A stretch of DNA of 64,000 bases, from assembly GCA_029775855.1 (NCBI GenBank), contig JARVJZ010000001.1, forward strand, positions 128,001 to 192,000. The letters are read 5' to 3'. The DNA is from Nitrososphaeria archaeon. Its GTDB lineage: Archaea > Thermoproteota > Nitrososphaeria > Nitrososphaerales > JAAOZN01. The notes beneath the pieces were generated by a model that worked only from the letters and a program-made list of their open reading frames with translations, ran no database searches and was not told the origin of the DNA. The position numbers and the translations under genes are program-made. Of the stretch, positions 1-64,000 are shown piece after piece. Positions within the stretch are counted from its first letter, which is position 1. Every line of letters begins with the position of its first letter.

Positions 1-75
1 TTCTTCGCTTATGAGCATCGCGCACCTAACCTTTCTATGGCAGTTGAGCATCTTGTCGATGATATCTTCTGTCAT
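1..75 (-). CDS. Partial CDS (5' end), possible Roadblock/LC7-like small protein, running off the window edge
   Basis: Minus-strand ATG at 75 reads MTEDIIDKMLNCHRKVRCAMLISEE with no stop; GAGGT SD-like sequence upstream; co-oriented with the KaiC-like gene. Family call is tentative. Confidence 0.45.
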   Translation of the reverse strand, partial: MTEDIIDKMLNCHRKVRCAMLISEE

Positions 76-153
76 CCTACACCACTACCTCAAAAGTAGA
101 TGATAAGCTTAGTGGTGTAGATGATTGTGGCTGCTGAAGTGCTGTAAGGGCTA

Positions 154-1566
154 TTATACTACTGGAATTAGTCTATATCTCCTTATGTGTCCTTCCAGCT
201 TCGTCTGTATATTAAATAGTTGAGTATTAGGCTTTACCCCGTATAGAAAATGAGCACCATCTATTTGGCATATCCGTAAGTGTATCGTGGCTAAGGCCCT
301 TAGTTCATCAATAATCTTCATCGACGGTCTCGCTATGTTTATACGCAGCACCCCAAAGTTCTTGGTTCGCGCAACACTCTCTCCTAGAGTTCTTAAGGCT
401 TCTTTTTCACTGTAAACATATTCGACAGTGTCAAAGCCTACAATCGACAAAGCTGGTCTTCTTGTCAACTTCATCAATTGTAGTGTCGCTGTCCAGAACC
501 TGGTAGTGTCTTCTATAATGGATCGTCCACTTAACGGTAAAACATAAGGTGATGCAGATGTCTCCTCGGTTTCGAATCTGTAATCTACAATTTTTAGGTT
601 CTCTAAAGGTGGTGTCACATCTTTTAAGACTTCTATCATCTTGTTTGCGCTAATTCCTTGTGGTGGTAGGATGATAACTGGGTAGCCTTGACTTAGAAAA
701 TTTGATATTATAGGAACTAACAGCAGCTCTAATGGTATCCCTACGTCTTCATCAACCTCTAGCAAGTCGTAGCTTCCTGGAATGAATCCGTCTGTCAAAA
801 TATTATCCAAGTCGCGAATTCCAGTCGAATAACGATTTGGTTGATGTGGAATCACCTCACATACGCCTGTTAGCTTCGTTTCTGGTAAGGTTGGCGGGAA
901 GACATGGAATCCGTTTTCGAGCGTGTATACAAATCTTGGATTGCTTAATCTGGTTCCTCTAAGCTTAAGAATCTCCAACTCTCTTATTAAACGCCCTACA
1001 TGCATCTTTCTTCTAAGAATAATTACGCCATCGGCTACAAACTCACCACTACCTAATATTACCTTCTTCACTCCCGGAGGAATCTCACCTGTAATTAAGG
1101 TTGTGCATCCTTCTTTTCTCACAATCTTGTCTAGTATGTTGTGTAGCAGAGAGCGGGCTTCAATCGGCTTCTCAACCGCTTGCGCAAATGTTGAAAAGGA
1201 ATCTATAACAACACGCTTAGCCTCCATTGTGCGTATACGCTCTAAAAGAGCTTTAAGAGATTCAGATATCATCGCTTCTTGGCCAGTCAGCATCTCCATA
1301 AAGCAGAACTTATCCTCACTTTCAAGCTTCCTAAAGTTGTAAAACCTCTCCATATTATCAAAGAAAGTTTGACGGTCTTCACTAAAGCTCACATAAATAC
1401 CTTTCTCGTCATAATTGACTGCACCATCATAAATAAATTGAGCAGAGAAAATACTCTTCCCTGTGCCAGGTTCGCCGCATATAAGAATTAAGCTTCCTCT
1501 AGGAAAGCCCCCTTCAACAAAGGGATCCAATTCTTTAACGCTTGTTGAAACCCTAGTAACCGGCAT
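154..1566 (-). CDS. KaiC/RAD55-family two-domain ATPase, second domain degenerate
   Basis: VSTSVKELD, Walker A GEPGTGKS, Walker B VVIDS, ILKLRGT; second repeat STGIRDLD lacks a Walker A lysine. Confidence 0.9.
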   Translation of the reverse strand: MPVTRVSTSVKELDPFVEGGFPRGSLILICGEPGTGKSIFSAQFIYDGAVNYDEKGIYVSFSEDRQTFFDNMERFYNFRKLESEDKFCFMEMLTGQEAMISESLKALLERIRTMEAKRVVIDSFSTFAQAVEKPIEARSLLHNILDKIVRKEGCTTLITGEIPPGVKKVILGSGEFVADGVIILRRKMHVGRLIRELEILKLRGTRLSNPRFVYTLENGFHVFPPTLPETKLTGVCEVIPHQPNRYSTGIRDLDNILTDGFIPGSYDLLEVDEDVGIPLELLLVPIISNFLSQGYPVIILPPQGISANKMIEVLKDVTPPLENLKIVDYRFETEETSASPYVLPLSGRSIIEDTTRFWTATLQLMKLTRRPALSIVGFDTVEYVYSEKEALRTLGESVARTKNFGVLRINIARPSMKIIDELRALATIHLRICQIDGAHFLYGVKPNTQLFNIQTKLEGHIRRYRLIPVV

Positions 1567-1572
1567 CTTCCT

Positions 1573-1953
1573 TCACCTCTTAGGCAAGTAAGAAATATTC
1601 CTCAGTAATTCATGCCACTCTCCCAAACTACTCTTTTGGCTATCTGTCAAAAACTTCAAAAGCTCCTCCTTCGATAGATGGAAAGCGTATCTTCTGCGGA
1701 GCTCACCAACCAAAAAATCAATGAACAAATCTGCTGCATCACCAAAAAGTTCCCTTAGCGTCCTGTAGAAAGCGGTAGGCTCTTCCCACAACGTATCAAA
1801 AGGATCACGACCCAGTCTCAACCGCATATGAAATAAGATTACCTCTTTAACAGTCTCGCCTAACCCTTTACTTATAACCTCTCCTAAGACATCCTTCAAA
1901 TCCTCAATCACCCATTTATTTCTCCCCTTATCTTCCTCTCTCATCCACTCCAT
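1573..1953 (-). CDS. Small helical KaiC-associated protein (DUF3227/NitrOD5-like)
   Basis: LGETVKEVILFH...PTAFYRTLRELFGDAA pattern; 6 bp upstream of the KaiC-like gene, same strand. Confidence 0.55.
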   Translation of the reverse strand: MEWMREEDKGRNKWVIEDLKDVLGEVISKGLGETVKEVILFHMRLRLGRDPFDTLWEEPTAFYRTLRELFGDAADLFIDFLVGELRRRYAFHLSKEELLKFLTDSQKSSLGEWHELLRNISYLPKR

Positions 1954-2039
1954 CTTGGAAATTATATAAAATGCTATATTAAAAGGTTTTCTAAATGATA
2001 AAATGTGCCATTTACTTCAATTAATATGCCAAATATTTA

Positions 2040-2062
2040 AACAAAAACAAAAAAACAAAAAA
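2040..2062 (-). terminator. Oligo-T tract downstream of tRNA-Arg
   Basis: A-rich run acaaaaacaaaaaaacaaaaaa on + is a long T tract on - just after the tRNA 3' end. Confidence 0.55.
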
Positions 2063-2070
2063 TCATTAAG

Positions 2071-2145
2071 CGGGACCGAGGGGATTTGAACCCCTGACCC
2101 CCAGCTCCGCAGGCTGGTGTCCTATCCATACTAGACGACGGCCCC
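2071..2145 (-). tRNA. tRNA-Arg(GCG), intronless, CCA not encoded
   Basis: Reverse complement folds as a cloverleaf: acceptor GGGGCCG/CGGTCCC, anticodon arm CCAGC-CTGCGGA-GCTGG, T loop TTCAAAT. Confidence 0.95.
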
Positions 2146-2179
2146 ATTATCCAGATACTAATCGCGCATTATAATTTGT

Positions 2180-3772
2180 TTACGCTCCCTTCACTACTTC
2201 CTCGATGAGTTCAGCAGCTTTATCTCGCCCAATATCAACGATATATGGTCCAAGCCTCGGTCCTCGGTCTGAAGATATGAGAATCTGGTATAGTGTTTTA
2301 AAGAGCTCTTGGGGCTTAAGTCCATTGCGTTTTGCTGCCTCAAATATACTGTTTTGAATCTGTTGAGCATCGCTTAGAGCCCTTATAGATTGCGCAACTT
2401 CAGCTAAAGCCTTTTTCTGCTCCTCACTTAAAGCAAGTTTAACAGACTCATGCCTCGTAAAGTCCTCAGCCCAGTTCGCGGCTAACAAGATCTTTTTCTT
2501 CAACTCTTCATCTACTTCTTTTACGAATCCATAGGCTGCTAGCTTCTTTGAAACAAACTCTACCATTGACTCCTTGGGTGCTACTGATGCTAACTGTGTT
2601 AGAAGTCTATACGGTATATGTGTTGATGGCTTCGCCGGGGGCTTTAGAAGATTCACATATTCATAGAGCCCACGCATCTTCCTCAGCTCCGCTGGGTTTT
2701 CAATCTTCTTTACTCCAAAATACACATCTTCCAGCATGTCGTATTCATCCATATAGTTAGGAACATCCTCAACTGAGAGACTTCTTGTTCCTACAACTCT
2801 CTTAAACATCAGCAGGAGAAGCGATTGTGGTGAACCGTATCTGAGCCAAGTCTGAGGTGTAAAAACGTTTCCAACAGATTTAGATATCTTTCTACCCGAC
2901 TTATCCAAGAATAGCTCATACCTAATATGATAAGGATGCGGATGATTTAGAATATTATCCGATATCCAATCATTAACTTTAACTGAATCAGCTATATCTT
3001 TACCATAAGCTTCAAACCTTATGTCAAACGCAGCCCATCTTGCCGCCATCTCGCCTTTCCAACTCAGCTTACCCTTACCCTCTAACACATTCAACTCCCC
3101 TTCATGCCCACATCCCTTAACCCATCTCCCACCTATTTCAGCACCTTCACATCTGTACGCTATAGTGTGTTTCTCCTCATTGTATGAGTATGCCACAGCC
3201 ACGTAAAGCCTACCGCAACGTTCACAAAGAGGGTAGTAGGGTAGTATTTGCTCAAACTTCTTCTGCCCTATAACCTCAGCTATATATTGCCCTATCTTCT
3301 GCGCATTATTCAGTATAGTCTGAATCTGACCGTTTAGAAGCCCCTTCTGATATGCTTCAGCCCCACTCTGGAATGTATACTCTATACTCAAACGATCTAA
3401 AGCGTCAAGCAACATAGCGCTCATATGAACACCATAAGAGCGGTGGCAGCCAAAAGGATCTTGTATCAAAGTTACAGGTTTTCCGATATCATCTTCTAAC
3501 CACTTTGGTAACCCAGCCGGAACCTTACGCAGACCATCAAAGTCATCTGAATAAGCTATCAACTCAGACCTAAAGCCCATATCTTCTAACGCCAGCTTGA
3601 CACCATACGCTCTAACCGCATCACTTAAGCTTCCAACATGTGGTATTCCTGAAGCTCCAAGACCACTTTCAACTCTTAAATACGTTAGAGACCTACCTAT
3701 CTGCTTCTCTCTTTCAATAACCTTAGATGCCACTTTATCAAGCCATGTGCCGCGTCCTATTTTTATGCTCAA
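2180..3772 (-). CDS. lysS: Lysine--tRNA ligase, class I
   Basis: SGIPHVGS (HIGH-like), FEAYGKD, KISKSVGN (KMSKS-like), GPRLG. Confidence 0.96.
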   Translation of the reverse strand: MSIKIGRGTWLDKVASKVIEREKQIGRSLTYLRVESGLGASGIPHVGSLSDAVRAYGVKLALEDMGFRSELIAYSDDFDGLRKVPAGLPKWLEDDIGKPVTLIQDPFGCHRSYGVHMSAMLLDALDRLSIEYTFQSGAEAYQKGLLNGQIQTILNNAQKIGQYIAEVIGQKKFEQILPYYPLCERCGRLYVAVAYSYNEEKHTIAYRCEGAEIGGRWVKGCGHEGELNVLEGKGKLSWKGEMAARWAAFDIRFEAYGKDIADSVKVNDWISDNILNHPHPYHIRYELFLDKSGRKISKSVGNVFTPQTWLRYGSPQSLLLLMFKRVVGTRSLSVEDVPNYMDEYDMLEDVYFGVKKIENPAELRKMRGLYEYVNLLKPPAKPSTHIPYRLLTQLASVAPKESMVEFVSKKLAAYGFVKEVDEELKKKILLAANWAEDFTRHESVKLALSEEQKKALAEVAQSIRALSDAQQIQNSIFEAAKRNGLKPQELFKTLYQILISSDRGPRLGPYIVDIGRDKAAELIEEVVKGA

Positions 3773-3997
3773 CCCTCTTACCCCTACTCTGCTGCTGAAT
3801 ATAAGGCTCAGCCCTCACTACCTACATAATATAACAGAACTCGACGAATCGTTCTGCTTTTCTTCAGTCTTCTGAGTCTGTTCTTCAAAAATTGTGGTAG
3901 TAGCAACCCCTCTGATACCATCTTGAACGATTAAAAATATATTTTTTCTATAGGATTATTGCACCATTCTTTTATATATTAGAATCATCTTTTTTAC

Positions 3998-4492
3998 ATG
4001 ATAAATATGGCTGAAGCATCTCAGATCTTAGCATCAGATGAAACGATTAAGGTTATGGAGATACTTAAGCGATATAGTAGCGATAAGGATAATCTTATAC
4101 CTATTCTTCAAGAGATCCAAAAGAATGTGGGATACTTATCTCCAGATTTTGTAAGATTGGTATCAAAGCATCTAAAGATATCAGCTAGCAGCGTCTATGG
4201 TGTCGCAACATTCTACACGATGTTTAAATTCGCTAAACCAGCAAAACACAATATTAAAGTATGCTTAGGAACATCTTGTCACGTCAAAGGTGGAGACCGT
4301 ATTCTTGAAACATTCGAGAGGCTGCTTGAAGTAAGATGCGGGGAAAGCAGTCGAGATTTGATGTTTAGTTTAGAGCGTGTGGCTTGTTTAGGTTCATGCG
4401 CACTTGCACCAGTAGTGGTTATAGATGATACTATTTACGGTAATATGCATGTAGATCGGATTAAACCAATTCTCTCTAAAATTAGAGGGTGA
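3998..4492 (+). CDS. NuoE/HydC-like [2Fe-2S] subunit
   Basis: LIPILQEIQ, GVATFY, VCLGTSCHVKG, ACLGSCALAP. Confidence 0.93.
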   Translation: MINMAEASQILASDETIKVMEILKRYSSDKDNLIPILQEIQKNVGYLSPDFVRLVSKHLKISASSVYGVATFYTMFKFAKPAKHNIKVCLGTSCHVKGGDRILETFERLLEVRCGESSRDLMFSLERVACLGSCALAPVVVIDDTIYGNMHVDRIKPILSKIRG

Positions 4493-6411
4493 AAAAGCTG
4501 ACTAGACCTTTTGATGAGATTCGCAAACAAGCGGTAGAAGAATGGAACCGGCTTTGGAACGACGGAAGAGCTGTAATTAGAGTAGAGTCCGCTACCTGCG
4601 GTAGAGCAGCCGGCGTTCTACAAGTAGCTGATGCTGTGCAGAAGAAGCTTCAAGAGCTTAACATAGATGCAAAGATCGTAAACACGGGTTGCATCGGGTT
4701 ATGCTATCTTGAACCCATTATGGATGTGACGAAACCAAATCAACCAAGCATCCTCTACCACAGCCTAGACCCGAAGACAGCAGCATCTATAGTTGAAGAC
4801 TACCTAGTTAAAAATGATATTAGAGCAGATAAAGCGCTTTGTAGCCTGGGAAGCAGCTATGCCAATTTACCATCTTTAGCTGAGCTCCCAGTAATGCAGA
4901 AGCAGACAAGATGGATTCTTCAGCGCTGTGGTCTCATAGATCCAGAGAAGATAGAGCATTACATTGCATTAGGAGGATACAGTGGTCTAGTTAAAGCTCT
5001 CTCTATGAAGCCTCATGAAGTTATAGAGTGGGTTAAGTTGAGTAGGTTAAGAGGGAGAGGTGGCGCAGGTTTTCCAACTGGAAAAAAGTGGGAAGTTTGC
5101 AGATCTGCACCCGGTGATGAAAAATACATCATCTGCAACGCTGATGAAGGTGATCCCGGAGCCTTCATGAATAGGGCTCTACTTGAAAGTGACCCTCATT
5201 TTGTGCTTGAGGGGATGGTTATAGGCTCTTATGCTTTAGGTGCGCAAGTAGGCTACATATACTGTAGAGCTGAATATCCTCTCGCTCTAGAAAGACTCAG
5301 AACGGCTTTAAAACAGATGGCTGATTTTGGCTTCTTAGGTAAAGACATCTTAGGTTCTGGGCATAATTTTGAGATACGCATCAAAGAAGGCGCTGGTGCT
5401 TTCGTATGTGGCGAAGAAACTGCGCTAATAGCTTCTATCGAAGGAAAGAGAGGTATGCCTAGACCAAGACCACCTTACCCCGCCCAATCAGGGCTGTGGG
5501 GTAAACCTACAGTAATAAATAACGTTGAGACTTGGGCTTGTGTATCATTAATCTTCCAAAAGGGTTGGGAATACTTCGCCAACAAGGGCTCAGAGAGTAG
5601 TAAAGGAACTAAGACCTTTTCGCTCGTCGGCAAAGTTAAGAGAGCTGGTCTTATAGAAGTGCCGCTTGGAATTACACTTAAAGAAATTATTTATGATATA
5701 GGAGGAGGCATAATCGGCGATAAAGAATTCAAGGCAGTTCAGATAGGAGGTCCTTCAGGCGGCTGCTTACCTAAGGTCCTCTTGACTACGCCAGTGGACT
5801 ATGACAGCTTAAGTTCAGCAGGCTCTATTATGGGCTCTGGCGGTATTGTAGTTATGGATGAAGATACTTGTGTAGTTGATATAGCCCACTACTTTCTCGA
5901 CTTTACCCAGAAGGAGTCTTGCGGCAAATGTGTTGTATGCAGAGAAGGCACGTGGAAGATGCTTCAGCTTCTTAAAGCTATTAAAGAAGGTAGAGCTGAC
6001 TCTAACACACTAGCCAAGCTAGAAGATCTTGCTCAAATCGTAAAGATAGGTTCGCTCTGCGGACTTGGGCAGACAGCACCTAACCCCGTCTTAACAACCT
6101 TAAGATACTTTAGGGACGAATATGAGGCACATATCAATGAGAAGCGATGCCCAGCCAAGGTCTGTAAGAATTTGATTACATACTATATTATCCCAGATAA
6201 ATGTGAAGGATGCATGATCTGCTTGAGAGAATGCCCAAGCGGTGCAATAAGAGGCGGCAAAAGAATGGTGCATATCATAGATCAAGAAAAATGTTCAAAA
6301 TGCGGAGTCTGTTACAACGTCTGCCCACCACGATTCAGAGCAGTAGTCAAAGTTTCTGGCGAGCATATGAATACACCAAGCGAACCTATACCTGTGCAGA
6401 GGAGGAAGTAA
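4489..6411 (+). CDS. NuoF/HydB-like FMN/NADH subunit with N-terminal thioredoxin-like [2Fe-2S] domain and C-terminal 2x[4Fe-4S]
   Basis: LRGRGGAGFPTG, NADEGDPGAFM, CGEETAL, GGPSGG, ESCGKCVVCREG, CEGCMICLREC, CSKCGVCYNVC. Confidence 0.94.
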   Translation: MKKLTRPFDEIRKQAVEEWNRLWNDGRAVIRVESATCGRAAGVLQVADAVQKKLQELNIDAKIVNTGCIGLCYLEPIMDVTKPNQPSILYHSLDPKTAASIVEDYLVKNDIRADKALCSLGSSYANLPSLAELPVMQKQTRWILQRCGLIDPEKIEHYIALGGYSGLVKALSMKPHEVIEWVKLSRLRGRGGAGFPTGKKWEVCRSAPGDEKYIICNADEGDPGAFMNRALLESDPHFVLEGMVIGSYALGAQVGYIYCRAEYPLALERLRTALKQMADFGFLGKDILGSGHNFEIRIKEGAGAFVCGEETALIASIEGKRGMPRPRPPYPAQSGLWGKPTVINNVETWACVSLIFQKGWEYFANKGSESSKGTKTFSLVGKVKRAGLIEVPLGITLKEIIYDIGGGIIGDKEFKAVQIGGPSGGCLPKVLLTTPVDYDSLSSAGSIMGSGGIVVMDEDTCVVDIAHYFLDFTQKESCGKCVVCREGTWKMLQLLKAIKEGRADSNTLAKLEDLAQIVKIGSLCGLGQTAPNPVLTTLRYFRDEYEAHINEKRCPAKVCKNLITYYIIPDKCEGCMICLRECPSGAIRGGKRMVHIIDQEKCSKCGVCYNVCPPRFRAVVKVSGEHMNTPSEPIPVQRRK

Positions 6412-6412
6412 A

Positions 6413-8545
6413 ATGGCTAACAGAACAGTAAAATTAAATATCGACGGTAAAACTGTTGTGGTAGAAAGTGGAAAAACTATCCTAGAAGCAGCTTTAGCAA
6501 ACGGAATCTACATCCCTCACCTATGCTACCACCCAGCCCTAACACCCTCAGGCGCCTGCAGACTTTGTTTGGTTGAAGTAGAAGGCATGCGTGGTGTGGT
6601 TGCATCATGCTCTACTCCTGCATCAGATGGTATGATTGTTCATACGGAGACGCCACTTATATCTAAACTGAGAAAGTCTACGCTTGAGTTCATACTCTCG
6701 GAGCATCCGCTTGACTGTTTAGTCTGCCCTAAGAACCTTCGATGTGAGCTCCAAGCTGTTGCACAATATATAGGTGTAGATGGATTAAATATACAGCGTA
6801 GAGCAAAAGAGGTGCAGATAAACGATAAGAACCCTCTCATCGTTATAGACCCGAATAAATGTATACTATGTGGCAGATGTGTAAGCATATGTAACGAAGT
6901 CAGAAAAGTCGGTGCCTTAACATTTGTAAACAGAGGGAAAGAAACCAGAATCGGAACATTCTTCAACAGTCCTTTAACCGAAGCTGGCTGTAGATTTTGC
7001 GGCGCCTGTGTAGAAGTCTGCCCAACCGCAGCCCTAATGGATAAAAATAGCTCTTGGAGGACACTTGCCGAAAGAGAAGCTAAGCTCGTGCCTTGTATAG
7101 ATGCTTGCCCAGCACACATCGATATACCTCGATACCTAGCGTTTATAGCGCGAGGGCTCTTCCAAGAAGCTGTAAACGTTATCAGAGAAAAGGCCCCCTT
7201 CCCACGTGTGTTAGGTAGAGTCTGCACACACCCATGTGAATACGCTTGCAAACGCGGCGAAGTTAACGAACCTATCGCCATTAGGCTATGTAAGAGGTTC
7301 GTAGCCGACTTAGACGACAAATCTTGGCGTCTGAAGATCAAGAAGATGCCTAAGACAGGCAAAAAAGTCGCTATAGTAGGCTCAGGACCAGCGGGTTTAA
7401 CCGCTGCCTACTTCTTAGCCAAACTTGGACACAGTGTAGTCATATTTGAGGCAGAGAATAAAATTGGCGGGTTGATGAGGTACGGTATACCTGAGTTTAG
7501 GTTACCTAAACGCGTTCTAGATGATGAGATAGAAGAAATAATGAATGTTGGTGTAGACGTTAGGTGTAACTTAAAGGTCGAATCTTTAGAAAGCCTGTTT
7601 GAGCAAGGATTTGACGCTGTATTCTTATCTATTGGTGCAGGCTCCACATCTAGGCTCGGTATACAAGGTGAGGATCTACAAGGCGTAGTTGATTGTCTGA
7701 GCCTACTTAAAGCCGCTAATCTCGGTCAAAAAATTGAAGTTGGGCGTAGAGTGCTGGTAATAGGGGGAGGAAACTCCGCTATTGATGCTGCAAGAACAGC
7801 GCTTAGGTTAGGCGCTGAGAGTGTTAAGATCATTTATAGGAGAAGTAGGGTTGAAATGCCTGCTGGTAGAGAAGAGTTAGACGAAGCTTTAGAAGAAGGT
7901 GTCGAATTAATAGAACTTACTGCGCCTTTAAAGATAGTTAAGGAGAACGGTGTGTTAAGACTTACTTGTATTAAAATGAGACTCGGAGACCCTGATGCTA
8001 CTGGTAGAAGAAAGCCTGAGCCCATAGAGCATAGTGAGTTTGTTATAGATGCTGACACTATCGTGAAGGCTGTAGGACAAAAACCTTCTCTACCTTCTGG
8101 ATTCAACCTTGAGTTGGACTCGAATGGTCGTGTTAAAGTAGATCAGAATCTTATGACGAGCAGAAAAGGTGTGTTTGCAGGAGGCGATATTGTAAGAGGG
8201 CCTTCATCCATTATACAAGCTATCGCCGATGGTAGGCAAGCAGCTTCGGCTATAGATATTTACTTGGGTGGCGAAGGGAAGATAGATGATGAACTTGCCT
8301 CAAAGCTAACCCCAAATCCAGTCTTAGGGTATGACGCAGACTTCCCCTTCATTAAGAGAGTAGAATGTTCGAAGCTTGAGCCTAAAACCAGAATCAAGAG
8401 TTTCGATGAAGTGGAGTCAGGATTTAAACAAGAAGAGGCTGTTAGAGAAGCTAGCCGATGCCTTAGATGTAAGTTAAGGTTGACTATACCACAACCAATT
8501 CTTCCACCAATTGAGACAAAATATAGATTGATGGAAAAAGGTTGA
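6413..8545 (+). CDS. Fusion of NuoG/HydA N-terminal Fe-S relay with GltD/NfnB(SudA)-type FAD/NADPH oxidoreductase
   Basis: IPHLCY-GACRLCLVE, HPLDCLVCPKNLRCELQ, CILCGRCVSIC, CRFCGACVEVCP, then PCIDACPAH, LGRVCTHPCEYAC, VGSGPAGL, IGGGNSAIDAAR, YRRS. Confidence 0.88.
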   Translation: MANRTVKLNIDGKTVVVESGKTILEAALANGIYIPHLCYHPALTPSGACRLCLVEVEGMRGVVASCSTPASDGMIVHTETPLISKLRKSTLEFILSEHPLDCLVCPKNLRCELQAVAQYIGVDGLNIQRRAKEVQINDKNPLIVIDPNKCILCGRCVSICNEVRKVGALTFVNRGKETRIGTFFNSPLTEAGCRFCGACVEVCPTAALMDKNSSWRTLAEREAKLVPCIDACPAHIDIPRYLAFIARGLFQEAVNVIREKAPFPRVLGRVCTHPCEYACKRGEVNEPIAIRLCKRFVADLDDKSWRLKIKKMPKTGKKVAIVGSGPAGLTAAYFLAKLGHSVVIFEAENKIGGLMRYGIPEFRLPKRVLDDEIEEIMNVGVDVRCNLKVESLESLFEQGFDAVFLSIGAGSTSRLGIQGEDLQGVVDCLSLLKAANLGQKIEVGRRVLVIGGGNSAIDAARTALRLGAESVKIIYRRSRVEMPAGREELDEALEEGVELIELTAPLKIVKENGVLRLTCIKMRLGDPDATGRRKPEPIEHSEFVIDADTIVKAVGQKPSLPSGFNLELDSNGRVKVDQNLMTSRKGVFAGGDIVRGPSSIIQAIADGRQAASAIDIYLGGEGKIDDELASKLTPNPVLGYDADFPFIKRVECSKLEPKTRIKSFDEVESGFKQEEAVREASRCLRCKLRLTIPQPILPPIETKYRLMEKG

Positions 8546-8556
8546 AGATAAAGTGT

Positions 8557-10167
8557 CTAATGGTTGAGCTGCTTAGCCATATAAGTCCCCTCAAGTCTAT
8601 ATCCTTGTCTTACATAGTATTGGCGAACTCCAACCGCGCTCGTAACTAAAATCTTTCTGCAATCATATACGCCTCTAGCAATGTTTTCAGCTTCGTAGAG
8701 GAGTTTCTTACCGAACCCTCTATGCTGCCAAGCATTTTCTTTCCTAATTCCTAATGGTAGGGCTTCACCATACACGTGGAGTTCTCTCACAAGCGCTGTT
8801 CTATCATTTTTCACTTCTTCCCTATGAGCTTTATTTGACGGTATCCTTAGTCTAAGAAAGCCTAAAAGGGTGTCTGTTAAAGGATGTTCATATGATAGGA
8901 AGATCTCTACTCCTTCAGACGCCTCATATTCTTCTCTTAGCAATTTGATTTCAGAATCGTTTATCCTTATGTTCTTAAGCCCTACTTCCCTGCATCTTAT
9001 GCATCTGCATCTAACCCCCATTCTCCTCATTTCTTGCTGTACGATTTCTCTTAAGTTGCCATTTTTGACACCCGCTACTATCTGGCCTGCCGGTATTTCC
9101 CGCTGTATGCGCATAATTCTAATCCAAGGTGGCACCATCTTTTTCACGGCAGAAAGTAAATCTACAACCTCATTGAGATCATATGGCTTGTACTCACCCT
9201 TTAAGTAGAGTTTATGGATGTAAGTGCCTTCTGTCACGACTGTTGGGTATATTTTAAGCATATCTGGCTTAAACCGAGGGTCCTCAAAGAGCATCTTAAA
9301 GTGCTGAAGGTCTTTTTCTATGTCTGATTTCGGTAAGCCTGGCATCATATGGGCAACTATCTTTAAACCAGAATCTCTAGCTGCTTGGAAGGCTTCAGCT
9401 ACATCTTTGACTGAATGCCCACGGTTAATAAATCTGTAGATTTCATCGTCAAGCGTTTGAACACCTATTTCAACTCTTGTGACTCCATAGCTTAGCATAA
9501 AGTCGATATGCTTCTCCTTACAGTAGTCTGGTCTAGTTTCTACAGTAAAGCCGACGTTTCTTATTTTAGCGTGTTCAGCTTCACTCAACGCTTCTTTAAG
9601 TGTCTGCGAAGGTTTCCCGTTTAACGCATCAAAGCAGCCTTTAACAAATCTAATCTGCTCTTCTTCGGGTAGGGATGTGAATGTTCCTCCTATTATCACA
9701 AGCTCGACTTTATCGACGGTATGTCCTATCTGTTTTAGCTGCTTCAGCCGCGCATTAACCTGTAGATAAGGGTCATATAGGTTCTCTTTAGCTCTTCTCG
9801 ATGAGGGTTCAAATCCAGTGTAGCTTTGTGGTGTTCCCTTACTCACACCCCCAGGGCAGTAGATGCAGACGCCGTGGGGGCAGGGGTGAGGTGCAGCCAT
9901 AACCGCGACAACAGCTATCCCGCTCGCTGTTCTTATTGGTTTGATTTTAAGTCTGCTTAACCCTTTTAGGTCTTCTTGGGGTAGTGTGTTTATTAGTTGT
10001 CTTAATCCTATAAGCTTATTTAATCCGTATCTTTTTGAGATGAGTTTTTGATGTTGGATAAGTTTCTTCGTTGTGAGTTTGGATTCTGACGATATGATTT
10101 GGGCTAACTCTTTGAGCGCTGCTTCATACGCTCTGCTCCTATCCTCTGTTTCAGCTTCGGGTTGCAT
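8557..10167 (-). CDS. elp3: Elp3 tRNA U34 carboxymethyltransferase (radical SAM + GNAT)
   Basis: CPHGVCIYCPGG, ETRPD, LKIYPT, RELHVYG, QHRGFG. Confidence 0.95.
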   Translation of the reverse strand: MQPEAETEDRSRAYEAALKELAQIISSESKLTTKKLIQHQKLISKRYGLNKLIGLRQLINTLPQEDLKGLSRLKIKPIRTASGIAVVAVMAAPHPCPHGVCIYCPGGVSKGTPQSYTGFEPSSRRAKENLYDPYLQVNARLKQLKQIGHTVDKVELVIIGGTFTSLPEEEQIRFVKGCFDALNGKPSQTLKEALSEAEHAKIRNVGFTVETRPDYCKEKHIDFMLSYGVTRVEIGVQTLDDEIYRFINRGHSVKDVAEAFQAARDSGLKIVAHMMPGLPKSDIEKDLQHFKMLFEDPRFKPDMLKIYPTVVTEGTYIHKLYLKGEYKPYDLNEVVDLLSAVKKMVPPWIRIMRIQREIPAGQIVAGVKNGNLREIVQQEMRRMGVRCRCIRCREVGLKNIRINDSEIKLLREEYEASEGVEIFLSYEHPLTDTLLGFLRLRIPSNKAHREEVKNDRTALVRELHVYGEALPLGIRKENAWQHRGFGKKLLYEAENIARGVYDCRKILVTSAVGVRQYYVRQGYRLEGTYMAKQLNH

Positions 10168-10251
10168 CTTAAATCAGACTATTTTGAGCTCTTAAGGGGT
10201 TCGTGTTATTTAAGTTAAGTTTATCGGTATGCGGAACAAAGCCAGTATAGA

Positions 10252-10539
10252 GTGGATTTGAGCGGAGAGATAGAGTTTGAGCTGCTTGAGAGTAAGCCTG
10301 TGGGAAGCGACACCGTTGTCTTTAGGCTGGAGGATGGTGCTATAGTCAAGATCAGAGTAGATATCGATAGGGCTGGTGTTGCGGTTAACTACAAAAACCC
10401 AGACGGCTCTCCCCACTACAACATAACCGTATCAAACAAAATCGTCATAATCCCACCAACTAAGAGATACCGCCTACCTAAAGAACAGATTCAGCCGACT
10501 CAGCAAGCTAAAGACGTTAAGAGCGAGCCATACCGTTAA
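10252..10539 (+). CDS. Conserved-looking small hypothetical protein
   Basis: GTG start; beta-rich pattern FRLEDGAIVKIRV...NPDGSPHY; co-oriented with the downstream gene. Confidence 0.65.
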   Translation: MDLSGEIEFELLESKPVGSDTVVFRLEDGAIVKIRVDIDRAGVAVNYKNPDGSPHYNITVSNKIVIIPPTKRYRLPKEQIQPTQQAKDVKSEPYR

Positions 10540-10553
10540 AAAGGCGGCTGCAA

Positions 10554-10886
10554 ATGGTAGATACTTTAGAAGAGATCTTTAAACTCCAGAAAGAGTATGT
10601 TTCAACTTTTAGCTTTGAGCGCTACCCTAAGAGCCTAGAGGCGCGTATTTCAGCCCTCTGCACAGCTATAATCCACGAAGCAGTAGAACTACAAGACCTA
10701 ACATCTTGGAAGTGGTGGAAGACATCCAAAGGATTCGAAGTAGAAAGAGCAAAAGAGGAGCTCATAGACATCCTCCACTTCCTTGTGCAAGCTTTCATAG
10801 AAATGAATCTCTCACCAAACGATATATTAAACCTATATCGTGCGAAGAATTATGTAAACCGAGAAAGGGCGCAAAGCGGATACTAG
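10554..10886 (+). CDS. All-alpha NTP pyrophosphatase (dimeric dUTPase/MazG superfamily)
   Basis: HEAVEL, WKWWK, EELIDILHF, KNYVNRERAQSGY. Confidence 0.85.
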   Translation: MVDTLEEIFKLQKEYVSTFSFERYPKSLEARISALCTAIIHEAVELQDLTSWKWWKTSKGFEVERAKEELIDILHFLVQAFIEMNLSPNDILNLYRAKNYVNRERAQSGY

Positions 10887-10972
10887 GGTGTAACCAAGCG
10901 TTAATTAACCAAGGTAACAACAACTCAAGTGACAAGCAAACTGATAACACAGACCTGCTCTCCTTTATACAT

Positions 10973-11194
10973 ATGCCCTTCGAAATCGTCTGCGGTAACT
11001 GTGGAGAAACGCTATACTGGGGAATGGAGCTACTTTCTCCGAGAGAAGTCTTAAAGATGAAGCGAGGCATATGCTACAGATGCGGCGCTAAACTTTCAAC
11101 CGACTACACTTTCGAAATCTTAAGATGTGAAGCATATACCCCCTCTATAAAAAGAATAAGTGTCAAGCATCGAGAAATAGATGAATCTGAATAG
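10973..11194 (+). CDS. Small zinc-ribbon protein (start corrected from 10706)
   Basis: MPFEIVCGNCGETLY...CYRCGAKL; the ORF-track extension overlaps the dUTPase. Confidence 0.7.
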   Translation: MPFEIVCGNCGETLYWGMELLSPREVLKMKRGICYRCGAKLSTDYTFEILRCEAYTPSIKRISVKHREIDESE

Positions 11195-11230
11195 ATAGCC
11201 TTAAGAAAGCAGTCTTAACCAACTCTTGCG

Positions 11231-12694
11231 TTGATGAACTACGAGCAGATCATAAGGCTGATGCTTGAGCGAGGCTTCCTACTGCCTAGCTCAGAAATCT
11301 ATGCTGATGCTTTAGCTGGCTTCTGGGACTATGGACCTTTAGGTGTAGCCCTCAAGAACAAGTATGTTGAGCTCTGGAGAAGATACTTAGTTAGAAGAGA
11401 TAACATGGTTGAAATAGATGGATGCCAAATTATGCCCAAGAGCGTATTCGTAGCATCGGGACACCTAGCTGGCTTCGAAGACCCTATCGTGAGTTGCACA
11501 AAATGCAACTTGACTCTTAGAGCAGATAGGCTTATACAGGAGAAGACTGGGAAGATCATACCAGAAAGGCTCCCTAATCAAGAGCTTGACAACCTCATAT
11601 CTTCTAACGATATTCGATGCCCTAACTGCGGGGGAAACTTTGGAAATGTGCGTAGATTTAACATGATGTTTAAGGTTAATGTAGGTCCTTCAGGTGAAGA
11701 AGCATATCTTAGACCTGAAACATGCCAGAGCATCTTCGTCGACTTCCCAAGGCTCTTTAAGGTCATGCGTTGTAAGCTACCTGTAGCATTTGCACAATAT
11801 GGTAAAAGTTTCCGTAACGAGATATCACCGAGACAGAGCCTAATGAGGCTAAGAGAGTTTTATCAAGCTGAGATAGAAGTCTTCTTTAATCCAGATAAGG
11901 CTAATGAATTCGAAAAGTTCGATGCAGTAAAGTCTGAGGTTTTAAGACTTGCGTTAGACGGGGAGAAGCTAGAAGAAATTACTGCTGCAGAGGCTCTCGA
12001 AAAAGGTTATCTACCTAACAAGCTAATCGCCTACTACTTAGTCATCCTTAAACAGTTCTATCAATATGCAGGTTTAGATGTTAAAAGAAGCCGCTTTAGG
12101 AAGCTGGGAGATGATGAGAAAGCTTTCTACGCCAGTTCAGCCTTCGACTTTGAGGTAGAAACCAGCTTAGGCTGGATCGAGTTGGTTGCCTGCAACCATA
12201 GGGGCGACTATGACCTCTCTGGGCACTCTAAGGTTAGTAAGAAAGACATGACGGTGTTAGATGGCGATAGAGATGTTTTGCCAAATGTCTTCGAGCTTTC
12301 GATGGGTGTTGACCGAAGTATCTACGCTATAATTGAGCACTCACTTGTAGTTGATGGGGAAAGAACAGTTTTACGCTTTAAACCCTATCTTGCACCCATT
12401 CAAGTAGGCGTCTTCCCCCTTGTAACTAGAGACGGTCTTCCAGAAGCGGCAAAGCAGATCTATTCAAAGATTAAATTGAATTTTGAAGCGTTTTACGATG
12501 AATCAGGAAGCATAGGGCGGAGATATAGGAGAATGGATGAAATAGGCACTCCTTTTTGCATCACTGTAGATTATCAAACCCTTGAAGATAACACAGTGAC
12601 CATTAGAGACCGAGACACAATGAAGCAAGATAGGGTGAAAATAAGTGAATTAGAGCAAGCGCTGCAGCGTAGACTTTTCACCTACTCGCCTTAA
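11231..12694 (+). CDS. glyS: Glycine--tRNA ligase (dimeric type)
   Basis: WDYGPLG, YLRPETCQ, FRNEISPR, SIGRRYRRMDEIGTP. Confidence 0.96.
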   Translation: MMNYEQIIRLMLERGFLLPSSEIYADALAGFWDYGPLGVALKNKYVELWRRYLVRRDNMVEIDGCQIMPKSVFVASGHLAGFEDPIVSCTKCNLTLRADRLIQEKTGKIIPERLPNQELDNLISSNDIRCPNCGGNFGNVRRFNMMFKVNVGPSGEEAYLRPETCQSIFVDFPRLFKVMRCKLPVAFAQYGKSFRNEISPRQSLMRLREFYQAEIEVFFNPDKANEFEKFDAVKSEVLRLALDGEKLEEITAAEALEKGYLPNKLIAYYLVILKQFYQYAGLDVKRSRFRKLGDDEKAFYASSAFDFEVETSLGWIELVACNHRGDYDLSGHSKVSKKDMTVLDGDRDVLPNVFELSMGVDRSIYAIIEHSLVVDGERTVLRFKPYLAPIQVGVFPLVTRDGLPEAAKQIYSKIKLNFEAFYDESGSIGRRYRRMDEIGTPFCITVDYQTLEDNTVTIRDRDTMKQDRVKISELEQALQRRLFTYSP

Positions 12695-13506
12695 GACAGC
12701 AACAGAAACACAGCCATACCTATAAATGCGCCTATAAATGTCGAAGTAAGGTTTACAAGATTATTATCTAACCTATGTATACCCGATACGAAGAGCCCTT
12801 TAGAGCCATGATGCATAGGCTGCTCAACAACCTTGCCGCAGACTACACATCGATACTTTTCCTGCAGAAGTGCACCTAATAAGCTGTCAGCTATCGAACC
12901 TAACACCCCACCAACTGCTGCCACAACAATAACTTTAAACACAGCGCCGTCAAAGAAACCCAACACAGCAGCAGCCAAACCGATAATCAAAGCACCAACT
13001 ACAGCCATGAATGTTCCCAAAGGTGTAACACCGCCCGATGTTCCGGGTTCAACTTGAAGGCGAAGATTTGTTATAAGCCGTGGCTTCACTCTGCTTAACA
13101 ATCCAACCTCTGTTGCAAGAGTATCTGAAGCAGCTGTCGCTACTACACCAAGGAAAGCTGCGGCAAAGATATCTCCACCAACTGCGTATTCTGCTGCAGC
13201 AAAAAGCGCCGCCGCTCCACCATTCGATGCAGCGTTGAGCCAGCTTCTTGCGCCTCCTTTAGCTTCTGCTGCGCCTATACCGCGCTTATAGTTGTATTTA
13301 AAATGCGTAAAGAATGAAGCAGCGGTGAAGAAGATTATGATAAGAATCAGCCAGCTCCAGCTGCCTGAGCCGACTAGAATCACCATACCTATGAGTATAG
13401 ATGCAAGAGCGCCACTTCGGCTAAGTGCTTTTAGTTTGAATGCTAAGTAGGCGAGAAGTGATATAAGCACAAAGCCAACTATTATGTCATATAGAGGCAG
13501 CGGCAT
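12691..13506 (-). CDS. DUF92/TMEM19 membrane protein with C-terminal Zn-ribbon insert
   Basis: DTLATEVG, PGTSGGVT, DSLLGALLQ, CVVCG, DNNLVN. Confidence 0.9.
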   Translation of the reverse strand: MPLPLYDIIVGFVLISLLAYLAFKLKALSRSGALASILIGMVILVGSGSWSWLILIIIFFTAASFFTHFKYNYKRGIGAAEAKGGARSWLNAASNGGAAALFAAAEYAVGGDIFAAAFLGVVATAASDTLATEVGLLSRVKPRLITNLRLQVEPGTSGGVTPLGTFMAVVGALIIGLAAAVLGFFDGAVFKVIVVAAVGGVLGSIADSLLGALLQEKYRCVVCGKVVEQPMHHGSKGLFVSGIHRLDNNLVNLTSTFIGAFIGMAVFLLLS

Positions 13507-13623
13507 AAGGCCCCAAATATAGCGCTTAGGGTCTTATTCAAAAACCTTTCCCTATATAAATTGTTAGGTGCAGCGTATCGCTAACTTTTTCTATAACCCT
13601 CAAGTATATAAACTCTATATATC

Positions 13624-14175
13624 TTGAGTGGGCTAAAATCCTCTAAGGAAGTATTTATCAGGAAGGTTGAGCTAAAAGATGGTTCTGAAGTAAAAATCAG
13701 GTATGTAGATTTGGATGACGCTCTTGGGCTACATGAAATGTATAACTCCTTGTCACAAGATACAATTTATAACCGCTTTTTCATATTTAGAGATCAGCTT
13801 AGCCTCGAAGAAGCAAAAAAGATGGTGGCAATAAGCAAAAAAGATGAAATAGCTTTGGTAGGAGTGCTTAATAGCGAAGCAGGCACACAGATAATAGCCG
13901 ATGCACGCATCTACATAGAAGGCAGCACAGGAGAGATAGGTATCGTAGTCCATGACCGTTGGCAAAACAAAGGTTTAGGCACAGCGTTGGTAAGTGAGTT
14001 GATACGCGAAGGAGAGAAGATGGGTTTAAAGAAGCTCAAGATCTACTGCCTCCCGGATAATAGAATTATGATACATGTGGGTGAAAAGCTTGGTTTCAAA
14101 TATAGCATGTCTGAGTTAGGTGTTGTCCGAATGATTCTCGAGCTACCTATTAGCCAAAATCAACAAAACAAGTAG
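13624..14175 (+). CDS. GNAT N-acetyltransferase (Pat-like stand-alone domain)
   Basis: LSQDTIYNRFF, EIGIVVHDRWQNKGLG, PDNRIM...KLGF. Confidence 0.85.
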   Translation: MSGLKSSKEVFIRKVELKDGSEVKIRYVDLDDALGLHEMYNSLSQDTIYNRFFIFRDQLSLEEAKKMVAISKKDEIALVGVLNSEAGTQIIADARIYIEGSTGEIGIVVHDRWQNKGLGTALVSELIREGEKMGLKKLKIYCLPDNRIMIHVGEKLGFKYSMSELGVVRMILELPISQNQQNK

Positions 14176-14186
14176 AGGGAACACTA

Positions 14187-14831
14187 CTAATCTATCTTCT
14201 TAACATCTCTCTGATAAGCAATATAGGAGTAAACTACTGTGTAGATGGATACAGCTAAGATTGGCGCGAGAATAAAAAGATACGCATATTCAGGTAAGAG
14301 CACGCCCACTAATGAGAGGAGACCAACAGCAATAAAGAGGCGACCACCAATTCTATGAGTCTTATCCCATACTACATCGCTGCTTAGAGTCCACGGCGTT
14401 CGAATACCAATAAACCAATTCCTCTTAGCCTTACCCAGCAGCACCCCAATGTATATGAATAATGCACCTATGCCTAAAGGAATAATAACATTAGGGCTAA
14501 CTTTAAAACCAAGCCCCCAAAGGATAACTTGAGTCTGCACAACCAGCATAAACAGCAGCATAACCAAGATAAACCCATAGTAGTAGCTTATGAACCGCAT
14601 AATATTATCCTTCAACGGGTCAATTCGAGGTATTGCTACGAAGAGCAGATAGAGCCCAACCATAATCAAAGGAATTAAAAAAGCCCCCCAAAACTTAGGC
14701 AAGTATCCGTCAACCTCTCCAGCCGCATTCCAGTGTGATGGCATCAACTCAGGCATATAGGGGTAAGTAAAGATGGAGATTAGAAAAGATGCAACAAGCA
14801 GACCAATACTCATAGCTACAACAATCTTCAT
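14187..14831 (-). CDS. SdpI/DUF1648 membrane protein
   Basis: PSHWNAAGEVDG, NWFIGIRTPWTL, WDKTHR. Confidence 0.9.
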   Translation of the reverse strand: MKIVVAMSIGLLVASFLISIFTYPYMPELMPSHWNAAGEVDGYLPKFWGAFLIPLIMVGLYLLFVAIPRIDPLKDNIMRFISYYYGFILVMLLFMLVVQTQVILWGLGFKVSPNVIIPLGIGALFIYIGVLLGKAKRNWFIGIRTPWTLSSDVVWDKTHRIGGRLFIAVGLLSLVGVLLPEYAYLFILAPILAVSIYTVVYSYIAYQRDVKKID

Positions 14832-14882
14832 TCCATCCCCCTAAGGAATACAATAAATATATGTCCTTCGCTCTATCTCATT

Positions 14883-16208
14883 ATGGTTAAAGATCTTAGG
14901 AGCTTCATCAACCTACTTGAGGAGAAAGGTCTTCTTATAAGGGTCAAGAAGGCTGTTAACAGAAGGTTTGAGTTAGCAGCACTCATAGTTAAAGCTCAGA
15001 AAATAGGTAAAGCAATACTCTTTGAAAACGTCCTAGGCTCTAATATACCAGTAGTAAGCAACATCGTAGGCTCAAGACGAATGCTTGCTCTAGCTTTGGA
15101 TACAGATGAAGAGCAGCTGCTTGAAGAATATACAAAACGAAGTTCTCATCTAATCGAACCACAGATAGTGGACCAAGGTGCGGTGCAAGAAGTAGTAAGG
15201 GTGGGTGAAGACGCTACAACAGAGATGCTGCCAATAGTCACACATAGCGAACTCGACGCTGGTCCATACATAACTGCTGGAATAGCTGTAGCAAAAGACC
15301 CAGAAACTGGCTATAGGAACGCTTCCTTCAATAGAATGCAGCTCAAAGGAACACAGAAGTTGGGGATAAGGATGATGCCTCCTCAACACCTAGGCATCAT
15401 ACACAGTAAAGCAGAATCCAAAGGTAAGAATCTTGAGGTAGCCGTAGTGATAGGTAATCACCCAGCAGAAATGGTAGCTGGCTCAACAACTCTACCATAT
15501 AACGTGGACCACTTTACTTTAGCCAGCGCATTAAGAAGAGAACCTCTAAAGCTGGTTAGATGCAAGACTATAGACCTTGAAGTACCAGCTGATGCTGAGA
15601 TCGTATTAGAAGGCGAAGTCCTAGCTAACATAAGAGAAGAAGAAGGACCATACGGAGACTTCATGCAGCTCTATGTGCCGATAGCGCATAACCACATATT
15701 TAGGCTGAAGGCTATAACGCATAGACGCAACCCCATATATCAAACAATACTTGCCGGGACAGTTGAAGATACTACCTTATTAGCTCTTTCGAGAGAATCC
15801 CTAATCTACAAAGCTGTGAAGAGCAGCGGTTCAGAGGTCAAAGCAGTGAGCCTAACACCAAACCTATTTAACTGCGCAATCTCAATAAAAAAGAAGTTCG
15901 AAGGCGAACCAAAGAACGTGGCGATGGCCGCCTTTGGCGCATACTACTGGCTAAAATACTGCATCGTAGTGGATGAAGATGTAAATGTATATGACCTAAG
16001 TGATGTATGGTGGGCGATAGCCACCAGAAGTAAACCAGACACAGGTCTCTTCGTTATACCATATGCGCGTGGCTTCCCAAGAGACCCATATCACTTACAC
16101 CAAACGAAGGTCGGGATAGACGCCACAGCTCCAATAGATGCAAAAGAAGAACGTATTAGAAGACGTATACCAAACGTAGAATTAACAACGCTGGAGGACT
16201 ACATATAA
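14883..16208 (+). CDS. UbiD-family (de)carboxylase
   Basis: DLRSFI, DAGPYIT, NRMQ, EIVLEG, EGPYGDF, VVDEDV, IDAT. Confidence 0.92.
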   Translation: MVKDLRSFINLLEEKGLLIRVKKAVNRRFELAALIVKAQKIGKAILFENVLGSNIPVVSNIVGSRRMLALALDTDEEQLLEEYTKRSSHLIEPQIVDQGAVQEVVRVGEDATTEMLPIVTHSELDAGPYITAGIAVAKDPETGYRNASFNRMQLKGTQKLGIRMMPPQHLGIIHSKAESKGKNLEVAVVIGNHPAEMVAGSTTLPYNVDHFTLASALRREPLKLVRCKTIDLEVPADAEIVLEGEVLANIREEEGPYGDFMQLYVPIAHNHIFRLKAITHRRNPIYQTILAGTVEDTTLLALSRESLIYKAVKSSGSEVKAVSLTPNLFNCAISIKKKFEGEPKNVAMAAFGAYYWLKYCIVVDEDVNVYDLSDVWWAIATRSKPDTGLFVIPYARGFPRDPYHLHQTKVGIDATAPIDAKEERIRRRIPNVELTTLEDYI

Positions 16209-16240
16209 CTTTATCAGCCCAATCAGCCTAAATTACGCGC

Positions 16241-16630
16241 ATGAGCAAAAGAATAATCAGTCCAAAAAAAGTTTGGGATTCAAAACCCTATGCTTTCTCA
16301 CAAGGCGTATCCTGTGGCGGCAAAAGAATTATCTTCATAGCAGGACAAGTAGGAATTGACCCAACTGGAAAGATCGTAAGCGAAAGCATAGAAAAGCAAA
16401 CAGAACAAGCCTTTGAAAACATGCAACAAATACTTAGATCAGCAAAGGCTTCTATGGAAAATATAGCAAAACTAACCGTTTACCTCACCGACATAAAAGA
16501 TCTACAGCGCTACTCAGAGGTTATGAAAAGATACTTTAAGAAAGGCTTACCCGCGCAGACCGCTGTAGAGGTAAGCAGATTAGCTCTACCAGAGTTAAAG
16601 ATTGAAGTTGAAGCTATCGCCGTTGTGTGA
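16241..16630 (+). CDS. Rid (YjgF/UK114) family protein
   Basis: FSQG, IAGQVG, PAQTAVEV, IEVEAIA. Confidence 0.9.
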   Translation: MSKRIISPKKVWDSKPYAFSQGVSCGGKRIIFIAGQVGIDPTGKIVSESIEKQTEQAFENMQQILRSAKASMENIAKLTVYLTDIKDLQRYSEVMKRYFKKGLPAQTAVEVSRLALPELKIEVEAIAVV

Positions 16631-16674
16631 AGAAATGGCTTTTAAGAAGTTTGGATAAAAATAATGTGATAGAT

Positions 16675-17169
16675 ATGATTACAGATGAAATGGTTGAGGA
16701 ACTGAACAAGCAGCTGAACTCAGAACTATATTCCTACTACCTTTACTTGGCTATGGCAGCATACTTCGATTCGATAAACCTAAAAGGATTCGCCAACTGG
16801 ATGAAAGTCCAAGCTAAGGAGGAAGAGACACACGCGCTTAAATTCTATGAACACATAGTCGAAAGAGGAGGGCGAGTAAAACTATACCAGATAAACCAAC
16901 CTCCATCAGAGTGGAAGACACCCTTGGATGTATTTGAAGCAGCATACTCGCATGAAACCGAAGTTACAAGAAGAATATATTCCATCTTAGAACTAGCGCA
17001 GCAGAAAAGAGACCACGCAACCGTAAACATGCTACAATGGTTTATCTCGGAACAAGTAGAGGAAGAAGCATCAGTTAGCAGCATCGTCCAGAAACTCAGA
17101 TTAATAGGTGAACACATAGGCGGACTACTAATCATGGACAAGGAGCTAGGCGAACGCAAACCATCCTAA
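16675..17169 (+). CDS. Non-heme ferritin (start corrected to ATG 16675)
   Basis: LNKQLNSELYSYYLY, EEETH, HETEVT, EQVEEE ferroxidase residues. Confidence 0.93.
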   Translation: MITDEMVEELNKQLNSELYSYYLYLAMAAYFDSINLKGFANWMKVQAKEEETHALKFYEHIVERGGRVKLYQINQPPSEWKTPLDVFEAAYSHETEVTRRIYSILELAQQKRDHATVNMLQWFISEQVEEEASVSSIVQKLRLIGEHIGGLLIMDKELGERKPS

Positions 17170-17181
17170 CATTCGAGTAAA

Positions 17182-18336
17182 ATGTCCAGAAAGCTAAGTA
17201 GAGAAGAGATAGAAGCCCTAATATTAGGTGCTTCGATCTACTCAACAGGAGGCGGAGGCTCAGTACAAGATGGAATGAACATCTTAGAGCAGATAAGTAA
17301 TGAAGGTCTTCAAGCAACGCTCATCTCCCTACAAGAACTAAAAGATGACGCACTTGTATTCAATCCAGCTGAAGTAGGAGGAGGTGTAAGAAAAGAGTTA
17401 GAAAAGAGGTTTGAGCAAAGATACGGCACAAAGATACCTCTAAAATGGGAACGATGGCCGGTAGAAAAATGGATACCTCAAGCAGTAAAAGAACTTCAGA
17501 AGCATTTAGGTAGAAGGCCAGATGCCTACATTGCTACTGAGCTAGGACCTGGCGCGCTTTTGAGACCACTCTATCAAGCTGCGAAAGAAGACTTGCCTGT
17601 AGTAGATGGTGACCCTGTCGGGCGCTCAGTACCAGAAATGACTATGAGTCTATTTAATTTAAATGGTTTCCACCCTGCTCTCTCAGTAGCTACTTCACAT
17701 TTTGGTGATGTTATTGTCATAAAGCGCGCTTCTGACTATAAGAGGTTAGAAGATATACTGCGTTCCTTTGCCGAATACTCAGGAGGAGGCGTAGGCTTCG
17801 CAGAAGCTCTTCAAGGTCGAGAGGTGAAAAAAGCTTTACTACCAGAAAGCTACACCAGATGCATAAAGCTGGGTTTGGCAATAAAGGAAGCCACACGTAA
17901 TAATAAAGACTTGATCAAAACGATCCTTGACATAACAGGAGGCTACCTACTTTTCAGAGGCAGGCTTCTAAAGTTAGATCTGAAACCAGCCTTTGGTCAT
18001 CTTATTGGTGCCGCTTATATGGAAGGCATAGAAGAATATAGAGGAAAGAAGTTTAAACTTTGGTTCAAAAATGAAAACCACGCCGCTTGGAGAAATGGAA
18101 GAATATGCGCATTATCCCCAGATATTATAACTGTCTTAGATGAAGAAACGGGAACAGGTATATACAACTTCGACTGGGTTAAAATAAGCAAAGAACGAAA
18201 GCTTGCAGCTATAGGTATACCAGCACCAGAAGTATGGAGAACGAAAGAAGGACTGAAGATCCTAGGACCGAGAGCAGTAGGTGTAGATGCTGACTACAAA
18301 CCTATTGAATCTCTAGAACTTGAACAAAAAGGTTAA
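17182..18336 (+). CDS. DUF917 family protein
   Basis: GASIYSTGGGG, TELG, VVDGDPVGRSVPEM, FKNEN, PDII. Confidence 0.85.
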   Translation: MSRKLSREEIEALILGASIYSTGGGGSVQDGMNILEQISNEGLQATLISLQELKDDALVFNPAEVGGGVRKELEKRFEQRYGTKIPLKWERWPVEKWIPQAVKELQKHLGRRPDAYIATELGPGALLRPLYQAAKEDLPVVDGDPVGRSVPEMTMSLFNLNGFHPALSVATSHFGDVIVIKRASDYKRLEDILRSFAEYSGGGVGFAEALQGREVKKALLPESYTRCIKLGLAIKEATRNNKDLIKTILDITGGYLLFRGRLLKLDLKPAFGHLIGAAYMEGIEEYRGKKFKLWFKNENHAAWRNGRICALSPDIITVLDEETGTGIYNFDWVKISKERKLAAIGIPAPEVWRTKEGLKILGPRAVGVDADYKPIESLELEQKG

Positions 18337-18370
18337 GTACTGCACATAAAACTATAAATCTTGAGCCAAA

Positions 18371-20164
18371 ATGTCTACAACACATTCTGTCAGTAAGACA
18401 TCTATCGCCGCTCTCATCATTGTCATCATCGTTATAGCAGCCTCTGCAGCATATGTAACCCAGATACAACCAACGACTATCACATTAACTTCTACAGCAG
18501 AAAGAACCGTAACCCAGACCATAACCACTACAGTAGGCGCTGGATCTACTGTAACTCAAACCGTCCCTCAAACTATAACCCAAACAGTAACTCGAACAGC
18601 TACTATCACACAAACTGAAACAACCACACAGCCACCCGTAACTACCACTACACCAACAGCTCCAGGTAAGCCAGGTGGTACATTCATAATTGGTGTAGAG
18701 AAGGATGAGCCATCTCTAGATCCGCTTTTTACGCAAGCAGGTGTAGCAGCAGATACAGTGCAAAACGCAATATACGAAACGCTAGTAGTATACGACTTTG
18801 CAATGAAGAAGATAGTACCACGCTTAGCCGAATCCTATGAACAGATAGACGATGTGACATACATATTCAAGATAAGAAAAGGTGTATCGTTCCATGATGG
18901 AACTCCTCTAAACGCCAACGCTGTAAAGAAGAGCTTCGACAGGATACTAACAACACAGTCACCTAGACAATCACAACTCGATATGGTGAAGGAAGTAGAG
19001 GTGGTTGATGACTACACAGTAAAATTCATACTAAAGTATCCGACACCAAACTTCCTACCCAACCTAACTTGGGGCACAGGTGTAGTTTCACCTACAGCGG
19101 TTGAAAAATATGGAAAAGACTATGGTACAGCAGCAGCAGTAGGGACTGGTCCATTTAAGTTCGTTGAGTGGGTTAAGGGTGACCATATACTACTTGAGAG
19201 AAACAACGCGTACTGGGGCACCAAACCCTACTTGGACAAAGTACTTATTCGAATAATACCTGAAGCGTCAGTCAGAGCCCTTGAGCTTGAGCGAGGTGGC
19301 ATACACGCAGCACAACTCAGCCCATCTGATGCAACAAGACTAAAGGGAAGCAAGACCGTCAACGTTCAAGTAGGTCCTGCACCAAGAGTTATCATGCTCT
19401 CTATAAACATGAACGCAAGCACTCAAGAAACAAAAGCTCTGCTTGACAAAAGAGTTAGACAAGCCATTAGCTACGCTGTAGACCGTCAAGCTTTAGTAAA
19501 TAGTGTCGAAGAAGGCTACGCCATCATTGGAGTAGGTATAGTAAGCCCAGCCATAGGTGCCTTTTGGAACCCATCTCTCCAAGTTTACCCACCTACAGCA
19601 AACATAGCTAAAGCAAAAGAGCTACTTGCTCAAGCAGGCTATCCTAACGGATTTGAAACAACGCTACTCAACTTCTTCCCATGGGGTCTACCCGTAGCAA
19701 CAGTACTACAAGCTCAGCTAGATAAAGTTGGCATAAAGTTGAAGATCAACAACATGGAGTTCGGCGCAGGTGCTACTGTGATGCTTGTAGATAGGAAGTA
19801 TGACATTGCATTACACGACTGGGCTGGTACAGGTTCACCAACTCCATACGGAGTTATGGGTGCTTTCTACGACCCTACACAAGTTGGTGCATGGCAGTGG
19901 AACTTACAGAATGTGCAAGATCCAATAATGGCCTTCTTGGTAAATGAGATGGCTATACAGACCGACTTGGCTGCTCAGAAAGGGTTGTCTGACGCTGCTC
20001 AGCGGAGAGCAATAGACGAAGCTTGGGGTGTCTTCCTATACTATCCAAACAGGATACACGCAGTCACAACAGCGGTTCAAGGATACAATCTACATCCACA
20101 TCCGTGGTATGGCTTCGTATTAGCGATGGATGCTCTTAACGTGAACGTCTGGCTACAACAATAG
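18371..20164 (+). CDS. Peptide/nickel ABC substrate-binding protein (family 5) with N-terminal anchor and Thr-rich stalk
   Basis: SLDP, IYETLV, LAESY, FHDGTP, GTGPFKF, VRQAISYAVDR. Confidence 0.92.
   Translation: MSTTHSVSKTSIAALIIVIIVIAASAAYVTQIQPTTITLTSTAERTVTQTITTTVGAGSTVTQTVPQTITQTVTRTATITQTETTTQPPVTTTTPTAPGKPGGTFIIGVEKDEPSLDPLFTQAGVAADTVQNAIYETLVVYDFAMKKIVPRLAESYEQIDDVTYIFKIRKGVSFHDGTPLNANAVKKSFDRILTTQSPRQSQLDMVKEVEVVDDYTVKFILKYPTPNFLPNLTWGTGVVSPTAVEKYGKDYGTAAAVGTGPFKFVEWVKGDHILLERNNAYWGTKPYLDKVLIRIIPEASVRALELERGGIHAAQLSPSDATRLKGSKTVNVQVGPAPRVIMLSINMNASTQETKALLDKRVRQAISYAVDRQALVNSVEEGYAIIGVGIVSPAIGAFWNPSLQVYPPTANIAKAKELLAQAGYPNGFETTLLNFFPWGLPVATVLQAQLDKVGIKLKINNMEFGAGATVMLVDRKYDIALHDWAGTGSPTPYGVMGAFYDPTQVGAWQWNLQNVQDPIMAFLVNEMAIQTDLAAQKGLSDAAQRRAIDEAWGVFLYYPNRIHAVTTAVQGYNLHPHPWYGFVLAMDALNVNVWLQQ
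18470..18660 (+). repeat. Thr/Val-rich low-complexity coding repeat (TVTQT units)
   Basis: TVTQTITTT...TVTQTVPQTITQTVTRT...TTTQPPVTTTT. Confidence 0.8.
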
Positions 20165-20223
20165 AAACAGTATCACAACTCCCATATTCCTTTTTTAATT
20201 AGATTGTAGAGTAAGTTGTCAAG

Positions 20224-20298
20224 TGCTCCGGGCGGGATTTGAACCCGCGTTTGCGGCTCGAGAGGCCGCGATCCTTGACCGGGCTAGACGACCGGAGC
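20224..20298 (-). tRNA. tRNA-Glu(CTC), intronless
   Basis: Acceptor GCTCCGG/CCGGAGC-A, anticodon arm GCGGC-CTCTCGA-GCCGC, T arm GCGGG-TTCAAAT-CCCGC. Confidence 0.95.
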
Positions 20299-20367
20299 TG
20301 CTTAACTATTAGCTGTTTACGTATATGTTTTTAATATTAGCGGTTTGGGTTATATTATGTATTGCTT

Positions 20368-20535
20368 TTAGCTGTTTGTTTTGCTTGCGTGTTTTGTGAT
20401 TTCTAGTGAGCAGGCGTGGTGTGTTGAGCAGAAGTCTTCACACCTCTCTGCCCATATTTTCTCTTCATAGAGGAGGTGACATTCTTCACACTCGTAAAAT
20501 AGTGTGCCGTCTCTTATTTTCTGCTTAACCATCAT
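20368..20535 (-). CDS. 55-aa Cys/His-rich putative metal-binding microprotein (not in ORF track)
   Basis: MMVKQKIRDGTLFYECEECHLLYEEKIWAERCEDFCSTHHACSLEITKHASKTNS; CTTATAT TATA-like box about 25-30 nt upstream. Confidence 0.8.
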   Translation of the reverse strand: MMVKQKIRDGTLFYECEECHLLYEEKIWAERCEDFCSTHHACSLEITKHASKTNS

Positions 20536-20568
20536 CTAATCTGTGTTTGCGGGTTGAGATATAAGTGT

Positions 20569-21342
20569 TTATAGATTTGCTAGTCTTCTCAGGAGGTCTT
20601 GGACTTCATTTGTGTTTCTCAAGTAGTACTTTGCGTTTGTTTTTTTGAATTCTTCTGCTACTAATATAGTCACACCTTCTTTTAATTTTATGAAGGCGTC
20701 TTCGTCTGTGTTATCGTCTCCAGCGTATATGGGTAGGCTTGCTGGCGCTACACTCTTAACTAAGAATCTTGCTGCTTCACCTTTATTCCAATCAACACTT
20801 GGTTTTACTTCTAGAACCTTCTTTCCTTGTGTGACTAATATCTGTTGGAATTGGTTGGCTTCGTTGAGCACCTTCTTCTTTACCCAACCTATCTTCTCAA
20901 GTGGTGTAAGTCTGTAATGCACGCTTATAGTGAAGATCTTGTTTTCAACAATAACCCCTTCAATACCGCTTAAGACGCTTTTTAAACTATTTGCGAGTTT
21001 TTCGATGCTACCTACTAACTTCTTAGCTTTTGGATGTGTGAAGTTAAGATTAGGTCCAGTTATCTGTAAGCCGTGGTTTCCAGCGTAATATAATCCTTCT
21101 AATCCCACACGCTCCTTAACGTCATTTAACATTCGGCCTGAGACTATTGCTATTTTAAATCTCGGGTTATCTGCTAAGATCTTAAGGAGTTGCTTTGTTT
21201 CTGTTGATAGATATGCTTCTTGGGGTCTTCTAACTATGGGGGTAAGAGTGCCGTCAAAGTCAAGCAGTATGAATAAGGAAGAGCTTGCTCTAAGGAGGTT
21301 TACCATATTTTGCCACTCGTTTAGGAGGTGTTTAGGTTCCAT
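20569..21342 (-). CDS. otsB: Trehalose-6-phosphate phosphatase (HAD)
   Basis: LDFDGTLTPI, VSGR, GNHG, VHYR, NKG, GDDNTDEDAF. Confidence 0.92.
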   Translation of the reverse strand: MEPKHLLNEWQNMVNLLRASSSLFILLDFDGTLTPIVRRPQEAYLSTETKQLLKILADNPRFKIAIVSGRMLNDVKERVGLEGLYYAGNHGLQITGPNLNFTHPKAKKLVGSIEKLANSLKSVLSGIEGVIVENKIFTISVHYRLTPLEKIGWVKKKVLNEANQFQQILVTQGKKVLEVKPSVDWNKGEAARFLVKSVAPASLPIYAGDDNTDEDAFIKLKEGVTILVAEEFKKTNAKYYLRNTNEVQDLLRRLANL

Positions 21343-21510
21343 TTTAGATAAGTGCTTAGGGATATTGCTGTATCTTCCCTCTTAACTTTTGCTATTTGGC
21401 GCTGCTTAGAACAGTATTTAACCGATAAAATTTAATTAAATATTTAGAATTTATGATGTTTGTGAAAAGGGTAGGAAGACTTAAATAAGTGGCGGATAAT
21501 TTGCTGTTTT

Positions 21511-22698
21511 ATGCAGCGTTCTACAATAATAGCAACTATAATTGTAATCATAGTGATAATAGCTGCTGCCAGTGCAGTAATCCTCACCCCTCCCACAACT
21601 ATAACGAGCACAGTAACTAAAGTTGAAACCACTACTGAAACAAGAACTGTTACTAGCACAATGACAGCTGGAACCGCAACTGTAACATTAACTCAAACAG
21701 TCGCACAGACTACAACTGTAACACAACCACCACTGACTACCACAGTCACACAGACAGCCGCGCCTCTCACCACCACAGTTACAGTAACTGCGACGCCTAA
21801 GGTTGAGCCGATAAAGCTCAAGATCGGGACTTTGACTTTCCCAGCGTATATGTCTATAGTCCATCTTGTTATCGAGAATCAGAGCTTTGATAAGAAGAAT
21901 GGGCTTGATGTCGAGTGGGTTAGGTATTCTGCTATAGCTGCTGCTTACGCCGGTCTTGGCACTGGTGAAGCTCATATCTGGGGTGGTGGTGCTAACGTCT
22001 TTCAAAGGATGCATAACGAGGGCATACCTATAACAATAATCTCAACCTACGCAACCGCAACCCTCTATATAGTCGCACGGGATCCTAACATAAACAGTAT
22101 AAAGGATCTGGCTGGTAAGACACTAGCTATAGATGTTGGTGCAGTAGACTACCAACTTGTAGGATCATATGCGCTGACGCAAGGTCTTAAGTTGGGTGAG
22201 CAGATAACGGTTAGAGCGGCAGCCTATCCAGTTGCAAGGGCTGAGTTCGAGGCTAAGAGGGTTGATGCAGCGGTTCTGGTGGAGCCTCATGTAGCGTTAG
22301 CTAAAAAGGCAGATCCAGCTACTAAGGTGATATGGGTTGGCAATGAAGCTTGGCGTGAACTTAAGGGCTATGACTATGCTTGGTATCTTCTACTCGCTAT
22401 GAACAACAACTACCTTAAGCAAAACCCACAGTCCATCCCAAGAATTATAGCGATGTATAAGGATGCTGAAGATTTCATCAGAGATAATCCAGATAAGGCG
22501 GATCAAATAGTCACGAAAGCTTTGAATCTGCCTCGTGGCGTAATAAAAGAAGGTATACTCACAGGTAGGATCGACCCAAGATTTAGAGCAGTCTGGGACC
22601 CTGCGGTAAAAGAGAATGTGTGGGCACTCTTCCAATTTGGTGTAGACTCTGGTTTCATAGATAAGATGCCGGCACCAACGATACTCTATTCACCATAA
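21511..22698 (+). CDS. NMT1/SsuA/TauA-type ABC substrate-binding protein with Thr-rich stalk
   Basis: N-terminal TM helix, Thr-rich linker, KNGLDVEW, INSIKDLAGK, VDAAVLVEP. Confidence 0.85.
   Translation: MQRSTIIATIIVIIVIIAAASAVILTPPTTITSTVTKVETTTETRTVTSTMTAGTATVTLTQTVAQTTTVTQPPLTTTVTQTAAPLTTTVTVTATPKVEPIKLKIGTLTFPAYMSIVHLVIENQSFDKKNGLDVEWVRYSAIAAAYAGLGTGEAHIWGGGANVFQRMHNEGIPITIISTYATATLYIVARDPNINSIKDLAGKTLAIDVGAVDYQLVGSYALTQGLKLGEQITVRAAAYPVARAEFEAKRVDAAVLVEPHVALAKKADPATKVIWVGNEAWRELKGYDYAWYLLLAMNNNYLKQNPQSIPRIIAMYKDAEDFIRDNPDKADQIVTKALNLPRGVIKEGILTGRIDPRFRAVWDPAVKENVWALFQFGVDSGFIDKMPAPTILYSP
21586..21800 (+). repeat. Thr/Val-rich low-complexity coding repeat
   Basis: TTTVTQPPLTTTVTQTAAPLTTTVTVT and similar units. 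Confidence 0.8.
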
Positions 22699-22725
22699 AA
22701 GTGGGGTGAACCCCCACCGTTTTTT
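22697..22725. terminator. Hairpin flanked by A and T runs between convergent genes
   Basis: aaaa-GTGGGG-tgaac-CCCCAC-cg-tttttt. Confidence 0.6.
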
Positions 22726-23149
22726 ATGGTATGATGGCTATAGCATCAACTTCGACAAGCATCTCTGGTAGGGCTAATCCTATGTCTAAGAGTAGTGTGG
22801 AAGCGTATGCTCTCTCTTTAAGCAGATTCGGCGCATTTTCAGCCAGCCATTCATCTCTTGCCCTTATGAATTCATCTCTATGCTCTCGTTTTGAAACATA
22901 CCACACAAACTTCACTACATAATCTATGCTTGAACCAGCCTTCTCAAGTCTCTCCTTTATCTTATCGAGGGCTAGTCTAGTCTGAGCCCTAACTCCTTCG
23001 ACAGCTCTGTTGGTCGCTGGGTCTCTACCTTCGGAGCCTGAGAGGAAGATGAAACCTTTTACACCCTTAACCTTAGCCCCTACCCCCCACTCTACTAACT
23101 GTCCCCCATAATGAATTAGACCTAACCCCTCTTTACAAGACTCAGCCAT
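22724..23149 (-). CDS. Divergent Rid (YjgF/UK114) family protein
   Basis: FIFLSG, AQTRLALDKI, VVKFVWY, ASTLL...LALPEMLVEVDAIA. Confidence 0.85.
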   Translation of the reverse strand: MAESCKEGLGLIHYGGQLVEWGVGAKVKGVKGFIFLSGSEGRDPATNRAVEGVRAQTRLALDKIKERLEKAGSSIDYVVKFVWYVSKREHRDEFIRARDEWLAENAPNLLKERAYASTLLLDIGLALPEMLVEVDAIAIIP

Positions 23150-23209
23150 ACCCTACTAATTACAGCATATCAATATATATTTGGTATTACTCTATTACTA
23201 CTGATAATA

Positions 23210-25303
23210 TTGGTTTTAGAGGAGATCAGCACAAACTGCCGCGGTTGCGGACATGGAGGATGCGGTATCATAGTCAAGGTTGAAGATGGTAAGATAGTAG
23301 GTATAAAAGGCGATGAAACACACCCAATAAGCAAAGGCTACATATGCATAAAAGCATATGCAGCAGTAGAGCAACTTAACCACCCAAGTAGGCTTAGACA
23401 TCCTTTAAGACGAATAGGGCCAAAATCTTCAGGGAAATGGGAAGAGATCACTTGGAATGAAGCTATAGATGTTGTTGCTACAAAGCTGAAGGAAATAGCC
23501 GAGGAATCCGGACCTGAAAGCGTGGTTTTTATGCATGGGACTGGTAGAGACTACTTCCACTTTATGAATAGATTCACTAACCTCTTTGGCTCACCTAACT
23601 ATGTGACTAATGGGCATATGTGCTATATCCCAAGGCTTGCGTTGACTAAAGTTCTGGGTTTAAGCAGCCTACCTATAGTTGATTACGACGCATCACCAAA
23701 ATGTGTGCTTGTATGGGGAAGCAATAGCGTAATCTCAAACCCAGACGAATACATTGGTATCAATTTGACGCTAAATCTAAAGAAAGGAGCAAAGATGATT
23801 GTAGTAGATCCAAGAAAGACCAGATTAGCAAGTAGTGCTAACATCTGGCTCCAGATAAGACCTTCTACAGATTTAGTACTTGCATTAGGTATGATTAAGT
23901 ATATAATTGATAGAGAACTTTACGATAAGAACTTTGTAGAACATTACACCATAGGTCTCAAAGATCTAAAGATACATGTCTCAAGATATACGCCGCAGTT
24001 AGTTGAAGAGATCACTTGGATTCCACGGGATAAGATGGAAGAGGCTGCAGAAATGTATGCGACGACTAAACCCGCAGCAATACATTGGGGTGTGGGGATA
24101 GAGCAGAACATAAACTGCATAGGTATAGATGCAGCCTTAATGTATCTTGTCGCCTTAACTGGAAACCTAGATGTTCCAGGTGGCAACGTACTCTTTGATT
24201 CCCCTCCAATAGTTGGCTATCGCGACTTCGGTCTGCCAGATAAGCTGCCTGAGGAGAAAAAGCAGAAGAGGATTGGTGGGCAAGAATATAAGCTCCTTGA
24301 CTCGGTAGGCAGATGTCCACCCTATGCTGTATGGGATGCAATCATTGAGGGAAGACCGTATAAAGTTAGGGCATTGTATATTGCCGGTTCAAACCCTCTT
24401 GTTGTAAGAGAAAATACCGCAAGAGTAAGAGAAGCTCTAGAAAAAGTAGAGTTCATGGTGGTTGCGGACATGTTCAAGACACCTACGGCAGAATACGCCG
24501 ACATAATACTGCCTGTGGCATCTTGGCTCGAATACAACACAATAGGAGACTATTGGAAGAGCCACGGCTATGTCTTCGCTAGGAAAAAGATCGTTGATAA
24601 CTCTGAATGCTGGTCTGATTTAAAGATCTTTAACGAGCTAGGGAAAAGGCTTTACCCAGAATACTTCTGGAATGACCCAGACGACGCGCTAAATTACATT
24701 CTAAGTCCAGCAAAGGTTACATGGGTAGAGTTCGCTAAGTTAGGCTACCTAAGGGGGCGAGTAGAATATCGTAAGTATATTAAAGTTGGATTTAATACAA
24801 AATCTGGTAAATTCGAATTTTATCCAGAGAAGTTTAAGGAATGGGGGCTAGGACCACTGCCAGAATATCAGGAGAACCCAGAAACGCCTCTAAGTGCGTC
24901 TGCGTTGGCTGAGCGCTACCCCTATATGCTGATTACGGGAGGAAGAAGCATAGAATATTTCAACTCGGAAGGCAGGCAGCTGAAGACCCTAAGACGAAGC
25001 CATCCAGACCCTATAGTTGAGATAAACCCAGCAACCGCGAATAAGCACGGCATTAAAGATGGTGATTGGGTTATAGTAGAGAATCATAGGGGCTCTGTAA
25101 AGATGAAGGCAAGATTGACTGAAGGCATAGATCCAAGAGTTATACACGCTGAGCATGGTTGGTGGTTTCCAGAGATCGAAACCCCTGACCACGGCTACCA
25201 GATATCAAACATTAACCTTCTGACAGATGATAGGCCTCCAGTAGACCCATTAATGGGCTCTACACGCCTAAAATCTTTACTATGTAATATAAGGAAGGCT
25301 TAG
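23210..25303 (+). CDS. Mo/W-bis-PGD (DMSO reductase superfamily) enzyme resembling the acetylene-hydratase-like clade; substrate unknown
   Basis: CRGCGHGGC...GYICIK [4Fe-4S], RLRHPL, FGSPN...GHMC, TGNLDVPGG, ADIILP, C-terminal pterin-binding domain; no Tat leader. Confidence 0.88.
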   Translation: MVLEEISTNCRGCGHGGCGIIVKVEDGKIVGIKGDETHPISKGYICIKAYAAVEQLNHPSRLRHPLRRIGPKSSGKWEEITWNEAIDVVATKLKEIAEESGPESVVFMHGTGRDYFHFMNRFTNLFGSPNYVTNGHMCYIPRLALTKVLGLSSLPIVDYDASPKCVLVWGSNSVISNPDEYIGINLTLNLKKGAKMIVVDPRKTRLASSANIWLQIRPSTDLVLALGMIKYIIDRELYDKNFVEHYTIGLKDLKIHVSRYTPQLVEEITWIPRDKMEEAAEMYATTKPAAIHWGVGIEQNINCIGIDAALMYLVALTGNLDVPGGNVLFDSPPIVGYRDFGLPDKLPEEKKQKRIGGQEYKLLDSVGRCPPYAVWDAIIEGRPYKVRALYIAGSNPLVVRENTARVREALEKVEFMVVADMFKTPTAEYADIILPVASWLEYNTIGDYWKSHGYVFARKKIVDNSECWSDLKIFNELGKRLYPEYFWNDPDDALNYILSPAKVTWVEFAKLGYLRGRVEYRKYIKVGFNTKSGKFEFYPEKFKEWGLGPLPEYQENPETPLSASALAERYPYMLITGGRSIEYFNSEGRQLKTLRRSHPDPIVEINPATANKHGIKDGDWVIVENHRGSVKMKARLTEGIDPRVIHAEHGWWFPEIETPDHGYQISNINLLTDDRPPVDPLMGSTRLKSLLCNIRKA

Positions 25304-25812
25304 ACTATATGCTTGATTCGCCGCCATATAACTGCAGCAATCAAACCCGCAATAAAACCATTAACAATTCCACCTAATAGAATCATAGCATCAACCATAG
25401 GATTTGGTGGCATAAACTCCATAAGATAAACTGCAAGATAGTAGCTTACAAAGCCAGTCAAAGCTGTTGCGACAGAGGTTGCAGCCAAGAGTCTTCTAAG
25501 CCTAACGTCACCGCTGAAGCTCTTGGCCTTAAACACATTAACAAATAAATCTATTAACACGCCGAAGTAAATTGAGACCGCGAGGCTTAGAGGCGCAAAG
25601 CTAGGACGCCATAATGTAATTAAAAGACCACTTACTGTTGCTGTAGACGTACCTCCTAATCTAGGTAGGATAAGTGATGCTAACGTTAGGATAGTTGCTT
25701 GAGGTAAGATCACAGCCTTATCAAAAGGAGTTGGGATAAAGACCTTTGATACAAATATTATTCCAGCAAATATTGCTGCGAGGGCTATTCTACGCGCTGA
25801 AATTCTACTCAT
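25300..25812 (-). CDS. Multi-pass membrane protein, possible ECF S-component-like
   Basis: About 5 hydrophobic helices; N-terminal ARRIALAAIFAG. Confidence 0.55.
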   Translation of the reverse strand: MSRISARRIALAAIFAGIIFVSKVFIPTPFDKAVILPQATILTLASLILPRLGGTSTATVSGLLITLWRPSFAPLSLAVSIYFGVLIDLFVNVFKAKSFSGDVRLRRLLAATSVATALTGFVSYYLAVYLMEFMPPNPMVDAMILLGGIVNGFIAGLIAAVIWRRIKHIV

Positions 25813-25837
25813 ATTTGAAGTCTCCTTTTTGAGCGGT

Positions 25838-26029
25838 TTATAGTTTTTTAGCTAGGTTTAAATAGGCTTCACTTTCGTTTCTGCCTCTGCCCTCCAACTT
25901 ACATGCTTCGCAAGTCAAAACTACGTATTCAAGCATGAAAGGGTTGCCTTTTTTAGGAGGGTAGTAGTGCTCCACGAGTTTGAGCTCACCACCACACTTT
26001 GCACAGGGGTAGTAAGAGGTTGTTGTCAT
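25838..26029 (-). CDS. Small zinc-ribbon protein (probable ATG at 26029)
   Basis: CAKCGG...CEAC; purine-rich SD-like stretch before ATG 26029. Confidence 0.7.
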   Translation of the reverse strand: MTTTSYYPCAKCGGELKLVEHYYPPKKGNPFMLEYVVLTCEACKLEGRGRNESEAYLNLAKKL

Positions 26030-26149
26030 AGTATACTCTTCCTTCAAGACACTTAGAATATCTTACCTCTACTATATAAGATTAGCATCTTAGTATTGTT
26101 CACACTACCGTAAGAAATATATCCTATATAATTATAGTTAATAGTGTAA

Positions 26150-28039
26150 GTGGTCTATTTGGGGGCAGAATTCGGCGGCTTTATGGGTCAGATTCTAAAG
26201 GTTAACCTCTCCACCAGCAAAATCGTTAAAACAGATCTGCCCAGCGAATGGCCTCGAGCTTATGTGGGTGGAGTAGGATTTGGTGCGAGAATACTATATG
26301 ATGAGGTATGCCCTTGGGTTTCCCCCTTTGATCCAGACAACAGACTGATATTTACTCAAGGCCCACTTTCAGGCACATTTACCCCAACTGCCTCCAGATA
26401 TACTGTAGTCACTAAATCTCCTTTAACAGGGTACTTCGGCGACGCTAGCGGAGGAGGCTTCTTCCCAGCAGAGTTAAAGAAGTGCGGATATGATGCTATA
26501 GTCTTAACTGGGCGTGCAACTAAGCCTTCCCTTCTGCTTTTATCAGATGGCAGCTATGAGCTAAGAGATGCTTCAGCATACTGGGGTATGAATGCTAGAG
26601 AAGCGGAGAGAGCAATAGTAAACGATCTAGGCGACAAATCCTACAAAGCTTGCACAATAGGAAGAGCTGGAGAAAGGTTAGTTAGATTCGCAGCAATAAT
26701 GAACGACGAAGCTGATAGAGCAGCAGCTCGATGCGGGGTAGGTGCGGTCATGGGCTCTAAGAACCTCAAAGCAATAGTTGTAAAAGGCTACAAGCAGCCA
26801 AAAGTCGCAGACGCAAATGCATTAAAGAACCTACTCGTAGAAATAACCAACTACGTAAAAACTAACAAGAACGTTGTAGGGTTCACAAAAGGCGGCACAC
26901 CCGGAGCATTCACCTTCTTCTATCAGCTGGGGGACGTGCCTATACATAACTGGAGCAGCTCATCCTTCGGCCCATCAGACGCCTACGTTGAGAAAGTGGC
27001 TTATCCAGGAGGCTATGAGAGAATACTACTAAGGAATAGGACGTGCTATGCTTGCCCAATAAGTTGTCGACGAGTATCTAAAGGCATAGATGGGCTATAC
27101 GGTGTTGAAGAAGGCGTAGAGGGGCCTGAATATGAGACAGTCGCCTCATTTGGGCCTAACTGCGGGATTTCCGAGCCTGAAATAATCGCTAAAGCAAACA
27201 ACCTTTGCAACGAATATGGGTTAGATACCATCTCTGCTGGTGGTGTGATAGCTTTTGCTATGGAATGCTTTGAGAAAGGGATACTAAGCGAAGAAGACAC
27301 AAAAGGTGTTAAACTCCGATTTGGTGAAGGTGAAGCCCTTTTAGATGTTCTCAGAATGATAGGTGAAAGGGAAGGAATTGGCAACCTATTAGCCGAAGGT
27401 GTAAGAAGAGCCGCTGCGGCAATAGGCAAAGGGGCAGAAGATTACGCTATACACGTTAAAGGGTTGGAGATAGCTATGCACGACCCTAGAGCATTCCAAG
27501 GCGGTGGTGTACATTACGCTTGCACGCCAACAGGAGGCAGACATACTGAGGGTCTAAGCATAATTAAAGAACTTAAGACCAGATTCTCTACCGAAGGAAA
27601 AGGTAAGCTGGTGAAGGAGGTTGAGGATTGGGATGCGTTTGTTCAAGCATCTGGTTGGTGCCTCTTTGTGGTTGATGCAAGAGGATATCCTTCAAATGAG
27701 CATCTAATTAAAGTCTTTAACGCGGTTACAGGATTCAACCTCACTTTAGGTGATGCGATGCTGCTCGGAGAAAAGATCTTTAATCTAAAAAAGGCTTTCA
27801 ATGTGAAACACGGATGCAGTAGGAGCGAAGACACATTACCTCAGAGGCTTCTGACATTACCTACCAAGGCTGGTGCTGTAGTTAAGTTAAATGAACTTCT
27901 CCCACAGTATTACGAAGCTAGAAGATGGGATGCTGGAACAAGCAAACCAACAAAAGCATTACTACAGTCCCTGGGGTTGAATGATGTTGCAACTGATCTT
28001 TGGGGAGTTGACAGCAGCGCCTTAGAGCCTAAGGTTTGA
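26150..28039 (+). CDS. aor: Tungsten aldehyde:ferredoxin oxidoreductase family enzyme
   Basis: KSPLTG, AARCGVGAVMGSKNLKA, CYACPISC, PEYET, GLDTIS, HDPR. Confidence 0.93.
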   Translation: MVYLGAEFGGFMGQILKVNLSTSKIVKTDLPSEWPRAYVGGVGFGARILYDEVCPWVSPFDPDNRLIFTQGPLSGTFTPTASRYTVVTKSPLTGYFGDASGGGFFPAELKKCGYDAIVLTGRATKPSLLLLSDGSYELRDASAYWGMNAREAERAIVNDLGDKSYKACTIGRAGERLVRFAAIMNDEADRAAARCGVGAVMGSKNLKAIVVKGYKQPKVADANALKNLLVEITNYVKTNKNVVGFTKGGTPGAFTFFYQLGDVPIHNWSSSSFGPSDAYVEKVAYPGGYERILLRNRTCYACPISCRRVSKGIDGLYGVEEGVEGPEYETVASFGPNCGISEPEIIAKANNLCNEYGLDTISAGGVIAFAMECFEKGILSEEDTKGVKLRFGEGEALLDVLRMIGEREGIGNLLAEGVRRAAAAIGKGAEDYAIHVKGLEIAMHDPRAFQGGGVHYACTPTGGRHTEGLSIIKELKTRFSTEGKGKLVKEVEDWDAFVQASGWCLFVVDARGYPSNEHLIKVFNAVTGFNLTLGDAMLLGEKIFNLKKAFNVKHGCSRSEDTLPQRLLTLPTKAGAVVKLNELLPQYYEARRWDAGTSKPTKALLQSLGLNDVATDLWGVDSSALEPKV

Positions 28040-29087
28040 TTACCGCTCTACCCTTAACTTCACCGCTACGCAGCTTCGCTAGAGCTTCATTCGCTTCTTC
28101 TAGTCTGAATGATGTCGAGATAACTGGTTTTACCACCCCTCTGTTTGTGAGCTGAAGTATCTCGTTAAGATCTGTCAGTGTACCAGTGTAGCTACCCACT
28201 ATGTCCAACGCCAGTATTGGTAAGAGCGGTATCTGCATCTTAAGTATCCCCCCAAAGAGACCTACAACAACGAGCCTACCACCTTTTACAAGTATTTTCA
28301 CGGCGTTTTCAACGGTCTGAGTACTCCCAACAAAATCTATCACCGCATTAGCCCTCTTACCAAGTGCTTGCTTCATAACGGCGCCAATATCATCTTTAGA
28401 AGAGTTTATTGTAAAGTCTGCGCCGAGCGATTTGGCATACTCCAGTTTTCTATCATCGATATCCAAACTAACAATAGTAGCTCCACTCAAGGCCTTAGCA
28501 AGTTGAATAGCCATTCCACCAACACCACCAGCACCTATTATAGCAAGCACGTCGTCAGGAGCCACTCTAGCCTTCTTCAAAGCATGCAACGCAGTTATGC
28601 CCGAGCAAGCTAGAACACCAGCTTCCTCAGGCTTCAATCCATCATATTTTAGTACATAGCGTGGATCTGGAACCAAGACATACTCCGCATATCCTCCGTC
28701 AGCATACACTCCTAGAGCGTTAGGTCTCTCACAGAGGTTATCAAATCCAGCCCTACAAGCTCTGCATACTCCGCAGCCTATCCAAGGATAGACGACGACA
28801 GTGTCACCTACTTCGAAGGCTGATACCGCTCTTCCTTTAGCCTCAATCCTGCCAGCAATCTCATGTCCTAAGGTTAATGGAAGTCTTATCCTTCTATCTC
28901 GTATGACTAATCTTTCCTCTTCTCTTGCGCCGTAATATCCTTCTGCCAGGTGTATGTCACTATGGCACACTCCACAAGCATCAACCTTAACCAGCACGTT
29001 ATTGTCTAGAACTTGTGGTAAGTCGCTTTCCATAAGCTGAAGCGGTTTACCAAACTCCTGGAGTTTCATAGCCTTCATAAAGACCAT
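28029..29087 (-). CDS. Zn-dependent alcohol dehydrogenase (MDR)
   Basis: GVCHSD, LGHEIAG, CGVCRAC...C, GAGGVG followed by LDID (NAD type). Confidence 0.93.
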   Translation of the reverse strand: MVFMKAMKLQEFGKPLQLMESDLPQVLDNNVLVKVDACGVCHSDIHLAEGYYGAREEERLVIRDRRIRLPLTLGHEIAGRIEAKGRAVSAFEVGDTVVVYPWIGCGVCRACRAGFDNLCERPNALGVYADGGYAEYVLVPDPRYVLKYDGLKPEEAGVLACSGITALHALKKARVAPDDVLAIIGAGGVGGMAIQLAKALSGATIVSLDIDDRKLEYAKSLGADFTINSSKDDIGAVMKQALGKRANAVIDFVGSTQTVENAVKILVKGGRLVVVGLFGGILKMQIPLLPILALDIVGSYTGTLTDLNEILQLTNRGVVKPVISTSFRLEEANEALAKLRSGEVKGRAVIKP

Positions 29088-29195
29088 AATTTTTATACGC
29101 CACCCTATAGTTTAAACATTTCTTTTCTACTAACCATTAATTAAATTCTTGCTTATATTTAGCAACCTTGTATTGCGCGGTTATAATTAAAATCT

Positions 29196-29221
29196 ATTAA
29201 GAATAAATTTATATTCTTAAT
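29196..29221. promoter_or_regulatory. 10-6-10 inverted repeat overlapping the abfD TATA box
   Basis: ATTAAGAATA-aattta-TATTCTTAAT; TTTATAT at 29208-29214, about 25-30 nt before ATG 29239. Confidence 0.6.
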
Positions 29222-29238
29222 CGTTCTAAATATATCAT

Positions 29239-30720
29239 ATGCCTATTCGTTCGGGCGCAGAGTACATAGAAAGCCTGCGTAAACGCAAGCTCAAGGTCTA
29301 CTACTTAGGTCAGCTAATAGAGAATCCAGTTGACCACCCGGTTATAAGACCTTCTATAAATGCTGTAGCAGAAACATACGACCTTGCTAACAGAGAGCCT
29401 GAGTTAGGTAGCGCCCACTCATCGCTGATCGGCAAAAAGGTCAACAGATTTCTACATATTACAGAAAGCGCTGAAGATGTAGTGCTTCAAAATAAGATGC
29501 AAAGGCGACTAGGGCAGCTGACTGGAACTTGCTTCCAGCGATGCGTAGGTATGGATGCGTTAAACTCGCTCTACTCAGTAACTTATGAGATAGATGAGAA
29601 ATACAAAACTGAGTATCATAAACGCTTCATAGACTTTGTAAGATACGTGCAAGAAGAAAACCTTGTAATAGGAGGAGCTATGACTGATCCAAAAGGGGAC
29701 AGAAGCGTCAGCCCATCAAAGCAAATCGATCCAGACCTATTTCTGCACGTGGTCAAGAAGACTGATGAAGGAATAGTCATTAGAGGTGCAAAGGCTCATC
29801 AAACAGGCTGCATAAACTCACATTGGCTCATCTTCATGCCCACACAACGGCTAGAACCAGGTGAAGAAGATTACGCCGTGAGCTGCGCTGTGCCAGTAGA
29901 TGCGCCAGGCTTAACCTACATTTATGGGCGGCAAGCGTGTGACACAAGAATAGTTGATGGTGGAGAAATTGACGCAGGTAACTCGATGTATTCTGGTCAA
30001 GAGGCTCTTATTGTAGTTGAAGATGTCTTTGTTCCTTGGAAATACGTCTTTATGTGCGGGGAGATAGAGTTTGTTCCAATACTTGTCGACCGCTTCACAG
30101 CTTATCATCGAAGGAGCTATGTATGCAAAACTGGAGTTGGCGATGTGCTTATAGGAGCTGCTGCTTTAGTAGCAGATTATAATGGGGTTGGCGATAAAAG
30201 CCACATAAAAGAGAAGCTCGTAGAAATGGCACACCTCAACGAAACCATCTACGGCACAGGCATAGCATCATCCTTTCTATCCTATAAGACCAAGGCAGGC
30301 AATTGGCAGTGTGACAGTATGCTCGCTAATGTGTGTAAGCATAATGTTACACGCTTCCCATATGAGATCGCACGCCTCGCTCAAGACCTTGCTGGAGGAA
30401 TAGTGGTGACACTACCATCTGAAAAGGATCTCAGAAACCCCGAAACTGGGCATCTTCTAAGGAAGTTCTTTGCTACAAAAGAGAATGTCGATCCTGAGGA
30501 TAGGATGCGCATAATACGCTTGATAGAGAACATGACTATTGGGCGAAATGCTGTTGGGTATCTTACTGAATCGCTACACGGTGCAGGTTCTCCACAAGCG
30601 CAGAGAATAGTGATTTCTAGGCTTATGCAGATTGAGGAGAAGAAGAAGTTAGCTAAGCGGCTTGCTAAGATAAAGGATTTGGAGGAGCAGGTTAAAAAGG
30701 CTACGGCAAAAATAACTTAA
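29239..30720 (+). CDS. abfD: 4-hydroxybutyryl-CoA dehydratase
   Basis: TCFQRCVG and YHRRSYVCK (3Cys/His cluster ligands), MTDPKGDRS, GQEA, TESLHGAGSPQAQR. Confidence 0.93.
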   Translation: MPIRSGAEYIESLRKRKLKVYYLGQLIENPVDHPVIRPSINAVAETYDLANREPELGSAHSSLIGKKVNRFLHITESAEDVVLQNKMQRRLGQLTGTCFQRCVGMDALNSLYSVTYEIDEKYKTEYHKRFIDFVRYVQEENLVIGGAMTDPKGDRSVSPSKQIDPDLFLHVVKKTDEGIVIRGAKAHQTGCINSHWLIFMPTQRLEPGEEDYAVSCAVPVDAPGLTYIYGRQACDTRIVDGGEIDAGNSMYSGQEALIVVEDVFVPWKYVFMCGEIEFVPILVDRFTAYHRRSYVCKTGVGDVLIGAAALVADYNGVGDKSHIKEKLVEMAHLNETIYGTGIASSFLSYKTKAGNWQCDSMLANVCKHNVTRFPYEIARLAQDLAGGIVVTLPSEKDLRNPETGHLLRKFFATKENVDPEDRMRIIRLIENMTIGRNAVGYLTESLHGAGSPQAQRIVISRLMQIEEKKKLAKRLAKIKDLEEQVKKATAKIT

Positions 30721-30736
30721 TCTTTAAACCTACTTA

Positions 30737-31024
30737 CTAATGCGTAGAGATTCGCGCATCCATCACATAACTTATTACAAGGTCTTGTATTCTTATACAT
30801 GGTACGTTGAATTTCTTACAGTATTTTGCCAATTCATTGTCTAACGTTATCAGACAAACTTCGCCTTTCATCTTCATAAGATATTCCAAGATATCTGGGT
30901 CAGGTATGCTTACCCGTGAATCTTCGTCTCCTCGTATAAGCTTGGAAGCAGTTTCGCATTCAACACCTAGCTCTCGAAGCTCTTTGGCTAGACCGTAAAG
31001 CATCGCATCTACCATATACCTCAA
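30737..31024 (-). CDS. Minimal Mut7-C/PIN-like domain protein
   Basis: YMVDAML..LAKELRELG, PDPDIL, LITLDNEL; no C-terminal Zn ribbon. Confidence 0.7.
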   Translation of the reverse strand: MRYMVDAMLYGLAKELRELGVECETASKLIRGDEDSRVSIPDPDILEYLMKMKGEVCLITLDNELAKYCKKFNVPCIRIQDLVISYVMDARISTH

Positions 31025-31113
31025 TTTCTCTTTTCTTGGAGCTGGTTAGATGGTTATTTATCTTTCTGTTAAGGATGTGTTTCCTTTTTAAAGAAGTGTA
31101 TGCATGGATTAAC

Positions 31114-31605
31114 ATGATGGCTGGGTTAGACGACATAACTATAGTCCGCGACGTCCCTATGAAGCTGTTGAAGTTTACTGACTACTTTAAAGGTTTTGAA
31201 AAGGTTCCAGCTGTTAGGAGCCTGTTTGGTGATAAGACTGAAGAAGTTTTAGGTAATCTTAAAGTGGAGTTCTTCTCTTCACGCTTTGGCTACATGGGTG
31301 TAAGTGATGTTGACGGGCATCTTTTGGTAAGCACATATCATCTGAAGCATAGTGATGTGAAGACCCTCTATCTCGATATTATTCACGAACTCTACCATTT
31401 GAAGCAATTCTTAGAGGGGAAGCAGCTATTTAGCAGCGAAGTATCTTACGTCGACAACCCTATTGAAATAGAAGCTTATCGCTTTACAGTAGAAGAGGCT
31501 AAGAGAATAGGTTTAACTAAAGAAGAGATTATTGAATATCTGAAGGTAGACTGGATTAACGAAGAGGAGCATAAAAGGCTCATCAAGCGGTTAGGACTCG
31601 AATGA
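31114..31605 (+). CDS. Hypothetical HExxH zincin-like protein (probable start 31114)
   Basis: IIHELYHLKQ and downstream PIEIEAY; TTTTTAAA TATA-like box about 25 nt before ATG 31114. Confidence 0.65.
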   Translation: MMAGLDDITIVRDVPMKLLKFTDYFKGFEKVPAVRSLFGDKTEEVLGNLKVEFFSSRFGYMGVSDVDGHLLVSTYHLKHSDVKTLYLDIIHELYHLKQFLEGKQLFSSEVSYVDNPIEIEAYRFTVEEAKRIGLTKEEIIEYLKVDWINEEEHKRLIKRLGLE

Positions 31606-32106
31606 GCCGCTTAAAATTATCTTATACCTAGAGGTCTTCCAAGCTACTTCATCCAAAGCTTTCTTAAACATCTCTTCGTCTTTCTCCCCGATTTCTCTAA
31701 AGACTCTAGCCGGTGAACCATATGCAACACATCTTTTCGGTATTTTTGTACCAGCTGTGACTAGACTTCCTGCACCTATTATGCTACCCTCTCCAATCTG
31801 CGCTCCATCTAGTATGACGGCACCTATCCCTATCAATACCCTACTCTCAACTATGCATCTATGAAGGAGAGATCTGTGGCTGACCAGCACTTCTTCAGCC
31901 AAATGAGCATCCTCTACAAAACATTGCTCCATAACAACGCTTCTACTGCCTATCTTCGTAACGCCACCTTCACCTTTAACCAGACATCCAAACCACACAG
32001 CAGAATTATCACCTAACTCTACATCGCCTAAGATTCTAGCGGTAGGGTCTACATAAACATCTTTACCTAACCTAGGCTTTTTACCATTAAACTCTACCAG
32101 AACCAA
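31591..32106 (-). CDS. Gamma-carbonic-anhydrase-like hexapeptide repeat protein
   Basis: VDPTARILGDVELG, SHRSLLHRC, IGIGAVILDGA, GSPARVFR. Confidence 0.85.
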   Translation of the reverse strand: MVLVEFNGKKPRLGKDVYVDPTARILGDVELGDNSAVWFGCLVKGEGGVTKIGSRSVVMEQCFVEDAHLAEEVLVSHRSLLHRCIVESRVLIGIGAVILDGAQIGEGSIIGAGSLVTAGTKIPKRCVAYGSPARVFREIGEKDEEMFKKALDEVAWKTSRYKIILSGSFES

Positions 32107-32147
32107 TAAGCGTTACACGCTAAAAGACTCTATTAAACCTTTTGACT

Positions 32148-32621
32148 CTAGCCTATCTTCTTCAATTCATCTAGAATTCTATCATAGTTAGGTTCAACAC
32201 GAGGGTCTTCAGAAACCCAGCTATATCTCACCACACCTTTACCATCTAATATAAAAACAGCCCTCTTCGAAGCGGAGTAGCCTTTAAGTCCAGCAAAATC
32301 TCTATGAACTATATCGTAGCTTTCAATCACCTTACGTTCGTAATCGCTTAAAAGGGTAAAGTTAAGCATATTCTTCTCAGCAAACCCCTTTAAAGTAAAA
32401 GGGTCGTTGACACTTATACCCAATACCACTGCATCAAGCTTATTGAAGTTAGCCATTGAATCCCTAAAGCTGCACATTTCTTTGGTGCAGACTGAAGTAA
32501 ATGCGCCTGGGAAGAAAGCTAGCACAACTTTCTTACCTCTAAAGTCTTTTAAACTAACAGGCTTCAAGTCTTGATTCATTAATGTGAAGTCTAATGCTTC
32601 TTCACCTACTTTTGGGGGCAT
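32148..32621 (-). CDS. Peroxiredoxin (BCP/PrxQ type)
   Basis: FFPGAFTSVCTKEMC, LLSD, KRAVF. Confidence 0.92.
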   Translation of the reverse strand: MPPKVGEEALDFTLMNQDLKPVSLKDFRGKKVVLAFFPGAFTSVCTKEMCSFRDSMANFNKLDAVVLGISVNDPFTLKGFAEKNMLNFTLLSDYERKVIESYDIVHRDFAGLKGYSASKRAVFILDGKGVVRYSWVSEDPRVEPNYDRILDELKKIG

Positions 32622-32721
32622 ATCACTATAAATTATGTAAAGGGAACTTTTAAAGATTTATTAGCTGACCTACGCCTTAAACGCTTATTTAGCTAGATTT
32701 AGAGTAGCTGTCTGACGCAGA

Positions 32722-33102
32722 TTGCCTGCCTTTAAACTAGTGATTTCCGACCCTAAATCTGGTAAGTCTATAAGCCGTGAACTTAAAGATCAGCTTGCTC
32801 AACCCCTTTTAGGGCTAAAGATAGGAGATATATTTGATGCCGAAGTTATTGGAATTCCGGGTAAGATTAAGATAACAGGTGGAAGCGATAAGGCTGGTTT
32901 TCCTATGCGGGCAGATGTTTTAGGTGGCGTGAAAAAATACGCTCTTATATCGAAAGGGACAGGCTTAAGAAAGGTCAGTAAAGGAGAGAGAAGACGTAAG
33001 CTGGTTAGAGGCAACACAATAACCGATGAAATCTATCAAATCAACGCTGTGCTAGTTGAAGGCAAGTTAGTTAAAGAAGAGGTTCAGCAACAAGCCAGCT
33101 AA
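32722..33102 (+). CDS. rps6e: 30S ribosomal protein S6e
   Basis: ITGGSDKAGFPMR, GERRRKLVRGN. Confidence 0.96.
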   Translation: MPAFKLVISDPKSGKSISRELKDQLAQPLLGLKIGDIFDAEVIGIPGKIKITGGSDKAGFPMRADVLGGVKKYALISKGTGLRKVSKGERRRKLVRGNTITDEIYQINAVLVEGKLVKEEVQQQAS

Positions 33103-33148
33103 GCATACAATATATTTAATACCATAACCTAACCACCACACTGAGAAG

Positions 33149-34381
33149 ATGTCGGCTAGAGAGCGTCTAATACCTAGACAACCAGAAGTAAATATAGGCA
33201 CCGCAGGACACGTAGATCACGGCAAAACCACACTTGTAGAAGCAATAACAGGCATATGGACAAGTGCACATAGCGAGGAACTAAAGCGTGGTATAACGAT
33301 AAGAGTAGGCTATGCTGACGCTGCTTTCTATAAATGTCCAAACTGCCCTAGTCCTGACCGATACTCTCCTTATCCGAGGTGTCCTAACTGCGGCTCTGAA
33401 ACGACCCTTTTAAGAGTTGTGAGCTTTGTGGACTGCCCAGGACACGAGAGCTTGATGGCTAACATGCTTTCAGGCGCTGCGGTTATGGATGGGGCTATAC
33501 TTGTTATAGCCGCTAATGAGCAGGTACCCCAACCGCAGACTAGAGAGCATCTGCTAGCTTTGGAGATGCTAGGCATGAGGCATATAGTAATAGTTCAGAA
33601 TAAGGTAGAGTTGATTGATGACCAGAAGGCGCTTGAATCATACCACGCCATCAAGAGGTTTACTGCTGGTACTGTAGCTGAGAACGCAGCTATTATACCG
33701 ATTTCAGCGCAAAATCGGATAAATATCGATGCAGTAATAGAAGCTATCGAAACACATATACCCACACCTAAACGCGAGACACAAGCTCCACCATTTATGC
33801 AGATTTTACGCTCATTCGACGTAAATAAACCTGGAATTAAAGTGCAGGACCTTAAAGGTGGGGTCGTTGGAGGCACACTGCTCCGAGGAGAGCTAAAAGT
33901 TGGTGATGATATAGAGATAAGACCAGGGTTAATAGAAGAAAAAGCCAAACCCCTGTTTACAAAGATTAAAAGTCTTGGTACAAGCGCAGGTCTTGTAGAC
34001 AGTGTGAGGCCTGGGGGGTTAATTGCTATAGGTACGTCTTTAGATCCTGTGTTGACAAAGTCTGATTCACTTCTCGGCTGTGTTGTAGGTCATCCTAATA
34101 CGCTTCCACCAATTCTAGATTCTTTAACCATGTATGTTCAGCTCTTTGAGACCGCTGTAGGTTCGCCAGAGTTGGTTAAAGTCGAGAAGATAAGGAGCGG
34201 TGAGGTTCTAAGGCTTAATATAGGCACAGCCGTCACCTTAGGCAACGTCTCAGCATCCAAAGAAAATGCCGTTGAGGTTAATCTCAGACGCCCAGTCTGT
34301 GCTGATAAGGGTGCAAAAGTCGCTATTTCTAGGCGAATCGGTGACCGTTGGCGCCTTATAGGCGCTGGCACAATTACTTGA
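33149..34381 (+). CDS. eif2g: Translation initiation factor 2 subunit gamma
   Basis: NIGTAGHVDHGKTT, RGITI, DCPGHE, QPQTREH, RWRLIG. Confidence 0.97.
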   Translation: MSARERLIPRQPEVNIGTAGHVDHGKTTLVEAITGIWTSAHSEELKRGITIRVGYADAAFYKCPNCPSPDRYSPYPRCPNCGSETTLLRVVSFVDCPGHESLMANMLSGAAVMDGAILVIAANEQVPQPQTREHLLALEMLGMRHIVIVQNKVELIDDQKALESYHAIKRFTAGTVAENAAIIPISAQNRINIDAVIEAIETHIPTPKRETQAPPFMQILRSFDVNKPGIKVQDLKGGVVGGTLLRGELKVGDDIEIRPGLIEEKAKPLFTKIKSLGTSAGLVDSVRPGGLIAIGTSLDPVLTKSDSLLGCVVGHPNTLPPILDSLTMYVQLFETAVGSPELVKVEKIRSGEVLRLNIGTAVTLGNVSASKENAVEVNLRRPVCADKGAKVAISRRIGDRWRLIGAGTIT

Positions 34382-34391
34382 GGTTCCAGCT

Positions 34392-34766
34392 TTGGAGGTA
34401 GTCTTAGATTCAAGTTTTCTTTTAGAGTGGGTTTCGCGCCCCATCAAAAGAATTGAAGAGTTAGAACTAAAGTTGGGAAAAGTTGAGTTTGTTGTATTAG
34501 ATGCTACAATAAAAGAACTAGAGAAACTCGCATCTGCAACTGGGGTAAAGGCTAAAAAAGCTTCAGCAGCGCTAGAATACGTCAAGAATCTTAAGAGAGT
34601 AAATGTAGTCAACATAAACTCAGATACTGACTTAACAATCTCTAGATACGCTGCGAAACACGGATCCGCTGTCGCAACCTTAGATCAAGAACTACGGAGA
34701 AGATTAAAAGAAACAGGTGTGACAGTCCTCACTTTACGAGATGATAACTTATGGATAGACAGGTGA
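34392..34766 (+). CDS. PIN-domain protein (Fcf1/Utp24-like)
   Basis: VLDSSFL, KELEKL, VATLDQEL; conserved position after eIF2g. Confidence 0.85.
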   Translation: MEVVLDSSFLLEWVSRPIKRIEELELKLGKVEFVVLDATIKELEKLASATGVKAKKASAALEYVKNLKRVNVVNINSDTDLTISRYAAKHGSAVATLDQELRRRLKETGVTVLTLRDDNLWIDR

Positions 34767-34826
34767 CCGAAACCTTCTTAATCTAAATCTTTGCAGCAAC
34801 CTAAAGGCTACTGAGGGGGTATTAAA

Positions 34827-35432
34827 TTGTTTTACATAGTCGAGTTGAGGGATGTTATAAGGGTGCCTCCGTCAAAGTTTGGCACGCCGTTAAAGAATGT
34901 AGCATATGAGACGTTAAAGACAAAATATGAAAGTAGCATAAGCCCAGAATACGGCTACCTTATCTACATAATAGATTTAGATGTCGATAAAGTTGGAAAG
35001 ATAATACCTGGTGATGGTGCAACTTATCACCATGTCGTCTTTAGAGCTCTTACATTTTTACCAAAGCTACAAGAGATTGTAGAAGGTGAAGTTGTAGAGG
35101 TCACCGACTTCGGTGCGTTTATAAGAATAGGACCCGCAGATGCGCTTCTACACCTCTCACAGATAATAGACGACTATCTAACTTGTGATATAAAACAAGG
35201 CGTCATAATTGCAACTCAGTCAAAGAGGACGCTTCCAGTAGGTTCTAAAGTTAGGGTTAGAATTATAGCGGTGAGCTTGGGGCGTGGCGCAGCAGCTGGA
35301 AAGATAGGTGTAACATGCAGGCAACCATTCTTAGGTGCTTTAGAGTGGATTGAAGAAGACCTGAAAAAAGTTGAATCTAAGCCTGAAGTAAAGCAAGCTG
35401 AGAAAAAGGAGAAGCGAACAGAGCATGGTTAA
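34827..35432 (+). CDS. rpoE1: RNA polymerase subunit Rpo7 (E')
   Basis: IRVPPSKFG, PGDGATYH, FGAFIRIGP, LHLSQI. Confidence 0.95.
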   Translation: MFYIVELRDVIRVPPSKFGTPLKNVAYETLKTKYESSISPEYGYLIYIIDLDVDKVGKIIPGDGATYHHVVFRALTFLPKLQEIVEGEVVEVTDFGAFIRIGPADALLHLSQIIDDYLTCDIKQGVIIATQSKRTLPVGSKVRVRIIAVSLGRGAAAGKIGVTCRQPFLGALEWIEEDLKKVESKPEVKQAEKKEKRTEHG

Positions 35433-35613
35433 AGAATATGCGTGTAGACAGTGTAAAACGTTGACAACCGGCAAAGTCTGCCCGAATTGCCATTCAACAG
35501 ACTTGACTTCAGAATGGTTCGGTTTAGTTATAATACTCGATACCGAACATTCACAAGTCGCGAAGGTGCTGGATATAAAAGTTCCAGGTAGATACGCTCT
35601 TAAAGTAACCTAA
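35425..35613 (+). CDS. spt4: Transcription elongation factor Spt4
   Basis: ACRQCK...CPNC, WFGLVII, PGRYALKV. Confidence 0.95.
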   Translation: MVKEYACRQCKTLTTGKVCPNCHSTDLTSEWFGLVIILDTEHSQVAKVLDIKVPGRYALKVT

Positions 35614-35631
35614 CTTTAGAAAGTATCAGCT

Positions 35632-36174
35632 TTGAATAGCAAATCCGCAATTTATCATCTTCCAGAAAGACTAAGAGTAGAACTTAAGAAGCCTTGGGGA
35701 CAGCTTATACCTAACGCCAAAATTTCTAAGCAGAAATTATTAGAAGTAGCCACTAAGAGCAAGCTCAGGGTTGCTGTAGGCGATGCTACATCAGAGAATC
35801 TCAGCAATTTAACCATTCACCCAGATATATATGTAGTTGATGGTAAAGAAAAAAGAATTCATAGGCAGCCTCCCAAACTAGAGGCTAAGAACATACTTAG
35901 GGTAGAAAACCCCGCTGGCTGCATAACTGGAGAAGCAATAGAAGCAGTCTTAAAGGCAATCACGCTAGAGAAGCCTGTGGGAATACTCGTTGAAGGTGAA
36001 GAGGATCTGCTGGCGCTTGTATTCTTCGCTACATACCCAGATGGGACAACCTTGTTCTATGGGCAGCCTAATGAAGGGATGGTTATAGCTAAAGTGGAGA
36101 CCTGCAGAGAGAAGGCGGCGTGTCTACTTAAATTGATGGGTGTGCCTAGCTCTTATCTAAGCATGGTGCTCTGA
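35632..36174 (+). CDS. GTP-dependent dephospho-CoA kinase (DUF359)
   Basis: LKKPWG, VGDAT, VDGKEKR, NPAGCI, GEEDLL, YGQPNEG. Confidence 0.9.
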   Translation: MNSKSAIYHLPERLRVELKKPWGQLIPNAKISKQKLLEVATKSKLRVAVGDATSENLSNLTIHPDIYVVDGKEKRIHRQPPKLEAKNILRVENPAGCITGEAIEAVLKAITLEKPVGILVEGEEDLLALVFFATYPDGTTLFYGQPNEGMVIAKVETCREKAACLLKLMGVPSSYLSMVL

Positions 36175-36221
36175 CCCATTTTCTTAAATATGGATGGTTT
36201 AATCCCTTACACCGATGGGCT

Positions 36222-36551
36222 TTGGCGTTCGAAGTCATTGAGGATAAGGAGAATCTGCTGCTTAATCGCAGAGAAGTGGTTTGTATCTTCCCTCGAAGCG
36301 CTGGTAAAATAACTCGCGCAGACGCCGTAAAGGCTATAGCTCAAAAGCTTAATCTCCCAGAGGAAAAGATTATACCGATAAACATTAAAAGTTCTCAAGG
36401 AGTTACTGATACCAAAGTGACCTTCTATATCTATAAAGACCTTGAGGATGCTAGAAGGCAACTACCTAAATACATTATGCTACGGTTACTACCAAAAGAA
36501 GAACGTAAGAAGATTATGGAGCAGAAGAGAAAAGCTGAGGTAAAGAAGTAG
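36222..36551 (+). CDS. rps24e: 30S ribosomal protein S24e
   Basis: KENLLLNRRE, synteny between DUF359 and S27ae. Confidence 0.9.
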   Translation: MAFEVIEDKENLLLNRREVVCIFPRSAGKITRADAVKAIAQKLNLPEEKIIPINIKSSQGVTDTKVTFYIYKDLEDARRQLPKYIMLRLLPKEERKKIMEQKRKAEVKK

Positions 36552-36561
36552 GTGAAACAAT

Positions 36562-36759
36562 TTGTCTGAATCTGTAAAAGCAGTAAAAAAGAAGGTAAGT
36601 CCGAAGATCTGGCAGTTCTACAAAATTGAGAGTGGAAAGATCATAAAGATAAAAAAAGAATGCCCAAGGTGTGGAAAAGGCTACTTCCTAGCTGAGCATA
36701 AAGACAGATACACCTGCGGTAAATGCGGATATACTCAGTATAAGAAAAAGGAGCATTAG
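36562..36759 (+). CDS. rps27ae: 30S ribosomal protein S27ae
   Basis: [25 protein letters not shown]. Confidence 0.96.
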
Positions 36760-36763
36760 ACAG

Positions 36764-38413
36764 TTAAACACTAACTAGCATACCTCGAATAACCTTAACT
36801 ACATTTGGTAGAATTAAAGGCTGGAATGGTTTAAGATACTTTGAAGATGCGGCACCAATTAATGCCCTTTTATCTCCTACACTAAGGTAGCCTTCCTTAA
36901 AAACGTCAATAAACTCTTGAATTCTTTTTGAAAAAGGTGTCAGTTTAACTGCATAGTAGATAAACTCAGCTATATCCCAGCTCGGATCACCACCTTCCAT
37001 AGCCTGCTCAAGGTCTGTTAGATATAGCTTTGAGTTATAGTATAAAGTATTGCTAGGCTTCGTGTCTCCGACCGTATATCCTTTGCTATGTAATTCAGCT
37101 AAAGTTTTCCCATACAATCTGACAGCTTCTAGATCATCACTTTCACCATTCAAATAATCTGTAATGATTTCTCCGAGGTTCTTGCCTTGGAGAAACTCTG
37201 TAACTAAGATTCTATCCGAAAGGTAAAGTATCAGTATGTGTGGTGTGTTAAATCCTATTTCTCTAAACTTAAGTATGGCTGAGTATTCATATGCAAGTCT
37301 AGCGTCTGGATTCTGTTCAAACCTTCTTGTAGGTAAAGCCCAGACGTTAAGAAGTGTCCACTTGAAGGCTGAGATATTCTTAAAACGTTTTACAACCGCC
37401 TTAAAATTTTTTGTCTCATCTGAGATCTCTAATAGTTGTGTTATGCTATAAAATTCACCTAACCCCTTAAACTTGGTTTGTGCCGACTGGCCAAAGCCAA
37501 AGTATTGCACAGCATCATTTACCCAATCATCACATTCAACCACAAGCCTACCTTCGCTTATGGTAAACGCATTTGTAGGATGCTTTAAAAGACCCGGCGC
37601 TTCGCCTGTGGAGCGGCTTCGGCTTATCTTAGAAAAGAGTTCTTTCCCAATGACGTCTAACCCAACTCTTCCAGCATAGCTGTGGATAGCGTATTGTGTT
37701 ACCCCCCTTGAAGCATAGGTTAGGATCGATAGTATCTTAGCCATTTGATGCACTCTTATACCTGAACGTTTGATCTTGGCTTTGCCGTCGATTAGTGAGA
37801 TTAACCCATCACTTTCTAGTTGTTGAAGGGCTTCTTTGAAGCCTCTTAATGTGACTTCTAGGTTCCTTACTCCATTTGGTCCGCTGTATGTTTTAACATA
37901 ACTGTATAGGGCTGGTGGGTATATGGCTGCTCTCTTCTTCAACTTATCAAATAAGAAGTATTCTGGTCCTATTAGGAGTATAGTGGAAAGTTCGCCATAG
38001 GTGGATGCAAGACCTTTAAGCGCCTCAAGTATAACCCTCTTCTTATATGATACTTCAACTTGTCTAAGATATTGTGCACCATAAATCGGTTCATATATGT
38101 TGAGCAGCCTTCCAACCACGAATTCACCTAATTTTGCTTTCTCTGCATCGTCTTTGAGGGCTTTAGCATCTACAAGCAGAGCTGAAACTGACACTTCGTT
38201 TTGTAGATATTTATATCTGACAAGAGGGGGGTATTCCTCAATCGCTATCATTACGTCATAGTCGCTGTCTGCTTTCGCGTAACCAGCCACTCTAGACCCA
38301 TAAAGGCATATTCCAGCTATTGACTTCTTCTCTATTATGGGTGAAATAACCTTCTTTACAGCTTCCACTTCATCCACACTGATATACTTAGGTTCTTCCT
38401 CGAAGTCTATCAT
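36764..38413 (-). CDS. Fusion of Pol-beta-type nucleotidyltransferase and protein-kinase-like (RIO/Kdo/APH) domain
   Basis: LYGSRVAGYAKADSDYD at N-terminus; VVKRF, LVTEFL, GDTKPSN, TDLEQA, WDIAEF at C-terminus. Confidence 0.8.
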   Translation of the reverse strand: MIDFEEEPKYISVDEVEAVKKVISPIIEKKSIAGICLYGSRVAGYAKADSDYDVMIAIEEYPPLVRYKYLQNEVSVSALLVDAKALKDDAEKAKLGEFVVGRLLNIYEPIYGAQYLRQVEVSYKKRVILEALKGLASTYGELSTILLIGPEYFLFDKLKKRAAIYPPALYSYVKTYSGPNGVRNLEVTLRGFKEALQQLESDGLISLIDGKAKIKRSGIRVHQMAKILSILTYASRGVTQYAIHSYAGRVGLDVIGKELFSKISRSRSTGEAPGLLKHPTNAFTISEGRLVVECDDWVNDAVQYFGFGQSAQTKFKGLGEFYSITQLLEISDETKNFKAVVKRFKNISAFKWTLLNVWALPTRRFEQNPDARLAYEYSAILKFREIGFNTPHILILYLSDRILVTEFLQGKNLGEIITDYLNGESDDLEAVRLYGKTLAELHSKGYTVGDTKPSNTLYYNSKLYLTDLEQAMEGGDPSWDIAEFIYYAVKLTPFSKRIQEFIDVFKEGYLSVGDKRALIGAASSKYLKPFQPLILPNVVKVIRGMLVSV

Positions 38414-39099
38414 TTATTAACACGCTCTATCTCCTTCAACCTAGTAAGAAGCATCTGATCAAACTTTAGGTTAAAAACCGACTGAATAGAAATCTTCATA
38501 ACATTGCTGTCAGGTGTTAACCTGATGGTTGGTAGCCCCTTCGCAAGCCAATGCTTTAACACATTCTTATGTAGGCGCTCATCCACCAAACCGTTGCTGA
38601 ATTTCCTCTTTAAAAGACGTTTTAGAGATTTATCTTTATATATTTTCTCAAGTTGTGAAAAGCCGCTCGTATCCAAATGAACCGCCTCAAACATACTGGA
38701 TGTGAGTTCTGCTGAGAGCAGTTCTCTGCTGGTGAACTGTTTTACTAGCGATGCATAATGTAAAAACTCATGCGCTAAAACTGCGTGCAACGTGGCTTTA
38801 GAGCCATAGGCTATAAGAGCCGCTGTAATCTGAACAACGATCTCTAATGAACCTTCTACTTCAATAGGTATTGTTCTGGCATACATTACGCCTATCTGTG
38901 AAGGTTCAAGCTCACTTGACACTATGGGAAGGAAGGGTTCAACATAGTAAGTTGGATACTTTAGCTCGGCAGCTTTTTCAACTCTCTGGATACCTTCATC
39001 AAGATACTTCAATCTAGAGCGAATTTTCCTCATCACACTTTTTGGAATCTTATCTTGAATCTCAGGTTGCTCCAGCTTAAATAGAGGCTCTAACGCCAC
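38410..39099 (-). CDS. Hypothetical protein with HExxH motif
   Basis: HAVLAHEFLHY; 4-bp overlap with the downstream gene; resembles from memory a conserved thaumarchaeal protein. Confidence 0.75.
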   Translation of the reverse strand: MALEPLFKLEQPEIQDKIPKSVMRKIRSRLKYLDEGIQRVEKAAELKYPTYYVEPFLPIVSSELEPSQIGVMYARTIPIEVEGSLEIVVQITAALIAYGSKATLHAVLAHEFLHYASLVKQFTSRELLSAELTSSMFEAVHLDTSGFSQLEKIYKDKSLKRLLKRKFSNGLVDERLHKNVLKHWLAKGLPTIRLTPDSNVMKISIQSVFNLKFDQMLLTRLKEIERVNK

Positions 39100-39179
39100 C
39101 CTGCACCACTACCCACATCATTCAAAACTCATTTACTTAAGGTTATAAGTAAAGACTGCAATAAGGTATATAGAAGCTT

Positions 39180-40049
39180 ATGACGCATGAACACAAAGTT
39201 AAACAATTGAAAGAATTAAGCGAAATAACTTCAGAACTTAACCCAGAACTCAAATCGAAAGCAGAAGCGCTATACAAATGGTTCAAAGAGAAGAAAAGCG
39301 TGATAGTCGCTCTCTCAGGAGGAGTAGACAGCTCTGTAGTAGCAGCTTTTGCAAAACTAGCGTTAAACAATAGAGCAACTGCTGTCACATGTATCTCACC
39401 GACACTAGCTCCATTAGAGCTTGAAGATGCTAAGAAAGTAGCCAGTTTTATTGGTATAAGGCATATCTTGCTCAACTACAGCGAAGAAGCAAACCAGAAA
39501 GTAGCAGATAATCCTCCTGAACGATGCTACTATTGCAGAAGCGAACTTGCGAACCTACTTAAACAGATCCGTAAAGAAGACAACGAAGCCACAATGGTAG
39601 ACGGAGGAGTATTGGACGACTTGAACCAAAGGAGACCTGGGGTAAGAGCGTTAAGAGAAAATGGGGTTCGAAGCCCGCTACAAGAAGTAGGTTTAACAAA
39701 ACAAGAGGTAAGACAGATAGCAAAAGCAGCCGGACTGCCTAACCACGATAAACCATCTAACGCTTGTCTTGCATCACGCTTCCCCTATGGTCAGAGGATA
39801 ACTGCAGTAGAAGCGCAGAAAGTAGCTGAAGCAGAAGCTTTGATTAAGAAGATGACTAATGCCAAACAAGTAAGGGTTAGAGTGCACGGAGACTTGGCGA
39901 GAATAGAAGTTGGTAAAGATGAGCGTAAACTCTTCTTCGATGAAGTCCTAATGGATAAAATATACTCTAGCCTTAAAACACTTGGCTACACATTTGTCAC
40001 ACTCGACTTATTTGGGTATAGAAGTGGGAGTTTAGATGAAGCACTTTAG
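39180..40049 (+). CDS. larE: LarE-type ATP-dependent sulfur transferase
   Basis: ALSGGVDS PP-loop, RCYYCR, RRPG, SPL, PSNACLASRFPYG, VRVRVHG, GYRSGS. Confidence 0.9.
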   Translation: MTHEHKVKQLKELSEITSELNPELKSKAEALYKWFKEKKSVIVALSGGVDSSVVAAFAKLALNNRATAVTCISPTLAPLELEDAKKVASFIGIRHILLNYSEEANQKVADNPPERCYYCRSELANLLKQIRKEDNEATMVDGGVLDDLNQRRPGVRALRENGVRSPLQEVGLTKQEVRQIAKAAGLPNHDKPSNACLASRFPYGQRITAVEAQKVAEAEALIKKMTNAKQVRVRVHGDLARIEVGKDERKLFFDEVLMDKIYSSLKTLGYTFVTLDLFGYRSGSLDEAL

Positions 40050-40094
40050 GATATACCCTACCGATCATCCTCCAGAGCCTTGCACCTTTTTATG

Positions 40095-40553
40095 TTAGGT
40101 GGGTAAGGTGTATACTGGTTCTCTGCTTCTGCTACTCATCTCAACGAATGTCTCTGTATGTGTTATGCCCTCGATCGCCGCAAATTTGTTTGAGATGAGG
40201 TTATGGAGTTCATCTAAGTTTCGAGTCTTAACGAAGATTAGCAAGTCGAATCTACCTGTAACTTCGTGAACCGTTCTTACTTGGTCAAGTTCAAGCAGCT
40301 GCTCCATAACATTGCTTCTATATTTTGAGTCAACATTGGCCCCAACAATAGCGTCCACATTATATCCTAGTAACTCCTCGTTTACAATTACTGTAAACTT
40401 CTTTATCAACCCTCTCTTAACCAGACGCTTTATTCGACTGTAGACTACAGAAGGATTTACATTGATCTTCTTGCTTAGCTTAGGGACGGATAGACTGGCG
40501 TCTGAAACAAGTTCTTTAAGGATCTTCATATCAATATCGTCGATTTTACCCAT
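40095..40553 (-). CDS. Lrp/AsnC transcriptional regulator
   Basis: DDIDMKILKEL HTH, RIKRL, EVTGRFD. Confidence 0.93.
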   Translation of the reverse strand: MGKIDDIDMKILKELVSDASLSVPKLSKKINVNPSVVYSRIKRLVKRGLIKKFTVIVNEELLGYNVDAIVGANVDSKYRSNVMEQLLELDQVRTVHEVTGRFDLLIFVKTRNLDELHNLISNKFAAIEGITHTETFVEMSSRSREPVYTLPT

Positions 40554-40647
40554 TTATCATCTTCCCCACCTATTACTTGCAGAACAACTAGTTAATAAAC
40601 TTAAATATTATAGGTTAGTGTATCAAAAATCACTAACCATTAAATGC

Positions 40648-41733
40648 TTAAGTTAGGAAACCCTTTACCTCTAATAGCTCACCTACAAGAACAGCACCTT
40701 TGGCAGCACCCATCTTTGTGTTATGAGACACCAGCACATACTTTACACCATTTTCAAGCGCATCGTCAAGCCTAATCCTACCAACAGTAGTAGCCATACC
40801 ATCCTCTCTGTTGCGATCAAGCCTAGGCTGTGGTCTAAAAGGGTCGTCCAAGACATAAATCATCCTAGTTGGTGCAGATGGGAGACCAAGTTCCTTAAGT
40901 TCTTTACCAGCATCGCTCATCGCCTCTTTAACAGCCTCTACTGTCAAGGTTTTCTTTGCGGATACAAAAACAGACTCCGTATGCCCATCTTTAACATTCA
41001 CACGCGTGCAGGTACAGCTGACCTTAAATGGAGCGATTTCAATTCCCTTAGATCCGAGCTTACCAAGTATCTTAAGAGTTTCAGTCTGAACCTTCTCCTC
41101 CTCCTTCGGTATATATGGTATGACGTTGTCAAGTATGTCAAGGGCTAAGACCCCTGGGCTTCTACCTGCGCCGGAAACGGCTTGCATAGAAGTCATTAGG
41201 ACGCGGTTTATGCCAAATCTATCGTAGATTGGTTTAAGTGTGATAACAAGTCCAGTAGTTGTGCAGTTTGGAATAGGTGTGATAAACCCATTCCAACCTC
41301 TGCTCTCTTTTTGCCTAGATAGAAGTTCAACGTGCTCATTGTTAACACCTGGCACTATGATAGGTACATCAGGCTCATATCTGAAGGCTGAGGCTGTGCT
41401 TATAACGGGTTTCTTTTTAGCGTACTTTGGCTCGAGAAGAAGAGCTTGGTCAGATTCTAAGGCTGTGAAGACCAAGTCGCAGTCATCAACATTTAGGGTA
41501 GCCGCGTCTTCAACCTTCATCCTTAAAACCTCAGGATCGGGTTCTTCGTCGCAGAACCAAGCTAAGGCTCCGTTCTCTCGTCTAAGAGCCTCTTCATATG
41601 TTTTGCCAGCTGATCTCTGTGAAGCAGCAAGCTTGGCTATCTTGAACCAAGGATGCTTTTGAAGAGCTACCACAAACTGCTGACCTACTACACCTGTCGC
41701 ACCCACTATAGCTACTGAACGCATGCCAACCAC
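40648..41733 (-). CDS. asd: Aspartate-semialdehyde dehydrogenase, archaeal type (start may be 41724)
   Basis: GATGVVGQ, PNCTT, QAVSGAG, EEEK, RVNVKDGH, PQPRLDR, HNTKMGAA. Confidence 0.92.
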   Translation of the reverse strand: MVGMRSVAIVGATGVVGQQFVVALQKHPWFKIAKLAASQRSAGKTYEEALRRENGALAWFCDEEPDPEVLRMKVEDAATLNVDDCDLVFTALESDQALLLEPKYAKKKPVISTASAFRYEPDVPIIVPGVNNEHVELLSRQKESRGWNGFITPIPNCTTTGLVITLKPIYDRFGINRVLMTSMQAVSGAGRSPGVLALDILDNVIPYIPKEEEKVQTETLKILGKLGSKGIEIAPFKVSCTCTRVNVKDGHTESVFVSAKKTLTVEAVKEAMSDAGKELKELGLPSAPTRMIYVLDDPFRPQPRLDRNREDGMATTVGRIRLDDALENGVKYVLVSHNTKMGAAKGAVLVGELLEVKGFLT

Positions 41734-41816
41734 CCTTCCACACAGACCAAATTATCTTTTTTGTAGCTATTTCAAGCAAAACGTAAAAATAAGTGGACTT
41801 GACCCTTCATAAACGA

Positions 41817-41910
41817 GCTCCGGTGGTGTAGCCCGGTCAAGCATAGCGGCCTTACCTGAAAACGGGGCTAGTCGAGTCGCTGACCGCGGGTTCAAATCCC
41901 GCCCGGAGCA
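41817..41910 (+). tRNA. tRNA-Glu(TTC) with an 18-nt intron (41854-41871) at non-canonical position 34/35
   Basis: Acceptor and T arm match tRNA-Glu(CTC); GCGGC-CTT[ACCTGAAAACGGGGCTAG]TCGA-GTCGC gives a 7-nt loop after excision. Confidence 0.85.
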
Positions 41911-41949
41911 TCCTTTTAACCTTGCATCTAGTTTAGTGGTGTAATCTTT

Positions 41950-41976
41950 ATAATCTACGACATTGTCGTAGATTAT
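41950..41976. promoter_or_regulatory. Perfect 27-bp palindrome, probable operator of the DtxR-feo operon
   Basis: ATAATCTACGACA-T-TGTCGTAGATTAT overlapping TTTATAA (41947-41953) and ATG 41975. Confidence 0.8.
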
Positions 41977-42373
41977 GTTGGTGCATAAGGCGGTATCAGG
42001 TTTTTCACAAGGGCAAGAGGAGTTCCTTGAGTTAGTATATAGGCTGACCGCTTCGGGTAGAGCCGCTAAAACAAGTGTACTTGCCAATGAGCTAAAGACT
42101 ACTTTGGGCACTGTTACGAATCTTGTTGAGAGGCTTGAGAAGAAGGGGCTTGTGATCCATCAACCATACAAAGGTATCATTTTAACCTATAAGGGTAGGC
42201 GTGTTGCCTCTAATGTGGTTGAGAGGCATCGGCTTCTAGAGCTCTTCTTGATAAAGTTCCTTAAGATTCCTTCCAAGCGTGCGCATAAATATGCTTGTAA
42301 GATGGAGCACTCTGTTGACAAAGAAGTAGTTAGCGCTATCGCTAATCTTCTATCTAACAAAGGTGAGGCTTAA
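41975..42373 (+). CDS. DtxR/MntR-family metal-dependent regulator (no SH3 domain)
   Basis: EEFLELVY, wHTH, PYKGIILT, RHRLLELFL, ACKMEH. Confidence 0.92.
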   Translation: MLVHKAVSGFSQGQEEFLELVYRLTASGRAAKTSVLANELKTTLGTVTNLVERLEKKGLVIHQPYKGIILTYKGRRVASNVVERHRLLELFLIKFLKIPSKRAHKYACKMEHSVDKEVVSAIANLLSNKGEA

Positions 42374-43019
42374 TCTAATGGTCTCTAGCAGCGAGGTCAA
42401 AGAAGTGCTTGAAATTATAACTTCAATAGATCCAGAGAGTAGAGGTGCTTCGCCACAAGATATAGCGACCAAATTAGGTTGGTCAATCGAAAAGACTCTG
42501 GAAAGGTTGAATGAGGGTTTAGCTAACGGTCTCCTCGAGCAACATAACTCCTTGTTCAAACTTACAGAAAAAGGCTTGGAAGAAATCTTAGCCCACAGAG
42601 CACAATATGTCCACGACAACCTAATACATAAAAGCAGATTGACCACTCTTATAGAGCGACTTAGAGGAAAATCCAGTAAAGACATGAAAGAGCACCTTCA
42701 AAGCACACATAGGTTAGACAGCGAAGCCTCTAACATCATCCAACATAACCTTCAAGCACTTAAAGGTCAAGTAGAGCAACTTACTCCCCTTACTGAGTTA
42801 AAACGCGGTGAAAGCGGAGAAGTCGTGTTCGTAGTCGCCGGTAGAGGGTTACTTGCTAGACTTGCCGCTATGGGTCTAACCCCCAAAGTAAAGGTTAAAG
42901 TTGTAAGGTCCGCCCCATTACATGGACCAATCGAAATCTCCCTTAGAGACATTTCGATAATATTAGGTTATGGTGTAGCCTCAAAGATCTATGTAAGGCG
43001 TATCTCAGATGTTAAGTAG
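42363..43019 (+). CDS. Winged-helix + His-containing linker + FeoA (SH3-like) fusion
   Basis: LTEKGLE wing; HRAQYVHDNLIH; PLTELKRGE...RLAAMGL...APLHGPI...ASKIYV. Confidence 0.8.
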   Translation: MRLNLMVSSSEVKEVLEIITSIDPESRGASPQDIATKLGWSIEKTLERLNEGLANGLLEQHNSLFKLTEKGLEEILAHRAQYVHDNLIHKSRLTTLIERLRGKSSKDMKEHLQSTHRLDSEASNIIQHNLQALKGQVEQLTPLTELKRGESGEVVFVVAGRGLLARLAAMGLTPKVKVKVVRSAPLHGPIEISLRDISIILGYGVASKIYVRRISDVK

Positions 43020-44988
43020 CAAAGCTCAACAGAGGCATCTAACTATCGCACTTGTAGGAAACGCAAATGTAGGAAAATCAGCCATATTTAATCAGCTAAC
43101 CGGGTTAAATCAAGTTGTCTCAAACTGGCCAGGCAAGACTGTTGAAAGAGCTGAAGGTGTGCTTCACTTTCAGAATTACATAATCAAAGTAGTAGACTTA
43201 CCGGGCATCTACTCCCTCTCAACCTACTCAATAGAAGAGTTAGTGACTAGAGATTATTTAGTTGAGGAGAATCTAGATGTTGTAGTTAATGTTATTGACG
43301 CATCAGCTCTTGAGCGGAACCTCTATCTAACACTTCAGCTACTCGAATTAGGCCTACCCTTGGTTATAGCCTTGAACCAAGTTGATTTTGCTGCAAAAAA
43401 AGGTTTAAGACTTGATGTTCAAAAGCTCTCTGACCTTCTAGCTGTCCCAGTAGTGCCAACAATCGCTGTAACAGGCTCGGGTATAAATGAGCTGCTGGAA
43501 GTATCTGTTAAAGCCGCTAAAGAAGGCATGAACAAAGTATCTTCTGCAATAAAGTATGGTAAGGAAGTTGAAGAGCAGCTCAACAAACTATCTTCTGTGC
43601 TCAAAGAAAAAGCACCTAACTTAACTTCAAAGTATCCTGCACGATGGTTGGCAATAAAACTCTTGGAGAAGGATCCCGTGGTTATCGAGTTGGTGAAGCG
43701 AGAAAAGATGGGTCAACAGATTCAAGTATTGGCTGAAGCAATTATAGAGCATTTAGAGAAGATACACGGTGAAAGCTCAATCTTTGTAATCGCATCAGAA
43801 AGATACAGCGTGGCTAGTAAGATAGCTGGTGAAGTCGTTAAAGTAGCTTCTCCACCCAAGCTCTCTATTGAAGAAAAACTAAGTGATGTTACCGCACGCG
43901 GAATAATTGGTTACCTAATACTTGTAGCTATCTTCACTGGCACCTTCGCAACCATATTTTACATAGGCGGCTTCCTAGTAACCCAGCTAGAGTTCATTTT
44001 TGGTGAACTACTCTTACCGATGGTGAACAGTCTCCTAAGCTTCGCATCACCTATCTTGACCACTATCATCGTTGACGGTATTCTGGGCGGCGTAATCGCT
44101 GGGTTGACTGTAGTCTTACCATATATTGTTCCCTTTTATCTAATTTTAGCTATACTGCAAGATAGCGGCTACCTCCCGAGAGCTGCTTTTCTTATGGATA
44201 ACTTTATGCATAAGATAGGCTTACACGGCAAAGCCTTCATCCCTCTACTCTTAGGCTATGGATGTAGTGTCCCAGCGTGTATAAGCTGTAGGATAATGGA
44301 GACTGATAGGGAGCGTTTTCTAGCAGCATTTGTAACTGTGTTGATTCCCTGCGCAGCTAGGACTGTAATAATCTTAGGCTTAGTAGGAAGATACCTTGGC
44401 TTACCCGCAGCTATATCAATATATGTCTTTAACCTGATTATTGTTTTCTTACTCGGTAGAATAGCTCATCGAACCTTTCCGGGCGAATCTGTTGGGTTGG
44501 TTATGGAGATGCCACCATATAGGAAACCACTTCTTAAAGTTGTGTTAGCGCAGACTTGGTCTAGGACTAAGGACTTCATTCAGATAGCCTTTCCTATAAT
44601 AATAGGAGGCTCGATTTTGCTTCAGTCGATGAATATGTCTGGTCTGCTTCAGAAAGCTGAAGAAGTTCTCGAACCCTTTACAAATCTTTGGCTCGGTCTA
44701 CCCAATTTCAGCATCATCCCCCTTGTATTTGGTGTATTACGTAAAGAGCTTGCTCTGATATTATTAGGAGACGTCGCAGGCACCTTTGACTTCTCTTTAG
44801 TCTTATCGCCTGTGCAGATGGTTGTGTTTACGGTGGTCAGCCTAATCTATATACCATGTATATCTACTATCGCTGCTTTAATACACGAATTTGGTGTAAA
44901 AAGAACCTTGCTTATAGTCTTCTTAAATATCACACTAGCCTTCATTATAGGAGGAGTAACCTATAGAATTCTCACCCCTCTACTCTGA
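43009..44988 (+). CDS. feoB: Ferrous iron transporter FeoB
   Basis: GNANVGKS, NWPGKTVE, DLPG, NQVD, DSGYLPR, GCSVPA, YIPC. Confidence 0.96.
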   Translation: MLSSKAQQRHLTIALVGNANVGKSAIFNQLTGLNQVVSNWPGKTVERAEGVLHFQNYIIKVVDLPGIYSLSTYSIEELVTRDYLVEENLDVVVNVIDASALERNLYLTLQLLELGLPLVIALNQVDFAAKKGLRLDVQKLSDLLAVPVVPTIAVTGSGINELLEVSVKAAKEGMNKVSSAIKYGKEVEEQLNKLSSVLKEKAPNLTSKYPARWLAIKLLEKDPVVIELVKREKMGQQIQVLAEAIIEHLEKIHGESSIFVIASERYSVASKIAGEVVKVASPPKLSIEEKLSDVTARGIIGYLILVAIFTGTFATIFYIGGFLVTQLEFIFGELLLPMVNSLLSFASPILTTIIVDGILGGVIAGLTVVLPYIVPFYLILAILQDSGYLPRAAFLMDNFMHKIGLHGKAFIPLLLGYGCSVPACISCRIMETDRERFLAAFVTVLIPCAARTVIILGLVGRYLGLPAAISIYVFNLIIVFLLGRIAHRTFPGESVGLVMEMPPYRKPLLKVVLAQTWSRTKDFIQIAFPIIIGGSILLQSMNMSGLLQKAEEVLEPFTNLWLGLPNFSIIPLVFGVLRKELALILLGDVAGTFDFSLVLSPVQMVVFTVVSLIYIPCISTIAALIHEFGVKRTLLIVFLNITLAFIIGGVTYRILTPLL

Positions 44989-45026
44989 GATAAACTAAAA
45001 TCTAACCGTATAGTAAGAGATTTGAA

Positions 45027-46265
45027 TTGAATGCTAAAGAGGATATAGGCTTCCAAGAAGCCTACAACTTAACAGTAGTTAACGTTGAGCGTCTGGGCAA
45101 AGAGCTACTTTCCCTCAGCAAAGCCCTTGGAAGGGTATGCGCAGAAGACATATACGCTACCAGAAGCACGCCTTCAGCAGACGTCTCACTTAAGGACGGT
45201 TTCGCAGTCAGATCTATAGATGTAGAAGGCGCGAGCGCAACAAACCCCAAGCGGCTACGCATAATAGGTTCCTTGGCTGCAGGTGAGCAAAAGGTTCCCA
45301 CTTTAAAGGAAGGGTGTGCTATAAAGGTAACATCTGGTGCGCTTCTACCTAAGGGTGCTGAGGCTGTTGTATCAATCGAATTTACAGCTGAACACGGAGA
45401 TTACGTTGAAGTGTATGCCGACGCCGAGCCTGGTAGAAACGTATTAAAGAAGGGTTCAGACCTAGAGGCTGGTTCAAAGATCTTTAGTGAAGGAGAATTA
45501 CTCTACCCATCTGCAATAAGCCTAATAGCTGCAGGTGGAAAAAGTTCAATTTTAGTCTACCGCAGACCATCTGTTGAAATTATAGCAACGGGGAGTGAAG
45601 TGGTTGCTCTAGGAAAGAGGGTTGGGGTGGGCAAGATTGTTGCAACAAACCTTCTGAACATCTACAGCTGGCTAATATCCCTAGGGCTAAAGGTTAAGAG
45701 TTGTGTTGTTAAAGACGAAGTTAAAGCCATTAAGTCTGCACTTGGCCGAGCATTAACAAGGTCTGATGTTGTGTTGACAATCGGAGGTGCTTGGAAGAGT
45801 GAGAAAGACATCGTTGTTAAGATGCTAGATGAACTCGGCTGGAAAAAGATCTATCACAGAGTCAAGATGGGTCCGGGGAAGGCGATAGCCTTTGGACTGT
45901 TAGGTTCAAAAGTAGTATTTTGTTTGCCCGGAGGTCCACCTTCAAATGAAATGGCTTTTCTACAGCTTGTTTTGCCAGCTGTCCTCAAGATGTGCGGGTT
46001 AAAGAGGTCTGTAATTCCAGTCATTAAGGCTAAGCTGCTTCAAGAAGTTCATGGGCAGCTAGATTGGACTCAATTCGTCTATGGGATTCTTAAACAGAGT
46101 AGTGTGGGGTTAGTTGTTGAACCTTTAACCCTTAAGCGTAGGCTTCAAGATATGGCTGAAGCGAATTGCGTGTTTATGGTGCCAGAGGGTGTAGAGGTCT
46201 TGAGCGTTGGCTGCTCGGTCGATGTTCAACTTCTAAGACCACAAGCTTTAGCGCCTATGATATAG
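45027..46265 (+). CDS. moeA: Molybdopterin molybdo/tungsto-transferase MoeA
   Basis: ALGRVCAED, KDGFAV, ATGSEV, MGPGK, LPGGP. Confidence 0.9.
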   Translation: MNAKEDIGFQEAYNLTVVNVERLGKELLSLSKALGRVCAEDIYATRSTPSADVSLKDGFAVRSIDVEGASATNPKRLRIIGSLAAGEQKVPTLKEGCAIKVTSGALLPKGAEAVVSIEFTAEHGDYVEVYADAEPGRNVLKKGSDLEAGSKIFSEGELLYPSAISLIAAGGKSSILVYRRPSVEIIATGSEVVALGKRVGVGKIVATNLLNIYSWLISLGLKVKSCVVKDEVKAIKSALGRALTRSDVVLTIGGAWKSEKDIVVKMLDELGWKKIYHRVKMGPGKAIAFGLLGSKVVFCLPGGPPSNEMAFLQLVLPAVLKMCGLKRSVIPVIKAKLLQEVHGQLDWTQFVYGILKQSSVGLVVEPLTLKRRLQDMAEANCVFMVPEGVEVLSVGCSVDVQLLRPQALAPMI

Positions 46266-47109
46266 GTAGATGTATTAGGAAGTTGATTACTCCTAATACG
46301 AGGTAAATAGCTTCTTCAGTTCGTATCGTTGCTGTGCCTTGATTTGGCACAAAGTTCAAGATCAAGTTCGCTATGTTTTGTATAGTAGTTCCCTCATCTC
46401 TCAATATTTCTTGCAATCCTCTTTTCGGTGAACCGAATAGAATTAGACACTTTTCAGAAGAATGCAACATGTTTTGCAGCAGCCGCCAGTTTTCAGTAAT
46501 AGGCTGACCTAATCTAGATGTTGCTATTACAAGAATGGGTTTAAGGCTTCTGACTAACTTGCTTAGATCTTCTGTCTGTTTCACTGTAAAGCCCCAATAT
46601 CCTTTGATTCCGCTTCTGTCGATTATGCTGCAAGTCAATTCTGGTTCGACGGCTTCTATCTTCACAGCTACTCTACCTATGCCAACATTCTCTTTATGTA
46701 GTAGGTGTGCGGGCTTCGGTAGCCCAACGTCAACATAGTATGTTCCTGAGCGTCTGTAGCAGTATCCTTCTCTTATGTCTCCAGCCTTCACCTCGCTTAG
46801 ATCTGTTTTGACGAGGTGGCTAGGCGTGCGGAGTGGGGGCATTAGCCCCGCATATGCCAATTCGGGCATCTTTGGGAAGAGGTGTTTTCTTAGGTATTGT
46901 GGTGCTTCGACATATTGTAGTAGTATGCTGAGGAGCCTCTGATCTTCTCTCCTTCTCTCTCCTCTGTCGTGGTAAATGTATATCCTAGTTACTCGGTGTA
47001 TAGCACAAGCTCTTGCTATGTAGCCGGCTTTTTCAGTCTTCTCCTTAAGATCTACACACTCCATTAACGTTGAATCCGGTATTGCAACCCATAGTTCAGT
47101 GTTAGTCAT
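46255..47109 (-). CDS. SPOUT-class RNA methyltransferase (DUF171)
   Basis: IARACAI, PQYLRK, PPLRTPSH, FGSPKRGL, PNQGTATIRTEEA. Confidence 0.9.
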   Translation of the reverse strand: MTNTELWVAIPDSTLMECVDLKEKTEKAGYIARACAIHRVTRIYIYHDRGERRREDQRLLSILLQYVEAPQYLRKHLFPKMPELAYAGLMPPLRTPSHLVKTDLSEVKAGDIREGYCYRRSGTYYVDVGLPKPAHLLHKENVGIGRVAVKIEAVEPELTCSIIDRSGIKGYWGFTVKQTEDLSKLVRSLKPILVIATSRLGQPITENWRLLQNMLHSSEKCLILFGSPKRGLQEILRDEGTTIQNIANLILNFVPNQGTATIRTEEAIYLVLGVINFLIHLPIS

Positions 47110-47166
47110 CGCTGCATATCATCAGCTAAGCCTATAAATAGGCTAATAGTGTTGGCTTATTTAGAT

Positions 47167-47556
47167 ATGAGCACCATAGACGCCCAATCACCTGAAGATA
47201 AGGACCTCGAGCTTATTAGGGCTAGAAAGATGATGGAGTTGAGGAAGAAGCTGCTTAAGCAGAGTGAATCAGCGAAGAAACCTGACCCCAGAAGTATTTT
47301 GGTTTCAAGGCTCGTGGATAGGGGGTTAGATGTGCTTGAAACCGCTGAAAGAACGTACCCTGAGGAGACCAAGCTTGTTGTTAAGAAGTTAGCCGAGCTT
47401 ATAGAGCAAGGCTACATTAAGGGATATATTACTGGAGGAGAGCTACTGACTCTCTTTAGGGCTCTAGGCATGCCGATTCGCGTTGAAACGACTATATCTA
47501 TAGTGGAGGATGGGCGTCTAGTTCCGTTGGCGGATAAGCTGAGGGGTAAGGATTAA
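47167..47556 (+). CDS. PDCD5-like DNA-binding protein
   Basis: DLELIRARKMMELR, ITGGELLTLF; TATAAATA box about 27 nt before ATG 47167. Confidence 0.7.
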   Translation: MSTIDAQSPEDKDLELIRARKMMELRKKLLKQSESAKKPDPRSILVSRLVDRGLDVLETAERTYPEETKLVVKKLAELIEQGYIKGYITGGELLTLFRALGMPIRVETTISIVEDGRLVPLADKLRGKD

Positions 47557-49010
47557 CCCTTTACCACACCGAGAGGCACAAGTCTAGCAACCCTAGTCGC
47601 TATTCCAACTGCGTGTGAGACCTCCGCCACTTCATCGACATTCTTGTATGCGGCGGGAGCCTCTTCAGCCACACCTCTCCAGCTAGCAGCTTCTATCATT
47701 ACGCCTTTAGATTCAAGTTCTCTCTTTATCCTATCTGCAGTGTAAGCCTTAACAGCAGCCGCCCTAGAAAGCATTCTCCCAGCACCGTGCGCAGTGGAGC
47801 CGAAGCTAAGCTCCATAGCTTTGGCTGTGCCTTTAAGAACCCATGAGGATGTGCCCATCGAGCCGGGTATAAGTACTGGTTGACCTACTTCCCTATATTG
47901 TTGTGGTATCGCGTCGCTTCCGGCTGGGAAGGCTCTTGTGGCGCCTTTTCTATGGACAACCACCTTCTTCATCGAGCCATCTATATTGTGGTATTCGTAT
48001 TTAGCTATGTTGTGTGCTACATCGTAGACTAATTTCATCCCAAGGTCTTCTTCGCTCATCTTGAAAACTTTTCTAAACGCTTCTCTTACCCAATGTGTAA
48101 TCATCTGCCTATTTGACCAAGCGAAGTTAAGGGCAGATGCCATTGCCTTCATGTAATTTTCAGCCTCCTTAGAATACATTGGTGCGCACGCTAGTTCCCT
48201 ATCTGGTAGATTTATGCCATATTTTTTTGAAGCCGCTTCGATTATTCTAAGATAGTCGCTGCAGACTTGATGCCCCAAGCCCCTTGAACCCGTGTGCACC
48301 AAGACGACTACTTGTTTTTCTTCTGTTATTCCATATTTTGATGCGGCTTCTTTATCAAATATTTTGTCCACAAGCTGAACTTCAAGGAAGTGGTTTCCAG
48401 AACCTAGGCTTCCCAGTTGAGGCGCACCTCTACTCTTAGCTGTGTTTGAGACAACAGATGGATCTGCACCTTTCATCACACCTTGCTCTTCACACATCTC
48501 TTTGTCTTGACTCCACCCATAACCTTTTGAAATAGCCCAATTCACACCTTCACTTAACACATTATCTAATTCACTCGAGGAAAGTTTTATTATAGCTTGG
48601 CTTCCAAGCCCTGAAGGCACCATCCTGTATATAGTTTGAAGAAGCTCCTTCAAATGGGGTCTGACATCCTTCTCCGTAAGGTTCGTTCTAATCAATCTGA
48701 CACCACAGTTTATATCATAGCCCACCCCACCGGGTGAAACCACCCCTTTCTCAGCATCGCTCGCAGCAACCCCTCCTATTGGGAAGCCGTAGCCCTCATG
48801 CCCGTCTGGAAGCACTATTACGTGCTTGTATAGGTTGGGTAGGTGGGCTACATTAACAGCTTGATCTATGGTTCTATCTGTGAGCATCTTGGATAAGAGT
48901 TCGTCACTGGCGTATATCGTAACTGGAACCTTCATTTCCGGTTTGAAGCCTGCTTCGATTCGGTGCTCCACTGGGCTTATCCTTTTGATTGGAAACCTTT
49001 GTTGGCTCAT
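47553..49010 (-). CDS. rtcB: RNA-splicing ligase RtcB
   Basis: PDGHEGYGFPIG, GYDINCG, GSGNHF, HTGSRG, HNIA, HRKGAT, HGAGR. Confidence 0.97.
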   Translation of the reverse strand: MSQQRFPIKRISPVEHRIEAGFKPEMKVPVTIYASDELLSKMLTDRTIDQAVNVAHLPNLYKHVIVLPDGHEGYGFPIGGVAASDAEKGVVSPGGVGYDINCGVRLIRTNLTEKDVRPHLKELLQTIYRMVPSGLGSQAIIKLSSSELDNVLSEGVNWAISKGYGWSQDKEMCEEQGVMKGADPSVVSNTAKSRGAPQLGSLGSGNHFLEVQLVDKIFDKEAASKYGITEEKQVVVLVHTGSRGLGHQVCSDYLRIIEAASKKYGINLPDRELACAPMYSKEAENYMKAMASALNFAWSNRQMITHWVREAFRKVFKMSEEDLGMKLVYDVAHNIAKYEYHNIDGSMKKVVVHRKGATRAFPAGSDAIPQQYREVGQPVLIPGSMGTSSWVLKGTAKAMELSFGSTAHGAGRMLSRAAAVKAYTADRIKRELESKGVMIEAASWRGVAEEAPAAYKNVDEVAEVSHAVGIATRVARLVPLGVVKG

Positions 49011-49056
49011 TTAATCCACCTGAATAGAATCTCCTACTCTATCCTATTCTTTTTTA

Positions 49057-50388
49057 TTACTTGCTTGTATTATAAGGGTTTCTAGTTTCTTCTATAATTA
49101 TCTTGTGTATGCCTGTGCTGTATTGTAGGGCTTTCTTCGGTGCGTCAACTATTTCTCTCGGTAGGTTAAGCATTTCAGCAGCCCGCCTTAAAACTATCTT
49201 TCTTCTGTTTGCATCCACCTTCAACTCAGGATGTATCTTAAGAGCATATTCAACTAATGGTTTAGATGCATAGGGTAGGCATAGGTCTACATATGGTGCT
49301 GAAGCATATTCATCCCTCTCTAACCCCCTTTGAGATGATAAAACATCTTCAACCATAAGCTTCTGTAGTTCCCCTACACCCTTCAACTTGTAAGCGTTTT
49401 GGTAGCGCATATACCCCCCAAAGAGTTCATCCGCTAGTTGCCCAAGCATAAGGCTCTCATAACCTTCTTCTCTAGCTCTGCTAGCCATAAGCTCCACTCC
49501 AACTGCTATGCTTAGGTTAAGTGGATTGAAGATGGTGTTTCTTAATCTGCTGCTAGCCTTTTTTACATCTTCGACTTGAATAATGTAGGCTTCAAAGTCT
49601 AGACCGAGTAACTCTGCCGCTCTACTGCTCCACTCTAAATCTCTAGAACCCTCTATGCCGATGCATAACATCTTAACATTTTTTTCACAAGATGCCAACT
49701 TGGCTAGAATCGCACTATCTAAACCGCCTGAAAACCCTAGAACTGTGCTTTCAGGCTTGCTTAATCTCGCCTTTAGTGAACGTTTAAGCAGCTTTAAAAC
49801 AGCTTCAGCAGCCGCATCAAGGTTGTCGATGGAAGGTTCGCCTCTTTCAACTTTGATTGGATAGTGTTGCTTCTCATCATAAGATAGGTAAAGAATAGAC
49901 GCCTTAGGTGCTTCTATTGCATCGAACCCTAATGCTTCTAACGCTGCTTTCTCGCTGGCTGCTGCGATATAGTCGGTTTTTTGCGTGTAGTAGAGTGGTT
50001 TTTGACCTAGGTGGTCTCTTATCAGCGTCACCTCATCTTTACCAACTATAATCATCGAGTAGGCTCCGTCGACAGAATTTAGCAGCTCAGCCGCTTCGTC
50101 AAAGCAACCATTCATAAGTAGAAGGTGTAGCCTTTCTAAGTCAAACTGCTCTGGCTCATAGATTTCGCCGTGCATAGGTAATGAGGGTAGCTCTCCTTCG
50201 AACCTTAGGCACACCCCTACCTTTGCTTGCTGGGAGCCTTCTCCCTCATCGCGGATACACGCATCACTACATTCTGAATATAGTGTATAGCCGTATGTTG
50301 CTCTTCGCCGCATCTGTTGAAGTATCTTCGTTAACTTGTCTTCTTCGCCTCTGCCTAAGTAGGCTGCTAACCCGCTTACTGGGTTCAT
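49057..50388 (-). CDS. Asparagine-synthetase-like PP-loop protein with degenerate Ntn domain
   Basis: RDHLGQKPLYY, FSGGLDS, GQLADELFGGY, PKKALQY; no N-terminal Cys. Confidence 0.8.
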   Translation of the reverse strand: MNPVSGLAAYLGRGEEDKLTKILQQMRRRATYGYTLYSECSDACIRDEGEGSQQAKVGVCLRFEGELPSLPMHGEIYEPEQFDLERLHLLLMNGCFDEAAELLNSVDGAYSMIIVGKDEVTLIRDHLGQKPLYYTQKTDYIAAASEKAALEALGFDAIEAPKASILYLSYDEKQHYPIKVERGEPSIDNLDAAAEAVLKLLKRSLKARLSKPESTVLGFSGGLDSAILAKLASCEKNVKMLCIGIEGSRDLEWSSRAAELLGLDFEAYIIQVEDVKKASSRLRNTIFNPLNLSIAVGVELMASRAREEGYESLMLGQLADELFGGYMRYQNAYKLKGVGELQKLMVEDVLSSQRGLERDEYASAPYVDLCLPYASKPLVEYALKIHPELKVDANRRKIVLRRAAEMLNLPREIVDAPKKALQYSTGIHKIIIEETRNPYNTSK

Positions 50389-52544
50389 AGTATGTTTTGA
50401 ACCTGTTTCTTTATCTTTTTAGCTAATGCCAGTCCTATTTTAGGTATGGCTGATAGCTGCTCTTCTTTGGCTGAAGCGAGCTTTGATAGGTCTGTAAAGC
50501 CTCGACTGTATAGCGCTCTTGCTCTAACACGCCCTATACCTTCTAGCTTAGTGAGGGGTAGAAGTTCAGATCTTACACCATACTTGACTCTGAGCCTCAT
50601 CTCCTCTATCGCGTCAACAATATGATTAATTTGAAGCATCTTAGCTATCTCCTTCAAGGAGTAAAGTAGCCATTCGCCGTTTTCAGTGATTCTGTAAAGG
50701 TCTCCTGGCTCTACACCATACTTCTCTAAGATGGTATCTTCGCTAGCTTCTCTTATCCAAGCATCTAATACAAGCAGGTTTCTGAATGGCTCTATGTCTC
50801 CTATGTAGTTTTCATCTCCATATGGTTCTATAAGGAACTCATCATAATGCTCCTCTATATATTCCCGAGCTTCCACTGTGTCTTTGCTTCTTAAGCCTAA
50901 CCTAGGCGACATATCTGGGGCTATTGAGATCAAGTGAATAAAACCGGCATCATATCTCCGACCTATCTTGCACCGCTGCAGCGCTCTCTTAAAGAGCACG
51001 CCGGTCTCGGGGTCTATGTAGAGTAATGATATTCTCTTTCCGAATTCTGTCGCCATATATCTTTTACCGACTTTAACTATCAACTCGTCGCGAAGCAGTT
51101 TCTCTAGGCATCTGCTTAACCTAATCTTGACGGTTGGGCGCCTATACTGAAGCGCGAAGAGTGTATTAGAAAAGAATTCCTCAATATCTTCATCACTTAA
51201 CCCAGGTATGCTAGCTACTGTAGCTAAAAGATGTGTCCGAAGTGTGCCTTCTTCTGCTAGCTGAGATGTTATCGGCTCAGGCTCGCCTTTTATGTAGTTT
51301 TCGAATAGCTCTTCTTTGGTAAAAGAGGGCGACGCTACTAGAATCGTCTCACCGATTTCGTCAAACTTAGGTCTACCAGCTCTACCACACATCTGCTTGT
51401 ATTCTAGCACAGAAATTAGGTTCTGTCCACCGTATTCTGCATCGTATCGGTAGAGGCTGGATATAACAACTCGCCTAGCTGGAAGATTTACACCAGCAGC
51501 GAGTGTTGGTGTCGCCACTAAGATCTTTATCAACCTCTTTCTATAAGCTTCCTCTACGATTCTTCTGTGTATAGGTGCTAGTCCAGCGTGGTGAAAGGCT
51601 GAGCCGAGTTGAACCGCTTCAGCTAGTGCTCTGCTTAAAGAGGTTTCTTCACTTTCAGTTAATATGCTTCTGCTTAATTTATCCAATTCTTCTTTCTCTC
51701 TATCTGTCAAATAGCTTTTAGTAACTTCAGACGCCTTTGAAGCCAAGCTTACAGCTCTTCTTCTAGTATCAGCAAAGATCAATGCTTGCCCTCCGTCTTC
51801 AAGCACATCTGCAGCTACATCTATCGCAGCCCCTCTACCAGTATTCCTAACAGTTTTAACCCTACCATCAGCATATATGATCCTACCGTGCTCCCACACT
51901 CCCTCAACGAGCTTGACTGGTCTCCAATTGATGTTGATAAGCTCGGCGTTAAGCCACCTAGCTATTGTAGAGCCGTTGGTTATCGTGGCACTCAAACCTA
52001 TTATTTGAGAATCAGCTGAGAAGGCTCTAATCTTGGTCAATATGCTTTCTAAAGTCGCTCCTCTTCTAGGCGAGCCAACAAGGTGAACTTCATCAGCCAC
52101 ATAGAGCTTAACATCATCCAACCAAGACGCACCGTGTCTAAGTATAGAGTCAAACCGCTCGTTAGTGAGTATAAGCAAATCACCGTCCCTAAGAAACTCG
52201 CCAGAAGAATCATAGTCCCCAGTCGAAATGCGCACATTAACCATCGATCCATTAGGCTTAACCAAAGATTCAAGTATCTTAAATTCTTCAAACTTTTCAG
52301 CAGCCAGAGCCCTTAAAGGTGTTAGATAGACAACCTTACATCCATCCTCTAAAATCCTCTTACCCGCAGCAAGCAGTGCAACTAAGGTCTTACCGCTAGC
52401 AGTAGGTGTAGTTAGAAGAACACTTTCGCCTTGAAGCACACCTCTTTTCACAGCTTCCTCTTGAGGAGGGTAAAGCTCTACATACCCCATCTCCTCTAAG
52501 AGGTCAGCCAAGCTTCTGGGTATGGGTATTTCCCTTATTCGCAA
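50385..52544 (-). CDS. hel308: Ski2-like DNA helicase Hel308
   Basis: PTASGKT, DEVH, SAT, FHHAGL, TLAAGVNLPA, QMCGRAGRP, C-terminal HhH. Confidence 0.93.
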   Translation of the reverse strand: MRIREIPIPRSLADLLEEMGYVELYPPQEEAVKRGVLQGESVLLTTPTASGKTLVALLAAGKRILEDGCKVVYLTPLRALAAEKFEEFKILESLVKPNGSMVNVRISTGDYDSSGEFLRDGDLLILTNERFDSILRHGASWLDDVKLYVADEVHLVGSPRRGATLESILTKIRAFSADSQIIGLSATITNGSTIARWLNAELININWRPVKLVEGVWEHGRIIYADGRVKTVRNTGRGAAIDVAADVLEDGGQALIFADTRRRAVSLASKASEVTKSYLTDREKEELDKLSRSILTESEETSLSRALAEAVQLGSAFHHAGLAPIHRRIVEEAYRKRLIKILVATPTLAAGVNLPARRVVISSLYRYDAEYGGQNLISVLEYKQMCGRAGRPKFDEIGETILVASPSFTKEELFENYIKGEPEPITSQLAEEGTLRTHLLATVASIPGLSDEDIEEFFSNTLFALQYRRPTVKIRLSRCLEKLLRDELIVKVGKRYMATEFGKRISLLYIDPETGVLFKRALQRCKIGRRYDAGFIHLISIAPDMSPRLGLRSKDTVEAREYIEEHYDEFLIEPYGDENYIGDIEPFRNLLVLDAWIREASEDTILEKYGVEPGDLYRITENGEWLLYSLKEIAKMLQINHIVDAIEEMRLRVKYGVRSELLPLTKLEGIGRVRARALYSRGFTDLSKLASAKEEQLSAIPKIGLALAKKIKKQVQNIL

Positions 52545-52553
52545 AGGGTCTGC

Positions 52554-54605
52554 TCACACAGCTTTTCTAAAGTAGCCTGGTTTTACTTCATATATCTGCC
52601 CACTTCTATGTAGTATCTGTAGCATACGCTCAGCATCTTCTCTCTTGAACTTTCCAGTTTTAATGAGCTCGTCTATGAATGCCTTGCCATCTACAGGTTT
52701 CTGCTCTGCTCCGGTAAGAGACTTAAAGACTTCTAAGGCCGTTTCGAGCAGTGTTCTCTCGCTTAGAGGTTTACCGTGTAAGACTCCAAAGTCTACTTTG
52801 CCCGTTCTTACATCAACGCTTGCTGTGCTGAGCATCCTTTCCATTAGCGATATCGCTCTTAACGCGTCTTCCTCATTTACCTTATCACGCAGCATAAGCC
52901 TCGCTCTAGCTGTTGCCAACCTAATTAACGACTCGAGCTGCCTAGGTGTAATAGTTATCATAGCAGCGTCCCCCACACTTCTCATCTTGAGATAGTATTC
53001 CAGCAGCTTCTCTTCAGCTTCAGGCGTAAGCGTTGGGTTGATTCTCTTAGCGTAAATTATGTATTTCCGTAAAAGGTCTATACTGATAGGCGGGGGAGTG
53101 GCGAATGCACCCTTCCTATGTGTCTCAAGAATATGTCTTGCAACTCTCTCATCGCCAGACCTCTCAGGAAGATCTCTCAAAACAAATATTAAATCAAACC
53201 TTGTAAGAAGCGGAATGGGTAAGTTAACATTATCCGTCAAATTATGATGCGGATCATATTTGCCAAATGTAGGGTTTAGCGCTGCAAGTATGGCTGTTCT
53301 AGCGTTCAATGTGGCCACTATACCACCTTTGGCTACGCTACAAGTCTGCTGCTCCATACATTCGTGCAAAGCGCTTCTATCCTCAGGTCTCATCTTATCA
53401 AACTCATCAATACAAGCCAAGCCTTGATCAGCCAAGACGACAGCTCCAGCTTCAAGCATCATCATCCCCGTCTTCTCTCTAACAACAGCAGCCGTAAGAC
53501 CAGCAGCTGTAGAACCTCTACCAGAAGTATAAAGTGCTCTAGGTGCAACTCTAGCCACATACTTTAACATTTCAGATTTAGCTGTTCCTGGATCGCCAAT
53601 TAAAAGCACATTTATATCCCCTCTTAGCGTCGTACCATCTTCAAGAACGCGTTGAGGCGCACCTACGATCTGAAGTAGTATAGCTTCCTTTTGTGTTTCG
53701 TATCCGTAGATGGATGGCGCAACTGATGAGATCAGTCTTTCATACGCTGCGGTTTGTGAAGCGATGCTCTTTATGATCTCCTCATCTTCCTTTGTTATCT
53801 GAATCTTCTCAGGTGTTTCTCCTAGAGTTTCTACATTGTTGCCATCTAACCTAGATCTGAAGAGTCTAAACTTGACTCCCGCTTGAGCAGTTTCAGGCTC
53901 GGCCCTCAAGATTCCAGTTACTATTACTCTATCTCCTGGTCTTGCTTTGTTTACAAGGTCTCCTATTAAGCTTACATCTGTTGTTTGAGGTAGCTGCCCA
54001 GCCGGTAGCTCTTCGGGTAATTCCTGTATTCTTATGACTTGATAGTCTACAAACTCTGTCTTCTTTGGATCTAACTCGAATTCTTTAGCTTCATCGCACT
54101 CTTGGCATCTTCTAGGTTTCTGTAGGATAAGCCCTTTCTGCTCTATCATCGTGATATGCCCACCTTTTCTACATCGCCAAGCAGCCTTTACTGCCAGAGG
54201 CCTTAATTCTGATGTGCGCACCACCATTCCCGCGACTGAAATAAGCTGATCTAAATACTCGGTTGTTATTCGTCTTAATTCAACCCTGGTTGGTAACCCT
54301 CTGATTCTGACGGTCAGCTCATTCCGTATCCTCTCAGCATATGTTGCGTTTTCAACTCTAAGGGCTTCGTATGCTGCGCGATTAAAGGCTGCAAGTGTCT
54401 CATCTGGTTCACGACAGAGCTTTTCTGCTACATCAACATTAAAGAATGATAGATCATCAAAGTCTACAAGAAGAGATTTTGCGCCTGATGGGGGTATCTG
54501 AGATATACGCTCCCTATATTTTAACACGCCACTTCTATCTCTAAAGGTCTTGAGGAAGTCGCTGAGTATGTCCTGCAGACTCGCTTGTGTGAGTTCAGCC
54601 ATCAC
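52554..54605 (-). CDS. mcm: Replicative helicase MCM, no intein
   Basis: GDPGTAKS, AAGLTAAV, CIDEFDKM, TRFD, TPRQLESLIRL. Confidence 0.97.
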   Translation of the reverse strand: MMAELTQASLQDILSDFLKTFRDRSGVLKYRERISQIPPSGAKSLLVDFDDLSFFNVDVAEKLCREPDETLAAFNRAAYEALRVENATYAERIRNELTVRIRGLPTRVELRRITTEYLDQLISVAGMVVRTSELRPLAVKAAWRCRKGGHITMIEQKGLILQKPRRCQECDEAKEFELDPKKTEFVDYQVIRIQELPEELPAGQLPQTTDVSLIGDLVNKARPGDRVIVTGILRAEPETAQAGVKFRLFRSRLDGNNVETLGETPEKIQITKEDEEIIKSIASQTAAYERLISSVAPSIYGYETQKEAILLQIVGAPQRVLEDGTTLRGDINVLLIGDPGTAKSEMLKYVARVAPRALYTSGRGSTAAGLTAAVVREKTGMMMLEAGAVVLADQGLACIDEFDKMRPEDRSALHECMEQQTCSVAKGGIVATLNARTAILAALNPTFGKYDPHHNLTDNVNLPIPLLTRFDLIFVLRDLPERSGDERVARHILETHRKGAFATPPPISIDLLRKYIIYAKRINPTLTPEAEEKLLEYYLKMRSVGDAAMITITPRQLESLIRLATARARLMLRDKVNEEDALRAISLMERMLSTASVDVRTGKVDFGVLHGKPLSERTLLETALEVFKSLTGAEQKPVDGKAFIDELIKTGKFKREDAERMLQILHRSGQIYEVKPGYFRKAV

Positions 54606-55183
54606 GCTTCACCTATCACTGAAGATAACCAACCTTTTATCAAACTTTTGACAGCTTCAACGAGCTTCTGTTCTTCAGGCGTAGTCTTCTCAACTAAATC
54701 CACGGGTAGAGCTGAGGCTGAAGCTATGTAGAGAAGCTTCTGAACTCTATACCTCATGAGATCTCTCGCAGCTGCAGCATCCTTCTCCAACTGCGCAACA
54801 AACTTAGGGTCGCTACGAGCCTTCTTTGATAGGTCCTCAAGAAAGACCTTCAGATTAACATAAAAATCCTTCTTTAAGGTTGAAAGTTGCAGAGGTCCTT
54901 GCATTCGCTCTCTGCTGAGCGATTTGAAGAGTTCTACTTCGAACCCTTCGTTTGGCGTGTATGCTAAACCAAGATTAATCAATATTTCACCCACCCATCT
55001 GGGAACCTCCAAACTAGTCCCCTCAGCTTGCTCGTCTATCTTAAATGATGGGAGATTGATGCTGGGGATATTCTGCTTAAGAATAATTTTGAGGGGCGCT
55101 AAGGCTGAAAGGTTCCCTCTTGCCTCCATAAGGAATTCTATGGGTGAGGTTGCGTTCCCCATGTCAGACACTTCTCCTACCAT
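54602..55183 (-). CDS. GINS complex subunit (Gins23/Psf2-like)
   Basis: B domain EVPRWVG followed by helical A domain, TPEE; overlaps the mcm start. Confidence 0.8.
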   Translation of the reverse strand: MVGEVSDMGNATSPIEFLMEARGNLSALAPLKIILKQNIPSINLPSFKIDEQAEGTSLEVPRWVGEILINLGLAYTPNEGFEVELFKSLSRERMQGPLQLSTLKKDFYVNLKVFLEDLSKKARSDPKFVAQLEKDAAAARDLMRYRVQKLLYIASASALPVDLVEKTTPEEQKLVEAVKSLIKGWLSSVIGEA

Positions 55184-55342
55184 TCTATCTAATCCTATGC
55201 TTTAAACTTGCTCCTGAACTTATTCAGCTAAAAATATAAAGAGTTAAATTGATTGAACACAATTATAATATCTTGATGTCAACCAAAGAAGCGTTGCGCA
55301 TAAATGCAAACAATTTTATGGCATCAGAGGTGAAGTAAGGCT

Positions 55343-55699
55343 ATGGCTACACTTGAAGAGAGAATAAAAGCGGTTATAGCGCGAATAAATAGAGAAATCG
55401 GTGAAGACGCAGCCCTACGCTACGAAGGATTCGAAAAGGGCATCCTTAAACTTAGACCCTCTGAAGCCTGCTCTGACTGCAAACTTTTAGCCTTCGAGCT
55501 TCAAAAAGGGATACTTAACACCATCAAAGAAGAAGTTCCTGAAGTTTTATGCATATTACCACTTGGTCCAGCGTTTGCAGAAGCCTTCTGCGACAAGTGT
55601 CATATGCCTCTTGAGAAGTGTGTTTGCGCTTGCCCCTACTGTGGAAAGGTTGATGACTGCGACTGTGCTTTAGGCTATGGAAGAGCAACAGGCGGTTAG
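55343..55699 (+). CDS. NifU/Nfu-like domain fused to an 8-Cys tail ending in Gly-Gly
   Basis: LKLRPSEACSDC...IKEEVPEV; CDKC...CVCACPYCG...CDC...ATGG-stop; GAGGTGA SD. Confidence 0.75.
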   Translation: MATLEERIKAVIARINREIGEDAALRYEGFEKGILKLRPSEACSDCKLLAFELQKGILNTIKEEVPEVLCILPLGPAFAEAFCDKCHMPLEKCVCACPYCGKVDDCDCALGYGRATGG

Positions 55700-55703
55700 T
55701 TCT

Positions 55704-57635
55704 ATGCTAAATAACTTCACATATATGGTTGGCGGTCAGCAGGGGAGCGGAGTAGACACCTCAGCGAACATATTCGCTAAAGCCTGCGGCTTGGCTGGTC
55801 TTGAGATCTATGGAAAAAGAGAATATCATTCTAACATAAAGGGTATGCACAGCTATTTTCAGTTGAAGGTCAACAGTCAACCTGTAAGATCCTTAACGAG
55901 TAAAGTAGACCTCTTAGCTTCCTTTGATGAAGAGACGCTTGCTGTTCACTACGATGAGGTTTCCACCGGCGGGGGTGTGATCTATGATCCTAAGACCTTA
56001 GATAAGAAAATTACAAGCATACCTACTCTAGATAAGATTGTGGTCAATCGTCTAATAAAACGCCTCGAAGCGCAAGGTCTTAACTTAACTATAGAGAGTT
56101 TGATAGAAGAATGTAGAAGAAGAGGTGTGCATACATACCCCCTACCTTATGATGAAATATTGACTGAAATATCTAAGAAGTCGGAGAAGAAATTTAGTGA
56201 ATTAGCGAGAATGATTAATGTCTTGGCTGTTGCTTCAAGCCTAGCGTTGGTCGAGCTCGAAATAACCTACATAGAGCGAGCAATAAAAAATGTTTTTAGA
56301 GGAAAGGCTAAGGCTGTTGAAGAAAACATCGAAGGCGCAAAGATCGCATATGAATATGTTAAGAATCACTATAGCGCATCCTTTCCATATAAGCTCAAAA
56401 GCCAACCAAACGGAAAACGCCTACTATTAACTGGTAATGAAGCTATCGCTCTAGGCAAGTTAGTTGGTGGCTGCAGATTCCAAAGCTACTATCCGATTAC
56501 ACCAGCAGCAGATGAAAGCATCTTTCTGGAAGCCCGCGCCATCTTTAGACTAAACGGAAAGGATGAAGTAGGCTCTATAGTGGTCTTCCAAACAGAAGAT
56601 GAACTCGCAGCATTAACAAGCGCAACAGGAGCCGGATTAGCGGGTGCACGCGCAGCTACATCAACCTCAGGACCAGGATTCTCCGTTATGGTTGAGGGAC
56701 TAGGGTGGGCTGGTATGAACGAGGTGCCGGTAGTCGTCACATTGTATCAGAGAGGCGGCCCATCCACTGGTCTACCTACAAGGCACGAGCAAGGTGATCT
56801 TAGATACGCTCTTCACGCTGGGCATGGCGAGTTCCCTAGAATTGTTATAGCCTCTGGCGATATTGAGGAAGCTTTCTACGATGCTGCCCAAGCCTTCAAT
56901 TATGCTGAAAAGTATCAGACGGTGGTTATTCATCTGGTAGACAAGGCTTTAGCTAATAGTAATCAGACAGTTAAGCTAGATCCTAGTATCGTTAGGATAG
57001 AGCGTGGCAACCTTCTAAGCGAAGAGGATATAGTGAAGGTTAAGAGTGCAGGAGGTGAGTATAAGCGTTTTGCCTACACGCCATCAGGAATATCGCCAAG
57101 AGTAAAGCTCGGTACAAAAGGATGTGTCTTCTGGAATTCTGGTGATGAACACGATGAATTAGGGCACATAAATGAAAATCCTGAAAATAGGGTTATGATG
57201 ATGGATAAGCGTATGAGTAAACTAGAATTGGCTGATTCTGAGATTCCCCTCGGCGAGAAGATCAAATATTTTGGTAGCGAGGATGCGAAGTTTAAGGTTG
57301 TAAGCTGGGGCTCGACTAAAGGCGCGATCTTAGATGCAATACATCATCTAAGTGAAGAGGGTATAGAAATAGGCTTTCTCCAAATCAAGATGTTATGCCC
57401 TCTGCCCTCAAACGATATATCAAAAATACTTGAAGACTCAAAGGTTATAGATGTTGAAATGAACTACTCTGGTCAGCTAGGAGGTTTAATAACAGAAAAG
57501 ACGGGCATTAAAGTTAGCAACTACATCGTAAAATATAACGGCAGACCCATGTTCCAAGACGAAGTATATCAATCTTTAAAAGATGTGGTTGAAGGAACGG
57601 CACCAAAAAGGAGGGTCCTCACACTTGGCGCTTAA
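55704..57635 (+). CDS. 2-oxoacid:ferredoxin oxidoreductase alpha (fused gamma-alpha) subunit
   Basis: [42 protein letters not shown]. Confidence 0.94.
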
Positions 57636-58596
57636 ATTAGCTGATTTTAAAGAGCAGATACACAATGACTGGTGCCCAGGATGTGGAGACTTCGGCATCC
57701 TGAGTGCTCTTCAGTCTGCTTTGGCTGAACTTAATCTAGAGCCTCATCAAGTAGCAATCTTCTCTGGGATAGGCTGCTCAGGTAAACTTCCCCACTTTGT
57801 TAAGGCTTATGGTATACACACACTACACGGCAGACCTTTACCATACGCTTTAGGTGCGAAGTTAGCGAACCCGAATCTTGAGGTTATAGCTGTTAGCGGT
57901 GATGGTGATGGGTTAGGTATAGGTGTAAGTCACTTTGTTCACGCCGGTAGGCGAAATGTAGATGTGACTTACATAGTGCACGACAATGGTGTTTACGGGC
58001 TTACAAAGGGTCAGGCTTCCCCCACTCTGAAGCTTGGTGTTAAAACCAAGGCTATACCTGAGCCTAATATCAATGATGCTGTTAACCCGATCTTCTTAGC
58101 CCTAGCTGCTGGCGTCACATTCATAGCTAGAGGATATGCCTATGATATCAAGCATCTTAAAGATCTGTTGGTGAAGGCGATTAGACATAAGGGCTTCGCC
58201 TTTATAGATGTGCTTCAACCTTGCCCAACCTATAACGATGTCAACACAAAGGCCTTCTACTCTGGTGAAGATAGATTAGACCCGCTAACCAAGAAGCCGA
58301 GGCCTAGAGTGTATAGGCTTGAAGACTTGGGGTATGATCCCGTTGTTAGAGCCGATATGACTAAGGAGCAGGTTATGGCAAAGATCTATAAGGTAATCGA
58401 GCTCTCGTTAGAATGGGGTGACCATATACCTATAGGCGTCTTCTACCAAAATGAGACTATGCCAACATATGAACAGAGGTTAGAGCAGAGGCTCCGCGCA
58501 TACCTATCTAATCCACCGGCTAACCAGAGGCTAAACACACCAGAGGGATTTTCAGCAACGGACATATCTGAGATCTTGCAAGAGCTGAGTGTCTAG
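57625..58596 (+). CDS. 2-oxoacid:ferredoxin oxidoreductase beta subunit (probable TTG start 57625)
   Basis: [35 protein letters not shown]; AGGAGGG SD. Confidence 0.94.
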
Positions 58597-58620
58597 CAAG
58601 CTCAGCTGCACACCTAACAT

Positions 58621-59526
58621 TTATCCTATCACCTCTTTAACCCAGCTTATAGTCTTCTTTAACCCCTCTTCAAATGAAACCATTGGTTCGTAGCCGAGTT
58701 TCTTTTTAATCTTAGAAACATCTGGGTAGCTTCTCATAGGCTCACGCTCAGCATCACTCCTAGGAGGTAGAATCAAAAGTTTTGAATCGGAATTAGTTAA
58801 CCTCTTCACCTCCTCAGCTACTTGCCTAATGGAGCGTTCTGCACCCGTGCCTACATTGAACACCTCCCCTATAGCTTGAGGGTTAAGTAGACATAGTTCA
58901 ACCGCTTTGGCGTAGTTTTCAACATAATAGGGGTCAGTAGTGTCAGCTCCACCATTATAGAGTGGTATATCCACTCCTTGTAGGCAGCATCTTATAAAGT
59001 TAGGTATAGCAGCTGTAAGCCTCTCATACTCCCCAAAGATCTTCCAAGAGCGAAGCACCGTAGCCTTTAACCCTTTATGCATCACATAACTTCTAACAAG
59101 GTACTCACCAATAACCTTAGAGAAGTCATATGGCGTTCTTGGGTTGAAAGAAGTTTCTTCTTTGACTGGCAGTTCAAGAGGCAGCCCATAAACATTAGCT
59201 GAACTTGCATATATAAACCTCTCAACACCTTTTGACGCCGCAGCATCTAAGATGTTTAGTGTACCAAAGTCATTCACAAGATATGTTCCATACGGGTCTT
59301 GGAGGCTCAGCTTGATGTCAGTTATTGCAGCAAGATGAACCACAGCGTCAAAATCAAGCTTACCAAGCACTTGAAGCACAAACTCTCTGTTAGACAGATC
59401 ACCATTCACATCAGCTCCTCTAAGGTCTGTAGTATAGACGTTAAAGCCTCTTTTAGAGAGGTATGATGTAATATGTCGCCCGATGAATCCTGATGCCCCA
59501 GTAACAAGTACATTCAGATTAGGCAT
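58621..59526 (-). CDS. NAD-dependent epimerase/dehydratase (extended SDR)
   Basis: TGASGFIG, HLAA, SSANVYG, YDFSK. Confidence 0.9.
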   Translation of the reverse strand: MPNLNVLVTGASGFIGRHITSYLSKRGFNVYTTDLRGADVNGDLSNREFVLQVLGKLDFDAVVHLAAITDIKLSLQDPYGTYLVNDFGTLNILDAAASKGVERFIYASSANVYGLPLELPVKEETSFNPRTPYDFSKVIGEYLVRSYVMHKGLKATVLRSWKIFGEYERLTAAIPNFIRCCLQGVDIPLYNGGADTTDPYYVENYAKAVELCLLNPQAIGEVFNVGTGAERSIRQVAEEVKRLTNSDSKLLILPPRSDAEREPMRSYPDVSKIKKKLGYEPMVSFEEGLKKTISWVKEVIG

Positions 59527-59587
59527 ACTTTTGCTGAAAATAATCTGTATATTTAAAAAGTTATCTAACTAACCAACTCCCAACTAT

Positions 59588-61327
59588 TTACTGCAGGTAT
59601 GCTGAGACAACATACTTATGAAGCATAAAGTTGGTGTTGAATCTTGGCGCTAAGATCTTTATAGAATTCTTCATCATATTGATCCATTCACCTCTTGCTT
59701 TGTAATATTTAGGTAGTATTATGTATTCCAGTTTCGCATAGAGGTCTTCAAGTTCCTTCATATACCTTTCCTCCGCAGAAATCTGAGCATCTGGATGCGG
59801 CCCTATAGCCCACCCGGTAACGTTTTCAACCCAGCCTTCAAGCCACCACCCATCCAGCACACTAAAATTCAGCACACCGTTGTGCGCTGCTTTCATTCCG
59901 CTCGTTCCACAAGCTTCATAAGGCGGTAGTGGTGTGTTGAGCCAGACGTCGCACCCTGCGACCATTTTCGCCGCTATGGAAATGTTGTAGTTTTCTAGGT
60001 ATGCTGTCTTTATGCAGCCGCTTAGCTCCTTCATGTGGCGGTGGACCGCTTCTATCATCTCTTTTCCGTAGATGTCGTTTAGATGCGCTTTCCCAGACAT
60101 TATTATCTGAAGTTTATTCACTTTTCCTATTTTCTTCAATCTTCTTAAATCTGAGAAGACCAATGTGTGCCTCTTATATCCAGTCGCCCTTCTAGCGAAG
60201 CCTATTGTTAAAGCGTCATAGGTTAGGTTGTTTGAGGTCTTCTGATTTACAAAATCTATCAGCTCCTTCTTGGCCTCCATATGTGCTTCCCAGAGCTCGT
60301 CGCTGGGTATAATATCTACTCTGCTTAAAAGCTCTGGTTCTTTACTCCACCCGGGTAAGTATTTGTCGTATAGTGCTCTTAGGCTTCTGCAGACCCAAGT
60401 GTATGAATGCACACCATTGGTTATAGCTTTTATGTCATGGTTTGGGAAGAGCTGTTTAGAAACCTCAGCGTGCTTTTTACTAACCCCGTTTACGAAACCG
60501 CTTAAATTTAATCCGAGTAGTGTCATATTGAGGGCGTCGTGCCCGCCATATCTTCTTAGGTGTTCTTCAGGCAATATATCCCCTAAGATGCTCTTTACCA
60601 AGTCATAGTGGAAGATGTCGTGGGCAGAGTTTGTGGGGGTGTGTGTTGTGAAGACACATCTCCTTCTAACCGCTTCTGCATCCATCTCATATCTTCTGAG
60701 CAGCTCTAATGCAACGAAGCTCGTATGCCCCTCATTCATATGATACTTCTTTACAGAGTAGCCCAATGTATCAAGCATCCTTACCCCACCTATGCCTAAA
60801 ATCGCTTCTTGCTTCAACCTATAGGCTCGGTCATCTCCATATAACAAAGACGTAATCTCCCTATCGATGGCTGTATTTGCATCAAGATTTGTGTCTAAAA
60901 ATATGAGAGGAACACGAGAACCATCGACACCTTTTACTTCTAACTTCCAAGCGCCAACCTTAACGCTTCTACCTTCCAACCCAACGGTGACTTCTGTAGG
61001 AAGCTTCGTCAGATACTTAGATGGATCCCATTCATCTAACTCCTCTATCTGCTTTCCCTCTGGTGTTAGGCTCTGCTTGTAGTAGCCTCGCCTATTAAGT
61101 AAAGTTACTCCAACAAATGGTATGCCTAGGTCTGCGGCAGCTCTTAGGGTGTCTGCTGCAAGTATCCCTAACCCACCGCTGTAAATAGGTATTTCACTCG
61201 ATAAACCAACTTCCATTGTAAAGTATGCTATTATATTGCCGTTGGGTGTTTGCATGAATGTTCGCCGGAGTTGGTTTCCATCCCTAACTATAATAGTTAA
61301 ATCTTTTGGTCTACTTTTTTTAGCCAT
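59588..61327 (-). CDS. glgP: Alpha-glucan phosphorylase (short form)
   Basis: YSGGLGILAAD, HMNEGH, FTTHTP, ITNGVH, FARRATGYKR, EACGTSGMKA. Confidence 0.93.
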   Translation of the reverse strand: MAKKSRPKDLTIIVRDGNQLRRTFMQTPNGNIIAYFTMEVGLSSEIPIYSGGLGILAADTLRAAADLGIPFVGVTLLNRRGYYKQSLTPEGKQIEELDEWDPSKYLTKLPTEVTVGLEGRSVKVGAWKLEVKGVDGSRVPLIFLDTNLDANTAIDREITSLLYGDDRAYRLKQEAILGIGGVRMLDTLGYSVKKYHMNEGHTSFVALELLRRYEMDAEAVRRRCVFTTHTPTNSAHDIFHYDLVKSILGDILPEEHLRRYGGHDALNMTLLGLNLSGFVNGVSKKHAEVSKQLFPNHDIKAITNGVHSYTWVCRSLRALYDKYLPGWSKEPELLSRVDIIPSDELWEAHMEAKKELIDFVNQKTSNNLTYDALTIGFARRATGYKRHTLVFSDLRRLKKIGKVNKLQIIMSGKAHLNDIYGKEMIEAVHRHMKELSGCIKTAYLENYNISIAAKMVAGCDVWLNTPLPPYEACGTSGMKAAHNGVLNFSVLDGWWLEGWVENVTGWAIGPHPDAQISAEERYMKELEDLYAKLEYIILPKYYKARGEWINMMKNSIKILAPRFNTNFMLHKYVVSAYLQ

Positions 61328-61468
61328 TTATTTTTCGGTCTTTGAATCATTTAGTTTCTTTCTAATTTCTATATGTATAGTATAATTTAAATTTAAGTTT
61401 TACTAAAAAAGAACATAGTAATATTGTTAAACACTATTTGTGCGCGTATATGGCGTGGAATCTTGATT

Positions 61469-62995
61469 ATGGAAAGAGGCAGAGAGGAACTCCGAGGATA
61501 TGAGCAGATAAATGAGAAGATTAAGCGTGGCGACGCTATCGTAATGACCGCTGAAGAATTCATCGAATTAGTCGAGCAGAGCGGCTTAGAGAAGGCTGCT
61601 AAAGAGGTAGATATAGTCACTACTGGCACATTTGGCGCAATGTGTAGTTCAGGCGCTTTCATGAACTTCGGGCACTCTGAACCACCTATAAAGATGATAA
61701 GATGTTGGCTCAACGATGTCCCAGCATACAAGGGTCTTGCTGCTGTAGATGCATATTTAGGTGCAGCAGCTATGAGTGAAACCAGACCGTTTGAATATGG
61801 CGGTGGTCATGTTATAGAGGATCTTGTGTCGGGTAAGGAAATTGAGCTGAGGGCTGAATCATACGGCACAGACTGCTACCCTAGACGTAGCCTAGAGACC
61901 ACTATCGTATTAGAGGATCTTAATCAAGCCTACCTATATAACCCTCGTAATGCTTACCAAAGGTATAACTCAGCCACTAACAGCTCAGACCGCATCCTCT
62001 ACACATACATGGGCACTCTTCTACCGAGATACGGCAACATAACATTCTCTGGTTCTGGGCAGCTAAGCCCGCTCTACAAAGATCTAGGCTTAGAAACCAT
62101 AGGTTTCGGAACACGAATATTCCTAGGAGGAGGAGTAGGTTATGTTGTAGGCGAGGGCACACAACATAAACCTCAAAGCGGATTTGCAACACTGGCTGTT
62201 AAAGGAGACTTAAAAGGTATGAGCCCAGAGTACCTTAAGGGCGCAGTCTTCCAAAACTATGGGACGACACTTTATGTTGGCATAGGCATACCCATACCCC
62301 TCATAAACATGCGTGTGGCGTCAACTGCGGCGCTAAAAGATGAAGACATCCCTGTGGATATACTCGATTACAGCATCCCATCTCGAGATAGACCTATAGT
62401 TAAGAAGAGCAACTATGCTGAGCTTAAGTCTGGAAGAGTACTAATAGGAGACAAAGAGGTGCCTTCATCACCTCTATCAAGCGTTAAAGTTGCCAGAAAG
62501 ATAGCTGAGGTGTTGAAGAAGCAAATCGAAAATAAAGAGTTCTTTCTTCAGCGACCTATAGAGTTGCTACCGAGCTACAGAGAGTTTAAACCTCTCAAGA
62601 TTAAGAAACGTGAAGTGACTGTCAGAGACCTAATGATGCCCCTCCAAGAGCTCATCTTAGCAAGCCCCGAGGACGAAGTAAAGAAGGTTGCCAGACTCAT
62701 CGTTGAAAAGAACATAGATCACATACCTATTATAAGTGAAGACGGTGTGTTGATAGGCATTGTAACGACTTGGGACCTAACTAAAGCTCTTGCTGAAGAC
62801 AAGCACAAACTAAAAGAAATAATGACAAGAACAGTTATAACAGCAAAAGAAGATGAAAGGGTTGACGAAGTTGCAAAGCGGATGGCTCAATACCACATCT
62901 CTGGGTTGCCAGTAGTCGATGATGTTATGCATGTAAAAGGGTTGATAACCTCAGATGATATTTCAAGAAAACTTGTAGGGAGGCGAGCTGCTTGA
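61469..62995 (+). CDS. L-aspartate semialdehyde sulfurtransferase / homocysteine biosynthesis protein (DUF39 + 2 CBS; MA1821/MJ0100 family)
   Basis: VDIVTTGTFGAMCSSG, GLAAVD, YGGGHVI, NPRNAYQ, TYMG, C-terminal CBS pair. Confidence 0.9.
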   Translation: MERGREELRGYEQINEKIKRGDAIVMTAEEFIELVEQSGLEKAAKEVDIVTTGTFGAMCSSGAFMNFGHSEPPIKMIRCWLNDVPAYKGLAAVDAYLGAAAMSETRPFEYGGGHVIEDLVSGKEIELRAESYGTDCYPRRSLETTIVLEDLNQAYLYNPRNAYQRYNSATNSSDRILYTYMGTLLPRYGNITFSGSGQLSPLYKDLGLETIGFGTRIFLGGGVGYVVGEGTQHKPQSGFATLAVKGDLKGMSPEYLKGAVFQNYGTTLYVGIGIPIPLINMRVASTAALKDEDIPVDILDYSIPSRDRPIVKKSNYAELKSGRVLIGDKEVPSSPLSSVKVARKIAEVLKKQIENKEFFLQRPIELLPSYREFKPLKIKKREVTVRDLMMPLQELILASPEDEVKKVARLIVEKNIDHIPIISEDGVLIGIVTTWDLTKALAEDKHKLKEIMTRTVITAKEDERVDEVAKRMAQYHISGLPVVDDVMHVKGLITSDDISRKLVGRRAA

Positions 62996-63381
62996 AGGTA
63001 AAACTACGCTACTCGCATGAAGTAGCCTCAAAACCCATTTTGGCTGAGATCATCTTGAAGACAGGATTGCTCATCAACATACTTGAAGCCAAACTCACAC
63101 CTAAAGAAGGTGAAATGGTTATAGATATAGCTACACAAGGCTCAGCTCTAAAGAATGCGCTACAACAACTTCGGTCATCCGGACTAGAGGTTATCGAGCT
63201 TAGAAGCTTAGTAGAAGTGGATAAAGGATTATGCATATCTTGCGGCGCATGCATCTCACCATGCCCCTCTAAAGCCATCAGCTTCGACGAAAATCTTGAC
63301 ATAGAGATAGATGCTAAAAGGTGTATAGGTTGTGGCATATGTGTAAAAGCTTGCCCACGAAGAGCTATCCAACTGATCTAA
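62992..63381 (+). CDS. NIL-domain ferredoxin (MA1822/MJ0099 family)
   Basis: N-terminal NIL (INILEA), CISCGACISPCP, CIGCGICVKACP. Confidence 0.9.
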   Translation: MKVKLRYSHEVASKPILAEIILKTGLLINILEAKLTPKEGEMVIDIATQGSALKNALQQLRSSGLEVIELRSLVEVDKGLCISCGACISPCPSKAISFDENLDIEIDAKRCIGCGICVKACPRRAIQLI

Positions 63382-64000
63382 ATGGAGAAATAGCCCCGCC
63401 GAGGATATACCAAATATATCAAAGAGGACTGTATCGAGCAAAGGCAAGAATCAAAGAATCGAACCTAAATGTAATATCAGATAAAGAAGAAGCTATAAAC
63501 ATAGCCATACAAACTATCTACAACCAGAGAATACTACTTGAAGACTACATAAGAAAAGACCTAAGATTCAGATACGCGCTCAAACCAATAAGCCCAATAG
63601 AAGACGCGCCAGAAGCGGCGAAATTAGCTTGCAGGGCAGCAGAAGAAGCAGAAGTAGGGCCTATGGCTGCTTTACCCGGTGCTTTAGCCGATTTGGCGGT
63701 TAAAAGCATGGCTAAGATTGGATGCAGAGTGAAAGTTGTAGAGAATGGTGGTGAAGTATCAGCTGCTACGGATAGGGAGATTTGTGTGGCTTTGTATGCG
63801 GGCAACTCTCCTATTAGTTCTAAGATAGGCTTTGTGCTTGAAGCTAGCTGTTTAATGGCTGGGTTGGCTACCAGCTCAGCGACTATCAGTCATGCGATTA
63901 GTTTTGGCGAAGCTGACGCGGCTGTTGTTTACGCTGAAGGCGCTGCTTTAGCTGATGCTGCTGCTACAAGGATATGTAATGTGGTTAGAGGTGATGACGA
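63339..64000 (+). CDS. UPF0280/ApbE-like protein (MA1715 family), 3'-partial, start uncertain
   Basis: Open frame to the window end: IKESNL...VGPMAALPGALAD...VENGGEV...ATSSATISHAISFGEADAA...LADAAATRICN. Confidence 0.85.
   Translation, partial: MCKSLPTKSYPTDLNGEIAPPRIYQIYQRGLYRAKARIKESNLNVISDKEEAINIAIQTIYNQRILLEDYIRKDLRFRYALKPISPIEDAPEAAKLACRAAEEAEVGPMAALPGALADLAVKSMAKIGCRVKVVENGGEVSAATDREICVALYAGNSPISSKIGFVLEASCLMAGLATSSATISHAISFGEADAAVVYAEGAALADAAATRICNVVRGDD

Follow-up and report, generated by a model that had tools for sequence, protein, structure and literature searches.

The window analysed here, a 64,000-nucleotide stretch of the genome of a hot-spring archaeon (G000) from a non-ammonia-oxidising lineage related to the ammonia oxidisers (Nitrososphaerales), carries at 3998-8545 on the forward strand three abutting, co-directional genes, bfuC, bfuB and bfuA (P0001, P0002 and P0003; Table 1). 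The first-pass annotation of this DNA had described a NuoE-like gene, a HydB-like gene and a 710-aa third gene there; the open reading frames lie exactly at those positions and Pfam agrees with the description. According to the ORF coordinates, the GTG start of bfuB overlaps the bfuC stop by 4 nt and bfuA starts 1 nt past the bfuB stop, while a second in-frame ATG of bfuC lies at 4007. The A/T-rich element TTTTATATATTA is a candidate archaeal promoter, in which case the transcript would be leaderless or carry a short leader. At the other end, the Elp3 gene is convergent with bfuA across a gap of 11 nt. As an assembly check, the whole of region 3000-9600 was sought in a second hot-spring sample, where, apart from 15 differences, a single 138-kb contig contains it. 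Parts of bfuB and bfuA are matched with 0-8 differences by contigs from two metatranscriptome libraries, one contig crossing the bfuB/bfuA junction; RNA-library contigs are no proof of transcription, and these are a weak hint of expression.

Table 1. Features of the bfuCBA operon and its flanks (window positions).
Feature	Position	Strand	Basis or remark
LysRS, class I lysyl-tRNA synthetase	2180..3772	-	Pfam tRNA-synt_1f; left boundary of exchanged slot
TATA-like element	3970..3981	+	17-28 nt 5' of first ATG; read from sequence
bfuC, NuoE/HydC/NfnC-like, 164 aa	3998..4492	+	Pfam PF01257 (2Fe-2S_thioredx), 161 bits
bfuB, HydB/NfnB/StnB-like, 640 aa	4489..6411	+	top solved relative T. sibiricus NfnB, 9n5u_B (E 6e-232)
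bfuA, 710 aa	6413..8545	+	Fe-S wire, linker, NADPH module, tail
bfuA Fe-S wire, HydA/NuoG-type, aa 1-208	6413..7036	+	Pfam Fer2_4, NADH-G_4Fe-4S_3, Fer4_Nqo3
bfuA linker, aa 209-226	7037..7090	+	between Pfam domains; 218-225 predicted helical, pLDDT 77-90
bfuA NfnL/GltD-like module, aa 227-689	7091..8479	+	profile matches, motifs, structure alignment
bfuA C-terminal tail, aa 690-710	8480..8545	+	pLDDT <50 for 704-710; conserved LPP 697-699
Elp3-type radical SAM/GNAT tRNA modification gene	8557..10167	-	TIGR01211, 714 bits (cut-off 350); right slot boundary

None of the three proteins has an NCBIfam match above the curated cut-off (best 25 families for P0002 and P0003). BfuC consists of a helical N-terminal part followed by the C-terminal thioredoxin-like [2Fe-2S] domain (Cys89, Cys94, Cys130, Cys134) typical of the Bfu family, and its top solved relatives are HydC (8a6t_C, E 2e-39), NiFe-HydC (7t2r_C) and NfnC (9n5u_C, E 5e-35). 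In Pfam, BfuB matches Complex1_51K (150 bits), SLBB and NADH_4Fe-4S (114 bits) and, towards its C-terminus, Fer4 twice; it is ordered as an N-terminal thioredoxin-like domain, an FMN/NADH Rossmann domain, SLBB, a four-helix bundle holding the B1 [4Fe-4S] cluster (Cys478/481/484/524), a hinge and a ferredoxin domain. The nearest named homologues, at 63-66% identity, are from Chloroflexota; no settled placement was obtained for the window BfuB in its tree.

The HydB-like motifs picked out in the first-pass annotation (AFM, GEETAL, GGPSG and two C-terminal [4Fe-4S] motifs) were all located in BfuB. AFM (225-227), F305 and GGPSG (420-424) align with A201-M203, F281 and 396-400 of Thermococcus sibiricus NfnB, the best solved match to BfuB (residues 30-619), and are invariant among 30 BfuB homologues. 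AFM, the Phe of loop 278-287 and GGPSG have been described as Bfu signatures absent from non-bifurcating NuoF homologues (PMC12018979), and features separating the two groups are also given in PMC9304861. GEETAL was found by script at 308-313, and E310 aligns with a Bfu-signature position reported to select NADH (PMC12018979). The C-terminal ferredoxin domain holds two CX2CX2CX3CP motifs for [4Fe-4S] clusters B3 and B4 (572-583 and 602-613), all eight Cys of which are invariant in the 30 homologues. In alignment, the hinge (B2) residues C461, H548, C554 and C559 fall on C437, H524, C529 and C534 of T. sibiricus. Where the NiFe enzyme has C476 as a fifth hinge ligand, BfuB has K499, which makes the site probably of the Zn type; T. 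sibiricus NfnB shares this set of three Cys and one His, with Thr in place of the fifth Cys. The extra N-terminal domain that had been claimed is also present, aligning with T. sibiricus NfnB from residue 30 although the Pfam thioredoxin-like match is weak (E 0.0075, below cut-off). Its sequence (Cys37/68/72 and Cys147) would fit either [2Fe-2S] or Zn, of which the T. sibiricus domain holds Zn (PMC12018979); in the alignment, Cys147 is present in the A. mobile enzyme and absent from that of T. sibiricus.

The third subunit is where the operon departs from known enzymes. Pfam places Fer2_4 (4-80), NADH-G_4Fe-4S_3 (87-123), a Fer4 dicluster (141-208), Fer4_20 (226-302) and Pyr_redox_2 (317-607) along BfuA, in keeping with the HydA/NuoG wire leading into a GltD/NfnB FAD domain that had been read from the sequence. 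The wire would bind a [2Fe-2S] cluster (Cys38/49/52/66), a His-ligated [4Fe-4S] cluster through the motif HxxxCxxCxxxxxC at 98-111 (His98, Cys102/105/111) and two further [4Fe-4S] clusters (Cys150/153/156/203 and Cys160/193/196/199), these Cys residues being invariant or nearly so among 60 homologues. The module that follows contains two [4Fe-4S] sites (Cys228/232/271/275/279, Lys294 and the C-terminal Cys683/686), a FAD site (GSGPAG, 323-328) and an NADPH site (GGGNSA, 451-456, and YRRS, 475-478, plus Arg363). It is circularly permuted: the CxxC segment that opens a classical NfnL stands at the module's end, as in StnC/NfnA, and residues 9-48 of a congener's NfnL align to BfuA 648-687. In the AlphaFold model the wire superposes on the N-termini of FDH/NuoG (Z 24, rmsd 1.9 A, 220 residues) and the module on Pyrococcus furiosus NfnL 5jca_L (Z 41.4, rmsd 1.7 A, 44% identity, 397 residues). 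A tree in which the BfuA module forms one clade with the congeners' NfnL was rejected (delta lnL 186, p-AU 3e-35). Among the Pfam matches listed for P0001, P0002 and P0003 (of 33 families, the best 25 in the case of P0003), none is an H-cluster, NiFe or molybdopterin domain; the first-pass annotation had also noted none.

The top solved relatives of BfuA are 9bov_A (E 7e-174), 8oh5_C and 9n5u_A. With StnABC of Sporomusa ovata (8oh5) and NfnABC of Caldicellulosiruptor saccharolyticus (9bov), the window operon shares the gene order C-B-A and a HydBC-type core with all tested motifs. BfuA 227-687 aligns to 9bov_A 103-567 (438 bits), and K294 (K170), Arg363 (R239), the GxGxxA...YRR signature and the C-terminal CxxC permutation are as in StnC/NfnA (residue roles from PMC10482914). 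The A subunit, however, has 710 aa as against 1172-1178 aa in these enzymes, and 947-1178 residues across the solved A-subunit relatives. In a Stn-type insertion the GltD module follows a ~100-residue [2Fe-2S] domain, with junctions HxxxCxxxCxxxCP (the StnC motif in PMC7483475) and CxxCxCxxxxC. BfuA instead has an intact HxxxCxxCxxxxxC, with the NADPH module C-terminal to a complete HydA-type wire, and in HMMER its stretches map onto 9bov_A in permuted order (4-102 to 2-100, 227-687 to 103-567, 108-212 to 571-675). The domain-order comparison with Stn/NfnA proposed earlier yields the same wire and NADPH parts, with the module appended rather than inserted. Missing as well is the FdhF-like domain found in StnC/NfnA, with its two off-path clusters and tetramer contacts: no Molybdopterin or Molydop_binding match was found for BfuA among the best 25 of 33 Pfam families, and its domains and NfnL tail fill residues 4-689. 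In StnC, electrons pass along FAD-C7-C6-C5-C4-C3 and the two clusters of the FdhF-like domain lie off this path (Kumar 2023), so the domain missing from BfuA is one unused for electron transfer; even so, S. ovata StnC without it gave no active complex (PMC10482914, Kumar et al. 2023). Fitted jointly, the N-terminal domain and NADPH module of the AlphaFold model deviate from solved NfnA chains by an rmsd of 9 A (534-548 residues), and the docking geometry of the module in BfuA may thus be different.

Order within BfuA resembles that in HydA of the bifurcating [FeFe]-hydrogenase HydABC (8a6t_A, HydA1), whose wire matches residues 6-216 (E 7e-56). In both, the domain that handles the substrate comes straight after the wire ('Type 1' in PMC9304861), and the place of the H-cluster domain of HydA is taken by the NfnL-like NADPH/FAD module. 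T. sibiricus NfnABC (9n5u/9n5v), from a euryarchaeote where the window host belongs to the ammonia-oxidiser order, has a 963-aa NfnA with an inserted layout and a partial Fdh-like domain, unlike BfuA. The top NCBIfam match of BfuA is PRK12814, a family of SfrB/NADP-FDH beta-type GltD proteins, at 600 bits (curated cut-off 916; BfuA 225-689 against positions 101-575 in a profile of length 657); no FdhA/SfrA-like partner gene adjoins bfuA. SfrB and Moorella FdhB presumably resemble BfuA, going by their descriptions, in part those in PMC7483475, and not by direct alignment.

The strongest new evidence on function comes from the chromosomal position of the operon and supports an Nfn-type role. The slot adjoining Elp3, occupied here in the order LysRS-bfuCBA-Elp3, holds classical nfnS-nfnL in two of three congeneric genomes (LysRS-nfnS-nfnL-Elp3 in G209, nfnS-nfnL-Elp3 in G220), with LysRS seen on the far side in one. 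The congeners' nfnS matches P. furiosus NfnI (5jca_S, E 2e-100) and their nfnL scores 609 bits on TIGR01316 (cut-off 472). The flanks correspond: over 141 aa, window LysRS shares 89% identity with the gene that borders nfnS in G209, and window Elp3 is 75-82% identical to the gene adjoining nfnL in G209 and G220. A related metagenome contig (L103) repeats LysRS, the bfu operon and Elp3, with flanks 72-83% identical (83% for LysRS beside bfuC, 72% for Elp3). BfuB was found in none of the three congeners (G220 being 72% complete), while the window genome, 98.4% complete, has a single GltD-like and a single NuoF-like gene. NfnS/NfnSL was not found in it, the sole NfnS-like match (28%, C1:287173-287916) being presumably PyrK-like. 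Thus bfuCBA occupies the congeners' NfnSL locus and NfnSL has been lost. Exchange at one locus shows replacement, not identity of reaction. Similar alternation is known elsewhere: Stn and Nfn are almost mutually exclusive among acetogens (PMC7483475), as are Nfn-Bfu and NfnAB in Thermococcaceae (PMC9304861), so that in both archaeal lineages, that of T. sibiricus and that of the window, a Bfu-type Nfn alternates with NfnSL/NfnAB among relatives (PMC12018979, PMC9304861).

The bfuCBA genes are best read as encoding a Stn/NfnABC-type (Nfn-Bfu) NADH-dependent ferredoxin:NADP+ oxidoreductase whose A subunit has an appended NADPH module and no FdhF-like domain. We put at about three in four the probability that the products form one soluble Bfu-family complex catalysing NADH + reduced ferredoxin + 2 NADP+ <-> NAD+ + oxidised ferredoxin + 2 NADPH. 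The best or near-best solved relative of each subunit belongs to a purified bifurcating Nfn-Bfu/Stn or Bfu hydrogenase, and the Stn-like enzyme on a HydBC core suggested by the first-pass annotation fits all sequence tests as well as the locus exchange. Against it, two architectural hallmarks of NfnA/StnC, the inserted GltD module and the FdhF-like domain, are absent. From sequence we infer complex formation, the cluster-to-cluster path (notably the docking of the NADPH module), the nucleotide specificities and bifurcation itself. In the NADPH-oxidising direction, NADPH would reduce the FAD in BfuA's C-terminal, NfnL-like module. Single electrons would travel through the two [4Fe-4S] clusters of that module, one of them K294-ligated, enter the HydA-type wire, which lies on the same chain, and go on to the B1 cluster and FMN of BfuB. 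The FMN/B1/C1 site would then split them, one route reducing NAD+ at FMN and the other leading to ferredoxin by way of BfuC's mobile [2Fe-2S] domain and the pair of C-terminal [4Fe-4S] clusters in BfuB. The proposed overall reaction is that of NfnSL/NfnAB of P. furiosus and Thermotoga maritima (5jca, 4ylf), which has an NfnS subunit that the operon lacks; unlike in NfnSL, the FAD of BfuA should let electrons in without bifurcating them. In the cell the enzyme most likely runs towards NADPH, drawing on NADH and on ferredoxin that 2-oxoacid and aldehyde oxidoreductases have reduced. The window encodes both an archaeal OFOR (alpha and beta, each scoring over its curated cut-off) and an AOR, which makes it plausible that they feed the complex.

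Relatives of P0003 are encoded at 591 genome loci, and the fusion layout was found in 62 of the 80 best-matching ones (60 of the 62 bacterial), the nearest named relatives being Chloroflexota. The 700-aa fusion is thus neither rare nor restricted to archaea, but widespread in bacteria and mostly without adjacent BfuBC. Where enough upstream flank was available, BfuB lay directly upstream at 9 of 55 loci and not at the other 46, so that elsewhere the fusion clearly has other partners or works alone. The many relatives that occur without BfuBC presumably mean that the module is able to serve as a simple NADPH:Fe-S oxidoreductase. This lends some credit to an uncoupled, non-bifurcating enzyme whose short A subunit does no more than feed FMN, be it a simple NADPH:NAD+ transhydrogenase or a ferredoxin:NAD(P)+ oxidoreductase; BfuA is, besides, unlike the A subunit of every bifurcating Nfn-Bfu tested, and uncoupled side reactions are known from S. 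ovata Stn too (PMC7483475). We consider it unlikely, however, since BfuB and BfuC keep all bifurcation features known from the literature, at residues invariant in 30 homologues, and bifurcation is assigned to the BC core rather than the A subunit (PMC12018979, PMC10482914). Also retained is the ferredoxin domain, without which a HydABC no longer bifurcates (PMC11829005), and the locus of the operon is one where it took the place of a bifurcating NfnSL.

The operon might instead supply a larger enzyme with its NAD(P)H/ferredoxin module, the catalytic subunit being encoded elsewhere, a case that the first-pass annotation had named as contrary to its own reading. Bfu cores serve many catalytic partners (PMC9304861), JGI names several P0003 homologues 'formate dehydrogenase beta subunit', and candidates exist in a cytoplasmic FdhA-like molybdoenzyme gene (23210-25303) and the AOR of the window and in two NiFe-hydrogenase large-subunit-like genes of the genome. 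No candidate adjoins the operon, though, whose flanks are LysRS and Elp3 both here and on L103. The molybdoenzyme has a 90% orthologue in G220, which carries NfnSL and in which, at 72% completeness, no BfuB was found, and BfuA already has a substrate site of its own, for NADPH. Support for such a partner was not found, and we rate it lower than an uncoupled enzyme. Lower still stands a physiological role in reducing sulfur or polysulfide with NADPH, the activity originally described for the related NsoABCD of Thermococcus litoralis: NsoC is among the closest StnC homologues (PMC10482914, PMC7483475), polysulfide reduction in vitro is known for GltD-type proteins such as SudA (PMC7483475, PMC5736913) and the host is from hot springs, but Nso is itself regarded as a probable Nfn-type enzyme (Kremp 2020; Kumar 2023), the T. 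sibiricus homologue is a tightly coupled Nfn (PMC9304861), the operon has no nsoD-like fourth gene and the exchange with NfnSL points to an Nfn role.

If the Nfn-Bfu reading is right, the operon may represent a minimal third kind of Bfu-type Nfn, with the NADPH module in the H-cluster position of HydA, a dispensable FdhF-like domain, a wire entry cluster different from that in Stn, and a bacterial-derived cassette that displaced NfnSL; we lean somewhat towards this fuller picture. The earlier remark that no such description was known for the archaeal lineage holds for this lineage and for the short A-subunit layout, of which no description was found in the literature searched and which appears to be new. 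It does not hold for archaea at large, since a Bfu-type Nfn has been purified and solved from T. sibiricus (PMC9304861, PMC12018979). Structural work on the electron-bifurcating Bfu enzymes is active, and this natural operon, with its differently wired NADPH module, bears on what the large, catalytically dead domain that it lacks does in NfnA/StnC. At ~1,500 residues per protomer, compared with ~1,900 in bacterial Stn/NfnABC and ~1,700 in T. sibiricus, it offers a smaller, probably heterotrimeric object for testing bifurcation and permits a direct test of which A-subunit clusters are needed. That NfnSL and an unrelated Bfu-type enzyme share one chromosomal slot in sister genomes would, if the reading is true, amount to a natural swap experiment, with two unrelated solutions to bifurcation able to stand in for each other in vivo. 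Neither AmoA nor haem-copper oxidase was found in the genome, and the operon would add ferredoxin/NAD(P)H balancing to the sparse metabolic picture of the non-ammonia-oxidising relatives of Nitrososphaerales.

The genes bfuC, bfuB and bfuA are co-directional and, by their ORF positions in the window, practically without intergenic space. A TATA-like A/T-rich element, read from the sequence 17-28 nt 5' of the bfuC ATG, would act as promoter, giving a transcript with a short leader or none. In two metatranscriptome libraries from sediment, contigs match stretches of bfuB and bfuA, and one contig crosses the bfuB/bfuA junction, which does not in itself prove transcription; the stretches 3663-5430 and 8304-9187, which neither RNA run covers, are given no weight. 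Near-identical DNA is contained in hot-spring metagenomes of several studies, including one 138-kb contig that covers the whole region.

Positions in the window of the bfu operon, its neighbours and the FdhA-like gene
Feature	Position	Strand	Details
bfuC	3998-4492	+	164 aa; ORF call
bfuB	4489-6411	+	640 aa; GTG start overlapping bfuC stop
bfuA	6413-8545	+	710 aa; start 1 base past bfuB stop
Class I lysyl-tRNA synthetase (LysRS) gene	2180-3772	-	Divergent neighbour of operon
Elp3-type radical-SAM gene	8557-10167	-	Convergent neighbour of operon
Molybdopterin oxidoreductase, FdhA-like, 697 aa, cytoplasmic-looking	23210-25303	+	Formate dehydrogenase alpha 346 bits, cut-off 666

The closest solved sequence relatives of the operon proteins are subunits of purified electron-bifurcating enzymes. 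Pfam assigned BfuC a NuoE/HydC-type thioredoxin-like [2Fe-2S] fold, and BfuB a NuoF FMN/NADH domain, an SLBB domain, the [4Fe-4S] region of NuoF and, at the C-terminus, two ferredoxin-type clusters, with a weak thioredoxin-like match, below the cut-off, at its N-terminus. The top solved relatives of BfuB are NfnB of T. sibiricus (9n5u_B, E 6e-232), the NiFe-HydB of A. mobile, NfnB of C. saccharolyticus and StnB of S. ovata. Mapping onto T. sibiricus NfnB and a 30-sequence alignment showed that BfuB keeps AFM at 225-227, Phe305, Glu310, the GGPSG loop at 420-424, the B1 cluster cysteines, the hinge site Cys461/His548/Cys554/Cys559 and both CX2CX2CX3CP motifs of its ferredoxin-like domain, features by which published work tells Bfu cores that bifurcate from NuoF homologues that do not (PMC9304861; PMC12018979). 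In the NiFe enzyme the B2 cluster has a fifth ligand, whereas BfuB of the window has a Lys at that position, which makes a Zn-type hinge site, like that of the Nfn and FeFe enzymes, probable. By every core feature that a sequence can test, the predicted BfuCBA complex belongs to the Bfu family.

The third subunit, BfuA, begins with a [2Fe-2S] domain (4-80), a His-ligated NuoG/HydA cluster region (87-123) and a two-[4Fe-4S] domain (141-208), and continues with a GltD/DPD-type two-cluster region (226-302) and a two-dinucleotide flavoprotein fold (317-607), all according to Pfam. Its top solved relatives are NfnA of C. saccharolyticus (9bov_A, E 7e-174), StnC of S. ovata and NfnA of T. sibiricus. 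The first-pass annotation had described NuoE-like and HydB-like subunits together with a HydA/NuoG wire leading into a GltD/NfnB module, and both Pfam and the solved relatives bear this out; a sequence check also located all the motifs it had named for the HydB-like and third subunits where it had placed them. Its statement that H-cluster, NiFe and molybdopterin domains are absent agrees with the Pfam rows listed for the three proteins (for BfuA, the best 25 of 33 families), which include no hydrogenase, NiFe or molybdopterin domain. Among the NCBIfam matches listed, no model exceeded its curated cut-off for BfuC, BfuB or BfuA.

A domain-order comparison, of the kind that the same annotation had proposed with StnC, found the parts shared with NfnA in permuted order, StnC and NfnA being the larger proteins (963-1178 vs 710 aa). 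Every characterised NfnA/StnC protein has its NfnL/GltD-like module inserted behind the first 100 residues, with the other clusters and a dead formate-dehydrogenase-like domain coming after it (PMC10482914; PMC12018979; PMC11829005); Table 1 of PMC7483475 includes StnC lengths of 898-1195 aa. BfuA aligns with 9bov_A in three pieces of permuted order (4-102 on 2-100, 227-687 on 103-567 and 108-212 on 571-675). It departs from Stn/NfnABC on two architectural criteria, the inserted module and the formate-dehydrogenase-like domain: the HydA-type wire of BfuA is uninterrupted, with a canonical HxxxCxxCxxxxxC at 98-111, its NADPH module is appended to the wire, and the formate-dehydrogenase-like domain is missing.

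The appended module retains its glycine motifs for FAD and NADPH as well as the YRR(S/T) 2'-phosphate signature, and BfuA Lys294 and Arg363 align with StnC K170 and R239, two residues tested by mutagenesis (PMC10482914). Seven cysteines are conserved in it (228, 232, 271, 275, 279, 683 and 686), of which Cys683/686, in the C-terminal tail, are the counterpart of a CxxC segment that classical NfnL has at its N-terminus; in the NfnL of a congener, residues 9-48 align to BfuA 648-687. This circular permutation is common to BfuA, StnC and NfnA, which argues for a shared origin of their modules. A confident AlphaFold model of BfuA built with 60 homologues (pLDDT 89.6, pTM 0.87) superposed on P. furiosus NfnL with Z 41.4 and an rmsd of 1.7 A over 397 residues, and on the FDH/NuoG N-termini with Z 24 and an rmsd of about 1.9 A over about 220 residues. 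Joint superposition on NfnA/StnC gave an rmsd of 9 A over 534-548 residues, and the docking of the module on the wire may thus differ from that in the solved enzymes.

By homology, electrons from NADPH would pass to the FAD of the BfuA module, through its two clusters to the wire, and on to B1 and the FMN of BfuB. The FMN/B1/C1 site would then divide them between NAD+ and ferredoxin, with the ferredoxin branch running through BfuC's mobile domain and clusters B3/B4. As the substrate module follows the wire, like the H-domain in HydA, electrons would enter the wire at the 'H-cluster side' of HydA. In StnC the path runs C7-C6-C5-C4-C3, with the two clusters of the FdhF-like domain off-path, and deletion of that domain destroyed the complex (Kumar et al., PMC10482914). 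The domain missing from BfuA would therefore be one that electron transfer does not need.

The strongest available evidence for the role of the cassette comes from its position. The genome that carries the operon (G000; 1.51 Mb, six contigs, 98.4% complete) was the only one to encode a full-length 710-aa BfuA among 201 genomes sampled from the class and 151 from the order, the latter including one genome, G277, that is marked unpublished. Matches in the rest of the order are confined to a free NfnL/GltD-type gene, and some genomes in the class sample have a separate 240-aa HoxU-like gene in addition. No BfuB match was found in the three congeners (99, 98 and 72% complete), which carry an nfnS-nfnL pair instead; nfnS gives E 2e-100 against the small subunit of P. 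furiosus NfnI, and nfnL scores 609 bits against TIGR01316 (cut-off 472). In the congener G209 this pair lies between the genes for LysRS (89% identity over 141 aa) and Elp3 (75%), and in G220 it adjoins the Elp3 gene (82% identity). The pair of G228 is more divergent, and the LysRS/Elp3 flanks were not seen within 4.2 kb of it. G000 has one GltD-like and one NuoF-like gene, and NfnS was not found in it. The metagenome contig L103 repeats the order LysRS-bfuC-bfuB-bfuA-Elp3, with products 67-83% identical, and a second contig, L104, has all three bfu genes. One slot thus holds either classical NfnSL or the bfuCBA cassette, and because of this alternation the cassette would appear to do the job of Nfn. 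Surveys in the literature saw a like alternation: in acetogens Stn and Nfn almost exclude each other (PMC7483475), and Thermococcaceae have either Nfn-Bfu or NfnAB (PMC9304861).

Together with the core features and the solved relatives, the slot exchange supports the first-pass reading of a Stn-like transhydrogenase, i.e., that the putative BfuCBA complex works like Stn/NfnABC. Its suggestion of novelty in this archaeal lineage holds for that lineage and for the short layout only. Bfu-type Nfn enzymes are established in bacteria, with S. ovata Stn (PMC7483475; PMC10482914) and C. saccharolyticus NfnABC (PMC11829005), and the enzyme of an archaeon, T. sibiricus, produced in Pyrococcus furiosus, has already been characterised (PMC9304861; PMC12018979); a supplementary table of Schut et al. 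(PMC9304861) counts 140 Nfn-Bfu, in Euryarchaeota and Firmicutes. A literature search that stopped short of the full clade lists of PMC9304861 returned no description of a Bfu-type Nfn in Nitrososphaeria, nor of an A subunit of roughly 700 aa with the appended layout. The value of the find lies in this natural minimal A subunit and in its exchange with NfnSL at the same locus.

The BfuA module could have been a resident nfnL fused to an imported wire, an origin that identities, tree position and the AU test all reject. The module is 44-45% identical to the NfnL of the congeners and 53-58% to short and fused forms from Chloroflexota, and it does not group within the canonical NfnL clade, which is starred. 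Constraining it to join the NfnL of the congeners, a group named after the tree had been seen, cost 186 lnL units (p-AU 3e-35). In both the NfnL-module and BfuB trees (quick LG+G4 trees, midpoint-rooted and built without clade-53 references) the window, L103 and L104 form a starred clade, for which neither tree resolved a sister group and hence a donor. The first homologues of both large subunits make up a small group of 76-84% identity, beyond which BfuA homologues reach 58% or less and BfuB homologues 63-66%; those of the nearest that bear an organism name are Chloroflexota or Dehalococcoidia. An old transfer of the cassette from bacteria is likely, and composition shows no trace of transfer (43.6% GC in the operon, 43.4% in the genome).

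The 700-aa fusion itself is common. A search with BfuA matched 7,719 of 8,000 scored candidates, the best 120 all being 687-747 aa long at 96-100% coverage, and relatives are encoded at no fewer than 591 genome loci. The fusion is present in 62 of the best 80 loci (60 bacterial, two from Thermoplasmatota). Among the 55 loci whose upstream flank is 2.6 kb or longer, only nine have BfuB directly upstream (Elusimicrobiota three, Omnitrophota two, unclassified bacteria two, Chloroflexota and Thermoplasmatota one each); three further loci have BfuC-BfuB downstream, and the remaining fusions stand among unrelated genes. The fusion protein is therefore a versatile NADPH module, whose meaning in G000 rests on the tight operon with BfuCB. 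In Clostridia it is followed by a 463-aa protein in which the NuoF cluster region alone is recognisable. More broadly, in gut and rumen bacteria (L020-L028, L033, L038 and other loci from Clostridia, Coriobacteriia and Bacteroidota) the follower is a protein of roughly 460 aa whose NuoF [4Fe-4S] region alone can be made out, so that the module has other, uncharacterised partners there. At one of these loci (L026:5914-9310) a gene for a fumarate-reductase-type flavoprotein precedes the fusion. Loci of Dehalococcoidia type, in genomes (L059, L068, L072, L078) and metagenomes (L106, L107, L116, L124, L127, L128), have an NfnL-like module directly after a BfuB without ferredoxin tail, probably fused to it, and then a separate 220-aa HoxU-like gene, which represents a third mode of joining this module with a Bfu core. 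A second lineage of the same class (L082, G095:C20, family f15) encodes a permuted-type NfnL module with the C-terminal CxxC tail (50% identity, residues 227-687), its N-terminus cut by the contig end; the two genomes of that genus, 68% and 86% complete, gave no BfuB.

The window is archaeal, with genes for ribosomal protein S6e, aIF2-gamma, an Rpb7-like RNA polymerase subunit, MCM, a GINS subunit and Hel308, and it contains archaeal OFOR alpha/beta genes that score above curated cut-offs. Its FdhA-like molybdoenzyme has a 90% orthologue in G220, a genome with NfnSL, and paralogues of about 40% in the other congeners; given that orthologue, it is probably not a dedicated partner of the predicted BfuCBA complex. 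Between 26150 and 30720, an AOR-family tungsten/molybdenum aldehyde oxidoreductase gene lies beside a convergent Zn-alcohol dehydrogenase gene, together with a gene of the HpaB-like flavin monooxygenase/dehydratase family, and the three may form an aldehyde/alcohol handling set.

Elsewhere, G000 has one NuoD homologue and [NiFe]-hydrogenase large-subunit-like genes at C1:335964-337226 and C2:311914-313140, and no haem-copper oxidase was found in this 98.4%-complete genome. Archaeal AmoA occurs in other families of the order (11 of 41 sampled genomes), with no match in G000 or its three congeners. The NiFe-like genes and the failure to find haem-copper oxidase or AmoA suggest that this member of the order, from hot springs, lives anaerobically and possibly uses H2.

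Three further genes of the window merit mention. An RtcB RNA ligase (47553-49010, minus strand) aligns through residues 101-485 with positions 578-961 of an intein-containing model, i.e., the C-terminal extein part only, so that this copy appears intein-free. A 470-aa KaiC-family ATPase (154-1566, minus strand) matches GvpD basic region 2 weakly, and its gene precedes a 126-aa ORF for which Pfam gave no family at E <= 1e-5. Lastly, a 523-aa protein (61424-62995, plus strand) resembles 'methanogenesis marker 16 metalloprotein' (TIGR03287, E 2e-41, below the cut-off), a match that occurs here in a genome of an ammonia-oxidiser order.
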